DNA from: Candidatus Doudnabacteria bacterium RIFCSPHIGHO2_02_FULL_42_25
GTDB lineage: Bacteria > Patescibacteriota > Doudnabacteria > UBA920 > O2-02-FULL-48-8
NCBI GenBank assembly: GCA_001777665.1
Contig: MFEQ01000006.1
Span: 128,880-192,879, forward strand
Direction: 5' to 3'
Length of the DNA stretch: 64,000 nt
Shown: piece after piece, positions 1 to 64,000 of the stretch
Numbering within the stretch: position 1 is the first letter of the stretch
Layout of the letters: each line of letters opens with the position of its first letter
Translations under genes and position numbers: made by a program
The notes under the pieces: generated by a model
The model's database searches: none
Seen by the model: the letters and a program-made list of their open reading frames with translations, nothing else
Told to the model about the DNA's origin: nothing

Positions 1-432
1 AAAACACATCCGAGGAACTAAATATTTATCAGCTTGACGCCAGACAGTTTCTGATTGAGGCTCGACTCCCATTTTGCCGTCAAATACTACCACTGCTCCG
101 TCCAATACGCGTAGGGATCGTTCAACTTCAACAGTGAAGTCCACGTGACCTGGAGTATCAATGATGTTGATGCGATGAGTATCTTCTGCTTTTGCTCCAC
201 TCTGGAGAGTCTTAGACCAAAAAGAAGTTGTCGCAGCCGCAGTAATTGTGATTCCGCGTTCACGTTCTTGTTCCATCCAGTCCATGGCAGTGTTACCTTC
301 GTGGACCGCACCAATTTTATGAATTTTTCCTGAGTAATACAAAATCGACTCGGTAGTGGTGGTCTTACCGGCATCGATATGGGCTATGATCCCAATGTTT
401 CTGGTTTTTTCTAAAGAATATTCTCTTGGCAT
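1..432 (-). CDS. fusA: Elongation factor G, N-terminal 144 codons; gene runs off window start
   Basis: Minus-strand ATG at 432 translates [64 protein letters not shown]...[11 protein letters not shown] (G1 AHIDAGKT and G3 DTPGH GTPase motifs). Canonical rpsL-rpsG-fusA order. Missing from the ORF track because it has no stop inside the window. Confidence 0.9.
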
Positions 433-486
433 AAATAGGTCGTATAAGTCTTATAAGTCCTATTGGACCTATTAGACCTATTTTAC

Positions 487-972
487 TTATCGTCTCTGGA
501 ATCGTGCAAAATGAGCAAAGGCTTTGTTAGCTTCTGCCATTTTGTGGACATCTTCTCGTTTCTTTATAGCAGCACCCAATTTGTTGTAGGCTTCCATCAA
601 CTCGGCAGCTAATTTAAAAGCCATGGGTTTGCCTTTTTTATTTCGGGCAGCATCAATAATCCATTTCATACCGAGGGAAGTTTTTCGTGGTTCCTGGACT
701 TCCATCGGGACCTGATAGTTCGCTCCACCAATTCTTCGTCCTTTGACTTCGAGGATCGGTGATACATTTCGGATCGCTTGTTCAAATACTGCTTTCGGAT
801 CAGTCTTCATTTCTTTTTCAATTTGATCAAACGCACCATAAACAAGTTTGGTGGCGACAGTTTTTTTACCGCGCTCCATGATGTAATTTATAAATTTGCC
901 GATTTTAATACTATTGTATTTGTAATCAGCAGCTGCTGGATGTTTTTTATATGACTTAGCTTTACGTGGCAT
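487..972 (-). CDS. rpsG: 30S ribosomal protein S7
   Basis: 161 aa. Motifs GGANYQVPMEV and KKREDVHKMAEANKAFAHF are typical of S7. Sits between rpsL and fusA. Confidence 0.95.
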   Translation of the reverse strand: MPRKAKSYKKHPAAADYKYNSIKIGKFINYIMERGKKTVATKLVYGAFDQIEKEMKTDPKAVFEQAIRNVSPILEVKGRRIGGANYQVPMEVQEPRKTSLGMKWIIDAARNKKGKPMAFKLAAELMEAYNKLGAAIKKREDVHKMAEANKAFAHFARFQRR

Positions 973-974
973 AT

Positions 975-1391
975 TTATTCTCCTCTTTTCGCACCATATT
1001 TACTTCGACCGCGTCGGCGACCTTCAACTCCGCCAGCATCTAATTTGCCGCGGACAATGTGATAACGCACACCCGGCAAATCTTTGACCCTACCGCCACG
1101 AATCATGACCACACTGTGTTCTTGTAAGTTATGTCCGATACCCGGGATGTAGGCTGTGACTTCCATACCATTGGATAGACGGACCCTGGCGATTTTACGC
1201 AACGCAGAGTTTGGTTTTTTCGGAGTCTGTGTCGAAACTTTGATGCAGACACCACGAAGAAATGGGCGACCCTTGGATACATAATAAGGACGGCCTTCCA
1301 ATAGGTTAAATCCACGGTGCAGAGCCGGGGCTTTGAGTTTTGAGGATAATTTAGTTCGTCCTTTACGGACGAGTTGATTGATTGTAGGCAT
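975..1391 (-). CDS. rpsL: 30S ribosomal protein S12
   Basis: 138 aa. [12 protein letters not shown]...[10 protein letters not shown]...[30 protein letters not shown] is a near-universal S12 sequence. Confidence 0.97.
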
Positions 1392-1574
1392 AATTTACGG
1401 ATTTACGAATTGTTACGGACATACGGATGGAGGAACAGGCGTCTTTCGTAAAACTTAACAAATTTAAAGCGGTCTTTTGACCGCGTGCAACTCTAACGCA
1501 GTAAATTAAAGATTTTTTAATAAATTAAGTTTACTGGCAAATATTAACAGGAATCCGAGTATATGTCAACCCCG

Positions 1575-2207
1575 TTAAAAACCCAGCCTTACTCCGCTCC
1601 CGACGAAAAATTCCAAGAAATATTTTACTGGCGGAAAAATTAGTAACTGGACTAAACCAGTATACAAAAATAATATTAGGATAAAAAATCCATAACGCTC
1701 AAGTTCTAGGAACGAATGCATCCAGTTATGATTGATATAACCTAAGATACTTGCGAGAACTTTGGAACCATCCAATGGTGGAATTGGAACTAAATTAAAA
1801 AAACATAAAACTAAATTCAAAATTATGGTTTGGAGCAACAAATATTCTCCCATATCCGATAGATTGGGTGTCAGACGGTAAACTACAGCTGCCAGCAATG
1901 CCAATACAAAATTCGTAGCAACACCAGCCAGAGACACCAAAATCATATCTCGACGGACATTGCGAAAGTTCCTGTAATCCACAGGGACAGGTTTGGCTGA
2001 ACCAAAAATTATCGGGGATCCTATAAAAAGTAAAAAGCCAGGAAGTAAAATTGATCCAAATAAATCGATATGCGGGATGGGGTTAAGCGTCAGTCTACCC
2101 GCAAATCGAGCAGTTGGATCCCCCAACCTTTCGGCCATGATTCCATGTGCCACTTCATGAAAGATCACCGAAAACAACAAAATGATGATAAAAATAAGAA
2201 TTTCCAT
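1575..2207 (-). CDS. Site-2 protease family (peptidase M50) membrane metalloprotease
   Basis: 210 aa, polytopic membrane protein. HEVAH zinc motif lies in the first TM; LDG motif downstream. Confidence 0.75.
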   Translation of the reverse strand: MEILIFIIILLFSVIFHEVAHGIMAERLGDPTARFAGRLTLNPIPHIDLFGSILLPGFLLFIGSPIIFGSAKPVPVDYRNFRNVRRDMILVSLAGVATNFVLALLAAVVYRLTPNLSDMGEYLLLQTIILNLVLCFFNLVPIPPLDGSKVLASILGYINHNWMHSFLELERYGFFILILFLYTGLVQLLIFPPVKYFLEFFVGSGVRLGF

Positions 2208-2313
2208 ACAGGGTTGACCCCGTTAGAAGTTAATCAAATTGGCCAACTTCTAACGGGGTTGACCAAATCAGCAGATTATGCTAAACTTTTTTGGTACATT
2301 AATTGTATCACAT

Positions 2314-2496
2314 ATGAGAAAATGTCAGATCTGTGGCAAAGGCTACCTCAATACTTTTACTCGATCTCACTCGATGCGTAAGACTAAAGTTCGACTCTAC
2401 CCGAATCTTCAATGGTTGAAAATCGAACACGGACGGATCAAAGCTTGTACCAAGTGTATCAAGACTCGAAGTAAAAAGATGGCTCTCGCCGTTTAA
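2314..2496 (+). CDS. rpmB: 50S ribosomal protein L28
   Basis: MRKCQICGKG...RSHSMRKTKVRLYPNLQ matches the L28 consensus (C.ICGK...SHS..KTKRRF.PNLQ). Start taken at the internal ATG at 2314 rather than track ORF 2278. Confidence 0.8.
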   Translation: MRKCQICGKGYLNTFTRSHSMRKTKVRLYPNLQWLKIEHGRIKACTKCIKTRSKKMALAV

Positions 2497-2530
2497 AAAT
2501 CCCTGATGGATCAATCAGGGATTTTTATTA
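2496..2530. terminator. Bidirectional rho-independent terminator between convergent rpmB and mscL
   Basis: aaaaatccctgat-ggatca-atcagggattttt is a perfect 13-bp stem, flanked by A-run and T-run. Confidence 0.65.
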
Positions 2531-2911
2531 TTGCAACTGACTCGTACAATGTGGGCAACGGGTCGATTGTTTAGGGATATCAGTGAAACAAAACGGACAC
2601 TCTTTGGTTTTCCCTTCTTCCTTCGATCGAAACCGATTGATTTGCTTGACCAAAATAAATACCGCAAACGCGACCACTAAAAAATTAATAACTGCATTAA
2701 TAAATGATCCGATGCGCAGGACTCCCGGACCTGGCAGGCCGATCGAAATATTTCGAAATTCTACTAAACCAGTAAAAATGTTTAAGACCGGAGTGAATAT
2801 ATCATTGACTATCGAATTCACAACCGTGGTAAATGCAGCACCAATCACAACTCCTACTGCGAGATCAAGTGCGTTACCTCTAATAGCAAACTTTTTAAAT
2901 TCTTGAAACAT
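2528..2911 (-). CDS. mscL: Large-conductance mechanosensitive channel MscL with C-terminal CxxC...CxxC zinc-ribbon extension
   Basis: MFQEFKKFAIRGNALDLAVGVVIGAAFTTVVNSIVNDI is the MscL N-terminus; two TM helices. C-terminal KECPFCFTDIPKQSTRCPHCTSQLQ. Confidence 0.85.
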   Translation of the reverse strand: MFQEFKKFAIRGNALDLAVGVVIGAAFTTVVNSIVNDIFTPVLNIFTGLVEFRNISIGLPGPGVLRIGSFINAVINFLVVAFAVFILVKQINRFRSKEEGKTKECPFCFTDIPKQSTRCPHCTSQLQ

Positions 2912-3023
2912 ATTATTTTATAGCTCCGTTTTTTTATGCTGCTTAATTGATTCTTCGCCGATGGTCATTGATTTATTGTACCACAAACCCTAACCACCCC
3001 GGACTTGATCCGGGGTCCATGAA

Positions 3024-3066
3024 GTGGATCCCGGATCGCCCGTTGTGGCGTCCGGGATGGGGTTAA
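3024..3066. repeat. GC-rich REP-like hairpin repeat (copy 1), 3' of EamA gene
   Basis: gatcccggatcgcccgttgtggcgtccgggatggggttaaac is a near-identical reverse complement of 4908-4950. Internal hairpin cccgga...tccggg. Confidence 0.6.
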
Positions 3067-4001
3067 ACCGTCCGGGCTTCTGCTTCAACCACTTTCTCGC
3101 TGATTTCTGTTTCGTTGACAATCGTGAGACGAGTAATGGCAAATAACAATATCAAACCTCCGACGATTTGCATGCCCGACAATGTCGCACCCAAAAAAAT
3201 CCAGTTCACGAGTACAGCAGCCAGAGGAAAAGCCAATTCACACAAAGTCGCGACAGATGCTTTCGTCGATTTCAAACCATAGTAATAAATAAGCAGTGAT
3301 ACAAATCCAGCTATAATCGCTGTCATGAACACATAAAACCAATCTTTTGATGATGCAGTCGTGATCTGATTTAAAGTACCATAGTAAATGTTCATGAAAA
3401 ACAAAAATATTAGCGCTGATATAAATCTCAAACTCGTCATCATCTGGAAACTAGCTTTGCGCAAAACATAACGTCCAAACACGGTAGATCCACCCCAGAA
3501 AAATGCTGCACCGAGAGCCAAGACAACACCAATCATGTTTGAATCCCAGGTAAATCCTGTTGGCTTCAAATTTGGGAAAGAAATTACGTATGCCCCAAAA
3601 ATTGCGACTATTGCCCACATCCAAAAATTCTTGGACAATCTTTCACCCAAAACAAAAGTTGCTAACCCAATGGCAATCAAGGGCTGCAATTTTTGAAGGA
3701 GAATCGCAACTGTCGGGTTTAGATAATGAAAACTTTGTGTAAATAAAACAGTAGCCAGTGCCGAACCTCCGAAACCGATAAATAATACCGAGACCCATTC
3801 GCGCCCAGATAAATTTTTCAGTTCAGATACTCTCGGGATGAATAGAAATAATACCAAAACTGCAATCAAAATATGCTCCATCAAAACAATTGCAGTCGAA
3901 GACAAATCTGTAGTTAGAAATTTCCGAAACGGAGCATCTATCGCCCAAAGCACTGCGGCCAGAGTCACAAACCAAGGACCCATATTATTTAATTTATTCA
4001 T
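3063..4001 (-). CDS. EamA/DMT-family transporter (10 TM)
   Basis: 312 aa with two EamA-like halves and ~10 hydrophobic helices. Confidence 0.75.
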   Translation of the reverse strand: MNKLNNMGPWFVTLAAVLWAIDAPFRKFLTTDLSSTAIVLMEHILIAVLVLFLFIPRVSELKNLSGREWVSVLFIGFGGSALATVLFTQSFHYLNPTVAILLQKLQPLIAIGLATFVLGERLSKNFWMWAIVAIFGAYVISFPNLKPTGFTWDSNMIGVVLALGAAFFWGGSTVFGRYVLRKASFQMMTSLRFISALIFLFFMNIYYGTLNQITTASSKDWFYVFMTAIIAGFVSLLIYYYGLKSTKASVATLCELAFPLAAVLVNWIFLGATLSGMQIVGGLILLFAITRLTIVNETEISEKVVEAEARTV

Positions 4002-4238
4002 AAAAAATAAAATGCCTTATTTCAGGGCATTGGCAAAAAACACAAGCCTTCTTTCATCCAGACTATACTGTCGCCCCCGGAATTACACCGGATCATGTCC
4101 CGAATCGGGACTCGCGGGGTTTACCGCCGGTGGGGACATTCTCCCCGCCCTGAAGGTTACTTATTGCTTTTATTATATTTAGTAAATAGTAATTAGTAAA
4201 GAGTAATAAGAATTCTAGCTCTTATTACTAATTACTTC

Positions 4239-4589
4239 TTACTTATTACTCTTAAAGAACTCTCGAGCCATCTTTTCGTCTTCTTTCATCTGCTCTATCA
4301 ACTCTTCTTTGGTTTTGAATTTTATACTCGGCCGTGTTTTTTTGATCAGCTCCACTTCTAGCTCTCGATCATATAAGTTGCCTTCAAAGTCCAAAATATA
4401 CACTTCCACTTTCTGCTTTATTTCTCCAAAAGTTTCTGCGGCCCCGACAAAAACCAAAGAGGGTTTAGTATCGGCCAGCCCGAAATACAATCCGTTCTCA
4501 ATTTCGACAGGAATTTTTAAATTCGCTGTCGGAAAACCCATCTCTTTTCCCCGCCCTTTACCTTTTAACACTTTGCCTTTAAATTTCAT
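4239..4589 (-). CDS. Riboflavin kinase (monofunctional, bacterial RibF C-domain type)
   Basis: GKGRGKEMGFPTANL (PTAN motif) and EVYILDFEGNLYDRELEVEL, the riboflavin-kinase core. Overlaps the upstream gene by 11 nt. Confidence 0.85.
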   Translation of the reverse strand: MKFKGKVLKGKGRGKEMGFPTANLKIPVEIENGLYFGLADTKPSLVFVGAAETFGEIKQKVEVYILDFEGNLYDRELEVELIKKTRPSIKFKTKEELIEQMKEDEKMAREFFKSNK

Positions 4590-4896
4590 GGAGCTTTGTT
4601 ACATTAATTACGGGTTCCTCGTATGGATGCGCCGCTCTGACTCTCTCAATTAAATCTTTAAGATATGCCTCACCGACCACTGTTTCAATCCGCTCTTCTT
4701 CAACTTCTTCCAGCTTCCCGACTTCTCCAATTGTAGGGTTTGCTCCAGCTAGCGGTCGAAATCGTCCGACACCGCGCACAGAAAATGAACAAAAATCATA
4801 ATTCCCGATTTTACCACCACCCGCTTCTCCCATGACTTGCCGAATCTTATCAGCTTCCTCCACTGGAACATAAACGATAACTTTGTACTTACTCAT
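4579..4896 (-). CDS. Small PII-like fold protein (NIF3-insert / COG3323-like)
   Basis: 105 aa. MSKYKVIVYVPVEEADKIRQVMGEAGGGKIGNYDFCSFSVRGVGRFRPLAGANPTIGEVGKLEEVEE...AHPYEEPVINV resembles the PII-like insert domain of NIF3/YqfO proteins. Family assignment is from memory only. Confidence 0.5.
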   Translation of the reverse strand: MSKYKVIVYVPVEEADKIRQVMGEAGGGKIGNYDFCSFSVRGVGRFRPLAGANPTIGEVGKLEEVEEERIETVVGEAYLKDLIERVRAAHPYEEPVINVTKLHEI

Positions 4897-4907
4897 TTGT
4901 GCAATTC

Positions 4908-4950
4908 TCCGTTAACCCATCCCGGACACCACGAAGGGTGATCCGGGATC
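4908..4950. repeat. GC-rich REP-like hairpin repeat (copy 2, inverted), between ribL stop and next start
   Basis: Reverse complement reads gatcccggatcacccttcgtggtgtccgggatgggttaac; compare 3024-3066. Confidence 0.6.
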
Positions 4951-4967
4951 TATTACATCAATTAATA

Positions 4968-5381
4968 CTAATTGTTTCTCTTCTTTCTCATTATACTGCT
5001 CTTAAACCTATCTGGTCTAAACGCCTTCAGTCTCACCACTTTAGTCTTTAATCCATTTCTATGCAATTGAACCTTCAAATTTTTTATGTAGTCTCGTTGG
5101 TCGTAGCCTAATGCTATAACGTCTGGCTTTTCTTTTTGAATATGATCCATCGGATTTTTTAATGCTCCCAGTATTACTTTTTTGGCAATTTTCAAATCTT
5201 TCACATGCTTCAATCGTAACTTTTCACTAAAGACCGGACTAAATCCTTTTGTCTTTTTGACATTCACGTCTCGCGCTATTGAAACAATCAAATAATTTCC
5301 AAGCTTCTTCGCTTGTTTCAAAAATGAAATATGACCAGGATGTAATAAATCAAAAACCCCAAACACCATTACCTTTTTCAT
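4968..5381 (-). CDS. ribL: Archaeal-type FMN adenylyltransferase (RibL-like cytidylyltransferase-fold FAD synthetase)
   Basis: MKKVMVFGVFDLLHPGHISFLKQAKKLGNYLIVSIARDVNVKKTKG...ALGYDQ is collinear with M. jannaschii RibL ([41 protein letters not shown]...LGPDQ) as recalled. H.GH nucleotidyltransferase motif. Sits in an operon with the riboflavin kinase. Confidence 0.7.
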   Translation of the reverse strand: MKKVMVFGVFDLLHPGHISFLKQAKKLGNYLIVSIARDVNVKKTKGFSPVFSEKLRLKHVKDLKIAKKVILGALKNPMDHIQKEKPDVIALGYDQRDYIKNLKVQLHRNGLKTKVVRLKAFRPDRFKSSIMRKKRNN

Positions 5382-5455
5382 CTTGACAAGTCTCCAAAAT
5401 CTGTTATAATAGTATCAATCACGATGAGCGGGCACACCTAAGGTTCGTCCGAAGG

Positions 5456-5950
5456 TTACTCCCGCTCTTTTAATTTGCTTAGCTTATTTTCTAAATTTGA
5501 AACAAAAATAAAATATCTTCGAAACCTTCTTAGCAGAGCCGAGAATTTTCTCGAATTTGGTATGAATAATTTTAATAGTTTTTCCTGCTTCTCTAAATAT
5601 TCAATTAAACAGTGGAAATCGCCATCACCAGTAACAATAATTGCCTTATCATAATTAGGGTATTCAATCATAGAGTGAAGAACTAGCTCAGCATCAACAT
5701 TTCCTTTCGTGAATCTTTCACCTTCCTTTTTGTATTCCAAAGTTGGCTTGAAAACTAACACGTATCCAATTTTTTGCAAATAAGTATACAGTGCTTCGTT
5801 CCCAGCAACGTATCCTATAAATAAAAAGGTTTTGCTGACTTTATATTTATCTTTTAAATAAATGAAAAATCTACTGAAATCCAAGGTCCAGCCGCTATCT
5901 TTAATTGCTAAATTTAAATTTTGACTATCAATGAACGCGTAGATTTTCAT
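5456..5950 (-). CDS. NYN/LabA-like PIN-fold domain protein
   Basis: 164 aa. MKIYAFIDSQNL...AIIVTGDGDF pattern of NYN (LabA) domains. Confidence 0.65.
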   Translation of the reverse strand: MKIYAFIDSQNLNLAIKDSGWTLDFSRFFIYLKDKYKVSKTFLFIGYVAGNEALYTYLQKIGYVLVFKPTLEYKKEGERFTKGNVDAELVLHSMIEYPNYDKAIIVTGDGDFHCLIEYLEKQEKLLKLFIPNSRKFSALLRRFRRYFIFVSNLENKLSKLKERE

Positions 5951-6180
5951 ATACTCTTTTTACGCTTTCAAATTCTCGTAAGGATACTATTTCTTTTGCT
6001 TTCCAACGCAAACTCCAACCCATTTTATTTGGCTTACATAAAGCACAGGAATGTTTTTTGATTTTATACCGCTTCCGCATTAATTAACTATAGACAATTA
6101 TCCAACAACAATCAACACTTTTAGAAATTAGGTCCAATTAGCCTGCCCGCCAAAGCTTCAGCGACGACGGGATTAATTAG

Positions 6181-6232
6181 AAATTTTTCTTACTATCCCC
6201 TTATTCGCATCGACTTCGATCAGATCACGTGT
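6181..6232 (-). pseudogene. 3'-terminal stub of a ninth phosphohistidine-swivel paralog
   Basis: Minus strand reads ...DLIEVDANKGIVRKISN*, the conserved C-terminus of the array paralogs. Compare 15150-15200. Homology stops abruptly at the cassette-1 promoter. Confidence 0.6.
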
Positions 6233-6249
6233 TTTAGAAGGGCTTAGTA

Positions 6250-6278
6250 TTGACAAAAGTACGAAAATAAGCTATCAT
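6250..6278 (+). promoter_or_regulatory. sigma70-type promoter of GC-rich cassette 1
   Basis: TTGACA(6250-6255), 17 bp spacer, TATCAT(6273-6278). ~90 nt leader to the ATG at 6371. Confidence 0.6.
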
Positions 6279-6370
6279 ATTTAGTTCATATTGCACATTC
6301 CAAATTTCGGCAACACTGGCAATCATAGCAATTCAGACATTCACACTTTTGCCTGGGAGGGCAAATTAGC

Positions 6371-6850
6371 ATGCTCAAGGCTTACATTGTCACACACGGT
6401 AAACGGTACGATGGTGCCAATCCTCGCATGACACCGGAAGGGTTCGCGAAAGTCGCGAGCCAGCGTTCCAAGCTTCCGGCTACACCCTCTGAAGTCGTCG
6501 TCGGAACGGGCGATCGGCATATCGAGGTTTGCGATGCGGTCGATCTCGAACCGACCCGATACTCGGCTGTCATCGGTGGTGCCGAAGCACTCGACTCCGT
6601 GAAGCACGACGGCGAGGATATGATCGTTCTGCCCGGTGGCAAGATGATTCCCTACCACATGGACACAACCGAGAAGGATTTGGGTCCGTCCATGAGAGCG
6701 CTTGTCCTCGGGCTGAAAGACGACGCGGTCTTGTGCTCGGGTCGTCTCAGTGTGATCGCCCTCGGGCTGACGCTCGAAGAATCGAAATCGGGTGTCGTCT
6801 ATCTCGTCGAGCACGACGGGGTACAGATCTTCACTATCAGTGAAGTCTAG
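6371..6850 (+). CDS. GC-rich histidine-phosphatase (PGAM/SixA-like) family protein, divergent
   Basis: 159 aa. N-terminal YIVTHGKRYDG corresponds to the RHG catalytic-His motif (R replaced by T). Homologous in layout to 9619 and 16454 genes. Strongly GC-rich versus flanks; all other frames also open. Confidence 0.5.
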   Translation: MLKAYIVTHGKRYDGANPRMTPEGFAKVASQRSKLPATPSEVVVGTGDRHIEVCDAVDLEPTRYSAVIGGAEALDSVKHDGEDMIVLPGGKMIPYHMDTTEKDLGPSMRALVLGLKDDAVLCSGRLSVIALGLTLEESKSGVVYLVEHDGVQIFTISEV

Positions 6851-6857
6851 CATGCAG

Positions 6858-6925
6858 AAAGGCGAGTTGGTTCAACCCCCGAGGATTTATATCCTCGACT
6901 GGTTGCCACTCGCCTTTTGCTTTTG
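6858..6925. terminator. Bidirectional terminator after cassette 1 / paralog A
   Basis: aaaggcgagttgg...ccactcgccttttgcttttg with inner hairpin cgaggatttatatcctcg. The 3' tail cgccttttgcttttgtctaaattttt is identical to that at 10311-10336. Confidence 0.55.
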
Positions 6926-6926
6926 T

Positions 6927-8384
6927 CTAAATTTTTTTGACTATTCCCTTGTTTGTATCTAACTCAACTAAATCTCCATCCTTAAAAATCGACGTTGCTA
7001 TTCTTGTTCCTATTATCGAACTGATGCCTAACTCACGGCTTACTATGGCCGCGTGACAAGTCAATCCACCTTCATCTGTCACAACAGCCGCGGCCTTACG
7101 CATTGCTGGCACGAAATCTGGTGAAGTCATTGCCGTCAAAAGAATTTCTCCTTTTTTCATTTTAGATGCTTCTGCAGCGGTTAACATTCTTCTAATCCTA
7201 CCTTTCAGTATAGATTTGCTACCGACGCTCCCCACGATCCCTTTCACTTCATTAGCTTTGCTGATCTTTTCTGTATATTTTGAAAGATGCTGTTTCGCTT
7301 TCTTTCCAATTATAACTTCCAATATTTTTCCATTTTTTGAATTTACAAAAATAACGTTGTTAATCCGTTTTCTGGCCAAATCTTTTAAAATATTCATTTT
7401 CTTTTTCTTTGTTAAAAGATTAATTTCAACCAAATCCAGATATTTTAATTCTTTTAAAGTTAGCTGAGTCTGCTTTGAAATATTTCTCAATAACAAATCT
7501 ACGGCATAGTGAATTCGGAAATGAACACTTTTTCTCTCGTCAGCAGTTGTGATAAGAGTCTGGACAGTATTAATCAATCTTCTATATTTATTTAACTCAT
7601 ATTCATTAATTGTATTTTTTTGTTCTTTGGCTAACTCAAAGTTTTCCAAAAGTATTTTATCAATTTTCGATTTCAACCATTTTTTGTTTTTAACTTCCAA
7701 TGATGTGAGCGTGTCCTCAAAATACTGATTGTCCCAGTATAATGGGCCATCGTAACCAAACGGAATCCATCCAAATTTATCAGATAAATTTCGAGCTAAT
7801 TTTTTCTTATTCTTTCCAGATTTGACGGCAAGAGCTGATTTGTAACGCGCAAGCTCCTCCTGAGTGGTTAAAGAAAGAGTTCTGGGAAGAAATAGTCGAA
7901 CAATTTTTACTCTAGGAATATTCAGTTTTTCCAATTCCAAATATAAATAGTCTTTTAAAGCTTCTGCTCCCACAAACCATGGCAAGGTGTTTATTCGATC
8001 ATATTTAAACCAAAGTTTTTGTAAATAAAACAAAGACTTGATAGATTTCGTTAATGTAAAATTTCCAGTTTTTAATTGTTCAAGAAATGTTAAGACGGCT
8101 TTTTCTAATGCTTGTCCTGTTTTTAACTGGTCCCTATGTATTCGAGAAAAGTAGTTCGGATGATGAATAAAATATCTTAATAAGTGTTGAGCTATTTTAT
8201 TCCACTCCTTTTGTTCATAAATCCAAATCCCCTTACCATCTTCAAAGAATAAGACATCGCAGTTAAATTTAATCCCGTGAATTTTTAGCATCTCGGGATG
8301 ATTTTTAGAAATAGTATTCCAGACCGAGGGGAGATAATCTATATTTCTCGCTCGAGGAATTAAATATCCTTTTTTGGGTAGCAT
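6927..8384 (-). CDS. Swivel-domain paralog A: divergent N-terminal domain + PEP-utilizing-enzyme mobile (phosphohistidine) domain
   Basis: 485 aa. C-terminus GEILLTAMTSPDFVPAMRKAAAVVTDEGGLTCHAAIVSRELGISSIIGTRIATSIFKDGDLVELDTNKGIVKKI matches PF00391 (GG.TSHAAI.ARE.G.P...G). Confidence 0.8.
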   Translation of the reverse strand: MLPKKGYLIPRARNIDYLPSVWNTISKNHPEMLKIHGIKFNCDVLFFEDGKGIWIYEQKEWNKIAQHLLRYFIHHPNYFSRIHRDQLKTGQALEKAVLTFLEQLKTGNFTLTKSIKSLFYLQKLWFKYDRINTLPWFVGAEALKDYLYLELEKLNIPRVKIVRLFLPRTLSLTTQEELARYKSALAVKSGKNKKKLARNLSDKFGWIPFGYDGPLYWDNQYFEDTLTSLEVKNKKWLKSKIDKILLENFELAKEQKNTINEYELNKYRRLINTVQTLITTADERKSVHFRIHYAVDLLLRNISKQTQLTLKELKYLDLVEINLLTKKKKMNILKDLARKRINNVIFVNSKNGKILEVIIGKKAKQHLSKYTEKISKANEVKGIVGSVGSKSILKGRIRRMLTAAEASKMKKGEILLTAMTSPDFVPAMRKAAAVVTDEGGLTCHAAIVSRELGISSIIGTRIATSIFKDGDLVELDTNKGIVKKI

Positions 8385-8385
8385 A

Positions 8386-9486
8386 CTATTTTATCTTCCT
8401 CACAATCCCCTTATTTGCATCAACTTCAATAAAATCTCCATCTTTAAAAACTTTTGTAGCAATTTGTGTTCCAATTACACAAGGTTTCTTCATTTCACGA
8501 GCTGTAATCGCAGCATGAGATAAAATCCCACCTGCATCAGTTACAAATGCTGCCGCCTTATGCATGATCGGCAAAAACTCTGGTCTGGTCGCCCCTGTAA
8601 CCAGAATACTTCCTGGTTTAAAATCTTTAACTTTACTTGGATCTAATACAATTCTTACTTTTCCCGTAACTTTTCCCGGGAAGGCTATTGCCCCTTTAAG
8701 TTCTGATTTTTTCGAGGTTTGTTTTAGTAATCTTTCTATTTTAGAAATATCTGGACCAATTAGGAACTGAAACGAATCTTTTTCTCTTATTAAAACTGCT
8801 CCTGCGTCTCTTTTCTTCAGTTCGAGTTTGTTGGGTAATTTCCTTTTATTAAAATAATCATTTACTTCTTCTTTAATTAAACAAAGTAACAACTGATAAG
8901 AATACTTAGTTTCTTTACTCAGTAGTTTAACAAATCGAATCATAAAATCTTCTGTGCGGTTCAAAACTGGCTCAGCAGTTAGTCTGGCTTCTTGTAAACT
9001 TGGTAAATACTGTTTCAAGAGATCTGGATGCAAATAATCAACAACATACTTCACATTGATATGGGGATGATAGTATGCCAATACTCTTTTCCAAAATTCA
9101 TCATATAACGTTTTTGTAATTAGTCTGCCTTCGTATTGATCTATGAATTTCAAAATACCTTTAGCTTGAAATTTTAATTTATTCGCAATAACCTTAGCCT
9201 CCTTAGGATTCTTTACAATTCTTTGCGCTAGATAATTTCCCAATCGATCGCGATCAGATTGTCTCATCCATCCATTACTGCGCCCGTGAGATATAAAAAT
9301 GATTGATTGGGATTTGAATGGTTTTCCGCCAAACAAAAGTTCTTTGGTGTATTGTTGGATAAAATGCGTGCTCGTTAAAAAACTCCACCGACCATCGTAG
9401 ATTTTAGTCCAATCCTCGTGTTTAAACGATTTGATATTCATGCTACTAATTATGCCAGATAGCGCTATTATTGACAAAAGCGCCAA
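8386..9486 (-). CDS. Swivel-domain paralog B (short class)
   Basis: 366 aa. ...VTDAGGILSHAAITAREMKKPCVIGTQIATKVFKDGDFIEVDANKGIVRKIK. N-terminal region homologous to paralogs C and F. True start may be the internal ATG at 9441. Confidence 0.8.
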   Translation of the reverse strand: MALLSIIALSGIISSMNIKSFKHEDWTKIYDGRWSFLTSTHFIQQYTKELLFGGKPFKSQSIIFISHGRSNGWMRQSDRDRLGNYLAQRIVKNPKEAKVIANKLKFQAKGILKFIDQYEGRLITKTLYDEFWKRVLAYYHPHINVKYVVDYLHPDLLKQYLPSLQEARLTAEPVLNRTEDFMIRFVKLLSKETKYSYQLLLCLIKEEVNDYFNKRKLPNKLELKKRDAGAVLIREKDSFQFLIGPDISKIERLLKQTSKKSELKGAIAFPGKVTGKVRIVLDPSKVKDFKPGSILVTGATRPEFLPIMHKAAAFVTDAGGILSHAAITAREMKKPCVIGTQIATKVFKDGDFIEVDANKGIVRKIK

Positions 9487-9499
9487 ATTGTGCTATTAT
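9471..9499 (+). promoter_or_regulatory. sigma70-type promoter of GC-rich cassette 2
   Basis: TTGACA(9471-9476), 17 bp, TATTAT(9494-9499). Same tattgacaaaag context as cassette 1. ~120 nt leader. Confidence 0.6.
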
Positions 9500-9618
9500 G
9501 GATAGTTTATAATAGTTCTTTTTAAGGTATGAGTCTGTGTTTGGCTTTAATTTTTTAAAACTAGTCTCGGGCTCATACCAATAACTCACCTAACAGTTCA
9601 ACCTCGAATCAGGAGACG

Positions 9619-10233
9619 ATGATGAGAACAGTGACGTTTTATTGTATGCGGCATGGCCACCGACTCAAGGGTGGCGACGAACTCAGTAAACTGGGCTACA
9701 AGCAGGTCGAGGCATCGGCGAAGGAGCACCTCAGCGGCATCAACTTCGTCGCTACCTTCAGCAGTGGGATGCATCGAGCAAACCAAAGCGCGGCCCTGAT
9801 CCTCGGAGCGCTAGGAATTACTGAGCTGTATGTGCAGCGCGAAGAAGGTTTCAGCTTTGAATGGTTCTGGTCTGATCCTAACATGCCGAAGGTCGAGATG
9901 CTGAACTACGCGACGATCGGCGAGTACTTCGACAACATGTTTCCGCTGGCGTTTGCGACCAGAGGTCGCGTGATGCAGACGCTGTTGCATCTGGCGTCCA
10001 GCATCGTGGCCTGGTCCGGTGCCGACCGTGAAGGTCCTCTCAATGTTCTCGTCGTTTCCCATTCCCCGACGATCGACACGGCAGTACCGGAGCCGAAGGG
10101 CTTCCCGCGACTGAAGGAAGCAGACATCTGCGTCTATAACGTCTCCGTCGACGACCAGGGTCACTCAACCATCGAAAGCGCTCGCTACCTCTCGGCGCCG
10201 AAAGTCGAAGAGAACGATACAGCGAAGGTCTAG
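9619..10233 (+). CDS. GC-rich histidine-phosphatase (PGAM/SixA-like) family protein
   Basis: 204 aa. FYCMRHGHRLKGG (RHG catalytic motif), SSGMHRANQSAALI (second Arg region), VLVVSHSPTID (C-terminal His). GC-rich. Confidence 0.7.
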   Translation: MMRTVTFYCMRHGHRLKGGDELSKLGYKQVEASAKEHLSGINFVATFSSGMHRANQSAALILGALGITELYVQREEGFSFEWFWSDPNMPKVEMLNYATIGEYFDNMFPLAFATRGRVMQTLLHLASSIVAWSGADREGPLNVLVVSHSPTIDTAVPEPKGFPRLKEADICVYNVSVDDQGHSTIESARYLSAPKVEENDTAKV

Positions 10234-10270
10234 TCGAACGTGAGTCACACTCAAGGAGGGTGTGCGAATC

Positions 10271-10326
10271 AAAAAGGCGATCGGCCGAATTCCATTGTGG
10301 AATTCCCGCTCGCCTTTTGCTTTTGT
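10271..10326. terminator. Bidirectional terminator after cassette 2 / paralog C
   Basis: aaaaaggcga...(gaattccattgtggaattc)...tcgccttttgcttttg. Confidence 0.55.
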
Positions 10327-11364
10327 CTAAATTTTTCTAACTGTGCCCTTATTCGCATCTACTTCTACCGAATCTCCGTCTTTTAGAACTCTAGTAGCAT
10401 ACTTAGTTCCTACTATACATGGTTTCTTCAACTCACGGGCAGAAATTGCAGCATGTGAAAGCATACCTCCCGCATCTGTTACAAAAGCGGCAGCTTTTCT
10501 CATTAGCGGCAAAAATTCTGGCCTCGTCATTCCGGTGACTAAAATATCTCCTTTTTTAAACCCTTTTGATTCTTTAGGATCAAGTATAACTAAAGCCTTA
10601 CCCTTTACTAATCCTGGAAATGCTGGTTGACCCTTTATCTCCTCTCCTGTTTTTTCTATGCTTTTTTCAAATTTATCTGAATCTCTGCCCACTTTAAGCT
10701 GAACTAATCCATTCCTGTAAATAATAGCGCACGACTTATATCTACTCGCCAATTCCTTTTTTGCTGGAAGGTTCCCAGTTTTCCAGTACTGATCAATCTC
10801 CTCACGCGTGACATATAAAACATGTTCTTTCTTGTAGCGAGTCTTTGTTGCGATTTGCTTTGCCATTAATTCCATGAATTTTTCTGTTTCGGCAAAAACA
10901 GGTTCTGCATATAACCGCGCCTTTTGAAGCTGCGGCAAGAATTCTTTATACTTAGCGGGAGGCAAACTATCAACAACCACCTTCACTACACGATGTGGGA
11001 CGCAGTACTCATAAAGATATTTAACAAATTTATTATAGTCTTCAGCATCTATAGTTTTCTTTCTTGAAGTGACATTGATAAAATTTAGAATCTGATCGGT
11101 TTTAGCAATTAAATCCTGGGTCCAATGCAGTAGTTGTCGTTTATTCGTTACAATTTTATCAGCCAAATACTGACTGAATTTTTTATAGTTACCCGCGTTG
11201 AGATAACAAGTACTGTAACCAGAATGAGAAATGAATATCGCTCTATCAAAACCATACCCCAAAGACTTTTTGAGTAGTTTAGTATATTGATAACCGAGAT
11301 GGGAGTTATTAAGTAATTTCCAATGCCCAGCCCAATGTTTTATCCATTCTTCTCGATTACTCAT
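10327..11364 (-). CDS. Swivel-domain paralog C (short class)
   Basis: 345 aa. ...VTDAGGMLSHAAISARELKKPCIVGTKYATRVLKDGDSVEVDANKGTVRKI. N-terminus aligns with B along its length. Confidence 0.8.
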   Translation of the reverse strand: MSNREEWIKHWAGHWKLLNNSHLGYQYTKLLKKSLGYGFDRAIFISHSGYSTCYLNAGNYKKFSQYLADKIVTNKRQLLHWTQDLIAKTDQILNFINVTSRKKTIDAEDYNKFVKYLYEYCVPHRVVKVVVDSLPPAKYKEFLPQLQKARLYAEPVFAETEKFMELMAKQIATKTRYKKEHVLYVTREEIDQYWKTGNLPAKKELASRYKSCAIIYRNGLVQLKVGRDSDKFEKSIEKTGEEIKGQPAFPGLVKGKALVILDPKESKGFKKGDILVTGMTRPEFLPLMRKAAAFVTDAGGMLSHAAISARELKKPCIVGTKYATRVLKDGDSVEVDANKGTVRKI

Positions 11365-11367
11365 TTT

Positions 11368-12246
11368 TTATGTCAGGTCTAATGCTTCTTTATCTTTAAT
11401 TATTTCATCAATCAATTCCGGAGTTAGCTCCCACTGTTGATCTTTATATTTCAAGACTATATCAGTGCCTGTTTCATCCCCAACCAAATCAAGACTAAAC
11501 CCTTCGCTGAATCCAAACCCATTTTTATCTGGTAAGGACTCTATAAATTTCATAACATCGTCTCGCCCCTTTGTCTTTTCGATGACTTTCATTAAAAAAC
11601 TTTCAGTGACCGTAGCATGAGAACCCAAAAATCGTTGTAATTCATTTTGAAATTTAAGATATTTATCTGGATTGTCAGCAACTAACCGCTGAAAGTTAGG
11701 TAAAATTTCTAAATATCTCCTTACTATCTCTGCAATTCCTGCCGCTTGTCTGCTATAACTGGTGGAGGAATGATCTTTAAGTTTTCGAACAAGATCGTCG
11801 CTTTCTTCTACAGCAAATAATAAATAATCTTTTTTATTTACATAATGATCCATAGCTGCATCTTTAAATTCACCCTCCCAAACAAAATTCAATCTTTCGT
11901 CTACCATGTCCTTTCTTCCAACTTTCACCGATCCGGCCACCAACTCTTTGATGTCTTCAAGAGTTGTATCTTCTCCGATTTCGGGTTGGTCAGCCAACAT
12001 CTGGCGCATCGCGGTTTCCACAGAACGTTCACGGGAGGATCCGAATGCCACAGCCACTTCAGGATTGGGATTTTTTTCTTTGCCTACTTCGGATGCATGT
12101 TTTCTTCCTTTTTCTGTTAAACGCACTGTGGTATCGGGTTGCCCTTCTGCAGCCTTAGCTTTATCATCATGCCTAAAAAATTCCAAATGAATCGAAGCTT
12201 TGGGTAATGACTCTCGACTTTCACGACCTAAATCTCTTGTTTCCAT
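11368..12246 (-). CDS. AT-rich, in-line histidine-phosphatase-like protein (divergent)
   Basis: 292 aa. EFFRHDDKAKAAEG (RH. motif), VAFGSSRERSVETA (second Arg). Native codon usage, same strand as the array. Confidence 0.45.
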   Translation of the reverse strand: METRDLGRESRESLPKASIHLEFFRHDDKAKAAEGQPDTTVRLTEKGRKHASEVGKEKNPNPEVAVAFGSSRERSVETAMRQMLADQPEIGEDTTLEDIKELVAGSVKVGRKDMVDERLNFVWEGEFKDAAMDHYVNKKDYLLFAVEESDDLVRKLKDHSSTSYSRQAAGIAEIVRRYLEILPNFQRLVADNPDKYLKFQNELQRFLGSHATVTESFLMKVIEKTKGRDDVMKFIESLPDKNGFGFSEGFSLDLVGDETGTDIVLKYKDQQWELTPELIDEIIKDKEALDLT

Positions 12247-12259
12247 ATATTTTTATTAA

Positions 12260-13744
12260 TTATCTTAATTTTCGCACAATTCCATTGTTCGCGTCCACCT
12301 CCACCATATCGCCATCTTTAAAAACTCGAGTTGCCACTTTAGTTCCTATAATGCAGGGAATTTTTAGTTCCCTTGAAATAATTGCAGCATGTGAGGTAAT
12401 TCCACCTTCATCGGTAACAATAGCCGAGGCCTTATTCATGGCGGAAATCATTTCTGGTCTAGTCATAGAAGCTATAATTATGTTTCCCTTTTTCATCTTT
12501 TTCATATCTTGAAAAGTAAGAATGACCTTTACTGTCCCTTTTGCGATACCAGTTGAAGCCACCATCCCGGAAATCTTTTCTAATGAATTCGAAGTTTTGG
12601 GATAAATTAACTTCTTTAATTTTTTAGCATCTGGTCCTTCATAAACAAAAATACCTGAACCACGAGTAGCCACTACTGCACTTGCTTGTTTGCGCTTTTT
12701 AATCAAAACTTTCAATTTTACTTTATCGAGAGATATTAATTGAGGTAATTCATCAATATAGGTATATTTCATCTCCTCAAAAGAAATTTTTAAACGAGAT
12801 GAATATTCTTTCATAAATAAACCGATTATATTGTTAGACATCATTGAGTACTTTTTTCTTTCGTCCTGCATATAAGCAAACGCTTCTACCACTCTTATTA
12901 AAGTCTTTGACCAGCTATCTAGCTTGAGCTTTTTAATTAGGTCTTTTTTCTTTGTACCACTCTTTCTAAGTTGATATTGAGTATTTTCAATTGCCACCTT
13001 AGCCTTTTGAAGAGTTAATTTATTCAGTTGTTGACCAAAGTAAGTCGCATCCAACCAAGGAATATATGCATAATTACTATGAATCCAAAAATATTTCTTA
13101 GAATGCTCTTTGAGTAGTGATTGTTTGAGTTTTGGGTCTGTTTTTTTTAATTTTATTTTTGCTAAGTCAAGGGCTTCTGCTTTAACAAAAGATAAGTTCA
13201 CCGGCTGGATAAGAATAGTATAAAGCTCTATAAAACGATTTTTGTAGCCAAGCGAAGAAATTACTTTATCAAAATGAGGAACCAAAAATTCCTCGGTTGT
13301 CATCGTAAATGGGTCCTGGATGGCTATTCCATAACTAAATTCTTCTCCGTAAGCATCATCAAATTTTTTGTAAAATTCAAATAATTCTTGATTTGAAAGC
13401 TTTTTTAAATCTATACGAATTACCCTCGCAATAACCCTATCTAAGATTATTACTTTCTCTTCCCAAATATCGACTAATTTGTCTAAATATTTAGGATTTG
13501 CCTTCAACTTTCTTATAAACAAATCTCTTATTCTAACCGAATCCTCATAACACCAACTCCATTCTCCATGTTCCTTACTATCAAAAAAATCCATAATTAC
13601 ATTATGGGAAGTACCAAAAAACTTACGAAACTCGAAAGCCGCTCTATGCACTGGATAGTGGAAATGTAAAACACCGTGATAACCTTTTCTAAACCAGTTT
13701 AGTTTGTTTAACCCATATTTCTTAACTAATTGTGCCGGCTTCAT
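12260..13744 (-). CDS. Swivel-domain paralog D (long class)
   Basis: 494 aa. ...VTDEGGITSHAAIISRELKIPCIIGTKVATRVFKDGDMVEVDANNGIVRKLR. Overlaps E by 4 nt. Confidence 0.8.
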   Translation of the reverse strand: MKPAQLVKKYGLNKLNWFRKGYHGVLHFHYPVHRAAFEFRKFFGTSHNVIMDFFDSKEHGEWSWCYEDSVRIRDLFIRKLKANPKYLDKLVDIWEEKVIILDRVIARVIRIDLKKLSNQELFEFYKKFDDAYGEEFSYGIAIQDPFTMTTEEFLVPHFDKVISSLGYKNRFIELYTILIQPVNLSFVKAEALDLAKIKLKKTDPKLKQSLLKEHSKKYFWIHSNYAYIPWLDATYFGQQLNKLTLQKAKVAIENTQYQLRKSGTKKKDLIKKLKLDSWSKTLIRVVEAFAYMQDERKKYSMMSNNIIGLFMKEYSSRLKISFEEMKYTYIDELPQLISLDKVKLKVLIKKRKQASAVVATRGSGIFVYEGPDAKKLKKLIYPKTSNSLEKISGMVASTGIAKGTVKVILTFQDMKKMKKGNIIIASMTRPEMISAMNKASAIVTDEGGITSHAAIISRELKIPCIIGTKVATRVFKDGDMVEVDANNGIVRKLR

Positions 13745-15138
13745 TTAATTTTCCTTACCATTCCTTTACTTGTATCTACTTCGATCCTGTCACCATTTTT
13801 AAAAATTGTGGTAGCAATTTTGGTTCCAACTATACATGGCACGCCTAGCTCTCTGGAAACTACCGCGGCATGGGACATTAATCCGCCAACGTCAGTAACA
13901 ATCGCTTTGGCTTTACGCATGAGTACAATATAATCCGGTTCAGTCATGGTAGTAATAAGAACTTCACCAGCTTTCATTTTTTCAGGATTACGAGCTGATA
14001 ACATAATTCTGGCCCGACCTATCACTAAAGGTCCTCGGCTGACGGTAATTCCTGTGACACTACCCTGATTCACGTTATTTCGAGTTTGATACTTTTTGGC
14101 GATTTTCGCTGCTGCTCTACCGGTCAGAATCTTGTATTCTTTATTCTTCATCGAGATAACACAAAGTTTTTTTCTCTGATTTATTTCATCATTAGAAAGT
14201 TTTTTTCCAGTGGTATCCAGATCCACCCATTCTTCAGCAGTGTAATATTGTAAATCATTAAGAGATATTCGATATTTTCGGCTAGTCAGCCGAAGCAAGT
14301 TATCAATCTTGTAAAGCGTTCGCCAAACTTCCGCCTTACGATCATCCTGCCACCAGATAGAAAAAGATAAAATCTCTGCCTGATTGATCACAGATTTAGG
14401 TAACTTAAATTTCTTAATAATGTCAGCTTTTCTTTTCTTAACACTCTTTATGTAATTTTCAATTTTTTGTATTTCGAATTTTAACCGTTTTTTATTCAGG
14501 CCTTTCAATCTCTGATAAAAGTCATTTCTAGTCAGTCTTCTGGTTTCGTAATAACTATTTTCAATCCATCCCCAGTTTTGACTATGTTTTTCTAATAATG
14601 TCGTCAGACTTTTTTTATTTCTGGCTCTTAGTCCAGCTTTAAATAATTCTAAATCTGATTCCTGATGGAAGCTCGGTCGATCCAAAGCTAAGAGCGCTTC
14701 CAATACTTCATCCAAATTGTTTTTCGGAACAAATTTACGGATTTGATTTCTTAGAAATACTGGAGCGCTATAATTGGCAGTTTCTGGGATTAATGCAATA
14801 TTCCAAAATTGTATGAATTTATCATAAAGTTCCTTAACAGATTCAGATTGGAACTGATTTAATTCTTTTTTTGCTTTCATATAAACTTTCCAAACTTGTC
14901 TTCTTATCTGTGCAGGTAACAGCCATCTTTTAATAATCTGCAATCCGTGACGTTCGACAGCTACTTTATCCCAACGATAAGTTAATCGATCATGATCTAA
15001 TATTCCAAAGGTCCCTGGCCAAAAAATATCATAAGAGTTCAATTTTCCTGCCCAAGGCAATATAAAAAAAGAATGATACAAAATCTTTGAATCAATCGGC
15101 CCCCACTGTTCCAGTTCTTTCGAAATTGCTCTACTCAT
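13741..15138 (-). CDS. Swivel-domain paralog E (long class)
   Basis: 465 aa. ...VTDVGGLMSHAAVVSRELGVPCIVGTKIATTIFKNGDRIEVDTSKGMVRKIK. Confidence 0.8.
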   Translation of the reverse strand: MSRAISKELEQWGPIDSKILYHSFFILPWAGKLNSYDIFWPGTFGILDHDRLTYRWDKVAVERHGLQIIKRWLLPAQIRRQVWKVYMKAKKELNQFQSESVKELYDKFIQFWNIALIPETANYSAPVFLRNQIRKFVPKNNLDEVLEALLALDRPSFHQESDLELFKAGLRARNKKSLTTLLEKHSQNWGWIENSYYETRRLTRNDFYQRLKGLNKKRLKFEIQKIENYIKSVKKRKADIIKKFKLPKSVINQAEILSFSIWWQDDRKAEVWRTLYKIDNLLRLTSRKYRISLNDLQYYTAEEWVDLDTTGKKLSNDEINQRKKLCVISMKNKEYKILTGRAAAKIAKKYQTRNNVNQGSVTGITVSRGPLVIGRARIMLSARNPEKMKAGEVLITTMTEPDYIVLMRKAKAIVTDVGGLMSHAAVVSRELGVPCIVGTKIATTIFKNGDRIEVDTSKGMVRKIK

Positions 15139-15141
15139 TAT

Positions 15142-16275
15142 TTATTTAATCTTTCTCACTATCCCCTTATTCGCATCTACTTCGACTCTGTCGCCGTCTT
15201 TTAAAAGCTTAGAAGCTAATTTGGTTCCAGTAATACAAGGTATTTTCAGCTCGCGGGAAACAATCGCTGCATGACACGTAATACCCCCTTCATCAGTAAT
15301 GACAGCTTTTGCTTTTTTCATTATCGGAACAAAAAAAGGATTGGTCATTACTGTGACTAAGATATTGCCAGGTTTGAAATTATTAATTTCTTCATTTTTC
15401 AAAATGATCGAAACTGTTCCTTTAATCGAAGCTGGCCCTCGAGATGAGACAGATCCTACAATTTGGTTATGGGTAGTGCCTTTTTCGGGCAAATATTCAA
15501 AACCTTTCTTTTTAAAGAAGGTTTCTCTGGAGACTCCGGTAAAAACTGCTTTGCCAAAAAATATATAACCTTTTAATCTTGAGTGAAGCTCTTTTCGATT
15601 AGGAGAGAATGTTTGATCCGTAAGCATTTTCTCCAATTCTTTGAATGTAATGAAAGCAGAATACTTTGTCGATAAATTTCTCTTTTGCAAAAGCTCATGT
15701 CCTATACTCCGCCAATATTCAACAAGCTCCTCAATGACTCCTTCAGAGACATGTCTTGCATGTATCAATCTTTTCAAAATTTCTTTGGCTTGTTTTGGAT
15801 ATTTCTTATGAATTTCTGGAGCCCATTGATCTTGGGGTAGTAAATAACTCGCAGTATACCACGGATACATTTCTGCGACATAAATTTTTAATTTTTTGAA
15901 CCTTCCATGATCTTTAAAATTTTTATCCTTGTTCGCATTTTGAAGTAACTTTCTAATTTGTTTCGTAAGAAAGATATATCTTTTAATTCTTTGCTCGCTT
16001 AGCACACTAAGTTTGGAGTTAGCCACAGCTTTTATAAACGCTTTGGACTCTTTCGTCAATCGATAAGTTTCTAGCAATCGTCCATTGTAAACCGAAAGTT
16101 GATTTGGAACACCAGTGCCAAAAACTTCAATAAGCCTAGGATTCATATGGACTGACCACCATTCTGCCCACGCTAGTGTAAAATCACGCGTCCAAGCTAA
16201 TTTAATTTCCTTTTTCATGGTTTTATTATGACAAATAACCCCACCTATTGACAAATTGGCTAAAATGGTGTACAA
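15142..16275 (-). CDS. Swivel-domain paralog F (short class)
   Basis: 377 aa. ...ITDEGGITCHAAIVSRELKIPCITGTKLASKLLKDGDRVEVDANKGIVRKIK. By homology to B/C, the start is probably MKKEIKLAW at 16218. Confidence 0.8.
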   Translation of the reverse strand: MYTILANLSIGGVICHNKTMKKEIKLAWTRDFTLAWAEWWSVHMNPRLIEVFGTGVPNQLSVYNGRLLETYRLTKESKAFIKAVANSKLSVLSEQRIKRYIFLTKQIRKLLQNANKDKNFKDHGRFKKLKIYVAEMYPWYTASYLLPQDQWAPEIHKKYPKQAKEILKRLIHARHVSEGVIEELVEYWRSIGHELLQKRNLSTKYSAFITFKELEKMLTDQTFSPNRKELHSRLKGYIFFGKAVFTGVSRETFFKKKGFEYLPEKGTTHNQIVGSVSSRGPASIKGTVSIILKNEEINNFKPGNILVTVMTNPFFVPIMKKAKAVITDEGGITCHAAIVSRELKIPCITGTKLASKLLKDGDRVEVDANKGIVRKIK

Positions 16276-16276
16276 T
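16248..16276 (+). promoter_or_regulatory. sigma70-type promoter of GC-rich cassette 3
   Basis: TTGACA(16248-16253), 17 bp, TACAAT(16271-16276). ~175 nt leader to ATG 16454. Confidence 0.55.
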
Positions 16277-16453
16277 TGATCGTTATAATTAAGTATTTAT
16301 AAATGCCGCAAGGCGTGAATAAATCGATTGTAACTTGTGTACCTTACAATCTAATGGTATGGGTTTATGCCTCAAGTTCTCAAGAGGACTTTGGACACGA
16401 ACCCATACCAAGATCTCAACTACTCACGTTCCACTTTCGTTCTGGAGAGCGAC

Positions 16454-17047
16454 ATGAAAACTCTGACCTATCGGCGCCATTCTTTGAAGGATGGCCACTA
16501 CATCAGCAAGGCTGGCATCGAACTGGCTCGGGATGAAGCTGAGGTGTACGAGAGCAGGCCGGACGCCGTGGAATTCAGCTGCGTTTTCCACGGACCATTC
16601 GTTCGTACTGCTCAGACCGCCCTCGCCTTCTGCTGCGCACTGACAGTGACGCCGCCGGACGCAATGCCGATCATCGAAGAAATCGGCAACGACGCGATCG
16701 TCGCTCTCATCGTCAACGATGCATTCAAGGCTGCGGTCGCCAAGGGCGAGTCCAACTATCAGGCGACCGTCTCGTCCCACAGTGCAACGGAGCTCAGCGA
16801 CCTCTCACGGACGGCGATGGCAGCGGTGACCAAGATGTTCGATGCGATGAAAGACAAGAACGACGTCGGAATCGCGTTTGGTCACAGCCCGATCATCGAG
16901 CTGGCTGTATGCAACATGTCCGGCCTGCCCGACGGCTGGAATGAGCTCAATGAGATGGATGGGCTGGTCCTCGAACAGGATGACGCCGGTCAGATTCGCG
17001 TCGTGGAGCTCATCCGCGCGAACCGCGAGCAGCCGGCGACGGCGTAG
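16454..17047 (+). CDS. GC-rich histidine-phosphatase (PGAM/SixA-like) family protein
   Basis: MKTLTYRRHSLKDGHY (RHS), HGPFVRTAQTALAF, IAFGHSPIIEL. Start moved from track ORF 16367 to the ATG at 16454, which has a ggagag SD; the GC shift begins here. Confidence 0.65.
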   Translation: MKTLTYRRHSLKDGHYISKAGIELARDEAEVYESRPDAVEFSCVFHGPFVRTAQTALAFCCALTVTPPDAMPIIEEIGNDAIVALIVNDAFKAAVAKGESNYQATVSSHSATELSDLSRTAMAAVTKMFDAMKDKNDVGIAFGHSPIIELAVCNMSGLPDGWNELNEMDGLVLEQDDAGQIRVVELIRANREQPATA

Positions 17048-17078
17048 TAGAGATCACCCCCGTAAGGGGCACAACCGC

Positions 17079-17127
17079 AAAAGGCGGGCATTTCCAGGTC
17101 AATATGACTGGACTGCCCGCCTTTTTT
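17079..17127. terminator. Bidirectional terminator after cassette 3 / paralog G
   Basis: aaaaggcgggca...tgcccgcctttttt. Confidence 0.6.
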
Positions 17128-17147
17128 CATTGTTATGTTTTTATCGT

Positions 17148-18644
17148 TTATAACTTTCGAACGATACCCTTATTTGCATCCACTTCGACTTTGTCACCAT
17201 CTTTTAAAACCTTCGTTGCTATTTTGGTACCAATAATGCACGGGGTGCCTAGCTCGCGAGAAACAATTGCTGCATGAGAAGTAATGCCGCCTTGTTCAGT
17301 AATAATTGCCGCAGCTTTTTTCATCGCAGGTACTACATCAACATCTGTAGCGATACTAACCAAAATATCGCCTTGTTTCATCTTCGGCATGTCCTTTGCC
17401 CTGATGATTATTTTCACGGTTCCTTTTGCATAACCAGGTTGAACGGTTTGGCCTGTAAATTCTTTTACATTTTTATTGATCTTCGTGGCTACCATTGATC
17501 TCAACTTTTTTTCCATTGCTCCCATGTATACAGTTTCAAAACCCTCTTCAGTATAAAGGACACAATGTTTTAATCTTATAGACAAAATATTTTTATCTAT
17601 CCTGCCATTTAATAAAGCATCTTTGACTTCTGCTTGAAGCATAAATTGGAGTTGATACCTAGAAATTCCAAGACGTTTTGCAATTTCCTTGAGTAATGTT
17701 TTATGAACAAAATATAAATTTAAAAGCTGGGCGTTTCTGCGAATTAGTTTTGACAACGCAAAATCTTTGGCGTTTTCGAAAAGCCTTTTATATTGCACAG
17801 AGACTTTTAATTTTTTATAGATCTTTTTCTGCTTCTCTCTAGCGGTTTTCAAGTATTGTTCTTGCTTTGCCAATATTTTCTTGGTATTGATTCCTGTTTT
17901 CGCTAATTCGAATAATTCTTTGAGATAGTGATCCACTCCAAAGGGATCAACATTCCCAGCGTAAATGTAGCCGAGATGACCCCATTTTTGCGCATGCTTA
18001 GTTAGGGCATCTTTCAAATGCTGAGGTATAGTTCTCGCTTTAAGAAATTTTTTGTATTTCTCATGAATAACTAGGAAATCTTTCCGCTCATCGGCGACGA
18101 TAGTTTTCCTTGAGGGCGTAGTTAAAACAACAAATGCCTGTTCTGCCTCTTCTTTACTGTTACTAACTGCGTATAAATAGCTCTTTAATTTATTCGTGAA
18201 ATTATTATGAAATAAGTCTGCGGCAACCGGTATCCACCCATAGGTATAAAGTTTGGTCTGAAGCTTATCGGTATCCTTGTACAATTTCCAAAGCTGCTTA
18301 TTATTATATTTCTCAAGCGGTAACTTATCTAATTTCTTGGAAAACAAAATTAACTTATGGGACCAAGAAATAATGTTTCTATCCAGTTCTTTACCGAATT
18401 TAGGTCTTTCTAGCAATGCTCTTATAATTGATTCAGCAACTTCATTGGAGTCTTTTTCTCCAACATAAAAATCCAAAGTAAAACCTTTGTATAGTCCCAA
18501 GAACTTTTTGTATCTTTTTATAAAATCGTAACTCCAATCAGAAGCAAAACAAGAGGCCGGGACTTGGAAAAAATAAATATCGCAATCCGGAATATTTTCT
18601 CCAAAAAGCCACTTGTCCTTATCAAACAATAACTTCGGCTTCAT
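17148..18644 (-). CDS. Swivel-domain paralog G (long class)
   Basis: 498 aa. ...ITEQGGITSHAAIVSRELGTPCIIGTKIATKVLKDGDKVEVDANKGIVRKL. Overlaps H by 4 nt. Confidence 0.8.
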   Translation of the reverse strand: MKPKLLFDKDKWLFGENIPDCDIYFFQVPASCFASDWSYDFIKRYKKFLGLYKGFTLDFYVGEKDSNEVAESIIRALLERPKFGKELDRNIISWSHKLILFSKKLDKLPLEKYNNKQLWKLYKDTDKLQTKLYTYGWIPVAADLFHNNFTNKLKSYLYAVSNSKEEAEQAFVVLTTPSRKTIVADERKDFLVIHEKYKKFLKARTIPQHLKDALTKHAQKWGHLGYIYAGNVDPFGVDHYLKELFELAKTGINTKKILAKQEQYLKTAREKQKKIYKKLKVSVQYKRLFENAKDFALSKLIRRNAQLLNLYFVHKTLLKEIAKRLGISRYQLQFMLQAEVKDALLNGRIDKNILSIRLKHCVLYTEEGFETVYMGAMEKKLRSMVATKINKNVKEFTGQTVQPGYAKGTVKIIIRAKDMPKMKQGDILVSIATDVDVVPAMKKAAAIITEQGGITSHAAIVSRELGTPCIIGTKIATKVLKDGDKVEVDANKGIVRKL

Positions 18645-20107
18645 ACTTTTCTTACGATTCCTTTGTCTGCATCCACTTCAATCATATCCCCATCTTTAAA
18701 AAGCTTAGTTGCGAATTTAGTACCAATGACACACGGTTTCTTCATCTCGCGAGCAACAATTGCAGCATGAGATGTGATGCCTCCACTATCGGTAACGAAC
18801 CCACGCGCTCTGCCCATTGCGGGTAAAACATCTGGAGTTGTAGTAACCGCAACGAGAATATCGTCGTGGGTAACTTTTTGTAGATCTGGAATCCCAAACA
18901 CTAATTTCGCCCGTCCTCGTGCTTTGCCCGGGAATGCAGATTGACCCTCGATGTAATCTTGTTTAATCTCAATGGCTTTTTCAAGAATTCTACCCAAGGT
19001 CGCATCGATTTTATTTGCAGGAATAAACTTAATTTTTCTATTCGAAACAATTTTAAGCACTCGGTGCCTTCTCCTTAAAATTTCAACCGTATCTATTTTT
19101 TTACCTGAAACGAAATCTAAAATCTCGTTCCTTAGTGCATAGCGAAAAAAGTAAACAGGGACCGCATGTTTTTTTGCTAATTGAAGAAATACTGTCTCTA
19201 AAGCATATTGAATGACATGTCGAACATTTAGCCGATAGGCTTTCGTAAACATAAGCGTACGCGCTTGATCAAACATATAAATTTCGTGGTCGGATAACCC
19301 AAGATCTTTTTCTATTCTCCTTTGTTCTTTTTCTAAATTTCTGAAGTAGTTTCTATGTTCATTCAACTGCTCTTGAGCAGTTTTTTCATTCTTGAGAATT
19401 TTCCTCACTCTCTGAATAAAATCTTCATCTGTCCAAAGTGGACCTTGATAACCAAAATTTAACCACTTGTACTTTTTAGCATGGGCTTTAAATTTCTTGG
19501 AAACAACTATTTTATTGAGAGTTTTATACTGCTTTATTATTTCTAATAGTCTCAATAGCTCTGCCCAATTTAAATCAGGTTGATCGGGACTAATCAATAT
19601 TGCCAAATACTTCTGCGTGGGATTCTTGGGAGTACTATATTTCTCTAAAATTCCTGCGAGACGATTGCTGAAAAAATTGTGATCATAATCACTTACAACA
19701 GCTAAGCAGCCCAATCCGTTTAACTCAACGTAATGTTTGAACACTTGTTTTAGCCACGAAAGATATTTCTTATCATTCCACCTTCTCAAATCTTGATCAA
19801 TGACTTGATGAGCAAGTTTAAAGACAATTTGGCCATGATAAATATGCTCTTCTAAATTGCCGTGAGCATCTAGTTTTCCTTTGGTCAATCTATCTTGGAT
19901 TTTTTGGCCGAGTCTATTCCACAATTTAATATCTACACCCCATTGACCTTCATCCTGACTGACATGCATTACGGTGTTACTAAAATAGTCACCGACAAAT
20001 CGCTTTACAGATGGTGAGAACAGAAACCCATCCTCAATCATTGTCCATGAAAACAAGTTCATATTTGTTTCCATTATTAAGTTTTTTATCGAGTGCGGTT
20101 TAATCAT
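18641..20107 (-). CDS. Swivel-domain paralog H (long class)
   Basis: 488 aa. ...VTDSGGITSHAAIVAREMKKPCVIGTKFATKLFKDGDMIEVDADKGIVRKV. Overlaps the ATP-grasp gene by 4 nt. Confidence 0.8.
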   Translation of the reverse strand: MIKPHSIKNLIMETNMNLFSWTMIEDGFLFSPSVKRFVGDYFSNTVMHVSQDEGQWGVDIKLWNRLGQKIQDRLTKGKLDAHGNLEEHIYHGQIVFKLAHQVIDQDLRRWNDKKYLSWLKQVFKHYVELNGLGCLAVVSDYDHNFFSNRLAGILEKYSTPKNPTQKYLAILISPDQPDLNWAELLRLLEIIKQYKTLNKIVVSKKFKAHAKKYKWLNFGYQGPLWTDEDFIQRVRKILKNEKTAQEQLNEHRNYFRNLEKEQRRIEKDLGLSDHEIYMFDQARTLMFTKAYRLNVRHVIQYALETVFLQLAKKHAVPVYFFRYALRNEILDFVSGKKIDTVEILRRRHRVLKIVSNRKIKFIPANKIDATLGRILEKAIEIKQDYIEGQSAFPGKARGRAKLVFGIPDLQKVTHDDILVAVTTTPDVLPAMGRARGFVTDSGGITSHAAIVAREMKKPCVIGTKFATKLFKDGDMIEVDADKGIVRKV

Positions 20108-21039
20108 AGTGTTGTTATTGGTCTGCTTTGAGTAATGTAAAACTTACCCTTAACATAAGCCCACTCGATGTCTTGAGGATGTTTGTAATGTTTTTCAATA
20201 TTTTTTGCAATTTTAGCAAACTCTACAATTTGTTTACCAGTCAGTTTCTGTTTGCCACCGGCTCTTGGTGATAATTTTTTGTGCAAATTCTTATTCCCGG
20301 ATTTTACTATCATCATGCTTTGCTCCGAGACATTGATATCGAGAATAGAAAAATCATCTTTATGAACGATATATGTATCCGGAGTTACCGATCCTGAAAC
20401 AATCGCCTCGCCCAAACCAAAACCAGCTTCAATCACCATTTGATTATAATCTTTGGTCACTGGGTGTACCGTAAAGCAAATTCCAGAAACTTCGGATTGG
20501 ACCATGGTTTGGACGACTACTGCCACAGAAACAAATTTTTTGTGGAGTTTTTTCTCAAACCGATAAAAAATAGCTCGTGGAGTAAATAGTGATGACCAGC
20601 ATTTCTGGACATTTTTCAGCAAATCTTTTTCAGTAGTATTGAGGTAAGTTTCCAGCTGCCCTGCCCATGCATCAGTTGAGCTGTCTTCTGCGGTTGCCGA
20701 TGAACGCACAGCAACAAAACGACTTTTCAAAAGTTTGAAGTGCTTTTTAATTTTCTCGGCTATGTCCCTCGGCATTTTTGCACCAGCTATTAATGCTCTG
20801 ATTTTTTCCGAAGCCCGCTCGACACTATTGATATCTTTGTGATTAACTTTTTTCAAAATCGATTCAATCTCCACATCCAAATCAGTTTCTTTTAGAAACT
20901 GCTCAAAAGAAGATGCCAGCACGACGAAACCTGGCGGTACTGGAATTCGAGCATTCGTCATTTCACCAAGCGAAGCCCCTTTACCACCGGCTTCAGAAAC
21001 ACTCTTCTTATTTAGTTGTTTGAAAGATTTGATAAACAT
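20104..21039 (-). CDS. Stand-alone PEP-synthase/PPDK-type ATP-grasp nucleotide-binding domain protein (PPDK_N)
   Basis: 311 aa. SEAGGKGASLGEMTNARIPVPPGFVV (GGKGANLGEM...VP.GF signature) ... FVAVRSSATAEDS ... EIEWAYVKGKFYITQSRPIT (PPDK_N domain end). No swivel or TIM-barrel domain in this gene. Confidence 0.8.
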   Translation of the reverse strand: MFIKSFKQLNKKSVSEAGGKGASLGEMTNARIPVPPGFVVLASSFEQFLKETDLDVEIESILKKVNHKDINSVERASEKIRALIAGAKMPRDIAEKIKKHFKLLKSRFVAVRSSATAEDSSTDAWAGQLETYLNTTEKDLLKNVQKCWSSLFTPRAIFYRFEKKLHKKFVSVAVVVQTMVQSEVSGICFTVHPVTKDYNQMVIEAGFGLGEAIVSGSVTPDTYIVHKDDFSILDINVSEQSMMIVKSGNKNLHKKLSPRAGGKQKLTGKQIVEFAKIAKNIEKHYKHPQDIEWAYVKGKFYITQSRPITTL

Positions 21040-21163
21040 AATCTATAGGAATCATAGCTAATTTTGAGGTATTCGAAAAGGTCAACTCCGACGCACGAAG
21101 TGGTCGGAGTTCCGACATCGACTTCGTCGATCGTCGGAAAAAAAGAAGCCCCGATGACTGGAG

Positions 21164-21547
21164 CTAATGGATGACTTGTACCAGGGACCGAATAGTGGGC
21201 TTGCCCGATTTCGGCCAAATAGTGACCAATGGTTGATAGTCGTTGTCGGTATCGTATCCCGGTGGGTAGACGTGAGTAACTTCTGCGATCCTGCCTTCCT
21301 TATTGCGACGGATGATGCCGAAGGAAAGCTGATGAACCATGACGTTTGCGATGTGTATGCCGTACGTGTCTTCGCAATAGATGACACGTTCATCTTCGCA
21401 ATCACAGTCTTCGATAAATTCGATCAGGGAGTTGGTGTCCACTGGATCGAAGTTATAAGGCTTGACCTTGACGTCATCACCGTGAATGAGAATAAGGATC
21501 CGCGCGTCGTCGCGATTGATCGTTTTGGTGGGCAGAAAGACTTTCAT
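21164..21547 (-). CDS. Hypothetical protein, moderately GC-rich
   Basis: 127 aa ORF with no recognisable motif. Followed on the minus strand by hairpin aactccga...tcggagtt. Confidence 0.35.
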   Translation of the reverse strand: MKVFLPTKTINRDDARILILIHGDDVKVKPYNFDPVDTNSLIEFIEDCDCEDERVIYCEDTYGIHIANVMVHQLSFGIIRRNKEGRIAEVTHVYPPGYDTDNDYQPLVTIWPKSGKPTIRSLVQVIH

Positions 21548-21655
21548 CGGTTCCTCCGATGTGGTTGGGGAAACTTGTTAACCCCAGCATAACAGAATTT
21601 GTAATTACTTACTAGTGTTATATACTTATGTTAGACAATTAAAAAAATAAATTAC

Positions 21656-22225
21656 ATGAAAGATAAACTTTTGTTTGGAGTTGTGGGTTTGGTCTTAGGC
21701 ATTGTGGTTGTGCAATTCCTTCGTCCGTCCACGCCGATGATGATGGATAGTTCTAGTATGGATTATCAATTTATAAATCAAATGATCCCGCATCACGAAG
21801 ATGCCATCACGATGTCTGAATTGGCTTTGGAAAAAGCCGAACATGAGGAGATAAAAACTCTGGCCCAAAGCATTATCACCTCTCAATCCAAAGAAATTGA
21901 GCAGATGCAAGGATGGCAAAAAGATTGGTTTAGTAGCTTGTTTATTTCAAAAGCTTTAGCTCACGGCACGTCGCACGGGCTAAATATGGGTCTGATGGGT
22001 AATGAGAGTGACCTTGAAGAATTAGGAAACGCCCAACCGTTTGATAAAAAGTTTATCGAAGAAATGATCCCGCATCACCAGATGGCGGTAATGATGGCAC
22101 AAATGGTTTGGAACACTACAAATCGAGAGGAAATGAAACAATTAGCAAAAAATATTGTCACTGCGCAAAATCAAGAAATTGATCAAATGAGAAATTGGTA
22201 TAATCAGTGGTACAAATCAAATTAA
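21656..22225 (+). CDS. DUF305-family protein (duplicated four-helix metal-binding repeat), N-terminal TM/signal
   Basis: Two repeats of MIPHH(E/Q).A..M. ... QEI.QM. .W. Typical DUF305. Confidence 0.7.
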   Translation: MKDKLLFGVVGLVLGIVVVQFLRPSTPMMMDSSSMDYQFINQMIPHHEDAITMSELALEKAEHEEIKTLAQSIITSQSKEIEQMQGWQKDWFSSLFISKALAHGTSHGLNMGLMGNESDLEELGNAQPFDKKFIEEMIPHHQMAVMMAQMVWNTTNREEMKQLAKNIVTAQNQEIDQMRNWYNQWYKSN

Positions 22226-22360
22226 CTTGTAGCGAGGATTAAATTTTTGGACGCTTTGCGTATTTCTTCAGAAATCGCAACGCGAGTAAAAATCTACTCT
22301 GAAGTACATAACAGTTGCAGATTTTTACGTTCACAAAAATTTCAATCCGAGCGTTCTTGG

Positions 22361-22431
22361 TCGGGGTGCCGGGAATTGAACCCGGTCTACACCCACCCCA
22401 TGGGCGCGTACTACCGGTATACTACACCCCG
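22361..22431 (-). tRNA. tRNA-Pro (anticodon GGG)
   Basis: Hand-folded. Acceptor CGGGGTG/CACCCCG, anticodon stem CGCCC/GGGTG, loop ATGGGGT (U33, GGG, G37), T-arm CCGGG-TTCAATT-CCCGG, discriminator A. 71 nt, no encoded CCA. Confidence 0.8.
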
Positions 22432-23614
22432 TTCTTCGCAGACTCTATTATAGTTAATTTTTAGAGATAAAAAAAGAGGTCCAACTAGTTGCTAGTTGTA
22501 ACCTCGGTCCTCTTCGTGAGGATCGTCCTCGTCGCCAGGATCAGGACCGCTCTCGAAATCTGGCGGGGATTTCGAGTCAGACTCAGTCTGCTCAGGTACC
22601 AATGGTTCGGGACTCGACATACTCATCTTCTCTCTACTGTTTCAAACCGGGCGGCCAATCGTCGACCAAATCGGTCAAAGCGCGCCCCAACATTCACCTG
22701 AAGCTCGAAGGACTGGCTCGGCAGTTGTCGCTGCGGACAACACCTCCGATTGTGACCCGGCTGCCGGCATAGTGCACAAATCTTCTTTCTTCGTCCCTGG
22801 ATGTTCGACATGGACACTCCTATGTCTGGGTCTTGGGTTTGCAGGGTTGGATCGTAATGGGCATTCCCTTCTGACACCGACCACAGATTTTTCCTTCACG
22901 ACCAGCCTCGTCGTGAGATGGGTCAGGCTCATATCCGGCATTGCGTTCGAGTGTTGTGGGCGCCATGTTCACCTGCCTATCCGGCGTAGCGTTCGTTGAC
23001 GATGTCTTCATCCGGATCAACGTATTGAACCGGAGGGTGCCTTAGTTCTTCCTCCTGTGGAGTCATTCGTTCATCGTTCGACTGCTGGTGTGCGTCCATA
23101 ACCTGGCCTTCCTCCAGTATCAGCTGGGACATATGTTTCCTCCGTGACCTTGGTCTTGCTGTCTAGTGTAGTGTTGCTGAATTCACATCTCATGTTCCTA
23201 TTTTTCATAAAATCTGAATTCAGACTTGGCCAACAAAAATCCGACCACTTCGGTCGGTTCATTCAGCTTGATCTTTGATCGTTGTTACGTGATCATTGAC
23301 GCTTATCTGAACCGACTCGAACTGGGACTTGGTCAACCTTAATAATCCCCAAAACGATTTGGGCGATAGAGGAGATCAAGTTGTGGATAGTTAGTCGATT
23401 CATCCCGTTAGAAATAATGATTAGTTGCTTGATAATAATCGTTTATAATTGCCACACTAGATTATATTTTAACAATAGCTTTTTACTATGTCAAAATTTC
23501 TAACGGTATTCATAAACTTAGTAATATTATATAGCAGCAAAAAAACTAAGTCAACAAAGCCTATCACAATAGTTACCTATTTGCCCCATATGGGGCAAAT
23601 AGGTACTCACCGGA

Positions 23615-23645
23615 AAAGAAAAAAGGTCAAGAACGGGTCTTGACC
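23615..23645 (-). terminator. Rho-independent terminator (minus) after ORF 23662-23946; adjacent perfect palindrome 23576-23603
   Basis: ggtcaaga-acggg-tcttgacc stem with a T-run on the minus strand. Neighbouring cctatttgcccca-tat-ggggcaaatagg 12-bp stem. Confidence 0.5.
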
Positions 23646-23661
23646 TAAGGACTGAATCAGG

Positions 23662-23946
23662 TTACAGCCAGAGTGACAGCGGAGTGGGCTGCCATGTGCG
23701 ATTGAAGGCACGATGGCGCCTAGCCACCTCGGCGCGTTCACGTCTGACGTCGTTGAGGTACGTCAGATGGGTGATCTGCGTTTGTGCAGCTCTCAGCTGA
23801 TCTTCCTCAAGCCTCGTCCGCTCCGGCTTGGATTCAAAGCGTCGGACCTTTCTTAGCAGCGTTCTGATTTCCTTCTGACGACCGCTGATCGTGCGTAGGA
23901 GCGGATCCCGCATTGCAATGCCCGGTGTTTTCACAAACATTAGCAT
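23662..23946 (-). CDS. Hypothetical Arg-rich small protein in GC-rich island
   Basis: 94 aa ORF followed by a terminator. No motif. Coding status uncertain. Confidence 0.3.
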   Translation of the reverse strand: MLMFVKTPGIAMRDPLLRTISGRQKEIRTLLRKVRRFESKPERTRLEEDQLRAAQTQITHLTYLNDVRRERAEVARRHRAFNRTWQPTPLSLWL

Positions 23947-24663
23947 CTCCTCTACGACATAAACTCTGACGCTTTGCTTCCGGGTGGGGTCGAACCGACA
24001 TCGATGGGTCTTGCCGTTTTGCGACTGCCCGTCGGTGACGGGACAGCCTTGGGCTGCTTACCCTCTACAGCTGGATCGGGATCCACAGGACGGGTAACCT
24101 GCTCGGGTTTCAACGACATATTGTTATTCCCCCTTAAAGCTACGGCAGATAAAAAAAACACCAGCCGGATGGCTGGGTTCGGTTTGCGAAAATTTCTATG
24201 CAAACTCAACCAACCACCTCGGGATGGCTAAACCAAAAATAGAAATTCGGTCTGATTGATTGCATAACAAAAGTATTATAATGCCTAGGAACCAGAGAGT
24301 CAAGGCATAAAAAAGGACCCAGGCACCCTGAGAAGGGTGCACTGGGCTCAAGACGTACGACGCTAATTCCTCGGCGTCTTACGTCGATCGACTTTAGGCC
24401 GCAATCCAAGGAAACATGTCTGGTCCGATAACGCCTTTGGTGTCGTCCCGCTAGATACGCAGGCACAACTCAGGACGTCGACTCCCGCTTGCCTGATGAC
24501 GGTGACCTCTTTGTGATCACCAACTTCGATGAATTTTGCGGCAGTTTCTTCAGCTCTGGCCAATCAATCCTCCTATCAAGCAAACAAAAACACCGGCCAA
24601 CTGGGTCAGTGTTTGCATTTGCAAACCTTGAGTAAGTTTACATGTAGTTTAGCTTTGTGTCAA

Positions 24664-24755
24664 TAGGCGCGTCTGGCGTTATTCGTCGGCGCCACGCGTA
24701 TCGTCTGACGGTTACCGATACGCGCTGCGCTGCCGTACAATCATTAACGCATTTT
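24664..24755. repeat. GC-rich palindromic repeat element (copy 1) immediately 3' of parB
   Basis: cgttattcgtcg-gcgccacgcgtatcg-tctgacggttac-cgatacgcgctgcgc...ttaacgcatttt. Second, inverted copy at 52971-53040. Confidence 0.6.
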
Positions 24756-24756
24756 A

Positions 24757-25689
24757 TTACTCTTGAAGTCTCTTCACTTTGTCCAAGAAATTTTGGAGTT
24801 CTTCTTGGGAGAAAAATTCAATAGTGATTTTTCCGGCTTGGCCGCTTTTTTGAACCTTGACTTTGGTCCCAAATTTGCTGCGTAGATCACTTTCCAAAGC
24901 TGCAGACTCAGGATCAACTGGGCCTCGAGGCGCTTTGACCTGTTTCGGACGTTCCAGCATTTCTCGAACTTTGTCTTCGACTTGGCGCACAGTCATTTGT
25001 TGCAGGACGATCATATCGTACAAAGCCAACTGCTTCTCCATTCCTGGTAAAGCCAGGATAGACCGCGCATGCCCTTCAGTGATTTTACCTTCGGCGAGAG
25101 CATTTTGAATTTTCAGTGGCAAATTCAAAAGTCGCAACATATTCGTCACAGTTGTGCGACCCTTACCCACTTTCTTCGCAACTTCTTCTTGAGTCAGTTT
25201 GTACTGATCAATCAATTGTTTATAAGCCAGGGCTTCTTCGATCGGGTCTAGGTTATGACGCTGAATGTTTTCAATCAAAGCCAATTCCAATTTGTTCTGC
25301 TCTTCCAGATAATCGCGAATCACCACAGGGACTTTCGCCAACCCGGCCATTTTTGAAGCACGGAGTCTGCGTTCCCCGACGATCAACTGAAAAGTGCCAT
25401 CAGGAAGTGGAACCACAACCAACGGTTGCAGGATGCCGTGTTCTTTGATGGAAGCAGATAATTCAGCTAACTTTTCATCGTCAAAGACTCTTCGCGGCTG
25501 CCAGGGATTGGGTTTGATAATCTCGACTGGAATTTCCGCCATGCTGACCATGGGCAGATTCTCCGGTACGGCTTCCTTCACCGGTTCGGCCAGAGGCTCG
25601 GCCAATTCCATGGGGCTAGCAGGTGGCAGCTCTGGTGTTTCTACAATTTGAGAAATTGGTTCTAAAGGTTGTTGTGCTGGTTCATCCAT
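24757..25689 (-). CDS. parB: ParB/Spo0J partition protein with Pro/Glu-rich N-terminal extension
   Basis: QPRRVFDDEKLAELSASIKEHGILQPLVV...GERRLRA (ParB box II) ... HTH KVGKGRTTVTNMLRLL. No parA adjacent in this window. Confidence 0.85.
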   Translation of the reverse strand: MDEPAQQPLEPISQIVETPELPPASPMELAEPLAEPVKEAVPENLPMVSMAEIPVEIIKPNPWQPRRVFDDEKLAELSASIKEHGILQPLVVVPLPDGTFQLIVGERRLRASKMAGLAKVPVVIRDYLEEQNKLELALIENIQRHNLDPIEEALAYKQLIDQYKLTQEEVAKKVGKGRTTVTNMLRLLNLPLKIQNALAEGKITEGHARSILALPGMEKQLALYDMIVLQQMTVRQVEDKVREMLERPKQVKAPRGPVDPESAALESDLRSKFGTKVKVQKSGQAGKITIEFFSQEELQNFLDKVKRLQE

Positions 25690-25798
25690 TCGTTTGTTTC
25701 TTGATTACAAAATATTACGTAACGATTATAGCATAAAGTTTAAAAAACTATAAGCTTTTCAAAAGCCTTGATTTAAGTTAGAATATATTGCGAGTTAG

Positions 25799-25883
25799 GC
25801 CGGTGTGGCGGAATGGCAGACGCACACGACTCAAAATCGTGCGAGGTTTCCTCATGTGGGTTCGACTCCCTCCACCGGCACCA
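25799..25883 (+). tRNA. tRNA-Leu (anticodon CAA), CCA encoded
   Basis: Acceptor GCCGGTG/CACCGGC, anticodon stem CACGA/TCGTG, loop CTCAAAA, long variable arm (GAGG-TTT-CCTC), T-loop TTCGACT, 3' ACCA. One T-stem mismatch in my hand fold. Confidence 0.7.
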
Positions 25884-25905
25884 AAAAGACCCAAAAGGGG
25901 CCTTT

Positions 25906-26418
25906 TTATTTTTGTTGAAATTTAATTTTATGTAATTTAAGCAGAACCAAACTCACCGCGGCTCCGATAATAGCGCCGACCAAAATATCAGATGGGTAAT
26001 GCACTCCGACAAAAATCCTAACAATGGATCCTAAAGTTGCGATTATGAACATTGGCCAGAACCAGCGTGTTCCCCAGAACGCAAATGCTATACTGAAAAA
26101 AATGACAGTGTGGCCGGATGGAAAAGATTTACCACTCCCTTCATCCACTAGCAACTGATGGACATCCAGGACTTCAAATGGTCTCGGTCGATCGATTAAT
26201 CTTTTAATAATTTCAACAAGTATGACACGCGAGATCAAAGCAGAAATAAAAGCGATGTAGACACGTTTGCGAAGGTTCCATTGTTTATTTGCTAACAACC
26301 CCCCGATGAAACCTAAGAAAATAAAAATCAAAACTGTTGCTAGAAAAATCCCGAAGCCATCGAGAAAAGAAGATTTTCCAGCTAGCCCATTGATTGCTTC
26401 AAATATAGCGTAGTCCAT
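25906..26418 (-). CDS. PAP2-family membrane phosphatase (undecaprenyl-diphosphatase-like)
   Basis: KRLIDRPRP ... PSGH ... VGVHYPSD, the three PAP2 motifs. 170 aa, 4-5 TM. Confidence 0.8.
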   Translation of the reverse strand: MDYAIFEAINGLAGKSSFLDGFGIFLATVLIFIFLGFIGGLLANKQWNLRKRVYIAFISALISRVILVEIIKRLIDRPRPFEVLDVHQLLVDEGSGKSFPSGHTVIFFSIAFAFWGTRWFWPMFIIATLGSIVRIFVGVHYPSDILVGAIIGAAVSLVLLKLHKIKFQQK

Positions 26419-27653
26419 TATAGTCCAGGTGCGGGGAAGTTTTTAGTGAACTTTTTGATTTCGTCTTTAACTTTTGGCGCGACTAAAGGTTCAGTAATTA
26501 CTGCTGTAATCCACGATGCAATTTTACTCATATCTTTTTCTTTCATACCGCGTGAAGTAACTGCTGGTGTCCCAATTCGTATACCAGATGGATCCCATGG
26601 TTTTCGTGTATCAAATGGGATCATGCTACGGTTCGTAACAATCCCAGCACTATCAAGTAAATCTTGGGCTTGTTTACCCCCAATATTTTTGTTCGTCAAA
26701 TCCATAATCAACATATGATTATCCGAACCTCCTGAAACTAATTTAAATCCAAAATCCATCAAGGATTTTGCCAATGCTTTCGAATTTTTTACCACCTGCT
26801 CTGCATATTTACGAAAAGCAGCGGTATTCACTTCCTTCATCGCTACGGCCATGGAAGCAATAGCGTTTTCATGTGGGCCGCCCTGCATCCCAGGAAACAC
26901 CGCTTTATCGATGGCAACTGCATGTTTTTCTTTACACATGATCAAACCGCCTCGTGGACCTCGCAATGTTTTGTGGGTAGTAGTAGTGACGACATCGAAA
27001 AATGGAATGGGTGAAGCATGTACCCCGGCTGCCACTAACCCACCGATGTGAGAAATGTCTGCCATGGAAACAGCGTTGACATCTTGGGCGATTTCTTTAA
27101 ATCGTTTAAAATCAATTTCGCGAGGGTAAGCGGTAAAACCGGAAAGAATTAATTTCGGTCGAACTTTGTCAGCCATTTTGGCAATCTCTTCATAATCCAA
27201 TTTATGACTTTTCGGCGAAACCCCGTAGTGAACAAATTTATACTGTTTGCCAGAAAAATTCACAGGACTGCCGTGAGTGAGATGTCCGCCATGGTCCAAA
27301 TTCATAGCCATGACAGTATCCCCAGGACTAAGTAGTGCTGCATAGACTTCCAAATTCATCGGACTTCCCGAATATGGCTGGACGTTTACATGCCAATCAT
27401 CGGGTAAATGAAATGCGGCCTTGGTGCGGGCAATGGCCAAATCTTCGATTTGATCGACTATTTCATTACCGGCGTAATATCGTTTGTGCGGATAACCTTC
27501 GGCGTATTTGTTCGTTAACACTGATCCCAGAGCTTCGAGAACTTCGTCGGAAACATAATTTTCAGAAGCAATCAATTCCAAAACATCCGCTTGCCTTTTG
27601 CGTTCTTGTAAAATCAAACTATGCAGTTCGGAATCGTTTTGCTTAAGAGACAT
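26418..27653 (-). CDS. glyA: Serine hydroxymethyltransferase
   Basis: 411 aa. ...NLDHGGHLTHGSPVNFSGK..., PLP-lysine region TTTTHKTLRGPRGG. Confidence 0.95.
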   Translation of the reverse strand: MSLKQNDSELHSLILQERKRQADVLELIASENYVSDEVLEALGSVLTNKYAEGYPHKRYYAGNEIVDQIEDLAIARTKAAFHLPDDWHVNVQPYSGSPMNLEVYAALLSPGDTVMAMNLDHGGHLTHGSPVNFSGKQYKFVHYGVSPKSHKLDYEEIAKMADKVRPKLILSGFTAYPREIDFKRFKEIAQDVNAVSMADISHIGGLVAAGVHASPIPFFDVVTTTTHKTLRGPRGGLIMCKEKHAVAIDKAVFPGMQGGPHENAIASMAVAMKEVNTAAFRKYAEQVVKNSKALAKSLMDFGFKLVSGGSDNHMLIMDLTNKNIGGKQAQDLLDSAGIVTNRSMIPFDTRKPWDPSGIRIGTPAVTSRGMKEKDMSKIASWITAVITEPLVAPKVKDEIKKFTKNFPAPGL

Positions 27654-27654
27654 A

Positions 27655-28815
27655 TTATTTTTTAATTAAACTATATAACATTGTCAGAGCGCCGACAGCA
27701 ATAAAAACTTCGATGATTGACCCATTTGAGGTAAGAATCCAAATCGCCAACAATGCCGTGACGACTTTTCCGATAGCCAGACTAAACTCAAAAAATACCC
27801 CGTAGGCGATGGCAAAATCTGGTCCTCTGGCTCCTGCGATTTGAAAAGTCCGATGCAAAAGTGGTACGCCTATAAAGGCCTTGCCGACTCTGGTGAGGAC
27901 ATCGAAGATCACGACCCCACTAAACGAATTGGCGAAAATCCGGAAGACCCAAGTTAGTCCATAGAATACCGCAGCTGTTGGCAGTAAATTCAGTTTCTGG
28001 TATCGATCGAGTATCCGTCCTAAATATAACATTAACATGACTGCAATCACACTGGCAAACGTCACGATAATCCCAATTGATGAAAATTTCGGAACAATTG
28101 TAAAAATAAAAATCGGCCACAAAGTCATGAGCATTAAATCTTCAGCATAACCCCAGTACCCAAAAAAGTTCCGTGGATATAACCTGAAAATTCGCCAAAA
28201 ATTTTTAAATCGAAATTCGTGCCTGGTATAAATTTCTGGAGAAAGAAAAAGCGGATATACAGAAATCACAGTCAGAGTGGCCGCGCATACAAACAAAATC
28301 AGAAAACCAAATTGATACGAAATAAATCCCCCCAATATCGGTCCGAGGATCGCTGCGAATTCAATCACTGAAAATAATACGCCGACTTCCCGCCCTCGTT
28401 GAATTTTTACATTGTTCAAGGCAACATCAGCATTGTAAGGCGGCCAGAACAAAGATTTCTGGAATGCAAATAAAATCGGGGCGACATAAAACAACAAAGG
28501 TTCGGATTCTATACCATATAGCGTTAACCAATAAGTGATTTGAAAAATCGCGGCATAAAGCATAGCGTGCTTATAGCCAATGATGCTCGTGACTTTTGTA
28601 ATTGGAATAACAAACAACGCATACGCCACATAAACCATCAAATAAAAATACATTATATCGACCACCGAATAGCCCAAAGTAATTAGGTAAATTGGTTCGA
28701 AGATATATGCCAAATTTATGGCCAAATTAAAAAGACCGGTATTCCAGTAAAGTTCTTTTACTTCACGATTTAGTTCATGGGAAAAGTAATGATATCTTCT
28801 GGGTATTAAGAGCAT
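27655..28815 (-). CDS. MFS-type transporter
   Basis: 386 aa, ~11-12 TM. MFS motif A LGRILDRYQK. Confidence 0.65.
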   Translation of the reverse strand: MLLIPRRYHYFSHELNREVKELYWNTGLFNLAINLAYIFEPIYLITLGYSVVDIMYFYLMVYVAYALFVIPITKVTSIIGYKHAMLYAAIFQITYWLTLYGIESEPLLFYVAPILFAFQKSLFWPPYNADVALNNVKIQRGREVGVLFSVIEFAAILGPILGGFISYQFGFLILFVCAATLTVISVYPLFLSPEIYTRHEFRFKNFWRIFRLYPRNFFGYWGYAEDLMLMTLWPIFIFTIVPKFSSIGIIVTFASVIAVMLMLYLGRILDRYQKLNLLPTAAVFYGLTWVFRIFANSFSGVVIFDVLTRVGKAFIGVPLLHRTFQIAGARGPDFAIAYGVFFEFSLAIGKVVTALLAIWILTSNGSIIEVFIAVGALTMLYSLIKK

Positions 28816-29476
28816 TTGCTATTTGTTTCTCTGTTATCGGGCCTACTCTTAATATTTTAGCATCTTTAATCATAGAAACCACTGTGGATGGTTTAGTTTT
28901 CCGGAGTTTGCCACCATCTAGGTAGAAATCGGGCTTTCCGCCAGCTGGCGGATTTGAACTTTGAAATTGCTTTTTTACTTGCTCCACCGAATAAGTATTG
29001 GGTTGTCCAGAAACATTGGCGGATGTCGTGGTGATCGGTTTACCGAACTTTTTCACGAGTTCTAATGCAATTTTGTTCTTCGGCCAACGGATGCCCAGTG
29101 TTCCAGTTCCGGCTGATAATTTTTTCCAAGACTTCCCTTTTGCCTTAAGTGGCAAAACAATCGTCAAGGGGCCTGGCCAAAACTTTCGGATTAACTTCTT
29201 CGCATCAGGAGTTACCTTCACAATCCGACTTAGCCATTTACTACCATACTCTGTAGTATGATAGTATTCGCCAGGGATTATTACATGAGTTGGCTTTCGA
29301 AAGTGACGGCCCTTGAGTCGATAAAGTTTGGCCACTGCTTCTGGATTTGTCGCATCAACAGCCAAACCATAAGCGGTGTCAGTTGGGTAAACGACGATAC
29401 CACCAGCTTTGAGGATTTTTACAGCGAAAATTATTTCCGCTATTCTTCTCCCCTTGCGGGAGAAGATGTCAGCCAT
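28775..29476 (-). CDS. tsaC: L-threonylcarbamoyladenylate synthase (TsaC/YrdC/Sua5 family)
   Basis: VYPTDTAYGLAVDATNPEAVAKLYRLKGR...KPITTTSAN YrdC motifs. Start taken at MADIFSRKG (29476), not track ORF 29566. Confidence 0.8.
   Translation of the reverse strand: MADIFSRKGRRIAEIIFAVKILKAGGIVVYPTDTAYGLAVDATNPEAVAKLYRLKGRHFRKPTHVIIPGEYYHTTEYGSKWLSRIVKVTPDAKKLIRKFWPGPLTIVLPLKAKGKSWKKLSAGTGTLGIRWPKNKIALELVKKFGKPITTTSANVSGQPNTYSVEQVKKQFQSSNPPAGGKPDFYLDGGKLRKTKPSTVVSMIKDAKILRVGPITEKQIANALNTQKISLLFP
29443..29468. repeat. 25-nt hairpin-containing direct repeat, copy 1 (inside tsaC 5' codons), flanking DUF559 gene
   Basis: tcttctccc-cttgc-gggagaagatg; copy 2 at 29888-29913 is catcttctccc-gtcaa-gggagaagatg. 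Confidence 0.6.
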
Positions 29477-29840
29477 TTCGGCTTTTGACAAGCCGGCTGA
29501 CAGATGAGGGGGAGTTGAGGTAGTCTTTGATTTTATTAATAAGCTGTTTTTCATGTTTAAGTTCACTATTCCAAAACCTAAGAACGATAAAACCTTGAGA
29601 TTCTAAATGCTTACCCCTTGTTGTATCTTTTATTTTTGCTTCAGCTTGACGGTGAGGATTACCGTCCAGCTCAATAATTAACCTTTTTTCAAAACAACAA
29701 AAATCAACTATGTAATTATCTATCCAAACCTGTCTTCTGAACTTATACCCCAGCTGACGATCTTTAATTAAAAACCAGAGTCTCTTCTCTTCAGGTGTTT
29801 GTTGCTTTCGTAATTCTTTTGATAACTTAGCCTTTGGCAT
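29469..29840 (-). CDS. DUF559 / Vsr-like endonuclease-domain protein
   Basis: 123 aa. ...FKFRRQ..IDNYIVDFCCFEKRLIIELDG..H... typical of DUF559 (very-short-patch-repair-endonuclease fold). Stop overlaps the tsaC start. Confidence 0.65.
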   Translation of the reverse strand: MPKAKLSKELRKQQTPEEKRLWFLIKDRQLGYKFRRQVWIDNYIVDFCCFEKRLIIELDGNPHRQAEAKIKDTTRGKHLESQGFIVLRFWNSELKHEKQLINKIKDYLNSPSSVSRLVKSRNG

Positions 29841-29887
29841 ATAACACCCTCATCTGTCCGAGCACAAATATATTCTTACAATCGGAC

Positions 29888-29913
29888 ATCTTCTCCCGTC
29901 AAGGGAGAAGATG
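29888..29913. repeat. 25-nt hairpin direct repeat, copy 2
   Basis: See 29443-29468. Confidence 0.6.
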
Positions 29914-29922
29914 ATTTGTAAT

Positions 29923-32829
29923 TTACTTAACCACGAAATTTATCAATTTATCCTGAACGAAAATCTCTTTGACTATTTGTTTGCCTTCCAGGTGACGCTT
30001 GACGTTTGGATCTACTATCACTTTTAATCGAACTTCGTCTTGGGAGGTGCCTACAGGAAAATCCAAAGTCGCCCGAACCCGGCCCAAAACTTGTACAACT
30101 ATTTTTACGTTTTTATCTTCAGTCATTTTTTCATCAAACTTTGGCCAGGGTTGTGTATGGATAGAATCTGTCTGCCCAAGTTGGCTCCATAATTCCTCTG
30201 TGATGTGGGGAGCGAAAGGTGCTAGTAAAATCAAAAATGTTTCCCAGTTTGCTTTCGACATCTGTTTATTTTCATTCAGGAATTCCATAAACGCCGCAAT
30301 TGATGTGTTGAATTTAAAATTCGGAATATCTGAAGTGATTTTTTTGATGAGTTTGTGTAACCCCATCTCGACCGACGGGAGAGATCGCTCTTGAGAGGGA
30401 TTTCTCACTTCGTTCGAAATGGTTCTAAAAACCTTATCTAAGAACCTTCTAGCGCCGATTAGACCTTTGGTATTCCAAGGCTGACCATCTTCAAACGGTC
30501 CCATGAACATTTCATATATACGCATGGAATCAGCACCCACACTTTCCACCACTTCGTCAGGATTGACTACATTACCCCTACTCTTACTCATTTTCTGACC
30601 ATCCGCCCCTTGGATCAATCCGAGATGACGAAGTTTATTAAAGGGTTCTGCAACTTTCACAAATCCAGCGTCAAACAAAAATTTTGTTAAAAACCGGGAA
30701 TAAAGTAAGTGAAGTGTTGCGTGTTCGGGTCCGATGACATAAAGATCCACTGGCATCCAATGATCGACTTTTGACTGTTCAAAAATTTCTTGGTCATTAT
30801 GCGGATCAGTATATCGCAAATAATACCAAGAAGAATCAAAGAAAGTATCGAGAGTCTCTGGTTCTCTTTTGGCAGGTCCGCCACAATTCGGACAACTAAC
30901 ATTTAAGAATTGTTCTGAACTGGCGAGCGGAGGCATTCCTTTGGGGCGAAAATCGACATCGTCCGGCAGAACCACTGGTAAATCTTTTTCAGGGACTGGA
31001 TGAATTCCACATTTTTCGCAATTGATCATCGGGATGGGCACGCCCCAATATCGCTGCCTGGAGATAGACCAATCACGGAGTCGATACTGAACTTTAGGTG
31101 TACCGAAATCTTTAGCCATTTGAGATCTAATCGTCGAGGAACTAACATCATTGTATTTCCCAGAATTCATAATCCGACCTTCGCGAGTATAAGGTAGTCT
31201 GCGATCACCTTCATCATTCACCACCCGAACAATTGGCAATTCAAATTTTTTCGCAAATTCAAAGTCACGCTCATCGTGTGCCGGGACAGCCATAATCGCT
31301 CCTGATCCATAAGTCGACAACACATAATCCGCAACCCAGATTTGAATTTTATCTTTCGTTGCCGGGTTAATCGCAAAAGCCCCAGTGAATACTCCGGTTT
31401 TATCTTTTTCTAGAGCAGTGCGTTCTAGTTCAGTTTTCTTAGCTGCACTTTCTACGTAGTTAACTACGTAGTTTTTCTGTTCTTTGGTCGTAATCTGGCT
31501 AACTAGAGGATGTTCTGGAGCCAAAACCATATACGTCGCACCAAAAATTGTATCCGGCCGGGTCGTGAAAACTTTTATTTTTGGTAAAACAACTTTGAGC
31601 AACTCTGGTTCTTGTAGATCAGTAAAATGTTGTTTAGACGCAGTAGTTTCAAAAAACCCTGAACCAAGCTTCTCTTTTAAGAATTTTAAATACTCTCCCC
31701 GTTTCTTGTCCTCTAACAAATCAGATACCACGGTTCGAAATTTCGTTAACTCTTTTACTTTCTCATAATCGATATCCCAACTAAAGTTTTTCCAAAACGG
31801 TCGTTCTATAGAGCCTGGGAATGTTTTATCAGTAGCAGAAGCAATCAAAATTAATCCCATAATACGACTGTTGTGTCTCATTAGCACTTTTTGCGCGACA
31901 ACACAACCTAAACTATGACCAACGATAATTGTATTCTTATCAATTTTACAATTTTGTAAAACAAAATTAACTTGCTCTTCCTCTTTAGGATCATTGCTAT
32001 TTGGCATTTCAGGAGCTTGAACTTTATACCCTTTACTCTCAATTTCTTGCTTCAACCAAGGAATAAAATTTTTGCCTGGCAAACCAGTATAGCCGTGCAG
32101 AATCAAAAAATTTGGCTCGGATTCAAAGTCAACTTTGAAATCAATATCAGCACCTTCAGACCGGCCGATCCAGTTCTTTTGCATTTGCTTCGTGGCTTCC
32201 GGCCAGTCCAGTCCGTCTAAGTCCGCGAGCAGTCTGTCCGCATAGTCCGTGATTTTGAGAAACCACTGTTCCATTTCTTTCTGGATGACCACTGTACCAC
32301 AACGATCGCACTTACCATCTATTACCTGTTCATTAGCCAGAACTGTTTGATCGTTTGGACACCAGTTGATTTTGGCTTTGGCGCGATAAGCTAACCCTTT
32401 CTTATAGAGCTGGATAAATAACCACTGAGTCCATTTGTAATAATCCGGGCTCGATGTATTGATTTCTCGATCCCAATCATAAGACAGTCCAAACATCTGG
32501 ACTTGGCGTTTGAAATTGGCAATATTTTCCGCTGCAACTTCTTTTGGATTCTTCCCGACCTTGATCGCATAATTTTCTGTAGGCAACCCAAAAGCATCCC
32601 AACCCATGGTGTAGAGCACTTCTTTACCATTGGCACGCGTAAATCTAGCATGAATGTCTTCCGCGATATAACCTTTCGGATGCCCGACATGAAGACCTGC
32701 TGCTGATGGGTAAGGGAAAGTTTCTAATTGATAGAACTTGGGCTTCTTTGAATCATCCTTGGCTTGATAAAGTTTATTATCTGCCCAAAATTTTTGCCAT
32801 TTTGATTCTATTTCTTTGTGGTTATACAT
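29923..32829 (-). CDS. leuS: Leucyl-tRNA synthetase with inserted alpha/beta serine-hydrolase domain
   Basis: HIGH (LHVGHP), KMSKS (KMSKSRGN), editing-domain motifs FTTRPDT and AVPAHDERD. Extra ~185 aa between NWIGRSEG and the CP1 domain carries LILHGYTG...IIVGHSLGCV (GxSxG). Start taken at MYNHKEIESKWQKFW (32829). Confidence 0.9.
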   Translation of the reverse strand: MYNHKEIESKWQKFWADNKLYQAKDDSKKPKFYQLETFPYPSAAGLHVGHPKGYIAEDIHARFTRANGKEVLYTMGWDAFGLPTENYAIKVGKNPKEVAAENIANFKRQVQMFGLSYDWDREINTSSPDYYKWTQWLFIQLYKKGLAYRAKAKINWCPNDQTVLANEQVIDGKCDRCGTVVIQKEMEQWFLKITDYADRLLADLDGLDWPEATKQMQKNWIGRSEGADIDFKVDFESEPNFLILHGYTGLPGKNFIPWLKQEIESKGYKVQAPEMPNSNDPKEEEQVNFVLQNCKIDKNTIIVGHSLGCVVAQKVLMRHNSRIMGLILIASATDKTFPGSIERPFWKNFSWDIDYEKVKELTKFRTVVSDLLEDKKRGEYLKFLKEKLGSGFFETTASKQHFTDLQEPELLKVVLPKIKVFTTRPDTIFGATYMVLAPEHPLVSQITTKEQKNYVVNYVESAAKKTELERTALEKDKTGVFTGAFAINPATKDKIQIWVADYVLSTYGSGAIMAVPAHDERDFEFAKKFELPIVRVVNDEGDRRLPYTREGRIMNSGKYNDVSSSTIRSQMAKDFGTPKVQYRLRDWSISRQRYWGVPIPMINCEKCGIHPVPEKDLPVVLPDDVDFRPKGMPPLASSEQFLNVSCPNCGGPAKREPETLDTFFDSSWYYLRYTDPHNDQEIFEQSKVDHWMPVDLYVIGPEHATLHLLYSRFLTKFLFDAGFVKVAEPFNKLRHLGLIQGADGQKMSKSRGNVVNPDEVVESVGADSMRIYEMFMGPFEDGQPWNTKGLIGARRFLDKVFRTISNEVRNPSQERSLPSVEMGLHKLIKKITSDIPNFKFNTSIAAFMEFLNENKQMSKANWETFLILLAPFAPHITEELWSQLGQTDSIHTQPWPKFDEKMTEDKNVKIVVQVLGRVRATLDFPVGTSQDEVRLKVIVDPNVKRHLEGKQIVKEIFVQDKLINFVVK

Positions 32830-32837
32830 GAATTCTC

Positions 32838-32912
32838 CTGCCCGCCCGCAACGCCTGAGCAAGACCGCAAGCAAAAAAATCAGGCTTGCGATGGCGGGCG
32901 GGCCATTTCTTT
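32838..32912. repeat. GC-rich long hairpin repeat (copy 1) in leuS 5' region
   Basis: cccgcccgcaacgcctgagcaaga...tcaggcttgcgatggcgggcggg. Reverse complement of 63058-63122 has the same arms with a different loop. Confidence 0.65.
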
Positions 32913-32942
32913 TCTATTTCTTTGTGATTATAAGCTTCCATA

Positions 32943-33764
32943 CTATCTTATATTAAACAATTTCTTCGCATTTGAGAATGTCTGGAATGCGACCTCTTCA
33001 GGTTCAACCTTATTTAGCTCTGCAATTTTTTCGACAATATACCTCACATAACTCGGCTCGTTGCGTTTTCCACGGTATGGCGGAGGTGTTAAATATGGCG
33101 CGTCAGTCTCTGTCAGTAATCTATCAGCCGGCGTGTTCGCTACCACTTCTGCAAGTTTCCCGGTTTTATCAAAGGTCAAAATGCCATTCAGAGCGATGTA
33201 AAATCCTAAATCCAAAAACTTTTTAGCTATTTCCCAAGTATCCGTAAATGAATGTGCCACACCTTGCAATCCTGCATATTCACTTTTCAAAATTTCTAAC
33301 AAATCGGCATAGGCGTCTCTGCAATGAATAATCACTGGTAGTTTGTGCTTTTTCGCAAAGTGTAATTGTTTTACAAATTCCTCTTTCTGTTTTTTGATAA
33401 CAGATTCTCGATCACTATCTGAAGGCAATCGAAAATAATCCAATCCACACTCACCTACTGCAACAACTTTTTCTGTCAGCATCTGCTCGTAGTCCGACTC
33501 AACGAAAACTTCTGTTCGGGATTGAAAATGACTTTCTTCTTCGTCCAACATCTGCTGATAAGTATGCACTGGGTGTAGACCAATCGCAGCAAAAACTCCT
33601 TCCGGATAAATTTTCGCCACTTCAACTGCTAATTTAGATGTATCAGTTTGCGTGCCGACATTGATCATCCAAGTATTTCCATCTAGTGCTCGTTTGATAG
33701 TTTCGGATTGATCATCTTTAAATGCTGCGAAGTTGACGTGGGTATGGGTGTCAAAGTATTTCAT
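32943..33764 (-). CDS. tatD: TatD-family metal-dependent DNase/hydrolase
   Basis: MKYFDTHTHVNF ... GLHPV ... GECGLDY ... IHCRDA, TatD motifs. Start at 33764. Confidence 0.85.
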   Translation of the reverse strand: MKYFDTHTHVNFAAFKDDQSETIKRALDGNTWMINVGTQTDTSKLAVEVAKIYPEGVFAAIGLHPVHTYQQMLDEEESHFQSRTEVFVESDYEQMLTEKVVAVGECGLDYFRLPSDSDRESVIKKQKEEFVKQLHFAKKHKLPVIIHCRDAYADLLEILKSEYAGLQGVAHSFTDTWEIAKKFLDLGFYIALNGILTFDKTGKLAEVVANTPADRLLTETDAPYLTPPPYRGKRNEPSYVRYIVEKIAELNKVEPEEVAFQTFSNAKKLFNIR

Positions 33765-33946
33765 GAGGTTTATCGAGTTATTCCCCCTCTTAGGATAAGA
33801 GATGCTCACTCCCTCATCAACCGCCGGGGGCTGGGATAGGGGGAGTTACGGTCAGAGCGTTAAACTGCAGCCTAACCCTTATAGATAACCCCTCCTAACC
33901 TCCCCTTATATTAAGGGGAGGAACAACTGCTGCGTTTTTCAAATCT
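33765..33946. repeat. GC-rich hairpin-dense intergenic element between metG and tatD
   Basis: cctcccctta-tat-taaggggagg perfect 10-bp stem, ctcttaggataagag, and ccgccgggggctggg in an otherwise AT-rich genome. Confidence 0.5.
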
Positions 33947-35392
33947 TTATTCAATCTTTTGGAACAACGGCTCTGGTTTCTTTATATCTCCACTTTCCAA
34001 AACTGCTTTAATTTTTTGGGCGGTCTCGGGTAGAACTGGTGCGAGCTTGAGTGCTATGTCATAAAGCAGTGCGGCCAAATTCAAAAGCAACTCTTTGACT
34101 TTGTCTGGGTGTTCTTTGACCAACTCCCACGGTTTGGCTTTATCGATCAATTGATTGGCCCAAGCAATCTCTTCCCAAATCCGAATTAATCCCCCGGCAA
34201 AATCAGAATTATAAAAAGCATCAGACGCAGCGGACAGATCCTTCGGTGACGCTACAAACTCTTCGATGTGACCATCCAGATATTTTTCTATCATGTTTGT
34301 GGTACGAGAAAACAAATTTCCTAGGCCATTGGCCAAATCGCCATTGAAACGAGCTTTCAATTTCTCTTCACTGACATCGCCGTCAGCTCCAAATGGAATT
34401 TCCCGCAACATAAAGTATCGCACTGCCTCGCTCCCGTATTTCGCCACCCAATCATTCGGGTCGATGGCATTGTCCAAACTTTTCGACATCTTCTCACCAT
34501 TGATCGTAAAAAATCCATGCGCAAAAACTCTTTTTGGTGTATCGAGTCCTATCGCCAAAAGTAGTGCTGGCCAGATAATACAGTGGAACTTGATAATATC
34601 TTTCCCCACTATATGTAAATCCGCTGGCCAAAATTTCGCAAAATTTTCAGGATCTGATCCAAACCCGACACCAGAGCAATAATTGAATAACGCTTCCACC
34701 CAAACATACACAGTTTGGTTCTTATCCCAGGGAATCGGAATTCCCCATTTGACGTTCGGTCGGGAAATCGCAATATCTTCGAGGCCTTGTTTGATAAACG
34801 ACAAGACTTCGTTCTTTCGGGAGAATGGACGAATTTCTAATTGATCTGAATCAATCAATTCTACAAGTTGTTTCTGGTAATCAGACAGTTTAAAAAACCA
34901 ATTTTTTTCTTTTAACTTCTCCGGTTTAGTTTTATGATCTGGACAAAGTCCGTTTACTAATTCTGATTCTTTAATATACGCCTCGTGCCCGACACAATAC
35001 AATCCTTCGTATTCGCCTTCATAAATTTTTCCCGAAGCTTTGAGTTGATGTAAAAAAATCTCCACTGCCGCTTCATGTTCTGGGTCTGTGGTACGGATAA
35101 ACTTATCTGGGGCTATGCCGAGTTGGTCAAAAGCCAAAGAAAATTGTGCGGCAACGGTGTCAGCAAATTCCTTTGGTGCCTTACCGGCTTTTTTAGCAGC
35201 GGCTTCAATTTTTGCGCCGTGTTCGTCTGTGCCAGTTTGAAAAAATACTTCTTCACCTAATTGGCGATGCAGACGAGCCAAAACATCCGCCGCAATCGCC
35301 GGATAAGCTGACCCGATATGTGGTTTATCATTCACATAAAATATCGGGGTCGTGACATAGAATTTTTTCTGCTCGTTTTCCATAGTTTTCAA
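33947..35392 (-). CDS. metG: Methionyl-tRNA synthetase (short form)
   Basis: PIFYVNDKPHIGSAY (HIGH-class), KMSKSLDN, zinc-knuckle region. 481 aa. Confidence 0.9.
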   Translation of the reverse strand: MKTMENEQKKFYVTTPIFYVNDKPHIGSAYPAIAADVLARLHRQLGEEVFFQTGTDEHGAKIEAAAKKAGKAPKEFADTVAAQFSLAFDQLGIAPDKFIRTTDPEHEAAVEIFLHQLKASGKIYEGEYEGLYCVGHEAYIKESELVNGLCPDHKTKPEKLKEKNWFFKLSDYQKQLVELIDSDQLEIRPFSRKNEVLSFIKQGLEDIAISRPNVKWGIPIPWDKNQTVYVWVEALFNYCSGVGFGSDPENFAKFWPADLHIVGKDIIKFHCIIWPALLLAIGLDTPKRVFAHGFFTINGEKMSKSLDNAIDPNDWVAKYGSEAVRYFMLREIPFGADGDVSEEKLKARFNGDLANGLGNLFSRTTNMIEKYLDGHIEEFVASPKDLSAASDAFYNSDFAGGLIRIWEEIAWANQLIDKAKPWELVKEHPDKVKELLLNLAALLYDIALKLAPVLPETAQKIKAVLESGDIKKPEPLFQKIE

Positions 35393-35445
35393 TCAAAAAA
35401 GCCTTATTCAGGCCTGTTTATTATAGCAATTAATTCCAAACTTAA

Positions 35446-36477
35446 CTAGTCTGTGGATTCGGGGTTTTGCTGATTATCTTCCATCATATCAACGACAAAT
35501 ACTGAAATTCCAGAAATAATCGGAATGGCGATAATCGCGCCCATGATTCCACCCAAAGTGCCACCAATCAAAACTCCCAAAATAACTATCACTGGATTTA
35601 AGCCTACACTCCGACTCATAACCACAGGTACGATGACGTGATTTTCTAATTGTTGAACCACGACATAGAGAATCAGCACTGCTAAGGCCAAAGCTGGGCT
35701 TTGCAAAAAAGCGAAAAATATCGCCGGGATCGCCGCGATCACAGGACCGATAAATGGAATAACTTCTAACAAGCCGGCAATTAGGGCGAGCAACAACGCA
35801 AATTCAATTTTTAGAAATGTTAATCCCGCAAAAGTTAAACCAAAAATCACAGTGGATAAAATCAGCTGTCCCAAAACCCAAGCGCCCATTTTCCTTTGAA
35901 TTTTGTTAACAAGTTTCAATACATAAGCTTGGTGCTTAAACGGAGTCAGGTGCTTCACGAAATTTTTCATACCGTTTTCTTCTGCCGTGAGATAGAACGA
36001 AACGGCCAAGACCGTAATTACTGAAACAAACCCACTAAAGACACCTTTGGTGGTTTGAAACAATGTCCCAGCGAAACTGCCAGCCAAGCCTTTTATACTA
36101 TTCGAAATTTCTCTGCCGATCCCAGTTGAGTTCAGTGAGTCGCGATAGATACCGACTTTCTCTGTGAATTTCTGATAAAAATCTTGCTGACTTAATTCTT
36201 GAAATTGTTGATTGATCGGCGGCACCATCAGGTAGACTACCAATACAACCACTCCGACGAATAGCGCATAAACAACCAAGACGCTCAAGCCTCGAGGAAT
36301 TTTATTGCGTTGTAAAAAATCTGCGAGCGGGTCGATAGCGGAGGCAATAATAATGGAAATTATCAGGAGTAAAACGATTTCACGAATCTCGAACAAAAAC
36401 CATATGAATAGCAAAATCAGCGCTACTTTTAGTATCGTTAAAGTCGAGATATTTACTGTATTATTCCGCTCTGACAT
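35446..36477 (-). CDS. AI-2E family (UPF0118/PerM) transporter
   Basis: 343 aa, 8 TM, typical AI-2E topology and Gly-rich C-terminal helices. Confidence 0.75.
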   Translation of the reverse strand: MSERNNTVNISTLTILKVALILLFIWFLFEIREIVLLLIISIIIASAIDPLADFLQRNKIPRGLSVLVVYALFVGVVVLVVYLMVPPINQQFQELSQQDFYQKFTEKVGIYRDSLNSTGIGREISNSIKGLAGSFAGTLFQTTKGVFSGFVSVITVLAVSFYLTAEENGMKNFVKHLTPFKHQAYVLKLVNKIQRKMGAWVLGQLILSTVIFGLTFAGLTFLKIEFALLLALIAGLLEVIPFIGPVIAAIPAIFFAFLQSPALALAVLILYVVVQQLENHVIVPVVMSRSVGLNPVIVILGVLIGGTLGGIMGAIIAIPIISGISVFVVDMMEDNQQNPESTD

Positions 36478-36489
36478 ACCACAAGTATA

Positions 36490-37326
36490 TCAAAGCTTCT
36501 GTAAAATAGCTATATTCCTCGGGTCATCTTTTGGAGTATCTTTTGGCGTTTCTAAAATCCAATCCAGCTTACTCAAAGCCTTATGATTAACTAGAGCTTT
36601 AAACCCGTCTAACCCGATGTGACCATCACCAATATGCTGGTGCCGGTCGAGATGCTTACCTAATTCAGCCAAGGAATCATTGGCGTGAATCATCACTAAT
36701 TTCTCAAGACCAATTACTTTATCAAATTGTTTAAGGGTTGCATCAACGTCTTTTTTTGTCCGCAAATCATAACCAGAAGCAAACGCATGGCAAGTATCAA
36801 AACAAATCCCAATATTATATTTTTTGAGAAGTTTATGTTCTAAAATCGCCGCAATCTCTTCGAATGTATCGCCAACAATCCGTCCAGCGCCGGCGGAAAT
36901 TTCGAGGAGTAATTGAGTGGATCCCTCATATCTCTCCATGGTTTTTGAAATCGATTTGGCGACTATTTCTATCCCTTCTTTGTCAGTTAATTCTCCAAAG
37001 CTGCCCAAATGCGTCATGACCGCGCGACAACTAAGCAGCGAGCCACGGTCCAATTCCTGACGAACGACGCTTATGGATCCGTATCGAATATTATTTTTCG
37101 TAGAGGCAAAATTAATAAAGTATGGGGTGTGAATATAAAAAGTATCAAGCTTCTGTTTTTTCATTTCAGCTTGAAATTCTTTGACCACATCTGGTGTGAT
37201 TGGTTTGAAAGGACCTCCGTGAGGAGATCTGGAAAAAATTTGAAAAACTTCCGCCCCAACTTTCGCCGCATTTGCAGGTGCTTTCCAAATCCCTCCGGCT
37301 ATTGATACATGTGAACCAATTCGCAT
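36490..37326 (-). CDS. nfo: Endonuclease IV (AP endonuclease, Nfo)
   Basis: MRIGSHVSIAGG...IHTPYFINFAS...HANDS. TIM-barrel Nfo motifs. Confidence 0.9.
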   Translation of the reverse strand: MRIGSHVSIAGGIWKAPANAAKVGAEVFQIFSRSPHGGPFKPITPDVVKEFQAEMKKQKLDTFYIHTPYFINFASTKNNIRYGSISVVRQELDRGSLLSCRAVMTHLGSFGELTDKEGIEIVAKSISKTMERYEGSTQLLLEISAGAGRIVGDTFEEIAAILEHKLLKKYNIGICFDTCHAFASGYDLRTKKDVDATLKQFDKVIGLEKLVMIHANDSLAELGKHLDRHQHIGDGHIGLDGFKALVNHKALSKLDWILETPKDTPKDDPRNIAILQKL

Positions 37327-38606
37327 TAGAGTTTTAATTTTTTTTCAAAAACTGTTTTGTCGGCAAATGGACCAACGATAGCCATATTTAGATTCTCGTT
37401 TGACATCAAATCTTTCGTCACGACTTCTACCTGTTCCACAGTAACCTTATCTAATTCTTCAAATGCTTGTTTGATCGTTCGGATGCGCCCTGTAAACGCT
37501 TCTTGACCCAAGTACCATTCCAGTTTTTCATGTGGGTCTTCCATAGCCAAAGCAATTTTACCTTTGATGTATTCTTGCGCTTTTTTCAGTTCTTTCGTGG
37601 TGATCCCAGAAGTTTGAACTTTTCGCAACTCATCCAAAATAATTTCTAATGCTGTAGGGGCCGAAGCGACTTTTAATCCTGACTGCACAAAAAAATCACC
37701 AGTGTCTAAATAATTATTAAATGATGTCGAAACATAATATGCTAACCCCATCCGTTCGCGGATCCGAATAAACAGCCGACTACTCATGCCGCCGCCTAAA
37801 ATGGTTGATAAAATTCGGAGCGGATAATTATGTTTGTGTCGGTACGGATATGCTCCAAAACCGACGATCATGTGCGCTTGTTCTGTAACTTTGTTTTGAA
37901 CAGAAAGTCTGGGCTTGGATTGTTTTTCGAATGCAGCTTTAAAGCCATTGGTTTTTTTATTCGGTTGGACTGACCAATGTTCCTCGATCAAATCTTCAAA
38001 TTGTTTTTGGTCAAAATTTCCGGAAATCGCAATGATAATGTTTGATGGTTGATAAAAGCGATTACGGTACTTCAAAATATCTTCGCGTGTAATCGATCGA
38101 ATGACATCAGCGGTGCCGGCGATATCCCGACCCAATGATTGCTCCGGCCATAACGTTTCCTCAAACAAAGATTCGACATGAATTTGGGGGTTATCTTTGT
38201 ACATGTTGATCTCTTCGATGATCACACCCTTTTCCCGTTGCATTTCTTTTTCGTCAAACAGAGGATTCTGCAACATATCTGTCAGCACCCCGAAAACTAG
38301 AGGCAGATGCTCATATGCCGACCGGATAAAATATTGGGTGTGCTCTTTTCCAGTATTGGCGTTAAATTCGCCGCCAATGCCATCTATGGTTTCGGATAAT
38401 TTTTTCGCTGTCGGATATTTTTTCGTGCCTTTGAAATGTAAATGTTCCAAAAAGTGGGAAATGCCGTTGATTGGTTTTTCTTCGTAACGACTTCCGGCTT
38501 TGACGAATATCGACATTGTGATTGAAGACGCATCTTCGATCGGGACCATGAGAACCGTTAACCCATTTTTTAGAATTTTTTTCTCGTAGACTGAATGTAT
38601 AGACAT
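37326..38606 (-). CDS. M16-family (insulinase/pitrilysin-like) zinc peptidase
   Basis: GISHFLEHLHFKGT (inverted HxxEH zinc motif), 426 aa. Confidence 0.8.
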   Translation of the reverse strand: MSIHSVYEKKILKNGLTVLMVPIEDASSITMSIFVKAGSRYEEKPINGISHFLEHLHFKGTKKYPTAKKLSETIDGIGGEFNANTGKEHTQYFIRSAYEHLPLVFGVLTDMLQNPLFDEKEMQREKGVIIEEINMYKDNPQIHVESLFEETLWPEQSLGRDIAGTADVIRSITREDILKYRNRFYQPSNIIIAISGNFDQKQFEDLIEEHWSVQPNKKTNGFKAAFEKQSKPRLSVQNKVTEQAHMIVGFGAYPYRHKHNYPLRILSTILGGGMSSRLFIRIRERMGLAYYVSTSFNNYLDTGDFFVQSGLKVASAPTALEIILDELRKVQTSGITTKELKKAQEYIKGKIALAMEDPHEKLEWYLGQEAFTGRIRTIKQAFEELDKVTVEQVEVVTKDLMSNENLNMAIVGPFADKTVFEKKLKL

Positions 38607-38612
38607 GTTAAC

Positions 38613-39962
38613 TTAACAATCTTGCAACTTATTTTTGAAATAATCAAGCAATTCACTGACCTTTACTCGATCTTGCTCCATCGTGTCACGATCTCGAACT
38701 GTCACTGACTGATCTTTTTCAGTATCGAAGTCCACAGTAATACAGTATGGCGTGCCTATCTCGTCTTGTCGACGATATCTTTTGCCAATAGATCCAGTTT
38801 CGTCGTACTGGCACATCCAGTTCTTGTTCAAGCTGTGTAAAATTTCTTCAGCTTGGCGGGTCAACGGTTCTTTCTTAGATAAGGGCAAGATAGCAATTTT
38901 AATTGGCGCTAAAACTTTTGGTAATTTCAAAGTGACTTCCATCTCATGCACAGCATCTTCTTTCCCAGACCTGGCTTCGGATTCAGAGTAAGCATCAACT
39001 AAGACAGCTAGCATAATGCGATCCATCCCAAATGTTGGTTCGACGACATAAGGAATAAATTCTTCGTTAGACTTTTCGTCTTTGACTCGAAGATTGGCAC
39101 CCGAAAGTTCGATGTGATTTTTTAAATCATAATCGGTTCTGTTTGCAATCCCCGCAATTTCATCCCAGCCGAACGGAAACTGATAATAAGTATCAACGGT
39201 TCGTTTCGAATAATGAGCCAACTCATCCTTCGGTAATTCAACTTTTTTGATGTTCTCTGCTTTCAAACCGAGATCTTTAATAAAAAAATCTTGTTGATAA
39301 TTTAACCAATCCTCAAATGAGGCATCATCTTCACCCGGTTTCACAAAATATTCGAGCTCGGCAATTGTAAATTCTTTCATTCGAAAGGTTAAATTACCCG
39401 TAGTTATTTCATTGCGAAAAGAACGACCAATCTGGGCAATACCAAATGGTAGCTTGCGTCGCATGGTTTCCATGACCAACTTAAAATCAGTAAACATAGT
39501 TTGAGCAGTTTCGCCTCTTAGATAAACCGTGGATTTGTTATCTTCAGTGGTTCCAATAAAGGTTTTAAATAAGAGATTGAAATTTTTGGGTTCAGTCCAT
39601 TCGACTTTCTTGCCGTCATGGGTTCGTTCATGCTCTTCGATATCTTTCGCTTTATCCGCACGCATGCGGGTATGACAAATTTTACATTCCACTAAAGGAT
39701 CAGTGAAATTTTTGACATGGCCTGACGCTTCCCATACTTTGGCATTCATAATAATCGGACCGCGGATCCCGACCATATCGGGTCGTTCTTGAACTATTTT
39801 CTTCCACCAAAGGTTTCTGATGTTGTTGAACAGTTCAGCGCCCAAGGGTCCATAATCATAACTATTCGCCAAACCGCCGTAAATTTCTGAACCGGGAAAT
39901 ATAAAACCTCGCCTTTTACTAAGCGAGATTATCTTCTCCATCAAATCATGTTGTTGCTTCAT
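38613..39962 (-). CDS. glyQS: Glycyl-tRNA synthetase (alpha2 dimeric type)
   Basis: MKQQHDLMEKIISLSKRRGFIFPGSEIYGGLANSYDYGPLGAEL..., class II motifs, anticodon-binding C-terminus. Confidence 0.9.
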   Translation of the reverse strand: MKQQHDLMEKIISLSKRRGFIFPGSEIYGGLANSYDYGPLGAELFNNIRNLWWKKIVQERPDMVGIRGPIIMNAKVWEASGHVKNFTDPLVECKICHTRMRADKAKDIEEHERTHDGKKVEWTEPKNFNLLFKTFIGTTEDNKSTVYLRGETAQTMFTDFKLVMETMRRKLPFGIAQIGRSFRNEITTGNLTFRMKEFTIAELEYFVKPGEDDASFEDWLNYQQDFFIKDLGLKAENIKKVELPKDELAHYSKRTVDTYYQFPFGWDEIAGIANRTDYDLKNHIELSGANLRVKDEKSNEEFIPYVVEPTFGMDRIMLAVLVDAYSESEARSGKEDAVHEMEVTLKLPKVLAPIKIAILPLSKKEPLTRQAEEILHSLNKNWMCQYDETGSIGKRYRRQDEIGTPYCITVDFDTEKDQSVTVRDRDTMEQDRVKVSELLDYFKNKLQDC

Positions 39963-40050
39963 GTTATTTTATGCGTCGCTGGATGGCATTGTCTGACAAT
40001 ACCTGGCTGCGCCGCCCTTTCTTTCATTCATACTAGCACAGATTTCAGCC

Positions 40051-40090
40051 AAAAAAAAGTCCCCTCAGCAGAAAAGGTTACCTAGGGGAC
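40051..40090 (-). terminator. Rho-independent terminator after ORF 40082-40471
   Basis: gtcccctcagcagaaaaggttacctaggggac with a T-run on the minus strand. Confidence 0.5.
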
Positions 40091-40471
40091 GGACAGTTTT
40101 CGTTCAAAGTCGAAAATGTCGTATTCGTTTGTCCTTACATAGAGATAAGAGCCCTTTTGTTCTTTACAACGCGTCGTCTTCTCGAAGTTGAGGCGATGAA
40201 AGATCAAAACAGGATTCTTGTGTTTGGTCTTGCCCACCAGCCAAATCGCGTAGTGGTTGGCTTCGTTGACGCGGACAGTGGTTTGCTTTTCCTTCTCGAG
40301 AAAAACTTGAAGCTCTTTCTGATCACGGAAGCAGCCGATGCGATTACTGACCCGGGGTCCTTGAGATTTTTTCTGGGTTCCAGAAACTGTCGCTCCCTGG
40401 AGTGACAGAAACACCGCGATGACAGCAAATAGAAGCACCAGCCACGACCTCCGTTTCGCTTTTTGTTTCAT
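40082..40471 (-). CDS. Hypothetical secreted protein (signal peptide)
   Basis: MKQKAKRRSWLVLLFAVIAVFLSLQGA signal peptide. No other motif. Confidence 0.45.
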   Translation of the reverse strand: MKQKAKRRSWLVLLFAVIAVFLSLQGATVSGTQKKSQGPRVSNRIGCFRDQKELQVFLEKEKQTTVRVNEANHYAIWLVGKTKHKNPVLIFHRLNFEKTTRCKEQKGSYLYVRTNEYDIFDFERKLSVP

Positions 40472-40568
40472 GACCCCACACCTCCTCATACCGATATGAT
40501 TCTAGAAACAAAAAACTCGCATGTCAAAAATTAACCACTTCGCATACGATCGTGGGGTAAGTGGTTAA

Positions 40569-42058
<1,490 letters not shown>

Positions 42059-42248
42059 ATATGTCCTTTCTCAATCAATTATAGCAATTACCCTTAACGT
42101 TTAATAGCATGGGGTACATAAAAGTACGATCGGACTAAATATGTCCAACTGCGATAATTTTCCCATTTCGGCACATATGTGAAAAATTGGGAAACAAAAA
42201 CACCCCGGGCTAAGCCGGGATGCTCTATAATTTTTATAGTGAGGATAG

Positions 42249-42332
42249 TTGTAAAATTAACTCGCGCAGGTCGACGGACCGAGCGCGTAGGCCAAAAATT
42301 CAGCAGAATTTTATGGCCGATAATTTTACAAC
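42249..42332. repeat. Structured intergenic element bounded by 12-bp inverted repeat gttgtaaaatta / taattttacaac
   Basis: Seen directly. GC-rich core actcgcgcaggtcgacggaccgagcgcgtaggcc. Confidence 0.4.
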
Positions 42333-42343
42333 CTGCCCGAGCG

Positions 42344-43105
42344 TCATTGAGCCCAAATGATATGGGTGATGACTGCGTTACCGTTGCCTAAATCTTTGAC
42401 GAACAGAGACGGCTTGCCATCCGATGAGGTTCGGATCGAACGACCCCAGTCCGAAGCTTCTTCGCCGAATTCTTGTCCTCTAGAATTAAGTATGGATGAA
42501 CCGATAGTTGTAGTGCTGTCCAGATGCGCATAAATTAATTCCAGCTCTTCATAATCATGGGCATTTGGATGTTGGTTTGTCGAAGGGTTGCTAGTGTAGT
42601 CCATGCAAGTATTCATATTTGGGTTATCAAAATTCTCATCTTGGTGATCCAACCCAAATGTATGACCGACTTCCTGGCAGACCACAAATTGTTTCCAGGC
42701 AGGAGTGTTGTATCGAGAAGTGTTGAAATAAGTATCATTCATTTTCACGGTGCCGGCAGTAATATGAGATCCAGAAATCCAAATTGAAGCAATGCCGAGC
42801 CAGCCGTTGTTGCCGTATCGGCTGTTACAAACTTGCACCTGACCAGACACAGCCTTACAGTTTTTTGGATTGGCACTGCCCGGAACCACTGTGGTGTCCA
42901 AAACTGTAGACTGACTCCAATCGGCTGAAGCTACATTCAAATAGCTGTCCCAGCTAGTGCTAAGATTATCGCCTAGTTTAAGCGTAAAAGGATTGGAAGT
43001 TCTGGCCCAATGGTAGCCACCCCAAGCATGGTTAGCAGAAGCCAAGTTAATGTTAAAAGCTAATGCAAAAAGGCCAAACAGAGACAAAATACGAAATAGT
43101 TTCAT
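42344..43105 (-). CDS. Secreted metzincin-like protease with variant QExxHxxGxxH motif
   Basis: Signal peptide MKLFRILSLFGLFALAFNINLASA. CQEVGHTFGLDHQDE fits HExxHxxGxxH except first H is Q. Met-turn candidate NTCMDY. Confidence 0.6.
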   Translation of the reverse strand: MKLFRILSLFGLFALAFNINLASANHAWGGYHWARTSNPFTLKLGDNLSTSWDSYLNVASADWSQSTVLDTTVVPGSANPKNCKAVSGQVQVCNSRYGNNGWLGIASIWISGSHITAGTVKMNDTYFNTSRYNTPAWKQFVVCQEVGHTFGLDHQDENFDNPNMNTCMDYTSNPSTNQHPNAHDYEELELIYAHLDSTTTIGSSILNSRGQEFGEEASDWGRSIRTSSDGKPSLFVKDLGNGNAVITHIIWAQ

Positions 43106-43174
43106 GTTTTTTCTTTAAGATTAATTGCTTCTTTTATTATATTGCTATAGCAATTTACTGGCAAGCAATAATTA

Positions 43175-43217
43175 AATTGCTACCTATTTTATACAAATGT
43201 AAAAAATAGAGTAAAAT
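43175..43217. promoter_or_regulatory. Palindromic operator-like motif, copy 1 (upstream of protease gene)
   Basis: aattgctacctattttatacaaatgtaaaaaatagagtaaaat. Shared with 44037-44080 and 44753-44793. Confidence 0.55.
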
Positions 43218-43229
43218 TATTCTAAATCA

Positions 43230-43985
43230 TCAAGTTTGTCCATAAATTTTTAATGCTTTTTGATGAAGCGTCTCTAATCGATCCATAAGCTCTCGTTTAA
43301 TCTGAAGCCCGGTTGATATATATTCACCAAAGTTAAAAATAATTTTATTTTCATTCTCTAACTTTGATAAGGATTCTAAACATCGATTCAAAAAAGTTAA
43401 AGATAGTGTATAGCCGACCCATGAAATATTCCAAGCCAAATCATTAAAATTTTCAATTACATCTTCAAAATCATAATCGTTCGAGGCATAAACAATTTTG
43501 GACGCTACATAATTGCAATTTTTTAAGATTCTAAATAAATGAATAAACTTGTGCCTCTCATACAAATCACAGCTCCTTTTTAGCATGTCAATGCTCCAAA
43601 CTTTAGCGATTTTGTATAACTTATCATCTTTCCATTTCTCGCGTCGTTCTTGAAACCGCATTTCTGATTCTAATGAAAAATTATGGTCTGAAAATAACTC
43701 ATCCTCAATTAAAGCCATTTCTCGCCGAAATTTAAGATACTCAAAGTCCTCAATCATTTTTTTCCTAACAATTTCTTCTAACTCTTTAGACCGTTGCTGC
43801 TCTCTCTGATTCCAATATTCCTCATCCAAGGTTCCTTTAAAATACTCTTCAAAATTATCATGCCACATGGCACGAAAACCGAGGTTATATTTAAATAACT
43901 CCTGCTCCAGTTCTTTTACAACTTCCAGTTCCTCTTGCGAATAATTGTTTCCAGCGTTCCACATATAATAAATAAAACGGCTCAA
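43230..43985 (-). CDS. Hypothetical protein
   Basis: 251 aa ORF preceded by operator motif copy 2. Confidence 0.5.
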   Translation of the reverse strand: MSRFIYYMWNAGNNYSQEELEVVKELEQELFKYNLGFRAMWHDNFEEYFKGTLDEEYWNQREQQRSKELEEIVRKKMIEDFEYLKFRREMALIEDELFSDHNFSLESEMRFQERREKWKDDKLYKIAKVWSIDMLKRSCDLYERHKFIHLFRILKNCNYVASKIVYASNDYDFEDVIENFNDLAWNISWVGYTLSLTFLNRCLESLSKLENENKIIFNFGEYISTGLQIKRELMDRLETLHQKALKIYGQT

Positions 43986-44036
43986 TCCGCCGCTTTTATT
44001 AATATAAACCCAAAGCTCGGGTTTGTCAATTTGAAG

Positions 44037-44080
44037 AATTGCTACCTATTTTATACAAATGTAAAAAATGAGTAGCAATT
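44037..44080. promoter_or_regulatory. Palindromic operator-like motif, copy 2
   Basis: aattgctacctattttatacaaatgtaaaaaatgagtagcaatt. Confidence 0.55.
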
Positions 44081-44083
44081 TTC

Positions 44084-44749
44084 TTAAATTAAATTTTTCT
44101 TCTTGAAAAAATTCTTCAAAACCTTTTCGTCTTCAATATCCATGCGATTTATCTCCATCAAAGTCACATATCGCGATATGTAATAATAACTGGCCACATA
44201 TTCTACTACCTTACGGGGATCATAAGGATAAAACCACAAAGTTCTCTGTAATGGGTAGAAACCTAACTCCTTCAATTTTCTTCGTAATAAATCAGCACTT
44301 TGTCTATACTGCTTGGTGGGAATATCAGCTGCTACTTGCCACCATTTACCATCCCAAAATTTTTGTTTTTCGATTTCTGCCGTCGCGATATTAATTTTTT
44401 GTGCTCGCTTTTTTCCTTCATCAGTTATAAATGCAAAAATTTCCTTGTTTGTTTTTTTAAATTTAACTAGTCCAGATTTTTTCAAATAGAAAAATGATCT
44501 GGTAATTTGATCGGCTTTTTCTTTTTTCGTCCACTTTTTTCCAGGATATTTATTCTTATTTAATCGACCAACCGCTGAGAATAAATTTGGAGCAACAACC
44601 GCGACTGCGACAATCCCAGTAATCGCGACTGACGCAAGGACAATATTCCTAATTGTTTTCATCTTCTCAATTTGAGCAGGAGTGAAAACTGACTGCTTAT
44701 CTTCGGGAATAGCTTGCGAAATGGCTTTATTTATTTTGAAATATGTCAT
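44084..44749 (-). CDS. Hypothetical single-TM protein, weak PaaX_C-like motif (candidate membrane-anchored regulator)
   Basis: TM helix IRNIVLASVAITGIVAVAVVAPNLF. C-terminal LKELGFYPLQRTLWFYPYD resembles the PaaX C-domain; weak. Confidence 0.4.
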   Translation of the reverse strand: MTYFKINKAISQAIPEDKQSVFTPAQIEKMKTIRNIVLASVAITGIVAVAVVAPNLFSAVGRLNKNKYPGKKWTKKEKADQITRSFFYLKKSGLVKFKKTNKEIFAFITDEGKKRAQKINIATAEIEKQKFWDGKWWQVAADIPTKQYRQSADLLRRKLKELGFYPLQRTLWFYPYDPRKVVEYVASYYYISRYVTLMEINRMDIEDEKVLKNFFKKKNLI

Positions 44750-44752
44750 ATA

Positions 44753-44793
44753 AATTGCTACCTATTTTATACATTTGGATAAAATAGGGTAGA
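44753..44793. promoter_or_regulatory. Palindromic operator-like motif, copy 3 (best palindrome), 4 nt upstream of start of 44084-44749
   Basis: aattgctacctattttatacatttggataaaatagggtag: arms ctacctattttat / ataaaatagggtag. Confidence 0.55.
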
Positions 44794-44861
44794 ATTTTTA
44801 AAGTATATTATTGCTTAAGGATTATTGTCAAGATTTTTATTGTCAAATGGCTGACAAATAA

Positions 44862-45455
44862 TCAGCGTGTAGAAATTGGCTTGGGGATTTTTTGGCGGCG
44901 GATCAGACAAATTACGGCGACCGTCAGATTGCTTACTATAACCATTAGCACGTAGGGTAAAGTTAAAGCATTGTAAGCTTGTAACGAAAGAAGCGCAAAA
45001 CACATCGCGATGAAAAATCCAATCCATGATTTTACGGTTTCGCTCCATGGTTCTTGCCAGGATTTTCTATACGTGGGGAAGTAACCGACAAAATCGATAA
45101 CGGTAACCATGATCACTGCAATCAGTGGCTGATCAAGTTGCCACCAGACGACTATCGCTGCTAGTGCTCCAATTAAAATAATTGTATCGCTTTTGGTAAT
45201 ATTTTTCGTGCCGTACTTGAGAGCAAGTAAAAAAACTAGAGTGTTTACAGTCGCGGCCATAAACATTCCGCCAGCTCCCCAACCACCTCCGCCAGCAAGA
45301 GATGCGAATGCCGCAGTGTACTGGGTGATTGCCCAAATCAGCCATGTATAAAGATGGGGCTGGGTTCGCTTTTTAAAAATATCTACAAAATAGGGAATAC
45401 TAAACCCCAATCCGAAGATTGAGGCTAGTATAAAGAAAAATAATTTGATGTCCAT
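44862..45455 (-). CDS. Hypothetical 6-TM membrane protein
   Basis: 197 aa, hydrophobic helices, Gly-rich GGGGWGAGG loop. Confidence 0.5.
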   Translation of the reverse strand: MDIKLFFFILASIFGLGFSIPYFVDIFKKRTQPHLYTWLIWAITQYTAAFASLAGGGGWGAGGMFMAATVNTLVFLLALKYGTKNITKSDTIILIGALAAIVVWWQLDQPLIAVIMVTVIDFVGYFPTYRKSWQEPWSETVKSWIGFFIAMCFALLSLQAYNALTLPYVLMVIVSNLTVAVICLIRRQKIPKPISTR

Positions 45456-45465
45456 TTAAGAACTT

Positions 45466-47679
45466 TTAGTGCCTGGCGAGGTGTCTACCGCCACCGTTAT
45501 GTCTCGGACCCCCATGACCATTATCTCTTGGAGGTCTTGGGCGATCGTCAAATGTTCCGCCTTCTGGTTTCGACAATAAAATTTTCCGTGAAAGATTAAC
45601 TCTGCCCATGTGATCAATTTCGATAACTTTAACTTCAATTTCATCCCCGACATTGACCACATCTTCCACTCGGCCTACTCGATGCCATTCCAATTCTGAA
45701 ATATGCACCAAACCTTCATGACCCGGCACGAGTTCGACGAAAGCGCCGAAATCCATGATCCTGGAAACCTTGCCTTTAAAAACTTCACCAACTTTAATTT
45801 CCCGAGTGAGATCCTCAATCCATTTCAGAGCTTTTTTCATTCCTTCTGCGTCATTAGATGCAACCATAACTAATCCAGAATCTTCAATATCAATCTTCAC
45901 TCCAGTTTCAGCAATGATTTTGTTGATGATTTTGCCGCCAGTACCGATGACATCGCGAATTTTATCTGGATTAATCTGCATAGTCACGATTCGTGGAGCC
46001 AGTGGTGACATTTCTGTCCTTGGTTCAGCGATAGCGCTCTTCATCACAGATATAATATGCATCCGGCCTTCTTTGGCCTGGATTAAGGCTTTCTCCATGA
46101 TCTCCACGGTTAAGCCTTTGGCTTTGATGTCCATTTGCAGTGCGGTAATTCCTTTTTCTGATCCAGTGACTTTAAAATCCATATCACCGTTGGCATCTTC
46201 GATACCCTGGATATCAGTCAGGACTTTAAAGTTGCCTGATTCTTTATCCAAAACCAAACCCATGGCTACACCGCCAATAATTGCTTCGATCGGGACTCCA
46301 GCATCCATCAGCGCCAAGGTCGACCCACATGTCGAGGCCATAGAGGTCGAGCCATTGGATGACAAAACTTCGGATACTAATCGCAAGGTGTAGGGGAACT
46401 TTTCTTTTTCCGGTATCACGACTTCGACGGCTCGTTCAGCTAAAGCACCATGTCCGACTTCACGTCGGCCAGGGCCACGGATGGGAGCAACTTCTCCCAC
46501 AGAAAAACCTGGGAAATTGTAATGATGAATATAACGTTTGGTCGTACCCTCTGCATTGAAATCTTCCATCCCGTCTAGAATCTGGGCATCGCCTGCTGAA
46601 CCGAGGGTCACAGTAGTCAGGACTTGAGTCTCGCCACGATTAAACAGGGCAGAGCCATGAGTTCGAGGAAGGACTCCGACTTGAGCCGAGACTTCCCGAG
46701 TTTTATTTAAGGGGCGCATATCGACCCGTTTTTCATGATCGAGAATATTTTTACGGATAATTTTTTTCAATAACTTTTCGAAGGCTAACAAAATATGTTT
46801 CGCCGCATCAAGTTCAGTATTCCCGGCAAATGCTTCGGCTACTTCTTTTTCAATTTGTTCTCGGACAGTGTCCAGGTTTGTTTCGCGTTGTTCTTTGGGA
46901 AAGGTGCCATAAAGTGCGGTTTCGATTTTTTCAGTGTAGCCTTCTACTTTTTTCATAACCCCTGCATCGACAGCTAGCAAAACAACTTCGGCTTTCGCTT
47001 CACCCACTTGTTTCTGCAAATTGTTTTGTAAATCAATCAGAGCCTTAAGATGTGGCATAGCGAACTTCAAAGCCTCGGTCATATCTTCTTCCGTCACTTG
47101 TCCGGCGCCAGCTTCCACCATCATGATGTGCTCTCCAGTTCCAGAGACTACCAAATCCAAATCCCCATTCTTACGTTCGTCGTAAGACGGGTTGATTACA
47201 AACTCATTATTTACTCGTCCAACACGGACTGCAGCTATCGGCCCTTCAAACGGGATGTTTGAAATAGATAAAGCAGTAGAAGCTGCGTTGATAGCTAGAA
47301 TATCTGGGTCATTAATTTCATCTACTGACAATATCGTTGCGACGACTTGCACTTCATTCCGCATGCCATCTGGAAAGAGGGGACGGATAGAACGGTCGAT
47401 GAGGCGGCCTGACAAAATCGCTTCGTCAGTCGCGCGCCCTTCTCTTTTTATAAATCTCGAGCCTTTAATTTTACCAGCAGCGTACAATCTTTCCTCGTAA
47501 TCAACCATCAGCGGGAAATAATCCATTCCGTCCTTAATTTTTCCCATGACTGCTGTAGCCAGTACGACAGTATCGCCCAATTTTGCGAGCACCGAACCAT
47601 TGGCTTGTTTCGCCAAAACACCAGTCTCCAGAGAAAGTTTCTTCCCTGAGATATCACTTTCTACTTTTCCTATACCCAT
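45466..47679 (-). CDS. pnp: Polynucleotide phosphorylase with C-terminal Arg/Gly-rich tail
   Basis: Two RNase PH domains (GRLIDRSIRPLF), KH and S1 domains, tail DDRPRPPRDNGHGGPRHNGGGRHLARH. Start at MGIGKVESD (47679). Confidence 0.95.
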   Translation of the reverse strand: MGIGKVESDISGKKLSLETGVLAKQANGSVLAKLGDTVVLATAVMGKIKDGMDYFPLMVDYEERLYAAGKIKGSRFIKREGRATDEAILSGRLIDRSIRPLFPDGMRNEVQVVATILSVDEINDPDILAINAASTALSISNIPFEGPIAAVRVGRVNNEFVINPSYDERKNGDLDLVVSGTGEHIMMVEAGAGQVTEEDMTEALKFAMPHLKALIDLQNNLQKQVGEAKAEVVLLAVDAGVMKKVEGYTEKIETALYGTFPKEQRETNLDTVREQIEKEVAEAFAGNTELDAAKHILLAFEKLLKKIIRKNILDHEKRVDMRPLNKTREVSAQVGVLPRTHGSALFNRGETQVLTTVTLGSAGDAQILDGMEDFNAEGTTKRYIHHYNFPGFSVGEVAPIRGPGRREVGHGALAERAVEVVIPEKEKFPYTLRLVSEVLSSNGSTSMASTCGSTLALMDAGVPIEAIIGGVAMGLVLDKESGNFKVLTDIQGIEDANGDMDFKVTGSEKGITALQMDIKAKGLTVEIMEKALIQAKEGRMHIISVMKSAIAEPRTEMSPLAPRIVTMQINPDKIRDVIGTGGKIINKIIAETGVKIDIEDSGLVMVASNDAEGMKKALKWIEDLTREIKVGEVFKGKVSRIMDFGAFVELVPGHEGLVHISELEWHRVGRVEDVVNVGDEIEVKVIEIDHMGRVNLSRKILLSKPEGGTFDDRPRPPRDNGHGGPRHNGGGRHLARH

Positions 47680-47900
47680 GTATACCCTTTTTGTTTCCGC
47701 ATTTGTGCAAAGCACAGAAGTTGTAACAGTTGGTCAATATTTGGCCAACTAATACAGCCTCTTTGCTATCAGCACTCTACGGAATTAATTATTATTACTT
47801 CTACGAAAGTACGAATTCTCGAATTACGAACTGTTCGCCCGCCTGCCATGACGGCATGTCGGGCAGGTAGTTTCGCAATTTCGTATTTCGTAGAAGACAA

Positions 47901-48167
47901 CTACTTGTTTAACTTGAGCTTGTCCGTCAGCTTATCCCAGCGCTTTTCATCTTCGACTTTCAAATAGCGAAGCAGTCTACGACGATTGCCGACCATTTTC
48001 AGAAGACCTCGACGAGAGTGGTTGTCTTTTTTGTGCTCATTGAGATGCTCGGAAACTTTTTCAATTTCTCGAGTCAAAATCGCAACCTGTACTTCTGGAC
48101 TCCCAGTGTCGTCTTTGTGAACCTGGAATTTCTTAATAATTTGCTCTTTCTCTTTAGGAGTTAACAT
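47901..48167 (-). CDS. rpsO: 30S ribosomal protein S15
   Basis: [35 protein letters not shown]...[29 protein letters not shown]. Confidence 0.95.
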
Positions 48168-48260
48168 CTAGTTCCTTTCTGCACGAGTCAGCCAGAGATT
48201 AGCTAACCGTGGATTAATTCTCATTGATTCTAACATAATCAGTTTGTTTTGACAAGATAG

Positions 48261-49357
48261 TGTCCTGGTTCATATGATACCCTGCAATTGACTGGAAGAA
48301 ATTATGAGGGGCAGATACTCTGGTAGGACTATGACAACATATGGATATATCCTTCCTGGAGCAAGTAAGATTGCAAGATTAGCAACTAGTCTAAGCTCCA
48401 AAGCCAAACATCGAATTAAAGTCATTGACTGGTATAGAGCTCATGGCAAGAACAAAAGCTTAACAGCTAGGTATTTTGGAATGAACCGAGAGACATTGGA
48501 TATCTGGCTTGATCGGTTCAAGCTTCAAGGCATCAAAGGCTTGGAGGATCGATCGCATAGACCTAAACATTTAAGAACTACGAGCACGCCTTTGCCAGTC
48601 CAAGATGAAGTAGTCAAACTCAGAAAAGCTTTCCCGTATTACTCTAAATACAAAATCGTTCATTTGCTCTCAACGAAAATTAGTTCATCAACTGTCGGTA
48701 GGATATTAAAAAAGAAAGATTTAATTAATCCCAAAGTATCTAGAAAGAAAATTAAAGCAGCTAAGCACCCCAAGAAGCGATTTCCAAGGGAGTTAGTCGT
48801 AAATATGCCAGGAAAACTAATCCAAATTGATACTAAGCATCTGAGAACCTTTCAGGGAGTAAAGATCTACCAGTTCACGGCTATTGATGTTTTAACCAAA
48901 GTTCGAGTGCTTTGGGTGAGTACACATTTATCATCTGTCATGGCTGCAAAGTTCTTAAGGCACTGTGTTAGAAGTTTCCCCTTTAAGATCGAGAATATTC
49001 AAACAGACAATGGTTCAGAATTTAACAAACATTTTGACCGTTTGTGCCAGAAGCTTGGAAACACCCATTATTACATCGAGGCACACAGTCCCCAGCAGAA
49101 CAGCTACGTCGAACGCTCACACTTAACTGATGAGCTTGAGTTTTATCAGCAAGGTAACATGCATAATACTTTGGGCCAATTGCTTCCAAGGCTTAAGGCT
49201 TGGGAACATCAGTACAATCACCAAAGACCACATCAATCGCTCAACTACTTAACACCGATTCAGTATTTAAAAAAGTATCAAACTGAAACTTTAGCCACTA
49301 AAGATTACGTTGCATTACAAACTAACTAACTGTCGGATATCTATCTGAACCTAGACA
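48261..49357 (+). mobile_element. IS481-family-like insertion sequence with ~22-bp imperfect terminal IRs and 5-bp TSD (gatag)
   Basis: IRL tgtcctggttcatatgatacc (48261-) versus rc of IRR tgtctaggttcagatagatatcc (-49357). gatag at 48256-48260 and 49358-49362. Confidence 0.7.
48304..49329 (+). CDS. DDE transposase (HTH + rve integrase core)
   Basis: N-terminal HTH. Catalytic core IQIDTKHL...FTAIDVLTK...IQTDNGSEF...SPQQNSYVERSH (D, D, 35, E). Confidence 0.85.
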   Translation: MRGRYSGRTMTTYGYILPGASKIARLATSLSSKAKHRIKVIDWYRAHGKNKSLTARYFGMNRETLDIWLDRFKLQGIKGLEDRSHRPKHLRTTSTPLPVQDEVVKLRKAFPYYSKYKIVHLLSTKISSSTVGRILKKKDLINPKVSRKKIKAAKHPKKRFPRELVVNMPGKLIQIDTKHLRTFQGVKIYQFTAIDVLTKVRVLWVSTHLSSVMAAKFLRHCVRSFPFKIENIQTDNGSEFNKHFDRLCQKLGNTHYYIEAHSPQQNSYVERSHLTDELEFYQQGNMHNTLGQLLPRLKAWEHQYNHQRPHQSLNYLTPIQYLKKYQTETLATKDYVALQTN

Positions 49358-49416
49358 GATAGCTTTTCAAAACAAAATAAGCTATGCTTACGGCTCAGAA
49401 CAGAGGAGGAGTCACC

Positions 49417-50337
49417 GTGAAAAAGCTGGTCCTGCTTGTACTGCTAACGACTGCTGTGGGTACTGCGCACGCACAGCTCATTCAACCCCGGACGATTACC
49501 AACATAGAGGACTTATCACGAATCGGCGCCGAGATGCCGACCAACACCGAAACCTACGACGTTTACAAGGTCGGGGGCCGCTACCAAATCTACTACTTTC
49601 AAGTATCCTCTTTCAGTACGATGCTGGATTACCTGGGCCGGGTATTGCTCTGGAGCGATCTCCAAACTACCCAACTCAAGGGTCTGGGGGACGGCGTCAT
49701 CAACCAGCTCGACGACTACAACCATGATGGCAAGCTGGACGAAAAGGATGTCCTCTACGCCGTACTCGTTATATGGGGCGCTCGAGGACAAGCCGCTGGA
49801 GTCACCTACGATCTTGCGCATACCATGAAAGCGTTCAATGCTTACCTCGCGGCAGGAAGGACACTCCAGGTCTCTATGAGTCGAGCAGAAAGGTCGTTTC
49901 TCTCTGACCTCGAACGCTTCGGTTTGATCAAAGAGATCAGTGGTCAGTACGAAGTCCTGAAGCCGGCGTCGATAGTCATGGTCCAGCCACTCAATTTTTT
50001 CCGCGATCTGGATCCGAAGTCGGTCATTCTCCACGAGCTGAATCATGCAGTGGTTTTCCAAGAGCCGCGGTTCCGTCAGGCCGTAGCCGAAATATGGAAA
50101 ACCATGTTGCCGGCCGAGCAGGCTGCTATCAAAGAGCGCCTAGGTCGTATCGGACTCAATGTCGAGAACTTTGAACTGCTGACTGAGGAATTCGCTGCCT
50201 ATGCGGAAGAGGGGTTTACTGACTCTGTTCTCAATTCGTTCGGAGAACTAAACCTCATAGTGCCTTCGGCAACCCTGACACGTTTACAGGGAGCAGTAGT
50301 ACAGGCACTTAAGACCTTCAACGCCTTCGGTCAATAA
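49417..50337 (+). CDS. GC-rich secreted protein with HExxH zinc-peptidase motif
   Basis: GTG start with gaggagga SD. Signal peptide VKKLVLLVLLTTAVGTAHA. VILHELNHAV motif. GC-rich codon usage. Confidence 0.55.
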   Translation: MKKLVLLVLLTTAVGTAHAQLIQPRTITNIEDLSRIGAEMPTNTETYDVYKVGGRYQIYYFQVSSFSTMLDYLGRVLLWSDLQTTQLKGLGDGVINQLDDYNHDGKLDEKDVLYAVLVIWGARGQAAGVTYDLAHTMKAFNAYLAAGRTLQVSMSRAERSFLSDLERFGLIKEISGQYEVLKPASIVMVQPLNFFRDLDPKSVILHELNHAVVFQEPRFRQAVAEIWKTMLPAEQAAIKERLGRIGLNVENFELLTEEFAAYAEEGFTDSVLNSFGELNLIVPSATLTRLQGAVVQALKTFNAFGQ

Positions 50338-50456
50338 CGGATCTGCGTCTGAAAAATTCCTAGCCTGGATTCTTCGGACGTTTTTTTATTACTATTTTTC
50401 TGTTATACTTATGTCGTACAATATTGAGTTTTTCGTGATGTGCGAACATCTACTTT

Positions 50457-51422
50457 ATGCCAGAAACCAAATCAAAACTCCAAAGATATTACCAACAATT
50501 CCTGGAATATTTAGAAATCGAACGCAATCGATCGAAATTAACTTTGCGTAATTACGATCATTATCTGAAGCGCTTCGTAGATTTTTGCGCATCGCGCGGT
50601 GTAAATGATCCTGAAGATGTAGATTTAGAATTAGTTCGATCATTTCGACTTTTTTTAAACCGGATGACTGCCAAAGATAAGAATCTAAAAATCATTACCC
50701 AAAATTATCATCTCATTGCCCTACGCAGTTTTTTGAAATATTTAGCCAGACGTGATGTAAAATCTTTAACTGCCGAAAAAATTGAGTTACCTAAAACACC
50801 AGGCCGTACTGTGGAATTTCTGGATATCGATGACGTCGAGCGGCTCATCAAATCTACAGATGAAGAAAAAAGCAAACTCACTCGCCTACGCGACCGCGCA
50901 ATTTTGGAAATGCTTTTTTCCACCGGTCTTCGAATTTCCGAGCTAGTCAGCATTAAGAAAGACGGTTTGAACCTGAAAAGGGGGGAGTTTGCCGTCCGCG
51001 GCAAAGGCGACAAAATGCGTCTGGTCTTTCTCTCTCACAAGGCCATCGAATCACTGAATCAATACCTAAAAGAAAGAAAAGATAACTCAAAAGCCTTGTT
51101 TATCCGCCATGATGCCAAAGAATCAGTGGATAAACAAATGGAGTCAATGTCCGAATCCGCCAGCTGGCGGACTGGCTTAACACCCAGATCGATCCAGCGA
51201 ATTATAAAAAAATATGCGAAACTCGCTGGTATTACGAAAAAAATTACACCACATACTTTAAGACATTCCTTTGCGACAGATTTGCTAACCAATGGCGCTG
51301 ACCTGCGCTCGGTTCAAGAATTACTTGGCCACTCGTCTATTTCTACCACACAAATTTATACTCACCTTACAAATAAGCGTCTCCGCGACGTCTATGAAAA
51401 CTTCCACCGATTAGGCAAGTAG
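50457..51422 (+). CDS. Tyrosine site-specific recombinase (XerC/XerD-like)
   Basis: N-terminal SAM-like domain. Catalytic R...LRHSFATDLL...HSSISTTQIYTHL (R-H-R-H-Y). Confidence 0.85.
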   Translation: MPETKSKLQRYYQQFLEYLEIERNRSKLTLRNYDHYLKRFVDFCASRGVNDPEDVDLELVRSFRLFLNRMTAKDKNLKIITQNYHLIALRSFLKYLARRDVKSLTAEKIELPKTPGRTVEFLDIDDVERLIKSTDEEKSKLTRLRDRAILEMLFSTGLRISELVSIKKDGLNLKRGEFAVRGKGDKMRLVFLSHKAIESLNQYLKERKDNSKALFIRHDAKESVDKQMESMSESASWRTGLTPRSIQRIIKKYAKLAGITKKITPHTLRHSFATDLLTNGADLRSVQELLGHSSISTTQIYTHLTNKRLRDVYENFHRLGK

Positions 51423-51473
51423 GCTATACTGAAACCTACAAGACCTCACCCGAGGTCATTCACGGAGGCACTC

Positions 51474-51854
51474 ATGGTCGACACTCCCAGCGTCAGTCGC
51501 GCGGCAGCCGTGCAAAAAGTCGTGATCGTCAACGGCAACACCGAAGTGCTTGGAATGGTTGAGCCCATTCTGGAAGCCGGTCGCTACGACATGGTGTTCG
51601 TGGAAACCGATGAACATGCCTATTCGCAGATCAAAAAACAGCTACCGAGTCTCGTCATCCTCTGCACCCGCATCGAGCACCTCGACGGTTTCCAGCTCCT
51701 GACTATGCTCAAACTCGATCCTGCGACTAAGGACATCCCAGTTCTGACCTGCACCACCGAGCATGAGGGCCAGGACTTCGACACCGCCATTAGCCAACTG
51801 GCTGACGAAGAGGAAGACACAATCCCGAGTCAGCCAGCGCTGCGAATGAATTAG
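51474..51854 (+). CDS. GC-rich receiver-like (pseudo-receiver) domain protein
   Basis: CheY-like layout KVVIVNGN...VFVET...LVILCTRIEHLDGFQLLTMLK, but the phospho-acceptor Asp position is Cys and the acidic pocket is degenerate. Confidence 0.45.
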   Translation: MVDTPSVSRAAAVQKVVIVNGNTEVLGMVEPILEAGRYDMVFVETDEHAYSQIKKQLPSLVILCTRIEHLDGFQLLTMLKLDPATKDIPVLTCTTEHEGQDFDTAISQLADEEEDTIPSQPALRMN

Positions 51855-52084
51855 GGGGCCTATGAGACCCCAACCACAAGCCAGCTGGGCACTTTTCTGC
51901 CCACTGGCTATTCTTTTGGACTTTCAACCACTAATTTATAATATATAGGTAAGATAATTTGTAATATGAAAGGCTACAAAATGAGGGCAATTTGTCTTTC
52001 TTGCCACGTCCAAAAATTAACCATTTGTTCACGATCGTATATTAATGGTTAAAAACCAGAATACTCCGACGCTACGGATCGGAG

Positions 52085-52267
52085 TTATTTTTGCTTCGCA
52101 AAAATAACAAAAGCGCCGGGGACTATGCTGGGAAGAATAGTCCTCGAATTTTGGCCGCGTCGCTGAAAAGGACGAATAGCTTCTACGACTTTGTCACGCG
52201 AGATTTCGATGTCATCGAGATGGGTATTAGGAAACGCCGACTCGAGTACATGTGTCCAATCAGCCAT
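52085..52267 (-). CDS. Hypothetical small protein
   Basis: 60 aa ORF followed on the minus strand by hairpin ctccga..tcggag + T-run. Weak. Confidence 0.25.
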   Translation of the reverse strand: MADWTHVLESAFPNTHLDDIEISRDKVVEAIRPFQRRGQNSRTILPSIVPGAFVIFAKQK

Positions 52268-52349
52268 GGTATTCCTCCTTTTGGACTGATTCCTTATAAA
52301 AGTCTAGTACCAGATTGAAACCTTGTCTAGGGTCAGTTACAATAATGGC

Positions 52350-52994
52350 ATGAGTTTAAAAACTTATCACAAAAAACGAAAATTTAACGAGACACCGGAA
52401 CCAAAAGGTAGAGCTGTTAAAACAGCAAAGGCTTTACACTTTGTAATCCAAAAACACGAAGCAACTCGGCTGCATTATGATTTTCGGCTCGAGCACCGAG
52501 GCGTACTTTTGAGTTGGGCCGTACCGAAAGGTCCAGCTTTAAGAGTAGAGGATAAAAGATTGGCTATGATGGTCGAGGATCATCCGGTCGACTATATGAA
52601 ATTTGAAGGCACGATTCCAGAAGGGAATTATGGCGCTGGGACCGTCATGGTTTGGGATTTTGGGAATTATTTAGCGCTTGGAGCGGATTCATTAGCAGAA
52701 AGCGAAAAATTGATCAAAGCCGGGCTGAAAAAAGGAGAATTGAAATTTATATTGAATGGCAAAAAACTTCAGGGCGGATTTGCATTGATCAAAACTAAAT
52801 TTGGCGGAGCCAAAAATTCTTGGCTCCTGATCAAAGAAAAAGATCAGTATGTCAAAAATGTTGATGTGACAAAGAAAGCTAGGTCAGCACTAACTGGGAA
52901 ATCTATGACGCAGATATCTAAAGGCGATAGAATCTGGAAAAGCAATAAGAAAAAGCGTCTTAAGTTTATCGGCAGCGCCACGCGTATCGGTTAA
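52350..52994 (+). CDS. LigD 3'-phosphoesterase (PE) domain protein, stand-alone
   Basis: KRKFNETPEP...HFVIQKHEATRLHYDFRLE..GVLLSWAVPKGP LigD_N/PE signature. Start at 52350. Confidence 0.8.
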   Translation: MSLKTYHKKRKFNETPEPKGRAVKTAKALHFVIQKHEATRLHYDFRLEHRGVLLSWAVPKGPALRVEDKRLAMMVEDHPVDYMKFEGTIPEGNYGAGTVMVWDFGNYLALGADSLAESEKLIKAGLKKGELKFILNGKKLQGGFALIKTKFGGAKNSWLLIKEKDQYVKNVDVTKKARSALTGKSMTQISKGDRIWKSNKKKRLKFIGSATRIG

Positions 52995-53040
52995 CGTAAG
53001 ACGATACGCGCAGCGCCGACGAATAACGATTAACGCATTT
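52971..53040. repeat. GC-rich palindromic repeat element (copy 2) spanning PE stop to ligase start
   Basis: ggcagcgccacgcgtatcg-gttaacgtaaga-cgatacgcgcagcgc-cgacgaataacg-attaacgcattt. Inverted relative to 24664-24755. Confidence 0.6.
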
Positions 53041-53961
53041 ATGCGATATATCAAACCCATGCTAGCAACTTTAGTCAAAGAACCCTTCAATCGTGAGGGG
53101 TGGATTTTTGAGATCAAATGGGATGGCTTCCGTGCAGTTGCTGATATTAATCGCTCCGAAGTTCGGCTTTATTCCAGAAATTTTTTAAATTTTAACGAAA
53201 AGTTTCAGCCAATTGTCCAAGCTTTGCAAAAACTCAAACTCCAGGCAATTTTTGACGGTGAAGTTGTCGTCCTCGACAAACGCGGCAAATCGCATTTCCA
53301 GCTGCTTCAAAATTTTCAGGAAACAGGGGAGGGACAACTAACCTATTACGTCTTTGACATTTTAAGCTTGAATGGTAAAAATCTGATGACCACTCCCCTC
53401 CTGGAACGAAAAAAAATTTTGAAGAAAATTTTGCCCAAAAATAAGCTAATTAAGTACTCGGATCACATAGAAAAAAACGGGATTAATTTTTTCAAAATTG
53501 CGAAGAAAAGTGGGTTGGAAGGAATCATAGCCAAAGAAGCTTCAAGTCCCTATCGACCTGGAAAACGAACCCTAGAATGGCAAAAAATCAAGGTTCACAT
53601 GCAGCAAGAAGCTGTTATAGCTGGCTTTACCGAACCCCGGGGTGGTCGCAAAAAATTCGGAGCTCTAGTTTTAGGAGTTTATAACAGAGACAAATTAGTT
53701 TATATCGGTCATACTGGTGGTGGCTTTAATGAAGAAAGTTTAAATCTGATTTACAATAAGCTGAAACCGATAGTGCAGAAGCGATCCCCTTTTGATGTAG
53801 CTCCCAAAACCAATACCCCGGTAACCTGGGTCAAACCCAAATTAGTCTGTGAGATTACTTTCAGTGAATGGACCTCTGATGGGCACATGCGACAACCGAT
53901 TTTCCTCGGGATTCGACCAGATAAAAGTCCAAAAGAAGTAAAACGAGAAAGACCAATATGA
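53041..53961 (+). CDS. ATP-dependent DNA ligase (LigD ligase-domain type)
   Basis: Motif I EIKWDGFR (KxDG), ...YVFDIL..., OB domain. 306 aa. Confidence 0.85.
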   Translation: MRYIKPMLATLVKEPFNREGWIFEIKWDGFRAVADINRSEVRLYSRNFLNFNEKFQPIVQALQKLKLQAIFDGEVVVLDKRGKSHFQLLQNFQETGEGQLTYYVFDILSLNGKNLMTTPLLERKKILKKILPKNKLIKYSDHIEKNGINFFKIAKKSGLEGIIAKEASSPYRPGKRTLEWQKIKVHMQQEAVIAGFTEPRGGRKKFGALVLGVYNRDKLVYIGHTGGGFNEESLNLIYNKLKPIVQKRSPFDVAPKTNTPVTWVKPKLVCEITFSEWTSDGHMRQPIFLGIRPDKSPKEVKRERPI

Positions 53962-54845
53962 AAAAAGAAGTAAAATTATCCAATCTTAAGAAAATTTTTT
54001 GGCCAAAAGAAAAAATTACTAAGGGTGATGTGATTAATTATTATGAAAAAATATCTCCTTACATCCTCCCCTACCTCAAAGACCGACCAGAGTCCCTAAA
54101 TCGTCATCCAAATGGAATTAATGGAGGAAGTTTTTTTCAAAAAGACGTAGACCACATGCCACCGGCTTGGGTTAAAACCCAAAAGGTGTTTTCAGAGTCC
54201 ACAGATTCCGATATTAATTATCTGGTCTGCAATGATAAAGAAACCTTACTTTACATGGCCAATTTGGGTTGCATCGAAATCAATCCCTGGTTTTCTACAA
54301 CCAAACATTTAGAAAAACCGGATTATGCAGTGCTAGATTTAGACCCGGAAGAAATTGGGTTCGACAAAGTTATCGAGGTCGCACAGGCCACGCATAATAT
54401 TTTAGAAAAGTTAAAAGTCCTCAATTATTGCAAAACGTCAGGAGCCACTGGACTTCATATCTATATTCCACTGGGTGCGAAATATTCTTATGAACAAGCA
54501 AAACACTTCATCCAACTAATCGCAGCCCTCGTAAATAAAAAACTACCGGACATTACCAGTTTGGAGCGAAGGCCAGCTAACCGAAAGAAGAAAATCTATT
54601 TGGATTATTTACAGAATCGTAAAGGACAAACATTAGCAGCTCCTTATAGCTTGCGCCCGAAGCCTGGTGCTCCTGTGGCTACTCCCTTAGAATGGAGGGA
54701 AGTCAAAAAAGGATTGAAGCCCACAGATTTTCATATCAAAAATATTTTTACTCGATTAAACAAAAAAGGTGATCTGTTCAAGCCTGTGCTGGGCAAAGGC
54801 ATTGACCTATCGACCACCCTTAAGCGAATAGAGAAACTAAGCTAG
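53958..54845 (+). CDS. LigD polymerase/primase (PrimPol) domain protein, stand-alone
   Basis: ...LNRHPNGINGGSFFQKD..., LDLDP catalytic motif, ...SGATGLHIYIPL.... 4-nt overlap with the ligase gene. Confidence 0.8.
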   Translation: MKKEVKLSNLKKIFWPKEKITKGDVINYYEKISPYILPYLKDRPESLNRHPNGINGGSFFQKDVDHMPPAWVKTQKVFSESTDSDINYLVCNDKETLLYMANLGCIEINPWFSTTKHLEKPDYAVLDLDPEEIGFDKVIEVAQATHNILEKLKVLNYCKTSGATGLHIYIPLGAKYSYEQAKHFIQLIAALVNKKLPDITSLERRPANRKKKIYLDYLQNRKGQTLAAPYSLRPKPGAPVATPLEWREVKKGLKPTDFHIKNIFTRLNKKGDLFKPVLGKGIDLSTTLKRIEKLS

Positions 54846-54846
54846 A

Positions 54847-55866
54847 TTACTGTACGGTGACTTTTATACTATAGTTTTTAGATGATTGGTTTGCAACCGA
54901 ATACGGAGTAAACACAAACGATTGATCTGCTTTAAACGAGATCGTTTTGCTGTTGCCTGGAGCGACAAGACCTGAATTCACTACCGAGCTTCTGAAATCC
55001 AATCCCGAGCTCATACTCTCATGAACTTTGAAAGTAACTTGTACTATCGCATCTTTCGTTACGGTAATTTCACCAGGATTAGAAGCCACATCATCAGCTG
55101 TGATGGTAAAACTCTGAATCGCTGGTGGCGGTGGAGTAGTGGTTGTAGTCGTGGTCGTTATACTCGCCGCTTGAACAGAAGAGCTAGCTTCAGCTTTTGA
55201 GAATTTGAAAGTTGAGAGAATCCCGACAAAATCTGTAGCGGCTGTGAGCTCGCCATAATTTGCTCCACCGTAACCTTTCGAATAACCGTCAACGAATACA
55301 TCATAGTTTGCTCCAGCGATATATGCATACTTCGCAGGACCGCCTTCACCATTACACGAAACAGCTCTCACGCTTACGACATCAGGATTTGTCACTGTCT
55401 CGAGTTTGCACTCTACCGCAACTTCTATCCCCTGTTGGGCCGGTTGTGGGTTACTGGCAGCTGTGTAAACGCCGTTGAAATAATCTTGCGCGTCTTTTTT
55501 GATTGTCGCGTCTTTCAAAACTACGAGCACTAATGGTCCGACATGGAAACCATGAACTGGTGCTTGAAAGGTTCCAAGTACAGAATTATCAGAAATAGCT
55601 CCGGCTTGTAAATTGGTCGGGTGTCGAAGACTGAAAACGTGCTTCTCATTCTCGTAAACTTTCCAACCTGTGGTAGAAACTGCAGGCGCTTCTTCCTCCT
55701 GTACTGGAGGAGTTGGTGGAGGTGTTGTAGGCGAATTTAGAGTTTGGGTATTATCTTGCTCCACTTGCAGCGGTTCGACTCTTTGATTTAAAATATAAAA
55801 TCCAAAACCCAAAGCTAACGCAGCAACCACTAACATAGTTAGTAAAACCTTGGTTCCTTTTTTCAT
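54847..55866 (-). CDS. Membrane-anchored surface protein with Thr/Pro-rich linker
   Basis: TM anchor KVLLTMLVVAALALGFGFYIL. TTTTTTTTPPPP and TPPPTPP linkers, beta-rich C-terminus. Start at MKKGTKV (55866). Confidence 0.5.
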   Translation of the reverse strand: MKKGTKVLLTMLVVAALALGFGFYILNQRVEPLQVEQDNTQTLNSPTTPPPTPPVQEEEAPAVSTTGWKVYENEKHVFSLRHPTNLQAGAISDNSVLGTFQAPVHGFHVGPLVLVVLKDATIKKDAQDYFNGVYTAASNPQPAQQGIEVAVECKLETVTNPDVVSVRAVSCNGEGGPAKYAYIAGANYDVFVDGYSKGYGGANYGELTAATDFVGILSTFKFSKAEASSSVQAASITTTTTTTTPPPPAIQSFTITADDVASNPGEITVTKDAIVQVTFKVHESMSSGLDFRSSVVNSGLVAPGNSKTISFKADQSFVFTPYSVANQSSKNYSIKVTVQ

Positions 55867-56009
55867 AGTAGATGATGGTCTTAATGGTGTATCTAAAATC
55901 CTATTTTGTATCTTTGTAGGGACTTTTCTAGGCATTTTATTTTAGCGAAACTCTAATATTATTGTTACTTCCAGATATTAGCACAAAAAAAACCACCAAG
56001 CCATTGCTC

Positions 56010-56153
56010 TTAGTGGTATTGTCGACTTGTGCCTATTCGTCCGCAATTGTCACAGACGTATAACCCCAATACTATTCGATACCAGGGCCGTCCGTTGCCA
56101 CAACGCGGACACTTCTTCGGCTTGTCGTCCTTAACCATACAGTGCTCTCCCAT
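56010..56153 (-). CDS. Small 4-Cys zinc-ribbon protein (47 aa)
   Basis: ggagg SD + ATG. MGEHCMVKDDKPKKCPRCGNGRPWYRIVLGLYVCDNCGRIGTSRQYH. A minus-strand terminator hairpin accac..gtggt + T8 overlaps the stop. Confidence 0.35.
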   Translation of the reverse strand: MGEHCMVKDDKPKKCPRCGNGRPWYRIVLGLYVCDNCGRIGTSRQYH

Positions 56154-56161
56154 CACGCCTC

Positions 56162-56437
56162 CTACAAAGGTTCAATCCGTTGGATTATGAATTCCTCGTA
56201 CACGGGGTTGGCCAGCAGCTTTCTGGCTAGAACAGGCGCTCGCCCCTTGGCTTGGCGGAGGGTCACGTTTTCAAGATCGACTTGGAAGTACTTTCCTGTC
56301 GTGACTGATGTGACAGGGAGCCCTAGATCGCAAAGCTGTTCCTTCTTCGCAGCTCCTTCCGGGTTCGGTATGTGTCCTTTGTGCTTGACGAGTATTTCTA
56401 CTCGCACCTTCGCGAACTTCTGAGCATTGATCCGCAT
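56162..56437 (-). CDS. purS: Phosphoribosylformylglycinamidine synthase subunit PurS
   Basis: 91 aa. GKYFQVDLE and ARKLLANPVYEEFII match the PurS C-terminus. GC-rich. Confidence 0.7.
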   Translation of the reverse strand: MRINAQKFAKVRVEILVKHKGHIPNPEGAAKKEQLCDLGLPVTSVTTGKYFQVDLENVTLRQAKGRAPVLARKLLANPVYEEFIIQRIEPL

Positions 56438-56515
56438 GGTTCCTCCCGGTTTTGGTTTTCATAGCAGTATAACAAAAAACTCCCCTTTCGGGGAGTGCTT
56501 TGAAATGCCCAAAAA

Positions 56516-56758
56516 TTACATACTTGCCGAGTGATCGTGGCCCATGTGACTCATTTCACCACGACATTCTTTACAGCGCATACCATGAGTAGCAATTTCA
56601 TAAATCGCTGATAGTGCCACCAGCGCATAAACAGTTCGAACTAAACCAGACGGTAGACCCCATTGGGCGACATCCCAGTTAAAAAGATACAGTCCCCAAT
56701 TCAAAGCTCCGATCATTGCTAAGGTAAAAGTCACGGTATGTAAACCTCGAATATGCAT
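56516..56758 (-). CDS. DUF378-family small membrane protein
   Basis: LAMIGALNWGLYLFNWDV is the DUF378 signature; His-rich C-terminus. Confidence 0.65.
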   Translation of the reverse strand: MHIRGLHTVTFTLAMIGALNWGLYLFNWDVAQWGLPSGLVRTVYALVALSAIYEIATHGMRCKECRGEMSHMGHDHSASM

Positions 56759-56883
56759 ATTTTATTCCTTTATTTAATGCTTAACGTAAGCATATGCCTA
56801 AAAAATTCGTTTGTAAAATACCCGAGTAATTGGTAATCTATAAGGCTTGGTTCCCTTCACTTTCAACTCGGAGGAGTTTAAAA

Positions 56884-57492
56884 ATGGCTAATAAGAAGCG
56901 GCTGGGTATTCTGATCTCTGGTCGCGGGAGCAACATGGTTAACATCGCTCGGAAAGTTGAGTCCGGCATCATTGATGCCAAAGTCTCTATCGTCATCTCA
57001 GACGTCGCTGAAGCTCCAGGGCTTGATCTGGCAAAAGGGTTGGGTCTCAAAACCCTCCACCTCTCCCCGAAAGGCATGCCAAAACTCGACTACGACAATC
57101 TACTCGCCGGCACACTTCTCGAGTATGAAGTGAATATCGTGATCCTTGCCGGCTTCATGCGCTTGGTCAAAGAACCGTTGCTGGCGGCTTTTCGCAACGA
57201 CATCTTGAACATCCACCCTTCTCTACTTCCGTCGTTTCCAGGACTGCACGCTCATCGCGACGTTCTCGCACACGGTGCGAAAGTCTCCGGGTGCACAGTT
57301 CATCTGGTCAACAACAAGACTGATGACGGTCCGATCATCGTCCAGCGCACCTGTCCGGTATGGGACACTGACACGGAAGAAACTTTGGCAGCGCGGGTAC
57401 TGGAACAGGAACACATTGCCTTTCCAGAGGCAATCAACATTCATCTCGCTGGCAAATGGATGATCAACGGCCGGCGTTTCGTGAGAGGATAA
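56884..57492 (+). CDS. purN: Phosphoribosylglycinamide formyltransferase
   Basis: ggagga SD. MANKKRLGILISGRGSNM..., NIHPSLLPSFPG. GC-rich. Confidence 0.85.
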   Translation: MANKKRLGILISGRGSNMVNIARKVESGIIDAKVSIVISDVAEAPGLDLAKGLGLKTLHLSPKGMPKLDYDNLLAGTLLEYEVNIVILAGFMRLVKEPLLAAFRNDILNIHPSLLPSFPGLHAHRDVLAHGAKVSGCTVHLVNNKTDDGPIIVQRTCPVWDTDTEETLAARVLEQEHIAFPEAINIHLAGKWMINGRRFVRG

Positions 57493-57497
57493 ACGAC

Positions 57498-58823
57498 ATG
57501 CGAATTTGGCTACTAGGAACTGAGGGTCGGCTGGCCAAGATGGCACGACATCTCAACAAGTTCGGACACGACGTGTTCTTTTCCGGGCCCGGTTGTCCTG
57601 GAACTGAACGACATGCTTCGCGCATCAAATTCGATCTCAAGGAACTGGACTTCCAGAAGATGCGGCAACTCGCATCGGACCACGCGATCGATTTGGCTGT
57701 TCCAGGTTCCGAGGACCTACTCGATCAAGGAATCGTCAACGAGTTCGAAGGAGTTTGCCGGGTATTCGGTCCGACGCGTGAAGCGGTCAAACTCGAAACC
57801 GACAAACGGTTCTCCTACGAAATCATGACGAATGTCAAAATCCCACAGGCCTTCACCCGATGGTACGAGAACTTCCATATCGCTTACGGGGATCTCAAAT
57901 CCCACTTCGATAACTTCGACCTGCCGCTCGTAATCAAGCCACAAGGTCCCACTGCCGGGAAAGGTGTTATCGTCGCACACGATCTGGCAACTGGCAAAAA
58001 AGCCTTGAAGGACATGCTGGTTGATCATAAGTACAAAGAAGCCAGCCGCATGATCGGACTCGCTGACTACCTGACAGGCTCGGAGTGCACTGTATTCGTC
58101 CTCAGCGACGGGCACGAAGACTCGATCCGATTTTTTGCAGCGGCACGTGACTGCAAAGCCGCCTGGCCAGCCAAGGATGGCAAGCCTGCAGGACCGAACA
58201 CGGGTGGCATGTGGGGACTTTCAAGCATCCCAGAATGGGATGAGTTCCTTTACGAAGAAGTAATGGGCTATGCACGAAACGTTATCAGACTCATGCGTCG
58301 AATGCGGCATCCTTTCCGAGGGTGCCTCTATATCTCGCTGAAGCTCGTACCCATGGAAGATCTCCCACGACTTGTGACACCTACGGTGGTCGAATTCAAC
58401 GGCAGATTCGGTGATCCGGAAGCGCAAGCCACGTTCGAGCGACTCGAAAGTGACCTCGCTCCGATTCTCTGGGCTTGCACGGAATCAGGCAAGCTCAATT
58501 CAGTCGAAATCAAGATGAGCGATCGCGTCGGTGGTTGTCTCGTCATTGCCGCCCCGGGTTATCCGGAATCCTCTCAGAAGGGAGGAAAGATCACTGGGAC
58601 CGAGGAAGCCGAAGCCCTAGGTGTGGAAGTCGAACATTGCGGCACCAAACTCAACGACGCCAACGAACTAGTCGTCGACGGCGGCAGGGTTCTCAACCTC
58701 AATGCTTCTGATGCTAACGTTGAGGCACTCCGCGACAAACTGAACAGAGCAGCGGCCTGCATCCACTTCGAAGGAGGTCAGCACTGGCGCAACGACTTCG
58801 GTGATCCCTCAGTAGCGTCATAG
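57498..58823 (+). CDS. purD: Phosphoribosylamine--glycine ligase
   Basis: MRIWLLGTEGR..., ATP-grasp LVIKPQGPTAGKGVIVA. GC-rich. Confidence 0.85.
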   Translation: MRIWLLGTEGRLAKMARHLNKFGHDVFFSGPGCPGTERHASRIKFDLKELDFQKMRQLASDHAIDLAVPGSEDLLDQGIVNEFEGVCRVFGPTREAVKLETDKRFSYEIMTNVKIPQAFTRWYENFHIAYGDLKSHFDNFDLPLVIKPQGPTAGKGVIVAHDLATGKKALKDMLVDHKYKEASRMIGLADYLTGSECTVFVLSDGHEDSIRFFAAARDCKAAWPAKDGKPAGPNTGGMWGLSSIPEWDEFLYEEVMGYARNVIRLMRRMRHPFRGCLYISLKLVPMEDLPRLVTPTVVEFNGRFGDPEAQATFERLESDLAPILWACTESGKLNSVEIKMSDRVGGCLVIAAPGYPESSQKGGKITGTEEAEALGVEVEHCGTKLNDANELVVDGGRVLNLNASDANVEALRDKLNRAAACIHFEGGQHWRNDFGDPSVAS

Positions 58824-58865
58824 TCTGCAAGCATCAAGCGAGCAATTCGCTTGGTGTTCTTTTTT

Positions 58866-60080
58866 TTAAAATTTATATTGGCCATTGGTGTAGATAATCT
58901 TTGATCGGCCATTGTTCCAATGCGCAGTGATTGTTCGAGGTGTAGTCGTAACCACATCAGTGTGCACAGTGGATTCGTTGTATCCCAATTTTAATTTATC
59001 AGCTTTCGTAAGTTTAGCTGGGTTACCTACGTAGGTATCTACGTAGGAAGCGCCCAGGGCAACGTGAGAGTTGCCATATTCGCCTCCGATATTTTCATCA
59101 AACAAAGTCTCGGCCATGAATTTATCAATTTTCGAAAACCGGCGATCAGTCATGGAGAATTCCCCTAGCTTATTTGCGTTCGGGGTAGCGATCATGTGTT
59201 TGAGGAGAGCTTCATTTTTTTTCGCAGTCGCTTTGGTCACCAGTCCGTTTTTGAATTCTAGATAGATTCCAGTGACTATATTCCCATATCGATACAGCGG
59301 TTGATTGAATCGCATCCAACCATTCGTCCCTCGCCAGTCTGGAGAAGTAAAAATCTCAAAGCTCGGAATATTCCGGCCACTTCCACCCAGCCAATTCCGG
59401 GTTTTACCTATCGTCACCCACAAATTCGCATCAGAGCCAGTGACATGCACTTTATCAATTTTCATTTTATTCAATTTCAATCGGTAAGACTCCAACTGAT
59501 TGGCAACCGATTTCCATTTGGCAATCGGATTTTTTTCATTGAGAAAACAAGCTTTGATAATCTGATTCCAGTACTCTTTCAAACTCAGCCCAGCTTCATG
59601 AGCCATGGCTTCTGTCCCATAGAGTGCTAGGGTCCAAGTAAATTTTCCTTTGTGCTCTTTGGCATTGCGCCACTCGATGTATGGTTTATGTGATTCACCT
59701 CTCGCCATAATTTTCTGTGGATCGACACCGTGGAGAGCCCTGACATCTGTCTCACTTAATACATAAATCGAATGATCAATCTCATCCACTATCCCCTTCA
59801 TGTATTTGCTCGGAAAAAATTTGATCTGATGATCCTGGGCATTCACGAAAAATTCTTTTTCAAAGTTATACGGATGATGTTGATCTGGTCGATAAGATGA
59901 GATAACATGACCACCTGCTTTGAGTACAGCTCGGTATAATTCCAAATACAGGGGTTTGGCCGATTCATGACAAATAAGCATGACTACATCACCATGCTGA
60001 ATACCCTTGCCGCCGTTGAGGGCGTAATTGACTAAGACATTGGCGTAGTTTTTCAAAATCTTCTGGGATGGTGTATACAT
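58866..60080 (-). CDS. M29-family aminopeptidase (AmpS/PepS-like)
   Basis: 404 aa. N-terminal KNYANVLVNYALNGGKGIQHGDVVMLI and overall M29 (thermophilic aminopeptidase) layout. Confidence 0.75.
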   Translation of the reverse strand: MYTPSQKILKNYANVLVNYALNGGKGIQHGDVVMLICHESAKPLYLELYRAVLKAGGHVISSYRPDQHHPYNFEKEFFVNAQDHQIKFFPSKYMKGIVDEIDHSIYVLSETDVRALHGVDPQKIMARGESHKPYIEWRNAKEHKGKFTWTLALYGTEAMAHEAGLSLKEYWNQIIKACFLNEKNPIAKWKSVANQLESYRLKLNKMKIDKVHVTGSDANLWVTIGKTRNWLGGSGRNIPSFEIFTSPDWRGTNGWMRFNQPLYRYGNIVTGIYLEFKNGLVTKATAKKNEALLKHMIATPNANKLGEFSMTDRRFSKIDKFMAETLFDENIGGEYGNSHVALGASYVDTYVGNPAKLTKADKLKLGYNESTVHTDVVTTTPRTITAHWNNGRSKIIYTNGQYKF

Positions 60081-60137
60081 AGGGTTACTTTATGGTATAA
60101 TAAGACAAAGATCAACCTTAAAAAGGATACAAAAAAT

Positions 60138-61280
60138 ATGAAAATTGAGCAAAAACGCTGGACGAAGGATGGAGGCTGGGAGAATCTTTCCACTCAAGCT
60201 GGAATTAATCCCCAATTAGTTTTGGCATTTGGCGAACGGACGCTTATCGAAGACCCCAATAATTTTCAACAGATCAAAAGCTTTTACCCAAGCGCGAACA
60301 TTATCGTCTGCTCCACGGCTGGTGAAATTTTAGGGGATAAAGTTACGGATAATTCTATCGTGGTCAGTGCTATCGAATTCGAAAAAACTCAACTCCAGTT
60401 CCAACAAGCAGTGATCGGACAAGCCGATGACAGTAAAAAAGTTGGTAACCAGTTAGCAGAAACTTTGCCGAAAGAAGGATTGGTTCACGCCATGGTGTTT
60501 TCCGATGGCTTGAAAGTCAACGGCACGGCCCTAGTCAATGGGCTAAATGAAAAACTTCCGCCAACGGTATCAGTGACAGGAGGCTTGGTCGGCGATGGGG
60601 CGAATTTCAAAAAAACTTCACTGGGACTAAATGAACCTGGTCAGGAAGGTAAGGTTATTTTAGTCGGCTTTTATGGAACCAATCTCAAAATTGGTTATGG
60701 GTCCCTTGGAGGTTGGGATGCGTTTGGTGTAGAACGTGTAATTACCAAAGCTAAAAATAATATCCTATATGAATTGGATGGCCAGCCAGCCCTAAAACTT
60801 TATAAAGAATATCTGGGCGACCAAGCTGCAGGACTGCCTTCGACCGGCCTCCTCTTTCCTCTACGCTTACGTTTAAATGACGGCAAACAGACCGAAGTTG
60901 TCCGAACGATTCTAGCAGTGGATGAAAAAGAACAAAGTATGACATTTGCCGGGGACATGCCCGAAGGCACACCAGCGGCACTAATGAAGGCAAATTTCGA
61001 ACGCTTAATCGATGGAGCTTCTGGCGCTGGCAACATGAGTGTCGAACAACTAGGCAAACAAGAACCAGAACTAGCGGTCCTGATTAGTTGTGTCGGCCGG
61101 AAACTGGTGCTGAAAGAACGAATCGATGAAGAAATCGAAGCGGTTCGCACAGCGATTGGTAAAAATTCAGCCATCACTGGGTTCTATTCTTATGGAGAAC
61201 TCTGTCCCACCGCAGCCACGGAAAAACAATGCCAGCTCCACAACCAAACCATGACCATCACGACATTTCGCGAAGTCTAA
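60138..61280 (+). CDS. FIST (FIST_N + FIST_C) sensory domain protein
   Basis: 380 aa. Layout and motifs (IVCSTAGEILG ... VTGGLVGDG ... GFYSYGE) typical of FIST domains. Confidence 0.65.
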   Translation: MKIEQKRWTKDGGWENLSTQAGINPQLVLAFGERTLIEDPNNFQQIKSFYPSANIIVCSTAGEILGDKVTDNSIVVSAIEFEKTQLQFQQAVIGQADDSKKVGNQLAETLPKEGLVHAMVFSDGLKVNGTALVNGLNEKLPPTVSVTGGLVGDGANFKKTSLGLNEPGQEGKVILVGFYGTNLKIGYGSLGGWDAFGVERVITKAKNNILYELDGQPALKLYKEYLGDQAAGLPSTGLLFPLRLRLNDGKQTEVVRTILAVDEKEQSMTFAGDMPEGTPAALMKANFERLIDGASGAGNMSVEQLGKQEPELAVLISCVGRKLVLKERIDEEIEAVRTAIGKNSAITGFYSYGELCPTAATEKQCQLHNQTMTITTFREV

Positions 61281-61286
61281 TCATAA

Positions 61287-62657
61287 ATGCATCGAATCCT
61301 CAAAAGACAAGTTGAACGAACCTTCGAAGATGTCTCAAAACTGACGCCGGAGGTTAAATCATTACTCGATCTGGTCAGTAACACTTACGACCATTTCGAC
61401 GAAGATCGGAAATTACTCGATCGGTCTTTGAGTTTGAGTTCTCAAGAATTTTTGGAGAAAAGTAAAAATTTAGTCGAAGCTAAAACGAAAATTGAAGAAA
61501 TCGTCCATGAACGGACCCAAGAACTTCGCAAAACCCAGGCACGACTAATCGCTTCCATCGAAAGTTTGTCTCTCGGGTTTTTGATTTTAGATGAAAAGGG
61601 TAAGGTTTTTTTGGGCAACCGAATGTTCAACGAAATTCTGGGGGTAAGTGCTGATAATTCAGTGGAACAAATTGACGATCAGCTCGGTGACAAAATCAAT
61701 CTCAAATCAATGTTTGACGATGCGATTACCAATCGAAAAACTCTGTCTGCAAAAATTCCTTACGGCCAGAAATCATTGACCGTTTTTGTCAGCCCGATTG
61801 CCCTCAATCCTGCCAAAAGTATTGGCGCTGTGCTGGTGATCGAGGATATCACCAAAGAACAACAAATCGACCGGGCGAAAACCGAATTCGTGAGTATGGC
61901 CAGCCACCAGCTGCGCACTCCCCTGACCATCGTCAAATGGCACATCGAAGCCATGCGGCTAAAGCTGCTCAATCATCCCTACGAACGAGTGATTAAAAAA
62001 AACCTCGATCATATCGACGAGGGAACGAAACGGATGATTGCTTTGGTCAAGGCCTTACTCAACGCCTCCAGAGTTGAACTCGGGAAAATGTCAGTCATCC
62101 CAGAACCGCTCGATTTTTTGGAACAATGCAAAAACGTCATGGAAGAACTAACTGAAGAAATTAAAGTTAAAAATCTCCATGTCGTGGAAACGTTTGATCC
62201 GAATTTGCCTGAAATGACCGCGGACCAGAATATTTTAACTATGATTATCCAAAACTTATTAACCAACTCTGTGAAATACACTCCTCCAGATGGCAACATC
62301 CTCATAACAGCCAACCTTGCTGAAAACAACATGATCTTGTTTAAAATCACAGACAGTGGTTATGGTATCCCGAAAGAAGCGCAGAACAAAATTTACACAA
62401 AACTCTTCCGGGCTGATAACGTTAAACTCCTGAAACTCGGCGGTACGGGATTGGGTTTATACATCACCAAAGCCATCGTCGAAGCCGCCGGTGGAAAAAT
62501 ATGGTTTGAATCACCAGCAGCCATGCCCGCAGGAGTATTCAATACTACTCCGGAACAACCTGGAACCGCCTTCTCTGTCCTCCTTCCCATTAAATGGAAA
62601 CCGAAAGAAGAAGGAGTCTCACTGACTGCTGACGATAGTGATTTGCTTTATACATAA
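61287..62657 (+). CDS. Sensor histidine kinase (cytoplasmic; coiled-coil/PAS-like N-term + HisKA + HATPase_c)
   Basis: H-box EFVSMASHQLRTPLT, N-box NLLTNSVKYT, G-boxes DSGYGIP / GGTGLGL. Confidence 0.85.
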   Translation: MHRILKRQVERTFEDVSKLTPEVKSLLDLVSNTYDHFDEDRKLLDRSLSLSSQEFLEKSKNLVEAKTKIEEIVHERTQELRKTQARLIASIESLSLGFLILDEKGKVFLGNRMFNEILGVSADNSVEQIDDQLGDKINLKSMFDDAITNRKTLSAKIPYGQKSLTVFVSPIALNPAKSIGAVLVIEDITKEQQIDRAKTEFVSMASHQLRTPLTIVKWHIEAMRLKLLNHPYERVIKKNLDHIDEGTKRMIALVKALLNASRVELGKMSVIPEPLDFLEQCKNVMEELTEEIKVKNLHVVETFDPNLPEMTADQNILTMIIQNLLTNSVKYTPPDGNILITANLAENNMILFKITDSGYGIPKEAQNKIYTKLFRADNVKLLKLGGTGLGLYITKAIVEAAGGKIWFESPAAMPAGVFNTTPEQPGTAFSVLLPIKWKPKEEGVSLTADDSDLLYT

Positions 62658-62668
62658 TTAATTTTTTC

Positions 62669-63079
62669 ATGGCTAGTACTTTTGGGGACAAATTAATACT
62701 AATTGTTGAAGACGAAGACGCCTTAGCCGAGGTTTTGGCTGATACTTTAGAGATCGAAGGATTCAAAGTCAAAGTTTGCGGCAATGGTGAAGAAGGTCTG
62801 AAGTATGCGTTAGAAAGCCATCCGGACTTGATACTTTTGGATATGCTGATGCCGAAAATGAATGGTATGACCATGCTCACCGAACTTCGCAAACAGCAAA
62901 AATCCCCCATCAGTCCCGTGATTTTCTTTACCAATCTCAACCAGCTGGACAAAATCGCCAGCGCCGTCGAAGAAGGTGCTGAAGGCTACATGATCAAAGC
63001 CGAAACCTCACTCGAAGAAATAGTCAAAAAAGTTATAGATTTTTTCGAAAAAAAGGCCCGCCCGCCATCGCAAGCCTGA
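62669..63079 (+). CDS. Stand-alone CheY-like response regulator receiver
   Basis: LILIVEDEDAL...DLILLDMLMPKMNG...MIKAE. Intact acidic pocket and conserved K. Confidence 0.85.
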   Translation: MASTFGDKLILIVEDEDALAEVLADTLEIEGFKVKVCGNGEEGLKYALESHPDLILLDMLMPKMNGMTMLTELRKQQKSPISPVIFFTNLNQLDKIASAVEEGAEGYMIKAETSLEEIVKKVIDFFEKKARPPSQA

Positions 63080-63122
63080 TAGTATTGCTTTAATTCTTGC
63101 TCAGGCGTTGCGGGCGGGAAGC
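63058..63122. repeat. GC-rich long hairpin repeat (copy 2, inverted), overlapping RR stop
   Basis: cccgcccgccatcgcaagcctga...tcaggcgttgcgggcggg. See 32838-32912. Confidence 0.65.
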
Positions 63123-63153
63123 TACCAGTAAAGCTAAGCCAAGCGTTTAAATC

Positions 63154-63888
63154 CTAGTCTGAAACCAAGATATTCCCGGTCATGGTCGAGGCATGGGCGC
63201 TGCAATGGTATGGATAAATTCCATTAGTTGTAAAAAGAATGGTATAACTTTCCCCGGTCTTCAATGCCTGGGAATTTTGAGCTGGATAATAAGTATGATC
63301 GGGGTGGGAGTCAGTGTTTACATAGTGCTCGACGACCTCATCGTTAACCCAAGTCACTTTGGTTCCGGGTTTGATTTTTATATCCCTTGGCTTAAACATT
63401 AATTCAGACATTTTTATAGTTACTTCGTTTTCGTTAATTTCCTGATAGTTAAGCGCAAGGAAATGATCAATCGCAAATTCAAAGTGACCCTCATGGCAGG
63501 ATCGGTCTGGCCAGCAAGCCGTATAATTAACTTTATATAGTCCATTTGGTGCTGCTGGATTAAAATTTCTCCGCATCGCTAATTTATCGGAATCAATTTG
63601 AAGATCCCCGACACCATACTCCACGTCGTCTTTGATGATGGAAATCGACGACGGCGGGGCCAGATCAAAATTAAAATCAATAACAATATTTATTGGGGCA
63701 GCGGCTAAAACCGATCCGTGTGCCGGTGTGTTAGTTTCATAATGCGCACTTTTCTTTGGTGTGTTAAAAGAAATTGGGTTACTTTCAGTCTTTAAGTTAG
63801 TCGGCTCACTATTGGTATTATCGAGAAATAACCAAATTCCTAGAGCAATTACAACCAAAATAACCGGCAAAATAATTTTTTTTGACAT
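63154..63888 (-). CDS. Secreted CopC-domain + cupredoxin (plastocyanin/azurin-like) fusion protein
   Basis: Signal/TM at N-terminus. TPAHGSVL (CopC H.GS motif). C-terminal YPYHCSAHASTMTGNILV (Cys-x2-His-x4-Met type-1 copper ligands). Confidence 0.6.
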   Translation of the reverse strand: MSKKIILPVILVVIALGIWLFLDNTNSEPTNLKTESNPISFNTPKKSAHYETNTPAHGSVLAAAPINIVIDFNFDLAPPSSISIIKDDVEYGVGDLQIDSDKLAMRRNFNPAAPNGLYKVNYTACWPDRSCHEGHFEFAIDHFLALNYQEINENEVTIKMSELMFKPRDIKIKPGTKVTWVNDEVVEHYVNTDSHPDHTYYPAQNSQALKTGESYTILFTTNGIYPYHCSAHASTMTGNILVSD

Positions 63889-64000
63889 AATTTTTTTATT
63901 AATGACGATAATTAGAATAAATCAAACTCAATATTTTTGCTAAATTGATTACAATCAAGCCCGTCAACAGCCAATAATCTAAATTGTGAGTAAATAATTG

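What the first reader, a model, noticed from the sequence alone, without database searches (positions are those of the whole stretch)
6927..20107. Paralogs fall into a short (345-377 aa: B, C, F) and a long (465-498 aa: A, D, E, G, H) class with class-specific N-terminal motifs
Short-class N-termini align with each other: W..W..L..SH.GYQYTK.LL ... IFISH(G/S)(G/R)S ... RL.AEPV...TE.FM. Long-class proteins share a different aromatic/Gly block: FGWIPFGYDGPLYWDNQYFED in A, KWLNFGYQGPLWTDEDF in H, WGHLGYIYAGNVDPFGVDHY in G, FWIHSNYAYIPWLDATYFG in D, NWGWIENSYYETRRLTRNDFY in E. The phospho-His module is conserved while the presumed substrate-binding module diversifies. That is the pattern expected for specificity radiation under selection, as in multi-substrate detox or defence families.
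Basis: seen in the sequence. Interest (0 to 1): 0.5.

Follow-up and report, generated by a model that had tools for sequence, protein, structure and literature searches.

The report
One kinase engine, eight interchangeable acceptor subunits
Eight neighbouring genes in a tiny symbiotic bacterium encode variants of one enzyme part, a variable binding module joined to a phosphate-carrying domain; all probably depend on the single ATP-binding gene next to them, an apparently undescribed layout of a known enzyme type whose targets are unknown.

Summary
Eight intact paralogs (6927-20107, minus strand) end in a PEP-utiliser phospho-His swivel domain. They fall into about 350-aa and 465-498-aa classes.

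The two N-terminal modules are not different folds. Both resemble the rifampin-binding domain of rifampin phosphotransferase (RPH). The long class adds a helical insertion of about 110 residues, which carries the W-I-P-F-G-Y-D-G-P loop. B and C belong to a conserved CPR/DPANN-wide group. F has the short architecture only.

A stand-alone ATP-grasp gene (20104-21039) sits immediately upstream. The locus therefore looks like a split RPH/HpeHI-type dikinase with one ATP-grasp for eight acceptors. Similar arrays recur in CPR and DPANN genomes, never with two ATP-grasp genes. Some are fused into proteins of 2,000 to more than 4,400 aa.

The paralogs are ancient. Their nearest relatives lie in other genomes, so this is not a recent local radiation. 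N-modules change 1.5-7 times faster than the His domain. dS is saturated, so selection cannot be tested. Substrates are unknown.

Histidine-phosphatase-like genes are interleaved. Three of them are GC-rich, lie on the opposite strand and share a promoter found nowhere else in the window.

The parts
20104..21039 (-). Stand-alone ATP-grasp (PPDK_N) subunit, 311 aa. First gene of the array; its stop overlaps the start of H by 4 nt.
   Evidence: Pfam PF01326 E 3.4e-98, no other domain. NCBIfam partial matches to the N-terminus of PEP synthase (6.6e-100) and RPH (7e-82). 85% identical ortholog at the same position in L001.
18641..20107 (-). Paralog H, long class (488 aa): RPH-like N-module with insertion, plus His swivel domain.
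   Evidence: A2_N 1e-80, insertion HMM 1e-25, His domain 2e-42. Ortholog in L017, N-module 33-34% identical.
17148..18644 (-). Paralog G, long class (498 aa).
   Evidence: Orthologs in L001 (N-module 55%, His domain 90%) and L017.
16367..17047 (+). hp4: GC-rich (58%, GC3 0.74) histidine-phosphatase-like gene on the strand opposite to the array. The real start is probably the internal Met at about 16454.
   Evidence: Homologs in L017, L036, L020 and L022 are also on the opposite strand and GC-enriched. 5'UTR hairpin 16355-16410, fold z -6.0.
16246..16276 (+). Promoter of hp4 (TATTGACAAA-N15-TANNAT), back to back with a promoter-like site for F.
15142..16275 (-). Paralog F, divergent short-architecture member (377 aa as an ORF; likely start 16218, giving 358 aa).
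   Evidence: Only weak relatives elsewhere (25% to a protein in L078).
13741..15138 (-). Paralog E, long class (465 aa).
12260..13744 (-). Paralog D, long class (494 aa).
11368..12246 (-). hp3: histidine-phosphatase-superfamily protein of 292 aa, host-like GC, same strand as the array. It lies 3 nt upstream of C and is the conserved partner of the B/C-type short class.
   Evidence: R25, H26, R72, R74 and H210 are invariant in 13 homologs. The profile matches phosphoglycerate-mutase-like PDB entries (E 1.7e-4). It lies next to, or a few genes from, the short-class gene in about ten other surveyed loci.
10327..11364 (-). Paralog C, short class (345 aa), member of the conserved CPR/DPANN orthologous group.
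9619..10233 (+). hp2: GC-rich (57%, GC3 0.71) histidine phosphatase on the opposite strand, with RHG, R..QTA and SHSP motifs.
   Evidence: Pfam His_Phos_1 E 1.1e-7, above the cut-off.. Homologs in L001, L007 and L055.
9469..9499 (+). Promoter of hp2 (same extended motif), back to back with a promoter-like site for B.
8386..9486 (-). Paralog B, short class (366 aa as an ORF; likely start 9441, giving 351 aa).
   Evidence: Ortholog in L017 with 68% identity in the N-module.
6927..8384 (-). Paralog A, long class (485 aa). Insertion at about residues 153-264, WIPFGYDGP at 206-214, D282-x-R284-K285 on the helix that aligns with the catalytic R666/E667/K670 of RPH.
   Evidence: AF2 pLDDT 93.7. Foldseek against RPH-Lm: E 4e-13, TMq 0.55-0.58. 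HMM alignment to RPH 651-866. Motif conservation.
6371..6850 (+). hp1: GC-rich (57%, GC3 0.67) degenerate member of the hp family. It has THG instead of RHG and lacks the second His. Opposite strand.
   Evidence: Homologs in L022, L026 and L075.
6248..6278 (+). Promoter of hp1 (same extended motif).
6173..6239 (-). Remnant of a ninth paralog. Only the last ~20 codons of the His domain survive (..SKTRDLIEVDANKGIVRKISN*), and they abut the hp1 promoter.
   Evidence: Ninth copy in repeat family D2. Sequence read.

Best explanation
The region is a split, 'hub-and-spoke' dikinase of the rifampin-phosphotransferase / PEP-synthase type.

The ATP-grasp protein (20104-21039) binds ATP and transfers its beta-phosphate to the catalytic His of a swivel domain, releasing AMP and Pi. 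Here that swivel domain is supplied in trans by any of eight acceptor proteins (A-H). In each acceptor the phospho-His domain then swings back onto its own N-terminal helical module and phosphorylates whatever that module binds. The net reaction is ATP + X + H2O -> AMP + Pi + X-P, with eight different X.

Short and long classes share one fold. The short class is the minimal core. The long class has an extra five-helix insertion whose W-I-P-[FY]-G-Y-D-G-P loop probably adds a wall to the substrate pocket.

The B/C-type short class is a conserved gene, usually paired with a phosphoglycerate-mutase-like protein (hp3). It probably acts on a common metabolite. The long and F-type modules are highly diversified and probably act on variable small molecules. 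The interleaved histidine-phosphatase-like genes probably reverse or process the phosphorylation.

**Shown here:** domain content, fold relationships, gene order, conservation of the array and of a single ATP-grasp, fusion proteins, relative rates.

**Inferred:** trans-phosphorylation of all eight acceptors by one ATP-grasp, phosphorylation of small molecules, and the role of the phosphatases.
For: **Domains.** PF00391 is C-terminal in all eight genes. T436, G439, G440 and H444 (the T/SxxGGxxxH motif) are invariant. PPDK_N stands alone in the upstream gene.

**Catalytic helix.** The long-class profile aligns with RPH residues 651-866. This places D282/K285 on E667/K670, with R284 adjacent. R666/E667 are essential for the second phosphotransfer in RPH (PMC4844700).

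**Precedent for a split enzyme.** In HpeHI, CreHI and PpsAB a separate ATP-grasp subunit works with a subunit that carries the RIF-binding-like and swivel domains (PMC12167813).

**One ATP-grasp for many acceptors.**
- Across the 82 loci examined (the window, L001 and 80 survey loci), 42 have two or more acceptor genes (up to nine genes, ten swivel domains). None has more than one ATP-grasp gene.
- Genes in the window are translationally coupled, with gaps of -4 to 13 nt.
- 13 loci fuse the ATP-grasp to acceptor modules. These include single ORFs of 2,019, 2,350, 3,181, 3,761 and at least 4,472 aa, each with one ATP-grasp followed by 4 to 9 or more [N-module + swivel] units.

**One fold, two classes.** N-module-only hhalign gives 97.9%, E 5e-13.

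**The B/C type is a conserved core.** Homologs are 41-61% identical across CPR and DPANN, with one copy per locus in 38 loci. hp3 lies next to, or a few genes from, the short-class gene in about ten loci. Elsewhere the neighbours are other phosphatase types: a canonical His_Phos_1 protein in L011 and a HAD hydrolase in L083.
Against: - No biochemical evidence exists and no substrate can be named.
- No NCBIfam or Pfam model covers the N-modules. Scores against the RPH, PpsA-like (PRK08296) and PEP-synthase models are far below their cut-offs and come from the His domain only.
- The Arg of the RPH catalytic pair is not at the aligned position in the long class (R284 against R666). G and H lack the acidic residue.
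- I could not superpose coordinates, so placing the WIPFGYDGP loop at the pocket is inference. MAFFT and hhalign also disagree on which short-class segment it matches.
- Many short-class genes stand alone, with no ATP-grasp within 10 kb. They must use a distant ATP-grasp or another donor.
- Only 64 kb of this genome was seen, so other ATP-grasp genes may exist.
Confidence: 0.62

Rival explanations
1. Xenobiotic or antibiotic detoxification battery. Each acceptor inactivates a different toxic small molecule by phosphorylation, as RPH does with rifamycins. The array gives a genome-reduced symbiont broad chemical resistance. This uses the same mechanism as the best explanation and is a specific claim about the substrates.
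For: RPH is the closest solved structure. N-modules are extremely diverse between genomes: 124 clusters among 197 modules, and the N-module of A finds only 240 relatives in 1.84 billion representatives. N-modules evolve 1.5-7 times faster than the His domain.
Against: The best-conserved member (B/C type) behaves like a housekeeping gene. Phosphatase genes in the same array would undo a detoxifying phosphorylation. There are no resistance genes or efflux pumps in the neighbourhood. No sequence-level membership in the RPH equivalogs (57-71 bits against cut-offs of 999 and above).
Confidence: 0.2
2. Metabolite salvage or central-metabolism kinases. The acceptors phosphorylate ordinary metabolites (sugars, glycerate-type acids, vitamins, nucleosides) that CPR and DPANN cells take from their hosts. 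They would replace missing conventional kinases. The PGM-like proteins would act as mutases or phosphatases in the same pathways.
For: In L082 the short-class gene and its hp3-like neighbour sit between pyruvate kinase and a full PEP synthase. TrmB-type sugar regulators are neighbours in 5 archaeal loci. His_Phos_1 or HAD neighbours recur. In two Doudnabacteria the array abuts a flavin-salvage cluster: FMN riboswitch, EamA transporter, CTP_transf_like protein and, in L001, a flavokinase. The family is restricted to host-dependent lineages of both domains.
Against: Universal metabolites would predict conserved orthologs, yet most N-modules are singletons at 30% identity. The neighbour associations are few and differ between lineages.
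Confidence: 0.25
3. Regulatory phosphorelay. The N-modules bind proteins rather than small molecules, and the swivel His passes phosphate to them, as Enzyme I does to HPr or as proposed for VadK. The histidine-phosphatase-like proteins would be SixA-like phospho-His phosphatases that reset the acceptors.
For: SixA belongs to the same phosphatase superfamily (my own knowledge, not tested). VadK is a PPDK-derived autophosphorylating His kinase that binds metabolic enzymes (PMC13400623). Enzyme I N-domains appear among the weaker fold matches. The hp genes have their own promoters and structured 5'UTRs.
Confidence: 0.1
4. Anti-phage or other conflict system, in which the diversified modules recognise invader molecules.
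For: Only the pattern itself: a conserved catalytic part, hypervariable recognition parts, tandem paralogs, and compositionally foreign genes inserted in the array.
Against: No PADLOC model matches any component. No N-module was found in IMG/VR contigs. There are no nucleases, NTPases or abortive-infection effectors in the locus. The paralogs are old and syntenic, not rapidly turning over.
Confidence: 0.03

Closest known systems
Two-component small-molecule dikinases: HpeHI, CreHI and phenylphosphate synthase PpsAB (PMC12167813)
   Same: The ATP-grasp is a separate polypeptide. The second polypeptide carries an RPH-like substrate domain followed by a C-terminal swivel domain with the T/SxxGGxxxH motif. 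The presumed dikinase chemistry yields AMP and Pi. These features were tested here by domain scans, AF2 models and fold searches.
   Different: The known systems are 1:1 gene pairs with acceptor subunits of about 640 aa that act on phenolics in aromatic catabolism. Here one ATP-grasp precedes eight acceptors of 345-498 aa. Related genomes fuse one ATP-grasp to as many as 9 or more acceptor modules. There are no aromatic-catabolism genes nearby. The host is a CPR bacterium. PRK08296-type NCBIfam models are matched only through the His domain, far below their cut-offs.
Rifampin phosphotransferase (RPH-Lm; PDB 5FBS, 5FBT, 5FBU, 5HV1)
   Same: It is the best structural match for both classes over the N-module plus swivel domain. 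The domain order matches, and some relatives of ~680-850 aa have the fused ATP-grasp / N-module / swivel order of RPH. The helix carrying the RPH catalytic R666/E667/K670 aligns with the long-class D-x-R-K motif.
   Different: The protein here is split. The N-module is much smaller: 240-390 residues against about 430 in RPH, and the short class lacks a whole subdomain. Identity is 14-22%. RPH equivalog scores are 57-71 bits against cut-offs of 999 and 1700. The ATP-grasp and swivel domains are closer to PEP synthase than to RPH.
PEP synthase (PpsA) and pyruvate phosphate dikinase
   Same: They give the best sequence matches for the ATP-grasp (E 6.6e-100) and for the swivel domain (E 1e-25 to 2e-51), including the GGxT(S/C)HAAI(V)SR signature in A, D, F, G and H.
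   Different: There is no PEP/pyruvate-binding TIM-barrel domain (PF02896) in any of the nine genes. The domain order differs, because the substrate module precedes the swivel domain. Some databases name these proteins 'PEP synthase/PPDK', which is misleading.
Prodiginine ligases PigC, RedH and HapC
   Same: They have the same three-domain family architecture. There are partial NCBIfam matches to the C-terminal ~110-190 residues. They show that the family can use phosphorylation to activate a group for condensation, not only to tag a substrate.
   Different: They are single polypeptides of about 880 aa, and scores are far below the cut-offs (55-76 bits against 1300 and above). There is no biosynthetic context here.

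Membership tests
Two-component RPH-like dikinases (HpeHI/CreHI/PpsAB) | ATP-grasp (PPDK_N) encoded as a separate polypeptide next to the acceptor gene | tested here: met
   A 311-aa protein with PF01326 only (E 3.4e-98), overlapping the start of H by 4 nt.
Two-component RPH-like dikinases (HpeHI/CreHI/PpsAB) | Acceptor subunit made of an RPH RIF-binding-domain-like module plus a C-terminal swivel domain with T/SxxGGxxxH | tested here: met
Two-component RPH-like dikinases (HpeHI/CreHI/PpsAB) | One acceptor per ATP-grasp (a 1:1 pair) | tested here: not met
   One ATP-grasp and eight acceptors here. Ratios of 1:2 to 1:9 occur in related loci.
Two-component RPH-like dikinases (HpeHI/CreHI/PpsAB) | Sequence-level membership (about 45% identity among HpeH, CreH and PpsA; NCBIfam PRK08296-type models) | tested here: not met
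   PRK08296 models are matched only at the last ~105-130 residues, at 54-97 bits against cut-offs of 578-730.
Two-component RPH-like dikinases (HpeHI/CreHI/PpsAB) | ATP-dependent phosphorylation of a small-molecule hydroxyl that requires both components and yields AMP and Pi | not testable with these tools
   This needs enzyme assays.
Rifampin phosphotransferase (RPH) | Single polypeptide with ATP-grasp, RIF-binding domain and swivel domain; NCBIfam equivalog NF041857 or NF000283 | tested here: not met
   The protein is split. Scores are 53-71 bits (NF041857, cut-off 999) and 39-54 bits (NF000283, cut-off 1700).
Rifampin phosphotransferase (RPH) | Catalytic Arg666-Glu667 (and Lys670) on the helix that faces the swivel His | tested here: inconclusive
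   In the long-class profile, D282 (42/48) aligns with E667 and K285 (43/48) with K670. The conserved Arg is R284 (43/48), not at the R666 column. G and H lack the acid. The short class has invariant R150 and E154, but the equivalence could not be fixed without coordinates.
PEP synthase / PPDK | PEP/pyruvate-binding TIM-barrel domain (PF02896) C-terminal to the swivel domain | tested here: not met
   No PF02896 hit in any of the nine proteins. All end with the swivel domain.
Histidine phosphatase superfamily, branch 1 (hp2, hp3, hp4; hp1) | RHG motif, second Arg (R..QTA) and second catalytic His | tested here: met
   hp3 family: R25, H26, R72/R74 and H210 are invariant in 13 sequences. hp2 and hp4 have RHG/RHS, R53 and SHSP. 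Only hp2 passes the Pfam cut-off (32.2 against 21.7 bits). hp3 and hp4 are below it. hp1-type proteins lack the first Arg and the second His, so they are probably inactive.
Known anti-phage defence systems (PADLOC) | Match of any component to a defence-system model | tested here: not met
   No hit at E <= 0.01, apart from a 13-bit chance-level match for hp3.

The most novel reading that the evidence does not exclude
CPR bacteria and DPANN archaea carry a previously undescribed modular phosphorylation platform. One ATP-grasp 'engine' charges up to ten or more interchangeable acceptor modules. These are encoded as gene arrays or as single megaproteins of more than 4,000 aa. Each module would have its own fast-evolving binding domain for molecules obtained from, or directed at, the host. 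The platform would be controlled by histidine-phosphatase cassettes with a foreign GC-rich composition and their own private promoter, which insert into the arrays and sometimes replace acceptor genes.
Probability: 0.3. Interest if true: 0.8.

Novelty: new variant of a known kind. Interest (0 to 1): 0.6.

Why it matters
**Cost to the genome.** These arrays take more than 1% of a roughly 1-Mb symbiont genome and recur across two domains of ultra-small, host-dependent microbes. They are therefore likely to matter for that lifestyle.

**Annotation error.** Public databases label the proteins 'hypothetical', 'PEP-utilizing enzyme' or even 'PEP synthase/PPDK'. The last label could wrongly credit CPR and DPANN genomes with gluconeogenic capacity.

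**A testable design.** Recognising the locus as a one-to-many split dikinase gives a concrete biochemical hypothesis. It extends the newly recognised two-component dikinase subfamily from 1:1 aromatic-catabolism enzymes to a modular design. It also provides a natural set of minimal (240-residue) and extended substrate modules for studying how specificity is built in RPH-like kinases.

**A puzzle in genome composition.** The GC-rich phosphatase cassettes keep their composition across lineages at only 20-35% protein identity. They are a separate, unexplained problem.

Tried and rejected
Nei-Gojobori estimates on eight ortholog comparisons of array genes give pS 0.72-0.87, so dS is saturated or undefined. 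Only relative dN could be used.
- **AFDB fold search.** The library was not available.
- **Model coordinates.** They are not exposed, so the motifs could not be mapped onto the RPH pocket.
- **Sequence-only PDB searches.** The single-sequence search reaches only the His domain. The short-class profile does the same. The long-class profile reaches about 110 residues further into RPH.
- **Pfam, NCBIfam and PADLOC.** No model covers the N-modules.
- **Homolog search with hp2.** It returned only itself, so no GC-rich donor lineage could be named.
- **Viral contig scans.** The scan with the short class found only generic His domains.
- **Rfam.** It found nothing in the array or in the GC-rich islands.
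- **Literature.** Searches for PF00391 or PEP-utiliser arrays in CPR and DPANN found no description in the held library.
- **Pseudogene idea.** I considered that the paralogs are decaying fragments of PEP synthase and rejected it. All are intact, have conserved orthologs and give high-confidence folds.
- **Spurious-ORF idea.** I considered that the GC-rich ORFs are chance ORFs in GC-rich DNA and rejected it. The RHG, R and H motifs and the homologs in ten other loci are in that reading frame.

Full report
**What is there.**
- The window comes from a Candidatus Doudnabacteria (CPR) genome, because protein A is 100% identical to a protein from that source.
- Between 6927 and 20107 the minus strand carries eight intact ORFs: A 485, B 366, C 345, D 494, E 465, F 377, G 498 and H 488 aa.
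- In each, the last ~105 residues are a PEP-utiliser 'mobile' phospho-His swivel domain (PF00391, E 1e-22 to 1e-26). The first 240-390 residues match no Pfam model.
- T436, G439, G440 and H444 (A numbering; the T/SxxGGxxxH signature) are invariant.
- Directly upstream, overlapping the start of H by 4 nt, is a 311-aa protein that is nothing but a PPDK_N ATP-grasp domain (E 3.4e-98).

**Check of the observation.**
- The two size classes are real. They also appear family-wide. In 197 complete single-module homologs collected from 82 loci, lengths peak at 340-379 and 460-519 aa.
- The long-class aromatic/Gly block is a genuine family motif. It reads [YF]-x-W-I-P-[FY]-G-Y-D-G-P, with W 46/48, Y 42/48, G 41/48 and P 35/48.
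W7, W11, G13, Y120, H124, K128, D132, R150, E154 and E161 are at least 90% conserved.
- F is short but lacks these motifs. It aligns end to end with the short-class profile only weakly (hhalign 89.6%, E 2e-6). It keeps just the W..W start and an R-x3-E pair.
- His domains are 42-70% identical among the eight. N-modules are at most 35% identical even in forced global alignments.
- The TTG starts of B and F are probably artefacts. The promoters of the neighbouring opposite-strand genes lie inside those N-terminal extensions.

**The two classes are one fold.**
- AF2 models built on family alignments are confident: A has pLDDT 93.7 and C has 95.6.
- The two models share one topology. A strand, a helix and a beta-hairpin come first, followed by a helical bundle and a second beta-hairpin, and the swivel domain comes last. 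A has five extra helices at about residues 153-264.
- Profile-profile comparison of the N-modules alone, with the His domains removed, gives 97.9% probability, E 5e-13 over 207 columns. It shows a single large insertion in the long class.
- The WIPFGYDGP loop (A 206-214) lies inside that insertion.
- MAFFT and hhalign disagree on which short-class segment, if any, corresponds to this loop. I leave that open.

**What the N-module is.**
- Sequence searches against the PDB with single proteins reach only the swivel domain.
- Other PEP-utiliser proteins match only through the ~100-residue swivel domain.
- The long-class HMM aligns with RPH residues 651-866. This places the conserved D282-x-R284-K285 motif (42-43 of 48) on the RPH helix that carries R666/E667/K670. 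R666 and E667 are required for the second phosphotransfer in RPH (PMC4844700). The acid and the Lys coincide. The Arg is offset by three residues.

**How it most likely works.**
- RPH has a split relative: the two-component dikinases HpeHI, CreHI and PpsAB. In these a separate ATP-grasp subunit works with a subunit that holds the RIF-binding-like and swivel domains. HpeH alone can move phosphate between substrates (PMC12167813).
- The window has exactly those two kinds of subunit, but in a 1:8 ratio.
- I therefore propose the following. The single ATP-grasp phosphorylates the swivel His of each acceptor in trans, releasing AMP and Pi. Each acceptor then phosphorylates the ligand of its own N-module.

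**Support for 'one engine, many acceptors' comes from other genomes.**
- I fetched 80 loci from GTDB species representatives using the short-class alignment. I analysed them together with the window and L001, using my own ORF calls and HMMs.
- 42 of the 82 loci have two or more acceptor genes within about 20 kb, up to nine genes and ten swivel domains. None has more than one ATP-grasp gene.
- In 13 loci the ATP-grasp is fused to acceptor modules. Some are proteins of about 680 aa with the RPH domain order. Others are single ORFs of 2,019, 2,350, 3,181, 3,761 and at least 4,472 aa, in which one ATP-grasp is followed by 4 to 9 or more [N-module + swivel] units.
- These fusions are Rosetta-stone evidence that one ATP-grasp works with many acceptors.
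- In a second Doudnabacteria genome (L001) the synteny is kept. An ATP-grasp (85% identical) is followed by four acceptors, including the orthologs of G (63%) and A (46.5%) and a B/C-type gene.

**Is it a radiation under selection?**
- The N-modules are indeed the fast part. In ortholog pairs, dN of the N-module against dN of the His domain is 0.36 vs 0.05 (G), 0.74 vs 0.22 (H), 0.53 vs 0.25 (A), 0.30 vs 0.13 (B) and 0.43 vs 0.28 (C). For the ATP-grasp dN is 0.11.
- Synonymous sites are saturated in every comparison of array genes (pS 0.72-0.87). dN/dS therefore cannot be estimated, and positive selection is neither shown nor excluded.
- The duplications are ancient. Each window paralog has its best N-module match in another genome. 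Of 143 modules in arrays with three or more complete paralogs, 135 have their nearest relative in a different locus and only 3 in the same one.
- Diversity is very large. The 197 N-modules fall into 124 clusters at 30% identity, 100 of them singletons. The N-module of A finds only 240 relatives (E <= 0.001) among 1.84 billion representative proteins.
- The exception is the B/C type. It forms one cluster of 39 members, with one copy per locus except here, and is 41-61% identical across CPR and DPANN.
- The picture is therefore a conserved core acceptor plus a large, old, fast-diverging set of accessory acceptors. It is not a recent local burst.

**Clues to substrates are weak.**
- The B/C-type gene is usually accompanied by a protein of about 300 aa (hp3 here, 11368-12246, 3 nt upstream of C). 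This protein keeps the catalytic R-H...R...H set of the histidine-phosphatase / phosphoglycerate-mutase superfamily.
- In other genomes the neighbour is a canonical His_Phos_1 protein or a HAD hydrolase.
- One locus places the pair between pyruvate kinase and a complete PEP synthase. Five archaeal loci have a TrmB-type regulator nearby.
- In two Doudnabacteria the array adjoins a flavin-salvage cluster.
- These hints favour an ordinary metabolite for the core acceptor.
- The hyper-diverse accessory modules would fit variable small molecules, with RPH-like detoxification as the obvious analogy. Nothing tests this.
- No component matches a known defence system, and no N-module was found in viral contigs.

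**The interleaved genes.**
- Three genes on the opposite strand split the array into three translationally coupled units: [ATP-grasp-H-G], [F-E-D-hp3-C] and [B-A]. They are hp1 (6371-6850), hp2 (9619-10233) and hp4 (16367-17047).
- Their GC content is 57-58% and their GC3 is 0.67-0.74. All array genes have 33-39% GC and GC3 around 0.30.
- hp2 and hp4 have the RHG, R..QTA and SHSP motifs of histidine phosphatases. hp1 is degenerate.
- Homologs occur in ten other arrays from several CPR lineages at only 12-41% identity. Of the 14 genes counted, 13 are on the strand opposite to the array and GC-enriched (GC3 0.41-0.79 against 0.23-0.49 for the array genes).
- Each of the three is preceded by the same extended promoter, TATTGACAAA-N15-TANNAT. 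With up to one mismatch this pattern occurs only at those three places in 64 kb. The expected number is 0.09, and 0 of 100 shuffles reach 3.
- hp2 and hp4 have long 5'UTR hairpins with similar stem bases.
- Next to the hp1 promoter lies the last ~20 codons of a ninth acceptor gene (6173-6239..DLIEVDANKGIVRKISN*). The hp1 cassette appears to have replaced the rest of that gene.
- I have no explanation for a composition that stays foreign at this depth of divergence. A search with hp2 found no close relative and hence no donor.

**Comparison with what is known, and novelty.**
- By mechanism and architecture this belongs with the RPH-like small-molecule dikinases, specifically the two-component subfamily.
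- It fails the 1:1 stoichiometry of that subfamily and fails sequence-level membership in the curated RPH, PpsA-like and PEP-synthase models.
- It also lacks the PEP/pyruvate domain of PEP synthase, although some databases use that name for it.
- I found no description of these arrays or megaproteins in the held literature. That is absence of evidence in one library only.
- I rate it a new variant of a known kind.

**Verdict.**
- Substrates and physiological role remain unknown.

Noticed in passing
window 6371-6850, 9619-10233, 16367-17047 (+ strand); also L001 5135-5788, L007 16943-17563, L017 4890-5525, L022 11643-12359 and 14905-15414, L026 6718-7314, L055 11972-12574: Small histidine-phosphatase-like genes are wedged into the arrays on the opposite strand. 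They have 55-63% GC (GC3 0.67-0.80), against 33-45% GC for the array genes. The anomaly recurs in several CPR lineages although the proteins are only 12-41% identical, so one recent transfer cannot explain it.
   Followed up: partly
window 6248-6278, 9469-9499, 16246-16276 (+ strand): All three GC-rich genes share an extended promoter, TATTGACAAA-N15-TANNAT. It occurs nowhere else in the 64-kb window (expected 0.09). At B and F it sits back to back with promoter-like sites for the array genes.
   Followed up: partly
window 6173-6239 (- strand): Remnant of a ninth paralog. Only the last ~20 codons of the swivel domain remain (..DLIEVDANKGIVRKISN*), and they abut the hp1 promoter. The hp1 cassette appears to have replaced the rest of the gene.
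   Followed up: partly
window 9526-9579 and 16355-16410 (+ strand): The 5' leaders of hp2 and hp4 have long hairpins with similar stem bases (GGUAUGRG...CYCAUACC). The hp4 region folds with z = -6.0. The annotated ATG of hp4 lies inside the hairpin, so the real start is probably the internal Met near 16454.
   Followed up: partly
L041 5565-11624, L046 6494-13546, L050 81-9626, L051 8978-20263, L063 7541-20957, L073 2-9070: Giant single ORFs (2,019 to at least 4,472 aa) occur in DPANN and CPR genomes. Most have one ATP-grasp followed by 4 to 9 or more repeats of [RPH-like module + swivel domain]. The L073 ORF is cut by the contig start, so its N-terminus, and any ATP-grasp, is not seen.
   Followed up: partly
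window 11368-12246 with 10327-11364; L012, L019, L021, L026, L036, L040, L045, L048, L002, L082: The conserved short-class acceptor is usually accompanied by a phosphoglycerate-mutase-like protein of about 300 aa that keeps the catalytic R-H...R...H residues. In L082 the pair lies between pyruvate kinase and a complete PEP synthase.
   Followed up: partly
window 8386-9486 (B) and 15142-16275 (F): The TTG start codons give N-terminal extensions that overlap the hp2 and hp4 promoters. The internal ATGs at 9441 (MNIKSFKHEDW) and 16218 (MKKEIKLAW) are the likelier starts.
   Followed up: partly
His domains of A-H and of 197 homologs: The residue two positions before the catalytic His is Leu in 41/42 B/C-type proteins. 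It is Thr, the regulatory phosphorylation site of PEP synthase and PPDK, in most long-class proteins.
   Followed up: yes
window 4042-4161 (- strand), with 3063-4001 and 4968-5381: An FMN riboswitch (Rfam RF00050, 98 bits) lies upstream of an EamA-family transporter. With the CTP_transf_like gene this forms a flavin-salvage neighbourhood just downstream of the array. The same synteny, with a flavokinase, is present in L001.
   Followed up: partly
window 22450-24750: About 2.3 kb between tRNA-Pro(GGG) and parB has no ORF longer than 95 aa. Parts of it reach 46-56% GC (measured to 23900). There is no Rfam match even at E <= 1. It may be an unknown RNA or decayed genes.
   Followed up: partly
window 21164-21592: A patch of 49% GC lies immediately upstream of the ATP-grasp gene, with overlapping ORFs on both strands (127 and 141 aa) and no Pfam or NCBIfam match. 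L001 has two GC-rich small genes (GC 0.53) in the corresponding place.
   Followed up: no
database names of P0034, P0060, P0078, P0111, P0136, P0192: Some sources name these acceptor proteins 'phosphoenolpyruvate synthase/pyruvate phosphate dikinase', although the window acceptors and the Pfam annotations of these hits show no PEP/pyruvate-binding domain. This is a likely source of wrong metabolic reconstructions for CPR and DPANN genomes.
   Followed up: partly

What the first reader, a model, noticed from the sequence alone, without database searches (positions are those of the whole stretch)
22440..24756. About 2.3 kb GC-rich, ORF-poor island next to tRNA-Pro: overlapping short ORFs, a CCHC zinc-knuckle-like peptide, perfect hairpins; possible structured RNA(s) or decayed foreign DNA
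From just past tRNA-Pro to parB, the sequence is GC-rich. It has only short, mutually overlapping ORFs on the minus strand (84, 88, 66, 63, 94 aa), which fits non-coding or decayed DNA. One frame contains CALCRQPGHNRRCC, a CX2CX4HX4C zinc knuckle that is unusual in bacteria. A 44-codon acidic ORF (22495-22626, minus) follows an SD-less ATG. The AT-rich core 23290-23570 has no ORF but carries promoter-like boxes. It is followed by a perfect 12-bp-stem palindrome (cctatttgcccca-tat-ggggcaaatagg) and a terminator. At 24040-24075 the minus strand reads GGGTAAGCAGCCCAAGGCTG. This faintly recalls the SRP-RNA helix-8 3' strand (GGAAGCAGCCAAGGCAG), but I could not fold a full 4.5S. A segment at 23975-24040 translates as GGVEPT, typical of tRNA T-arms, yet gave no cloverleaf by hand.
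Basis: partly seen in the sequence, partly recalled or inferred. Interest (0 to 1): 0.55.

Follow-up and report, generated by a model that had tools for sequence, protein, structure and literature searches.

The report
Attenuator-controlled tiny-gene operons beside parB
The "ORF-poor GC-rich island" is three compact operons of very small, fast-evolving protein genes in a Candidate Phyla Radiation bacterium, two of them preceded by a conserved leader RNA that holds a short reading frame and competing terminator/antiterminator hairpins, which looks like classical ribosome-sensing attenuation used in an unexpected place.

Summary
The window is a Candidatus Doudnabacteria (CPR) genome. The same 2.3 kb lies in 8 contigs from several metagenome assemblies, so it is not an assembly join. 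Rfam and ARAGORN find no SRP, tmRNA or extra tRNA there.

Everything is on the minus strand. There are three promoter-to-terminator units carrying seven tandem small ORFs (44-94 aa). Six have Shine-Dalgarno-like sites and one starts at an ATGA overlap. The "overlapping ORFs" come from extending each ORF to its longest form.

The low-GC stretches are the conserved part:
- **Element 1** (24148-24268) has 12 copies in relatives, eight of them just downstream of parB.
- **Element 2** (23231-23413) has 15 copies.

Each has a consensus promoter and an ATG 6-14 nt after the -10 box (62 nt in the window's element 2). The short ORF stays open in 12/12 and 14/15 copies. Each also has segments that pair either as antiterminator or as intrinsic terminator, with covariation.

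Ten of 12 element-1 peptides carry [F/Y]-W-[F/Y]. The copy upstream of an aspartokinase gene has Lys-Lys at that position.

Best reading: ribosome-mediated attenuators controlling orphan tiny proteins, including a conserved CCHC zinc knuckle. This is a new variant of a known mechanism. What the proteins do is unknown.

The parts
24679..24740 (-). GC-rich imperfect hairpin directly after the parB stop, with no U-run. It may be the parB 3' end structure.
   Evidence: Inverted repeat I3. Fold energy -33.8 kcal/mol, z = -2.9.
24635..24663 (-). Promoter-like site of unit A (TTGACA-17-TAAACT).
   Evidence: 10 of 12 consensus positions.
24580..24622 (-). 5'-truncated copy of element 1. It keeps the hairpin GTTTGC..GCAAAC and an imperfect terminator with TTTTTGTTTGC, followed by the canonical AGGAGGATTG. 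It has no leader ORF and no segments 1 and 2.
   Evidence: Partial nhmmer match to profile positions 79-132, E = 0.005. Sequence read.
24363..24563 (-). p66, a 66-aa ORF (TTG start, AGGAGG 6 nt upstream) with a basic C-terminal tail.
   Evidence: No Pfam, PHROGs, PADLOC or NCBIfam match.
24309..24346 (-). Intrinsic terminator of unit A.
   Evidence: stem 24332-24318 plus U-run. The longer stem was read.
24275..24303 (-). Promoter of unit B (TTGACT-17-TATAAT).
   Evidence: 11 of 12 consensus positions. A promoter sits at the same position in all nine element-1 copies inspected.
24148..24268 (-). Element 1, a conserved leader RNA. It comprises a leader ORF, hairpin P0, segment 1 (TTAGCCATC), segment 2 (GGTGGTTGG), hairpin GTTTGC..GCAAAC, and segments 3 and 4 (terminator CCAGCC..GGCTGG plus U8).
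   Evidence: blastn to relatives. nhmmer E = 3.8e-30. Covariance model 102.7 bits. Covariation counts. Ribosome-masking folds.
24206..24265 (-). Leader ORF of element 1: MQSIRPNFYFWFSHPEVVG*. Its ATG lies 9 nt after the -10 box with no SD, so it is near-leaderless. Its stop codon directly follows segment 2.
23952..24119 (-). p55, a proline-rich 55-aa ORF (GGGGG upstream).
   Evidence: Called as a gene in two public contigs.
23662..23946 (-). p94, a basic, predicted helical small protein. The real start is probably the ATG at 23940, giving 92 aa with GAGGAG 6 nt upstream.
   Evidence: Public gene calls of 92 or 94 aa. No homologue other than itself.
23614..23646 (-). Intrinsic terminator of unit B.
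   Evidence: 9-pair stem plus U-run.
23574..23605 (.). Perfect 32-nt palindrome, TACCTATTTGCCCCAT|ATGGGGCAAATAGGTA, 20 nt upstream of the -35 box of unit C. Its role is unknown; a protein binding site or an insulating hairpin are possible.
   Evidence: No counterpart was seen in L009 or L011.
23526..23554 (-). First promoter of unit C (TTGACT-17-TATAAT). It is followed by a truncated duplicate of the element-2 start: ATGAAT at 23513 opening a 14-codon ORF.
   Evidence: 11 of 12. Sequence read.
23466..23494 (-). Second promoter of unit C (TTGACA-17-TAAAAT, with an extended TG).
   Evidence: 11 of 12 consensus positions.
23231..23413 (-). Element 2, a conserved leader RNA. It comprises segment 1 (ATGAATCGAC, including the start codon), an internal hairpin CCCAAA..TTTGGG, segment 2 (GTCGGTTCA), segment 3 (TGAACCGAC) and segment 4 (GGTCGG plus U-run).
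   Evidence: Alignment A1. nhmmer E = 1.7e-33. Pair counts. Folds.
23293..23403 (-). Leader ORF of element 2: MNRLTIHNLISSIAQIVLGIIKVDQVPVRVGSDKRQ*. Its stop lies 12 nt after segment 2.
23177..23223 (-). Conserved hairpin (CTGAATTCAG .. GTGAATTCAG) between the element-2 terminator and the first SD of unit C. It is shared with L011.
   Evidence: Inverted repeat I6. Sequences read.
22977..23132 (-). p51, an acidic 51-aa ORF (GGAGG upstream) ending in ..NERYAG.
   Evidence: Gene calls. Similar C-terminal ends (..RYPG..LYPG..RYAG) occur in L010, L009 and L013.
22820..22966 (-). p48, a 48-aa ORF containing CGRC...C (AGGTG upstream).
   Evidence: Gene call. Weak match to the double zinc ribbon family, E = 0.04.
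22623..22811 (-). p62, a basic 62-aa ORF with a CX2CX4HX4C zinc knuckle (CALCRQPGHNRRCC).
   Evidence: Homologues in L010 and L034. zf-CCHC_2 match at 15.5 bits, below the cut-off. phmmer hits to proteins with many CCHC knuckles.
22492..22626 (-). p44, an acidic 44-aa ORF whose ATG overlaps the p62 stop codon (ATGA).
22469..22505 (-). Intrinsic terminator of unit C. It overlaps the p44 stop codon.
22358..22431 (-). tRNA-Pro (GGG), the boundary of the locus.

Best explanation
**What it is.** The island is a conserved chromosomal module of Candidatus Doudnabacteria, lying between parB and tRNA-Pro. It consists of three minus-strand transcription units that encode seven tiny proteins of 44-94 aa: basic zinc-knuckle or helical ones and acidic ones. 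Units B and C are each preceded by a conserved leader RNA that works as a ribosome-mediated transcription attenuator.

**Element 1 (24148-24268), proposed steps**
1. Transcription starts a few nucleotides before a short ORF, MQSIRPNFYFWFSHPEVVG.
2. If the ribosome runs through to the stop codon, it covers segment 2. Segments 3 and 4 then form the terminator, and transcription ends before p55/p94.
3. If the ribosome stalls on the aromatic codons, it covers segment 1. Segment 2 is freed to pair with segment 3 as an antiterminator, and the polymerase reads into the tiny genes.

**Element 2 (23231-23413).** The logic is the same with a 36-codon ORF. Its start region (ATGAATCGAC) is itself segment 1. 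Its stop codon lies just past segment 2 (GTCGGTTCA), which is complementary to the 5' half of the terminator.

**Shown by the sequence data**
- The promoters, terminators, SD-linked tandem ORFs and conserved leaders.
- Short ORFs that stay open across copies.
- Alternative pairings with covariation.

**Inferred, not shown**
- That translation of the leader decides termination.
- That aromatic-tRNA supply is the signal for element 1.
- What the tiny proteins do. They are probably nucleic-acid-binding basic proteins with acidic partners, switched on when translation falters.
For: **Organism and reality of the sequence**
- The organism is identified from exact and related contigs.
- The region is 99.96-100% identical in 8 contigs from several metagenome assemblies.

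**Unit anatomy**
- Promoter and terminator sites.
- The minus strand was read.
- ORF table with SD sites.

**Conserved architecture in relatives**
- parB followed by element 1, small genes, element 2 and small genes (reaching tRNA-Pro in L009, L010, L011 and L015), in relatives with 67-77% ParB identity.
- nhmmer and the covariance model find 12 copies of element 1 and 15 of element 2.
- Only the leaders cross-match by blastn, plus a short stretch at the tRNA-Pro edge in L009; the cargo genes do not.

**Leader ORFs**
- In all nine element-1 copies inspected, the ATG lies 6-10 nt after a TTGAC-17-TATAAT-type promoter.
- The leader frame is open in 12/12 copies of element 1 and 14/15 of element 2.
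- The other two frames carry stops. In element 1 this is so in 7/9 and 4/9 of the nine copies counted; in element 2 in 15/15 and 14/15.
- Element-2 ORF lengths differ mostly by multiples of 3: 11 of 13 copies.

**Structure**
- Element-2 antiterminator core: 8 of 9 pairs are intact in every copy. Terminator: 98.7% of cells paired, with compensatory A-U to G-C changes.
- The internal hairpin covaries: GCCAAA/TTTGGC against CCCAAA/TTTGGG and TCCCA/TGGGA.
- Helix extensions covary: GGAAT/ATTCC and TCTTTTA/TAAAAGA.
- Element 1: 80% of cells paired, and 20 of 26 pairs change on both sides. No shuffle out of 500 reached the observed values. Covariation score is 0.355, against 0.133 or less with slid partners.

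**Ribosome-masking folds**
- Element 1: a stall at the aromatic or Lys codons removes the terminator in 7/9 copies. A ribosome at the stop codon keeps it.
- Window copy of element 1: the antiterminator is the minimum-energy fold with F8, Y9 or F10 in the A site, and also before segment 4 has been transcribed.
- Element 2: a mid-ORF stall gives the antiterminator in 13/13 copies. A ribosome at the stop gives the terminator in 11/13.

**Regulatory codons**
- [F/Y]-W-[F/Y] occurs in 10 of 12 element-1 peptides, with TTT/TTC and TAT/TAC variation.
- Trp is enriched 4.3-fold and Phe 2.4-fold in these peptides.
- The L010a copy has Lys-Lys at that position and precedes an aspartate kinase whose best match is the lysine-sensitive type.
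Against: - There are no expression, termination or ribosome data. Every mechanistic step is in silico.
- Masking segment 2 removes the antiterminator by construction, so part of the folding test is circular.
- The Trp codon also lies in the 3' arm of a conserved hairpin (CCAA..TTGG). RNA pairing alone could keep it.
- The covariation count for element 1 was made on an alignment fitted to the model.
- Element 2 shows no clear run of one amino acid. Q, N, I and V are only 1.6-2.0-fold enriched.
- The invariant third codon positions of CTTAATATTG point to RNA-level constraint rather than peptide-level constraint.
- One element-2 copy (L035) has a broken ORF.
- The window's element 2 has an unusually long 5' stretch (62 nt after the -10 box) and no SD.
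- The regulated genes have nothing to do with aromatic amino acids. They are not specifically poor in Trp: 0.95-fold after element 1.
- The Lys-Lys/aspartokinase case is a single observation.
Confidence: 0.6

Rival explanations
1. The two leaders are ligand- or protein-binding riboswitch-like RNAs. A closing helix (ATGAA..GAC pairing with GTC..TTCAT) would enclose a small aptamer, with a terminator/antiterminator expression platform. The short ORFs would be incidental or secondary.
For: - The architecture matches an OFF-type riboswitch. The 3' strand of the closing helix is also the 5' strand of the antiterminator.
- Covariation in the internal hairpin is produced by non-synonymous double changes.
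- CTTAATATTG is invariant, including its third codon positions.
- L011 and L013 read GTCGGTTC in a different frame from the other copies.
Against: - The frame starting at an invariant ATG is open in 12/12 and 14/15 copies, while the other frames are full of stops.
- Length changes are mostly in-frame.
- The ATG is kept even where its pairing partner has changed, in the window copy and in L013.
- The stop codon always falls within about 18 nt after segment 2.
- The aromatic run tolerates F/Y swaps.
- The enclosed domain is small and poorly conserved.
- No Rfam family matches.
Confidence: 0.15
2. The leaders are independent genes whose own terminators simply end them. They would be small RNAs, dual-function RNAs or small peptide genes (for example membrane-active type I toxin-like peptides). 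The tiny-protein operons downstream would be transcribed separately or by leakage.
For: - Each leader is a complete promoter-to-terminator unit of about 120 or 180-290 nt.
- Some element-2 peptides are hydrophobic with a basic tail, for example MNPFLTNIISQITQIILGLLILVPTPVGSYRKR.
- Element-2 peptides cluster at the protein level.
Against: - No separate promoter was found between either leader terminator and the first SD in the window.
- The antiterminator that competes with each terminator is conserved and covaries. A plain terminator would not need one.
- Several element-2 peptides are not hydrophobic, in L012 and L013.
- No convincing antisense promoter exists; plus-strand sites reach only 9 of 12.
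- There are no PADLOC or Pfam matches.
Confidence: 0.12
3. The island is a remnant of a foreign integrated element at tRNA-Pro, or decayed or pseudogenised DNA whose short ORFs are meaningless.
For: - It is adjacent to a tRNA gene.
- GC content is above the genome level, and cargo GC3 is 0.53-0.62 against 0.40 for host genes.
- The proteins have no detectable homologues.
Against: - The same module sits at the same place in relatives with ParB identity down to 67%.
- There is no integrase and no tRNA-derived direct repeat.
- The element-2 pattern has no match in viral contigs.
- The ORFs are tandem, and all but one have an SD-like site; two are coupled by an ATGA overlap.
- The CCHC protein and the gene order are conserved with L010 and L034.
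- The promoters and terminators are intact and close to consensus.
Confidence: 0.05
4. The GC-rich segments are themselves large structured non-coding RNAs, such as an SRP-like, tRNA-like or new RNA.
For: - The p55/p94 segment folds somewhat better than shuffled versions, with z = -2.45.
- In a low-GC genome, GC-rich islands often mark structured RNAs. This is general knowledge, not a test made here.
Against: - There is no Rfam match even at E <= 10, and no extra tRNA or tmRNA.
- The p51-p44 segment has z = +0.47.
- These segments are not conserved at the DNA level in relatives, whereas the low-GC leaders are.
- The ORF arrangement shows the marks of coding sequence.
Confidence: 0.04

Closest known systems
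Leader-peptide (ribosome-mediated) transcription attenuators of amino-acid operons: trpL, pheL (pheA), pheM (pheST), hisL, leuL, thrL, ilvL
   Same: - A short ORF sits in the 5' leader.
- Four segments can form either 1:2 plus 3:4 (the terminator) or 2:3 (the antiterminator).
- The stop codon is placed so that a terminating ribosome covers segment 2.
- In element 1, a run of codons of one chemical class (Phe/Tyr/Trp) lies just 5' of segment 1, as in pheL and trpL. The classical model is established knowledge; pheL codon runs are described in PMC3082878 (found).
   Different: - There is no sequence or covariance-model match to any Rfam family, including the leader families I recall Rfam holding.
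- The leader ORFs have no SD and start 6-10 nt after the -10 box, so they are near-leaderless.
- The regulated genes are orphan proteins of 44-94 aa, not biosynthetic enzymes or tRNA synthetases.
- The host is a CPR bacterium. The paper library holds no report of such attenuators in CPR bacteria.
- In element 2, segment 1 contains the start codon itself.
Translation-sensing leader ORF attenuators of antibiotic-resistance and stress genes (for example the bmrB-bmrCD, vmlR and erm/cat type leaders; recalled from my own knowledge)
   Same: Stalling of a ribosome on a short upstream ORF, rather than a specific metabolite, switches a downstream terminator or hairpin. This would fit element 2, which has no obvious single regulatory amino acid.
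   Different: No resistance gene lies downstream. No sequence relationship was tested or seen. The peptide motifs differ.
OFF-type transcriptional riboswitches
   Same: A closing helix shares a strand with the antiterminator, and an intrinsic terminator lies upstream of the SD of the first gene.
   Different: A maintained ORF runs through the would-be aptamer. No ligand pocket is conserved and no Rfam family matches.
CCHC zinc knuckle (Pfam zf-CCHC PF00098 / zf-CCHC_2 PF13696)
   Same: p62 has the exact CX2CX4HX4C spacing with basic flanks. Its residues 6-30 match proteins made of many tandem CCHC knuckles.
   Different: p62 has a single knuckle in a 62-aa bacterial protein. Its Pfam score is below the cut-off (15.5 against 27 bits). 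Only two clear relatives exist, both in the same operon type in related genomes.

Membership tests
Ribosome-mediated leader-peptide transcription attenuator (mechanistic class) | A short translated ORF in the 5' leader, upstream of the structural genes | tested here: met
   - The ORF is present and open in 12/12 copies of element 1 and 14/15 of element 2.
- The ATG is invariant and sits at a fixed distance from the -10 box in the nine element-1 copies inspected.
- The other two frames are rich in stops.
- Translation itself was not measured.
Ribosome-mediated leader-peptide transcription attenuator (mechanistic class) | Mutually exclusive terminator (3:4) and antiterminator (2:3) pairings, with an anti-antiterminator (1:2) | tested here: met
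   Per-copy folds and pair counts with covariation.
Ribosome-mediated leader-peptide transcription attenuator (mechanistic class) | An intrinsic terminator (GC stem plus U-run) before the first structural gene | tested here: met
   Sites at 24176-24150 and 23257-23231. Conserved in all copies.
Ribosome-mediated leader-peptide transcription attenuator (mechanistic class) | A run of regulatory codons placed so that a stalled ribosome masks segment 1 | tested here: inconclusive
   - Element 1: [F/Y]-W-[F/Y] occurs in 10/12 copies directly 5' of segment 1. One copy has Lys-Lys before an aspartokinase gene.
- The Trp codon is also part of a conserved hairpin, so RNA pairing could explain it.
- Element 2: no clear run; Q, N, I and V are mildly enriched.
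Ribosome-mediated leader-peptide transcription attenuator (mechanistic class) | The regulated genes make or charge the sensed amino acid | tested here: not met
   The window cargo are orphan tiny proteins with no family match. Only L010a, with its aspartokinase, fits this feature.
Ribosome-mediated leader-peptide transcription attenuator (mechanistic class) | Read-through depends on leader translation and charged-tRNA supply in vivo or in vitro | not testable with these tools
   This needs Term-seq, reporter assays or coupled transcription-translation assays.
Rfam families for amino-acid operon leaders (I recall Trp, Phe, His, Leu and Thr leader families; not checked here) | A covariance-model match at or near the gathering score | tested here: not met
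   cmscan of 22200-25000 at E <= 10 lists no leader family. No match in the island reaches a gathering score.
   Only tRNA-Pro is found, at 22358-22431.
tRNA-targeted integrative island | An integrase gene and a direct repeat of the tRNA 3' end at the far boundary; absence from related genomes | tested here: not met
   There is no long ORF and no tRNA-Pro-derived repeat. The module is present at the same site in relatives.
zf-CCHC zinc knuckle | CX2CX4HX4C spacing and a Pfam match above the cut-off | tested here: inconclusive
   - The spacing is met in p62 and in its L010 and L034 relatives.
- Pfam zf-CCHC_2 scores 15.5 bits, below the 27-bit cut-off.
- phmmer finds proteins with many CCHC knuckles.
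Type I toxin-antitoxin | A small hydrophobic peptide gene with an overlapping or adjacent antisense RNA | tested here: not met
   - Hydrophobicity is inconsistent among the copies.
- There is no strong antisense promoter.
- There are no PADLOC matches for the seven cargo proteins; the leader peptides are shorter than that tool handles well.

The most novel reading that the evidence does not exclude
Doudnabacteria, and perhaps other CPR lineages, carry a multi-copy regulatory cassette not described before. In it, near-leaderless leader peptides with aromatic-codon runs (element 1), or a start codon embedded in the switch helix (element 2), report ribosome stalling. Stalling would reflect how much amino acid the host supplies to these reduced-genome episymbionts. 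The cassettes would switch on batteries of fast-evolving, GC-rich tiny proteins: a CCHC knuckle, CxxC ribbons and acidic partners. Together these would form a starvation or host-interaction response anchored next to parB.
Probability: 0.3. Interest if true: 0.7.

Novelty: new variant of a known kind. Interest (0 to 1): 0.55.

Why it matters
- **Regulation in CPR bacteria.** These organisms have tiny genomes, are thought to depend on hosts for amino acids, and are almost unstudied at the level of gene regulation. Two conserved, covarying leader RNAs that look like classical attenuators would be an early example of a cis-regulatory mechanism specific to this group. It is testable with existing groundwater metatranscriptomes or cell-free systems.
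- **Use of attenuation.** It would extend leader-peptide attenuation to leaderless leader ORFs and to targets that are not biosynthetic genes.
- **Small proteins.** It flags a family of conserved-in-place but rapidly diverging small proteins, including a eukaryote-style CCHC knuckle, that standard annotation misses or leaves as isolated hypothetical ORFs.
- **Genome scanning.** It shows that 'ORF-poor' regions in such genomes can be dense with genes below the usual length cut-offs.

Tried and rejected
- **Rfam** at gathering scores and at E <= 10: nothing in the island except tRNA-Pro. The weak rnk_pseudo hit at 24148-24245 only reflects a hairpin plus terminator.
- **Protein family libraries** (Pfam, PHROGs, PADLOC, NCBIfam) on the seven small proteins: no significant match.
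- **Large protein database.** The 94-aa protein finds only itself. An alignment of the three CCHC proteins finds nothing at E <= 0.01.
- **p66 against the L011 64-aa protein.** I thought these were homologous by eye. BLASTP finds no alignment, so the claim is dropped.
- **Starvation-adapted cargo.** I tested whether cargo proteins avoid aromatic residues. Phe and Tyr are low, but Trp is not low after element 1 (0.95-fold). The pattern is explained by GC bias, so the idea is rejected.
- **Phage origin.** The element-2 pattern has 0 hits in viral contigs.
- **parS site.** No parS-like site lies near parB. The only weak match in the window is at 37303, which is chance level.
- **RNAalifold on the MAFFT alignment of element 2** recovered only the terminator. 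The other helices needed per-sequence folding and named structures.
- **Antiterminator of element 1.** It could not be counted in one column register, because the copies pair in shifted registers. The evidence for it is per copy.
- **One malformed structure string** was rejected by the tool and gave no result.
- **Strain variation.** The eight public contigs are identical or differ by one base, so they give no information on substitution patterns.

Full report
**1. Source and reality of the sequence**

- The ParB protein encoded at 24757-25689 (minus) and the 94-aa ORF at 23662-23946 occur with identical sequence on public contigs. These come from the Rifle aquifer and other metagenomes, including GCA_001780055.1.
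- The closest species-level genomes are Candidatus Doudnabacteria and other Patescibacteria, with ParB 67-77% identical.
- Window 22200-25000 is 99.96-100% identical in eight contigs from several metagenome assemblies. The island is therefore not an assembly join.
- Because these contigs are nearly identical, they give no information on substitution patterns.

**2. Check of the observation**

- The span between tRNA-Pro (22358-22431, minus) and parB has no ORF of 100 aa or more, in an otherwise densely coded window.
- GC content is 0.489 against 0.416 for the window, but it is not uniform:
  - three blocks reach 0.53-0.57;
  - two low-GC blocks of 0.35-0.41 separate them.
- The palindrome is a perfect 16+16 nt palindrome at 23574-23605. 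It is unique in the window and has fold z = -5.7.
- Rfam finds nothing in the island but tRNA-Pro, either at gathering scores or at E <= 10. ARAGORN finds no further tRNA or tmRNA.
- The SRP-like and T-arm-like strings lie inside a 55-codon ORF.

**3. Anatomy on the minus strand, the strand of parB and tRNA-Pro**

Promoter-like and terminator-like sites are in excess over shuffles: 7 against 2.9, and 8 against 3.0. All strong ones are on the minus strand. Reading 5' to 3':

- **Unit A**
  - Promoter at 24663-24635.
  - A short hairpin plus an imperfect terminator.
  - AGGAGG, then p66 (24563-24363).
  - Terminator at 24346-24309.
- **Unit B**
  - Promoter at 24303-24275 (11 of 12 consensus positions).
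  - A 120-nt leader ending in a terminator at 24176-24150.
  - SD, then p55 (24119-23952), then p94 (23946-23662). The likely real start of p94 is 23940, giving the 92 aa of the public gene calls.
  - Terminator at 23646-23614.
- **Palindrome** at 23605-23574.
- **Unit C**
  - Two promoters, at 23554-23526 and 23494-23466 (both 11 of 12).
  - A leader ending in a terminator at 23257-23231.
  - A conserved hairpin at 23223-23177.
  - Four tandem ORFs:

| ORF | Coordinates | Upstream signal | Note |
|---|---|---|---|
| p51 | 23132-22977 | GGAGG | acidic |
| p48 | 22966-22820 | AGGTG | contains CGRC |
| p62 | 22811-22623 | GGAG | CCHC knuckle |
| p44 | 22626-22492 | ATGA overlap with the p62 stop | acidic |

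  - Terminator at 22505-22469.

The 'mutually overlapping' ORFs of the finding arise only from extending each frame to its farthest start. Public gene callers had already called the 92, 55, 51 and 48 aa ORFs.

**4. Comparison with relatives**

- Of the parB-containing relatives L009-L015, six have an ORF-poor, locally GC-rich stretch after parB (L009, L011, L012, L014, L015 and L010). In L010 an aspartokinase gene is inserted. In L009, L010, L011 and L015 the stretch ends at tRNA-Pro.
- blastn of the island against these loci matches only the two low-GC leaders (plus a short stretch at the tRNA-Pro edge in L009), not the GC-rich parts.
- Reading L009, L010 and L011 shows the same order. It runs parB, consensus promoter, leader 1, SD and small ORF(s), terminator, promoter, leader 2, hairpin, SD and 3-5 small ORFs, terminator, tRNA-Pro.
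- Further copies of leader 2 followed by small GC-rich ORFs lie elsewhere in L009, L012 and L013.
- A pattern search of metagenome contigs gave six more distinct copies, plus two false positives. Viral contigs gave none.
- Profile and covariance-model searches bring the totals to 15 copies of element 2 and 12 full copies of element 1. Eight element-1 copies lie just downstream of parB (within about 300 nt), one in each of the eight genomes compared. There is also the truncated copy in unit A.

**5. Element 2 (window 23231-23413)**

*Promoter and ORF*
- All 13 copies inspected have TTGAC-N17-TAnAnT. An ATGAA follows 8-14 nt after the -10 box in most copies. The window copy has 62 nt, and also a truncated duplicate of the start at 23513.
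- From that ATG a frame of 29-37 codons is open in 14 of 15 copies. The other two frames carry stops in 15 and 14 copies.
- The distance from the ATG to the invariant GTCGGTT is a multiple of three in 11 of 13 copies.
- The peptides cluster by BLASTP.

*RNA-level constraint*
- GTCGGTTCA is complementary to TGAACCGAC, which forms the 5' half of the terminator CCGACC-N5-GGTCGG-U.
- Eight of the nine core pairs are intact in every copy. One copy has the compensatory TCG/CGA change.
- The helix is extended by covarying sequences: GGAAT/ATTCC, TCTTTTA/TAAAAGA and others.
- The terminator is 98.7% paired, with A-U to G-C exchanges.
- The start region ATGAAnnGAC pairs with GTCGGTTCAT; 83% of cells are paired.
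- An internal hairpin covaries through non-synonymous double changes.
- L011 and L013 read GTCGGTTC in another frame.

*Position of the stop codon and masking folds*
- The leader stop codon ends 16-27 nt after the start of GTCGGTT. A terminating ribosome would therefore cover that segment.
- A ribosome stalled mid-ORF gives the antiterminator in 13/13 copies.
- A ribosome at the stop gives the terminator in 11/13 copies.
- Free RNA is split, 6 terminator and 7 antiterminator.

**6. Element 1 (window 24148-24268)**

*Promoter and ORF*
- All nine copies inspected have TTGAC-N17-TATAAT/TATACT. An ATG follows 6-10 nt after the -10 box, with no SD.
- The ORF of 16-31 codons is open in all 12 copies.
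- Ten peptides contain [F/Y]-W-[F/Y], often within a longer aromatic run such as FYFWF or FWFYF. F/Y swaps and synonymous codon changes occur, and the run sits directly 5' of segment 1.
- Trp is 4.3-fold and Phe 2.4-fold enriched over the window's proteins.
- The L010a copy has Lys-Lys at that position. It precedes a 477-aa aspartate kinase whose best NCBIfam match is the lysine-sensitive type.

*Structure and masking folds*
- On a model-fitted alignment of the 12 copies, the OFF-state structure consists of hairpin P0, the 1:2 pairing, hairpin P2 and the 3:4 pairing.
  - 80% of cells are paired.
  - 20 of 26 pairs show double-sided changes.
  - It exceeds all 500 shuffles and all slid controls.
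- Whole four-segment sets change in concert. Examples are GCCATC/GGTGGT/AGCCATC/GGCTGG against CCGAC/GTCGG/CCGAC/GTCGG.
- Masking a ribosome stalled at the aromatic (or Lys) codons removes the terminator in 7 of 9 copies. A ribosome at the stop keeps it.
- For the window copy, the antiterminator is the minimum-energy fold with F8, Y9 or F10 in the A site. It is also the minimum before segment 4 is made. With W11 in the A site the two folds tie, at -21.0 against -21.5 kcal/mol.

**7. The cargo genes**

- None of the seven proteins matches Pfam above cut-off, PHROGs, PADLOC or NCBIfam.
- Two large protein searches found no relatives.
- Within the related loci, p62 has clear relatives with an invariant C-x2-C-x4-HNRR-x-C, in L010 and L034.
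- The order of gene types in unit C parallels L010: an acidic protein ending in RY[AP]G, a CxxC protein, the CCHC protein, and a last ORF.
- Other small clusters link relatives to each other: C-terminal ..GYGHGV proteins and coiled-coil proteins.
- A full HMMER scan with p62 hits proteins built of many CCHC knuckles, so the motif is a true CCHC knuckle.
- The cargo is rich in Arg, Pro, Cys and Gln. Its GC3 is 0.53-0.62, against 0.40 for host genes.
- The p51-p44 block has no excess RNA structure (z = +0.47). The p55/p94 block has some (z = -2.45).

**8. Interpretation**

- The best-supported reading is that the island is a set of operons for tiny proteins controlled by two related families of leader-ORF attenuators.
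- These elements work like trpL/pheL-type attenuators. They are not members of any Rfam family, including its amino-acid leader families.
- They differ from the classical cases in three ways. The leader ORFs are near-leaderless, their targets are not biosynthetic genes, and element 2 places the start codon inside the switch helix.
- The signal for element 1 is most simply aromatic aminoacyl-tRNA supply. The Lys-Lys/aspartokinase variant supports codon-specific sensing, but it is a single case. The Trp codon is also held by an RNA hairpin.
- Element 2 may sense general translation speed.
- My estimated probabilities:
  - units, small genes and conserved switching leaders: about 0.85;
  - ribosome-mediated attenuation: about 0.6;
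  - aromatic specificity: about 0.35.
- Searches of the paper library found no description of such elements in CPR bacteria.

**9. What remains unexplained**

- The function of the tiny proteins.
- Why the cargo is GC-rich in every relative.
- The 32-nt palindrome.
- The truncated element 1 in unit A.
- The duplicated 5' part of element 2 in this genome.

Noticed in passing
window 4042-4161 (-): An FMN riboswitch, 98.3 bits, well above the gathering score of 66.2.
   Followed up: no
window ~47700-52000: Gene orientation flips here. Minus-strand ORFs run up to 47715 and plus-strand ORFs start at 48304. The cumulative GC skew reaches its minimum near 51-52 kb. This may be the replication origin region. 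It lies about 23 kb from parB.
   Followed up: no
window 29923-32874 (-): The 983-aa leucyl-tRNA-synthetase-like ORF carries precomputed Pfam hits to alpha/beta-hydrolase families (Abhydrolase_1, Ser_hydrolase). These lie between the tRNA-synt_1 parts. This is an unusual inserted domain.
   Followed up: no
window 23574-23605: A perfect 32-nt palindrome lies 20 nt upstream of the -35 box of unit C. It is unique in the window, has z = -5.7, and has no counterpart in L009 or L011. Its role is unknown.
   Followed up: partly
window 24679-24740 (-): A GC-rich hairpin lies right after the parB stop, with no U-run (z = -2.9). No parS-like site is nearby.
   Followed up: partly
window 23385-23525 (-): This genome has a truncated duplicate of the element-2 start: promoter 23554-23526 plus ATGAAT at 23513. 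It also has an 11-bp long-range stem, ACCGUUAGAAAU/AUUUCUAACGG, that ends just 5' of the real leader ATG.
   Followed up: partly
window 23177-23223 (-); L011 11848-11892; L009 11682-11716; L032, L033, L010, L030, L034: A second conserved hairpin lies between the element-2 terminator and the first SD. It comes in two sequence types, CTGAATTCAG..GTGAATTCAG and ATGGATGCAGATGAA... In the second L009 copy, an anti-SD CCTCC pairs with the SD GGAGG.
   Followed up: no
L009 11331-11409; L013 13755-13835: A tRNA-Val gene sits between the element-1 unit and the element-2 unit in two relatives.
   Followed up: no
element-2 copies in L009, L010, L013, L032-L036: The covariance model built from element 1 also aligns end to end to element-2 copies, at weak scores (E = 0.02-0.4). 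The two leaders may share ancestry.
   Followed up: no
L010 10859-12444: In this relative, an element-1 copy with a Lys-Lys leader peptide (MNLQISQFVSKKGRHLVG) precedes a lysine-sensitive-type aspartate kinase gene inserted after parB.
   Followed up: partly
window 17148-21039 (-): Three adjacent ORFs carry separate pieces of PEP-utilising / PPDK-type enzymes: PPDK_N of 311 aa, and PEP-utilizers of 488 and 498 aa.
   Followed up: no
window 57000-59000: A second GC-rich stretch (0.53) covers plus-strand ORFs 56830-57492 and 57456-58823.
   Followed up: no

Follow-up and report, generated by a model that had tools for sequence, protein, structure and literature searches.

REP/REPIN repeats and their RAYTs (REP-associated tyrosine transposases, HUH/Y1) form a system in which one small enzyme gene lies between short palindromic repeats of opposite orientation. 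The repeats are also found genome-wide as solo copies and inverted doublets, and the repeat subtype follows the enzyme clade. A different class, the BoxC/PIT/TM repeats, was described by Holder et al. in 2015 as intrastrand-triplex repeats (PMC4666352), with Bergler 1992, Bachellier 1999 and Hoyne/Maher 2000 among the works cited there. First noted in the 1990s, these repeats have thousands of occurrences in proteobacteria and cyanobacteria and form triplexes in vitro; the main 2015 study reported neither a mobility gene near them nor a function (PMC4666352). They are mostly intergenic and dispersed, often in inverted pairs, and their loci are hypervariable, in E. coli intrinsically so (PMC4666352). 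The E. coli form, TMECO, reads CCCTCNCCC N3-6 GGGNGAGGG N3 GGGNGAGGG, and loops are short throughout the class (1-6 nt in ITxF, 3 nt for loop 2 of TMECO) (PMC4666352).

We analysed a 64-kb stretch of DNA (64,000 nt, hereafter the window) in which a DUF559 gene lies between leuS and tsaC. A module of ~75 nt lies on each side of the gene: a pyrimidine arm is followed by a purine arm, then by a second hairpin and lastly by a purine box, AGATGAGGG, which is the mirror of the purine arm. The features are as follows.

29923-32829, minus strand: leuS, the flanking host gene upstream of the insertion (Pfam; stop codon 29923-29925).
29917-29922, minus strand: short A/T-rich leader from the leuS stop to the left module, marking the approximate left insertion boundary (empty-site comparison with L027 and L029).
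29843-29916, minus strand: left (upstream) triplex-type module; in gene sense, TCTTCTCCC at 29911-29903 is the pyrimidine arm, TTGAC the loop, GGGAGAAGA at 29897-29889 the purine arm, TGTCCGA...TCGGACA at 29888-29855 the second hairpin and AGATGAGGG at 29855-29847 the purine box.
29469-29840, minus strand: DUF559 ORF (123 aa, 372 bp), a Vsr-like PD-(D/E)xK nuclease (Pfam).
29439-29514, plus strand: right (downstream) triplex-type module, opposite in orientation to the left one; 29444-29452 is the pyrimidine arm, CTTGC the loop, 29458-29466 the purine arm, 29467-29502 a composite second hairpin and AGATGAGGG at 29502-29510 the purine box.
29441-29476, minus strand: element-derived 5' end of tsaC (18 aligned TsaC orthologues and junction sequences).
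28775-29440, minus strand: body of tsaC (Sua5/YrdC), the flanking host gene downstream of the insertion (Pfam Sua5_yciO_yrdC, E=9e-48).

The left-module box doubles as the Shine-Dalgarno sequence of DUF559, and the right module shares sequence with two coding regions, the 3' end of DUF559 and codons 1-11 of tsaC. The pattern TCTTCTCCC-N5-GGGAGAAGA occurred exactly twice in the window (29444-29466 and 29889-29911) and never in 100 dinucleotide shuffles, even with 2 mismatches permitted, so that the two hairpin repeats which the initial annotation had placed around the 372-bp ORF are real. The upstream one (29887-29913) has a perfect 11-bp stem, CATCTTCTCCC/GGGAGAAGATG, and the downstream one (29444-29468, hairpin B) a 9-bp stem. 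They had been taken for direct repeats bracketing the ORF exactly. They do flank it, but only approximately, since 46 nt separate the upstream hairpin from the DUF559 ATG, and an inverted alignment fits them better (24/27) than a direct one (21/25). Moreover, a perfect 12-nt inverted pair (GACAGATGAGGG, 29499-29510; CCCTCATCTGTC, 29847-29858) sits exactly 28 nt inward from each hairpin. With the boxes matching at 12/12 positions and the spacing equal, the ends are terminal inverted repeats of at least 65 nt, of which the hairpins are only the outer parts.

Such terminal inverted repeats, and the ORF-less, non-autonomous derivatives described below, are shared with MITEs and TIR transposons. 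Unlike TIR transposons, however, the cassette encodes no DDE or other transposase, its sole ORF being the 123-aa PD-(D/E)xK nuclease, and target-site duplication is not consistent (a single 8-bp case, in E. coli only). Neither a target-site duplication nor a clean right boundary was found at the window cassette, an old insertion, and the window holds neither a second DUF559 copy nor fpg. The ~15 nt that follow hairpin B are ambiguous between element and tsaC sequence; likewise, a AGCGGAAATAA tail common to the window and L006 is either transduced tsaC sequence or a piece of the element's end.

The modules share with BoxC/PIT/TM the succession of pyrimidine arm, loop, purine arm and mirroring purine third strand, and both window copies have the homopyrimidine 5' arm/homopurine 3' arm hairpin (TCTTCTCCC/GGGAGAAGA). 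A covariance model built solely from 18 high-GC soil-metagenome copies recovered the left module at 40.1 bits (E=4.4e-10) and the right one at 47.5 bits (E=2.4e-12). A model-free triplex finder returned exactly 3 motifs in the window, the left module among them with 8/8 triads, and none in 20 shuffles. The purine arm GGGAGAAGA and the box AGATGAGGG are triad-compatible at 9/9 positions in both window copies (G*G.C, A*A.T, T*A.T). Over 23 distinct modules, matching each arm to its own box scored 195/207, against 161 ± 4.6 under permutation, and none of 20,000 permutations reached 195. In the same 23 modules, C.G*G and T.A*A swap jointly at positions 1, 3 and 9, a three-way covariation; in one DUF559 subfamily (L019, L020) the boxes break the mirror rule. 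The second hairpin shows compensatory changes in 4/5 pairs, with 100% of the cells paired. Computed folds of the left module as single-stranded DNA gave two hairpins and a single-stranded box (z=-3.7), and the right module also folded (z=-6.2). In principle, the box could supply, by folding back, the third strand of an intrastrand triplex of the purine motif.

It should be considered that loop 2 of the window modules is 33-35 nt long and contains a covarying hairpin of its own, outside the short-loop range of BoxC/PIT/TM, and that the window stem is TCTTCTCCC where that of BoxC/TMECO is CCCTCNCCC. The published search would have missed the window type because it was limited to loops of at most 6 nt. 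A model built on the design of two arms and a mirroring third strand matched the E. coli BoxC repeat adjoining ycjD/fabI with E=1e-8. Judging by their sequences, we assign the modules to the BoxC/PIT/TM class as a variant whose loop 2 contains a hairpin, and not to the canonical TMECO because of the length and the hairpin of that loop. Unlike the published repeats, the window modules bracket a nuclease gene, and one copy overlaps two coding regions. Integron attC sites, IS200/IS605 hairpin ends, hammerhead-like cores (GAUGAG) and pairing between box and hairpin arms had been considered as identities and were rejected on sequence logic alone.

The order metG-tatD-leuS-tsaC-MFS-SHMT is kept in relatives, and the leuS-tsaC junction was compared with that of genomes lacking the gene, a comparison that the initial annotation had proposed. 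In three related Doudnabacteria (L027, L028 and L029) leuS and tsaC overlap and the cassette is absent, the overlap being ATGA or TAATG (L027, L029), from which we conclude that in the window ~480 bp (29444-29922) were inserted, exactly at the border of the two genes. We are highly confident of this architecture and of the insertion, taken together. The insertion changed the start of tsaC. As had been pointed out, the DUF559 stop runs into the tsaC start, the TGA (29469-29471) overlapping codons 2-3 of tsaC (ATGGCTGA), whose ATG lies at 29474-29476; and one repeat does encode the first tsaC codons, hairpin B corresponding to D-I-F-S-R-K-G-R-R of TsaC (codons 3-11). The new ATG is located within the 3' arm of the second hairpin, and an ATA (29441-29443) stands where the ancestral ATG was. 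In an alignment of 18 orthologues, TsaC proteins at empty sites start with M-x-x-I-x-x-A-V-K and carry no hairpin-encoded extension. Because of this, and because the module occurs elsewhere independently of tsaC, the alignment indicates that the start codon of tsaC and 11 additional residues of its product came from the element and that the borrowing did not go in the reverse direction. Two candidate target-site duplications, TAA and GTAAA, were discarded as incompatible with the ancestral TsaC N-terminus. Translation of tsaC is probably coupled to that of DUF559 and, with the tsaC start inside the element, the cassette would be hard to lose. At the local level, this illustrates how a cassette of this kind can take over the beginning of an essential gene (tsaC, for t6A synthesis) and entrench itself.

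These comparisons bear on the proposal that the repeats are a target-site duplication or a recombination footprint, the 5' end of tsaC having been duplicated as a tiny cassette inserted. Two copies do flank the ORF and share 20/20 stem bases, and an 8-bp direct repeat, ACACGGTT, that flanks a triplex-motif insertion at E. coli pstA|pstB is evidence that repeats of this class can come with short duplications. Against it, the hairpin is absent from the empty sites, and the ancestral TsaC starts 11 residues later; the symmetry of the window ends is inverted and extends over at least 65 nt; and hairpin and box also flank DUF559 at fpg and were found in more than 100 unrelated metagenome contigs, solo copies and doublets occurring in many phyla. 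Furthermore, identity between the window and L006/L012 is 81-84% in the modules and ~15% at the 4-fold sites of the ORF, a conservation of the repeats far above that of synonymous sites and not expected of a footprint. We therefore consider the duplication very improbable. Of the mobile cassette with a duplicated footprint that had been suggested, the cassette stands, being inserted here and present in a second context, and the duplication does not, the repeats belonging to the known class BoxC/PIT/TM.

In L006 and L012, that second context is the interval between fpg and a hypothetical gene. L026, the window's nearest relative in the set (SHMT 85%), has no cassette and carries at leuS|tsaC a different, ORF-less doublet, which is homologous to the doublet at the window metG|tatD; metG|tatD of L026 is empty. 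The most distant genome of the set (L009; SHMT 71.5%, LeuS 52%) has the cassette at the identical junction, with a DUF559 protein 74% identical to that of the window and thus closer than the flanking proteins (52-71.5%). These figures, drawn from identity matrices and not from a tree, may reflect independent gain at the same site; in the same matrices, the identities for LeuS are at odds with those for SHMT, MFS and TsaC. Within the species, the cassette was fixed and identical in all contigs examined, with no polymorphism seen within the population. In a Bacteroidetes genome (L023), a DUF559 gene with triplex motifs is located in-frame inside leuS. ORF-less doublets and solo modules were common. 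A metagenome scan gave at least 120 module loci, many of them, among the matches listed, being doublets 84-145 nt apart.

The DUF559 protein matched Pfam DUF559 (PF04480) with E=1.6e-34 and 118.5 bits, against a gathering cut-off of 20.6, and NCBIfam PRK09767 with E=1e-22 and 80 bits, well under the equivalog cut-off of 218. Its nearest solved structure is 3HRL (E=1e-17), with which the acidic/histidine motif VDF...E-L-D-G..H aligns, and this motif is kept in homologues. In Vsr itself, the endonuclease activity is the nicking of T:G mismatches. E. coli YcjD (b1289; PRK09767) and the endonuclease-like 3HRL protein of N. gonorrhoeae belong to the same family, at about 42-46% identity (tblastn), and both genes are, like the window gene, flanked by triplex-type motifs; the ycjD modules are of the short-loop BoxC type and those of the window are not. 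In comparisons with homologues, dN was about 0.2-0.26 and dS was saturated. PADLOC returned a marginal DpdF match and nothing else. DUF559 as a whole, YcjD and 3HRL included, is a very large family of uncharacterised nucleases.

On the accounts given in PMC3424549 and PMC9403480, homing endonucleases of the Vsr fold (I-Bth0305I, the 'EDxHD' family) have a Vsr-like fold, as does the window protein. The cassette recalls homing in occupying the same site in what would be, by the identity matrices, non-sister genomes while being absent from nearer relatives, and the in-frame gene within the essential leuS of L023 likewise recalls homing elements; tolerated insertion inside a coding sequence is also seen in Rickettsia palindromic elements. 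Unlike those endonucleases, the cassette DUF559 is free-standing, with no intron or intein and with long structured inverted ends, and it is a 123-aa protein without an extra DNA-binding domain, assigned as a nuclease from its sequence. With REP/RAYT, the cassette shares an enzyme gene between inverted repeats, solo copies, doublets and a match of repeat subtype to enzyme clade. It differs in that the enzyme is a Vsr-like PD-(D/E)xK hydrolase with a Pfam DUF559 domain only, and in that the repeat has a third, triplex-type segment. By analogy, therefore, the resemblance would be one of function and not of membership.

The explanation that we favour, and hold on the whole to be probable, is that of a small selfish cassette whose DUF559 nuclease acts on its own triplex-forming ends. 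The nuclease would recognise and cut its own modules, either in the palindromic duplex form or extruded as a hairpin/triplex, and the break would be repaired by recombination with a cassette copy, homology being given by the ~70-nt arms. In this way the ORF could home into ORF-less doublets or allelic empty sites, with the modules acting as non-autonomous partners, as REP/REPIN do to RAYT. The inverted ends can also pair in the full-length transcript, and the box supplies the ribosome-binding site of DUF559. The enzymology and mode of spread are what we infer from this arrangement, and the action of the nuclease on its own ends, taken by itself, is plausible but somewhat short of an even chance; a 123-aa hydrolytic nuclease without a strand-transfer domain speaks against the mechanism. 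If it holds, breaks at modules would propagate both the nuclease and the ORF-less modules, a REP/RAYT-like system built on a PD-(D/E)xK enzyme and non-B DNA.

The pairing of the ends in the transcript can also be read differently, with DUF559 as an ordinary resident gene and the inverted ends as RNA signals that mask the ribosome-binding site of what may be a toxic nuclease, and as mRNA stabilisers or terminators. In the computed fold of the full transcript the 5' and 3' ends are indeed paired and the Shine-Dalgarno box is sequestered (-141 kcal/mol, z=-4.8), forward modules often lie directly after stop codons, and the upstream hairpin is terminator-like on the plus strand, antisense to the genes. 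Long-range pairing, however, is expected of any inverted-repeat element, and purine-motif triplexes do not form in RNA (PMC4666352). RNA signals would leave unexplained the ORF-less doublets and solo modules at unrelated junctions, the empty sites, the second context and the three-way covariation between purine arm and box, and no relevant Rfam family was found in the window region or in eight module-bearing loci. We regard this reading as unlikely. The lone Rfam match among those loci was to an unrelated Bradyrhizobium sRNA adjoining one module.

To return to the selfish cassette, the association between DUF559 and the modules extended well beyond the window. Of 45 covariance-model hits, 31 lay within 150 nt of DUF559 genes, a zone that makes up 5.7% of the sequence (P=2e-28). 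Modules were carried by all 13 GTDB DUF559 loci, which had been picked by protein similarity alone, and by all 12 PLSDB genera with DUF559 (10 by the finder and 2 by eye), and they flank E. coli ycjD; the pairing is also present in Neisseria, Deinococcus, cyanobacteria and CPR bacteria. When the metagenome loci were chosen by their hairpins instead, 7 of the 8 DUF559 genes in them were within 152 nt of a hairpin, but a DUF559 gene was nearby for only about 6% of the hairpins of the metagenome sample, among the matches listed. Seen from the DUF559 side, adjacency was near-universal, and it spanned no fewer than 7 phyla or classes. The subtype of the modules, moreover, follows the DUF559 clade, the nearest homologues having TCTTCTCCC-type arms and remoter ones CCCTCCCCT- or CATCTCCCC-type arms. 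By sequence, then, a consistent link runs from CPR bacteria to E. coli. Our literature searches on DUF559, ycjD and the repeat names found no earlier link between DUF559 and BoxC/PIT/TM repeats.

That most modules have no DUF559 gene nearby fits the possibility that they spread by another route (a transposase, slippage or recombination hot spots), DUF559 being a passenger or a repair nuclease. A passenger would survive best within modules because of their ready-made ribosome-binding site and hairpins, and an unrelated 104-aa ORF does lie between two modules in L046. In the repair form of this reading, DUF559 would process triplex or hairpin structures, and regulation or local instability would account for its adjacency; Vsr-family enzymes serve as repair nucleases (PMC3424549), Caulobacter VsrA being a further example. 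The hypervariable triplex loci of E. coli, into which REP/BIME and other ORFs insert, and the triplex motifs retained by E. coli strains without ycjD point the same way. On the other hand, the near-universal adjacency and the agreement of subtype with clade speak against another route, and a housekeeping repair gene is not expected to come and go at single junctions, nor to sit in-frame in leuS. Spread by another route, with its repair form included, keeps in our view an appreciable but minor share of the probability.

If the selfish reading is carried further, DUF559/YcjD nucleases may be the cognate enzymes of BoxC/PIT/TM repeats bacteria-wide, each clade with its own module, an extension that we put forward tentatively. 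The 'genomic instability' that has been reported for these repeats would then be caused by DUF559/YcjD breaks. The link gives each of the two orphans a candidate partner, and the question is testable directly in E. coli. In that species ycjD is variably present between strains (3377 of 5426 genomes) and occupies a site where other phylogroups hold eefRABCD, with at least two independent replacements (PMC12817139). Triplex motifs were found at 3.4 megablast places against 2.2 when genomes with and without ycjD were compared, a weak relation confounded by phylogroup. At tusA|zntA, the triplex-motif locus had no empty allele, only REP/BIME and ORF insertions. Finally, 'DUF559 domain-containing protein' is enriched, with an odds ratio of 14, among predicted inversion targets (PMC9881135).

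All genes in the region lie on the - strand, and those at the leuS-tsaC junction are as follows:

29923-32829, - strand: leuS (LeuRS by Pfam)
29469-29840, - strand: 123-aa ORF (Pfam DUF559, E=1.6e-34)
28775-29476, - strand: tsaC (Sua5/YrdC by Pfam)

Motif search, ORF coordinates and Pfam confirmed the initial annotation's observation that repeats flank the DUF559 ORF, that its stop codon and the beginning of tsaC overlap (ATGGCTGA), and that one repeat lies within tsaC codons, this downstream hairpin encoding TsaC residues 3-11. A pattern search located two copies of TCTTCTCCC-N5-GGGAGAAGA (29444-29466 and 29889-29911) and no third in the 64 kb, and the pattern was absent from dinucleotide shuffles of the window sequence. 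The copies had been described as direct repeats, but a repeat finder aligned them better in inverted (24/27) than in direct orientation (21/25). It also returned a perfect 12-nt inverted pair, GACAGATGAGGG/CCCTCATCTGTC, located exactly 28 nt inward of each hairpin, so that the ORF bears symmetric ends of at least 65 nt.

The synteny metG-tatD-leuS-tsaC-MFS-SHMT-PAP2 is kept in relatives, the leuS/tsaC junction being variable. Both genes overlap (as ATGA or TAATG) in the comparison loci L027/L028 and L029, and are separated in L026 by 161 nt containing an ORF-less doublet, or inverted module pair, of another subtype. TsaC orthologues usually begin with M-x-x-I-x-x-A-V-K-I-L-K; that of the window has 11 additional residues, MADIFSRKGRR, and ATA where the ancestral ATG stood. 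The relatives' junctions lacking the cassette, together with the TsaC N-terminus, indicated that ~480 bp (29444-29922) had been inserted and that tsaC had taken its start codon from the element. The small inserted cassette initially suspected was thereby upheld. The target-site duplication proposed along with it is highly improbable: the copies do match in direct orientation, but less well than inverted.

The identical protein occurs on Candidatus Doudnabacteria (CPR) contigs (e.g. GCA_001780055.1), all of them identical in this region, and homologues of 72-74% identity were found in two contexts: again the leuS-tsaC junction, in another Doudnabacteria species (L009-L011), and fpg / hypothetical gene, upstream of groES/EL (L006-L008, L012). 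All these homologues, and a divergent second DUF559 gene of L009, share one layout: in gene direction, a hairpin comes first, followed by a variable GC hairpin and a purine box that acts as the ribosome-binding site, and behind the ORF stand the complementary box, a variable hairpin and a last hairpin. Of the loci compared, L026 is closest to the window by its flanking proteins (SHMT 85%, MFS 74%) and L009 is furthest (SHMT 71.5%, MFS 57%, TsaC 62.5%, LeuS 52%), yet in L009 the cassette occupies identical nucleotide positions and its DUF559 protein is 74% identical. These identities, rather than a tree, favour independent gain of both cassettes at the same site. At 10872-11319 of L009, flanked by a VTT-domain gene on one side and parB on the other, the second DUF559 gene (116 aa, 45% identical) stands between modules of another subtype (CCCTCCCCT/AGGGGAGGG); a single genome can thus contain more than one nuclease and module subtype. 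In the same genome a solo module (7043-7089) separates tsaC from the MFS gene. Among DUF559 homologues dN was ~0.2-0.26 with dS saturated, and the catalytic motif is intact (nearest structure, 3HRL). Identity of the modules between the window and L006/L012 was 81-84%, against ~15% at 4-fold sites, indicating that the repeats are functional parts and not decaying footprints.

Scanning metagenomes for the exact pattern CTTCTCCC-N5-GGGAGAAG yielded at least 120 loci and at least 148 hairpins. Among the matches listed, G[AG][TA]GAGGG followed within 70 nt in 120/148 hairpins, the consensus was CCTTCTCCC-CTTGY-GGGAGAAGG-GTG-[variable hairpin]-GGATGAGGGG, modules took either orientation, inverted doublets 84-145 nt apart were frequent, and the contigs were high-GC, cyanobacterial, soil and gut. 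A covariance model trained on 18 of these copies matched the two window modules (E=2.4e-12 and 4.4e-10), a copy in the metG|tatD spacer (E=0.004) and, in E. coli, a stretch separating the DUF559 gene ycjD from fabI (E=1e-8), which is recognisable as BoxC. BoxC/PIT/TM are purine-motif intrastrand-triplex repeats, stable as triplexes in vitro and hypervariable in their loci, with 23 copies in MG1655 (five as inverted pairs) and 3610 in total in 262 proteobacterial genomes; the authors found neither a transposase nor an integrase nor any other mobility function near them (PMC4666352). That search was limited to loops of ≤6 nt and would have missed the window modules, whose loop 2 spans ~35 nt with its own hairpin.

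The window modules follow the triplex rule, with 9/9 positions of the purine arm GGGAGAAGA mirror-compatible with the box AGATGAGGG. Covariation of the three strands was seen over a set of 23 distinct modules, C.G*G and T.A*A interchanging at positions 1, 3 and 9; own arm/box pairs scored 195/207 versus 161 ± 4.6 when permuted, and 0/20,000 permutations reached the own-pair score. The loop-2 hairpin covaries as well (double changes in 4/5 pairs), and the computed ssDNA fold of each module has two hairpins and a single-stranded box. Applied to the window, a model-free triplex finder gave exactly three motifs, against none in shuffled sequence. Modules flanking one DUF559 subfamily in Doudnabacteria L019/L020 (near 3903-3955 and 4403-4454; CATCTCCCC/GGGGAGATG ... 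GAGAGGTAG) have a box that fails to mirror their purine arm (6/9 triads), and the triplex rule may not be valid for every module subtype.

The third motif belongs to a doublet with a degenerate inverted partner in the metG|tatD spacer (33805-33950, - strand), its core being:

33886-33926, - strand: CCTCCCCTT aatat AAGGGGAGG tta GGAGGGGTT

This doublet is homologous to that at L026 leuS|tsaC (~90% identity in its left ~60 nt), and the metG|tatD junction is empty in L026 and L029, where the genes overlap; the position of ORF-less forms, too, therefore differs between related genomes.

Adjacency of nuclease and repeat is pervasive. In a locus set chosen solely by DUF559 similarity, 31/45 covariance-model matches fell ≤150 nt from a DUF559 gene (P=2e-28), although this zone makes up 5.7% of the sequence. 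Each of the 13 GTDB loci included had at least one match. In a PLSDB sample of 12 genera (Synechocystis, Deinococcus, Azospirillum, Pseudanabaena, Neisseria gonorrhoeae, Picosynechococcus, Methylobacterium, Shinella, Photobacterium, Sphingomonas, Lelliottia and Qipengyuania), the finder detected triplex motifs beside the DUF559 gene in 10, and short all-G/C versions were seen by eye in the other 2. Many DUF559 proteins end in translated modules (tails such as ...PSSV...SSPARGEE or PSPQPSPxGRG). Repeats spreading on their own, with DUF559 as a passenger or host repair factor, are a less probable but serious alternative: most modules have no DUF559 gene nearby, and set beside this is the enrichment around DUF559 genes. 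Arrays of triplex motifs in alternating orientation lie downstream of the DUF559 gene in N. gonorrhoeae (L156 3484-4178, period ~281 nt) and Photobacterium (L160 3357-4939, period ~148 nt).

The ycjD gene occurs in 3377/5426 complete E. coli genomes; it occupies the sapF-fabI site, which holds eefRABCD in other phylogroups, with at least two replacements (PMC12817139). In K-12 (L151, NC_000913.3 1351000-1352400), a perfect 16-bp hairpin, CACCTCATTCTGACAA(11)TTGTCAGAATGAGGTG, stands in front of ycjD, and its 3' arm is the ribosome-binding site plus GTG start of that gene; after ycjD come a duplicate piece of its 3' end, a BoxC motif and fabI. Comparison of pstA|pstB alleles (L164 with L165 and L166) identified an apparent insertion that roughly half of E. 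coli genomes carry:

L164 (EDL933) 1177-1268: 92-bp segment with a reverse BoxC motif

Relative to empty alleles it has an 8-bp direct repeat on each side, ACACGGTT, single in short alleles and with a third copy inside the insert; the octamers could reflect target-site duplication, or deletion between repeats.

The data show a cassette whose structured inverted ends belong to the BoxC/TM class; it has been inserted at a gene junction, recurs at other places and has ORF-less relatives. We propose that the DUF559 nuclease would act on its own modules and that recombinational repair would then copy the ORF, the modules or both, a homing-like process in which module arms would provide homology and whose logic would be analogous to that of REP/RAYT. 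Counting against this proposal, no target-site duplication was found at the cassette locus, and most modules are not close to a DUF559 gene. A resident gene flanked by purely RNA-level signals is unlikely; the two ends of the full cassette transcript can indeed pair with each other, which conceals the ribosome-binding site (computed fold, z=-4.8), but any inverted-repeat element would pair its ends, making this at most an added regulatory layer. Repeat class and protein family are both known separately, and we found no description of their systematic pairing, or of the loop-2-hairpin variant, in the searchable literature. The pairing brings a long-standing open question within reach of tests in E. 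coli.

Some further features were observed. LeuS aa 239-354 (31768-32115, - strand) form an inserted alpha/beta-hydrolase domain (Ser_hydrolase/Abhydrolase_1) directly ahead of the CP1 editing domain (...KVFTTRPDTIFG); L027 and L009 share this insert, and L026 and L029 lack it. At this same CP1-junction site, leuS of Bacteroidetes GWA2_32_17 (L023, MENF01000111.1) contains at 3880-4350 a complete in-frame DUF559 domain flanked on either side by triplex motifs, the LeuS ORF remaining open (1120 aa). In L046 (1554-1976), two same-orientation modules (CACCCTCATCCTrGC plus hairpin) surround a 104-aa Cys/His-rich ORF (1640-1954) with no Pfam match and no DUF559 similarity; another small gene may use these repeats. 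Finally, a perfect 14-nt palindrome inside tsaC (28938-28951, - strand; CCGCCAGCTGGCGG) encodes the additional residues PPAGG, which most TsaC orthologues lack and a few have (P0131; partly P0122 and P0129), and looks like a small in-frame palindromic insertion.
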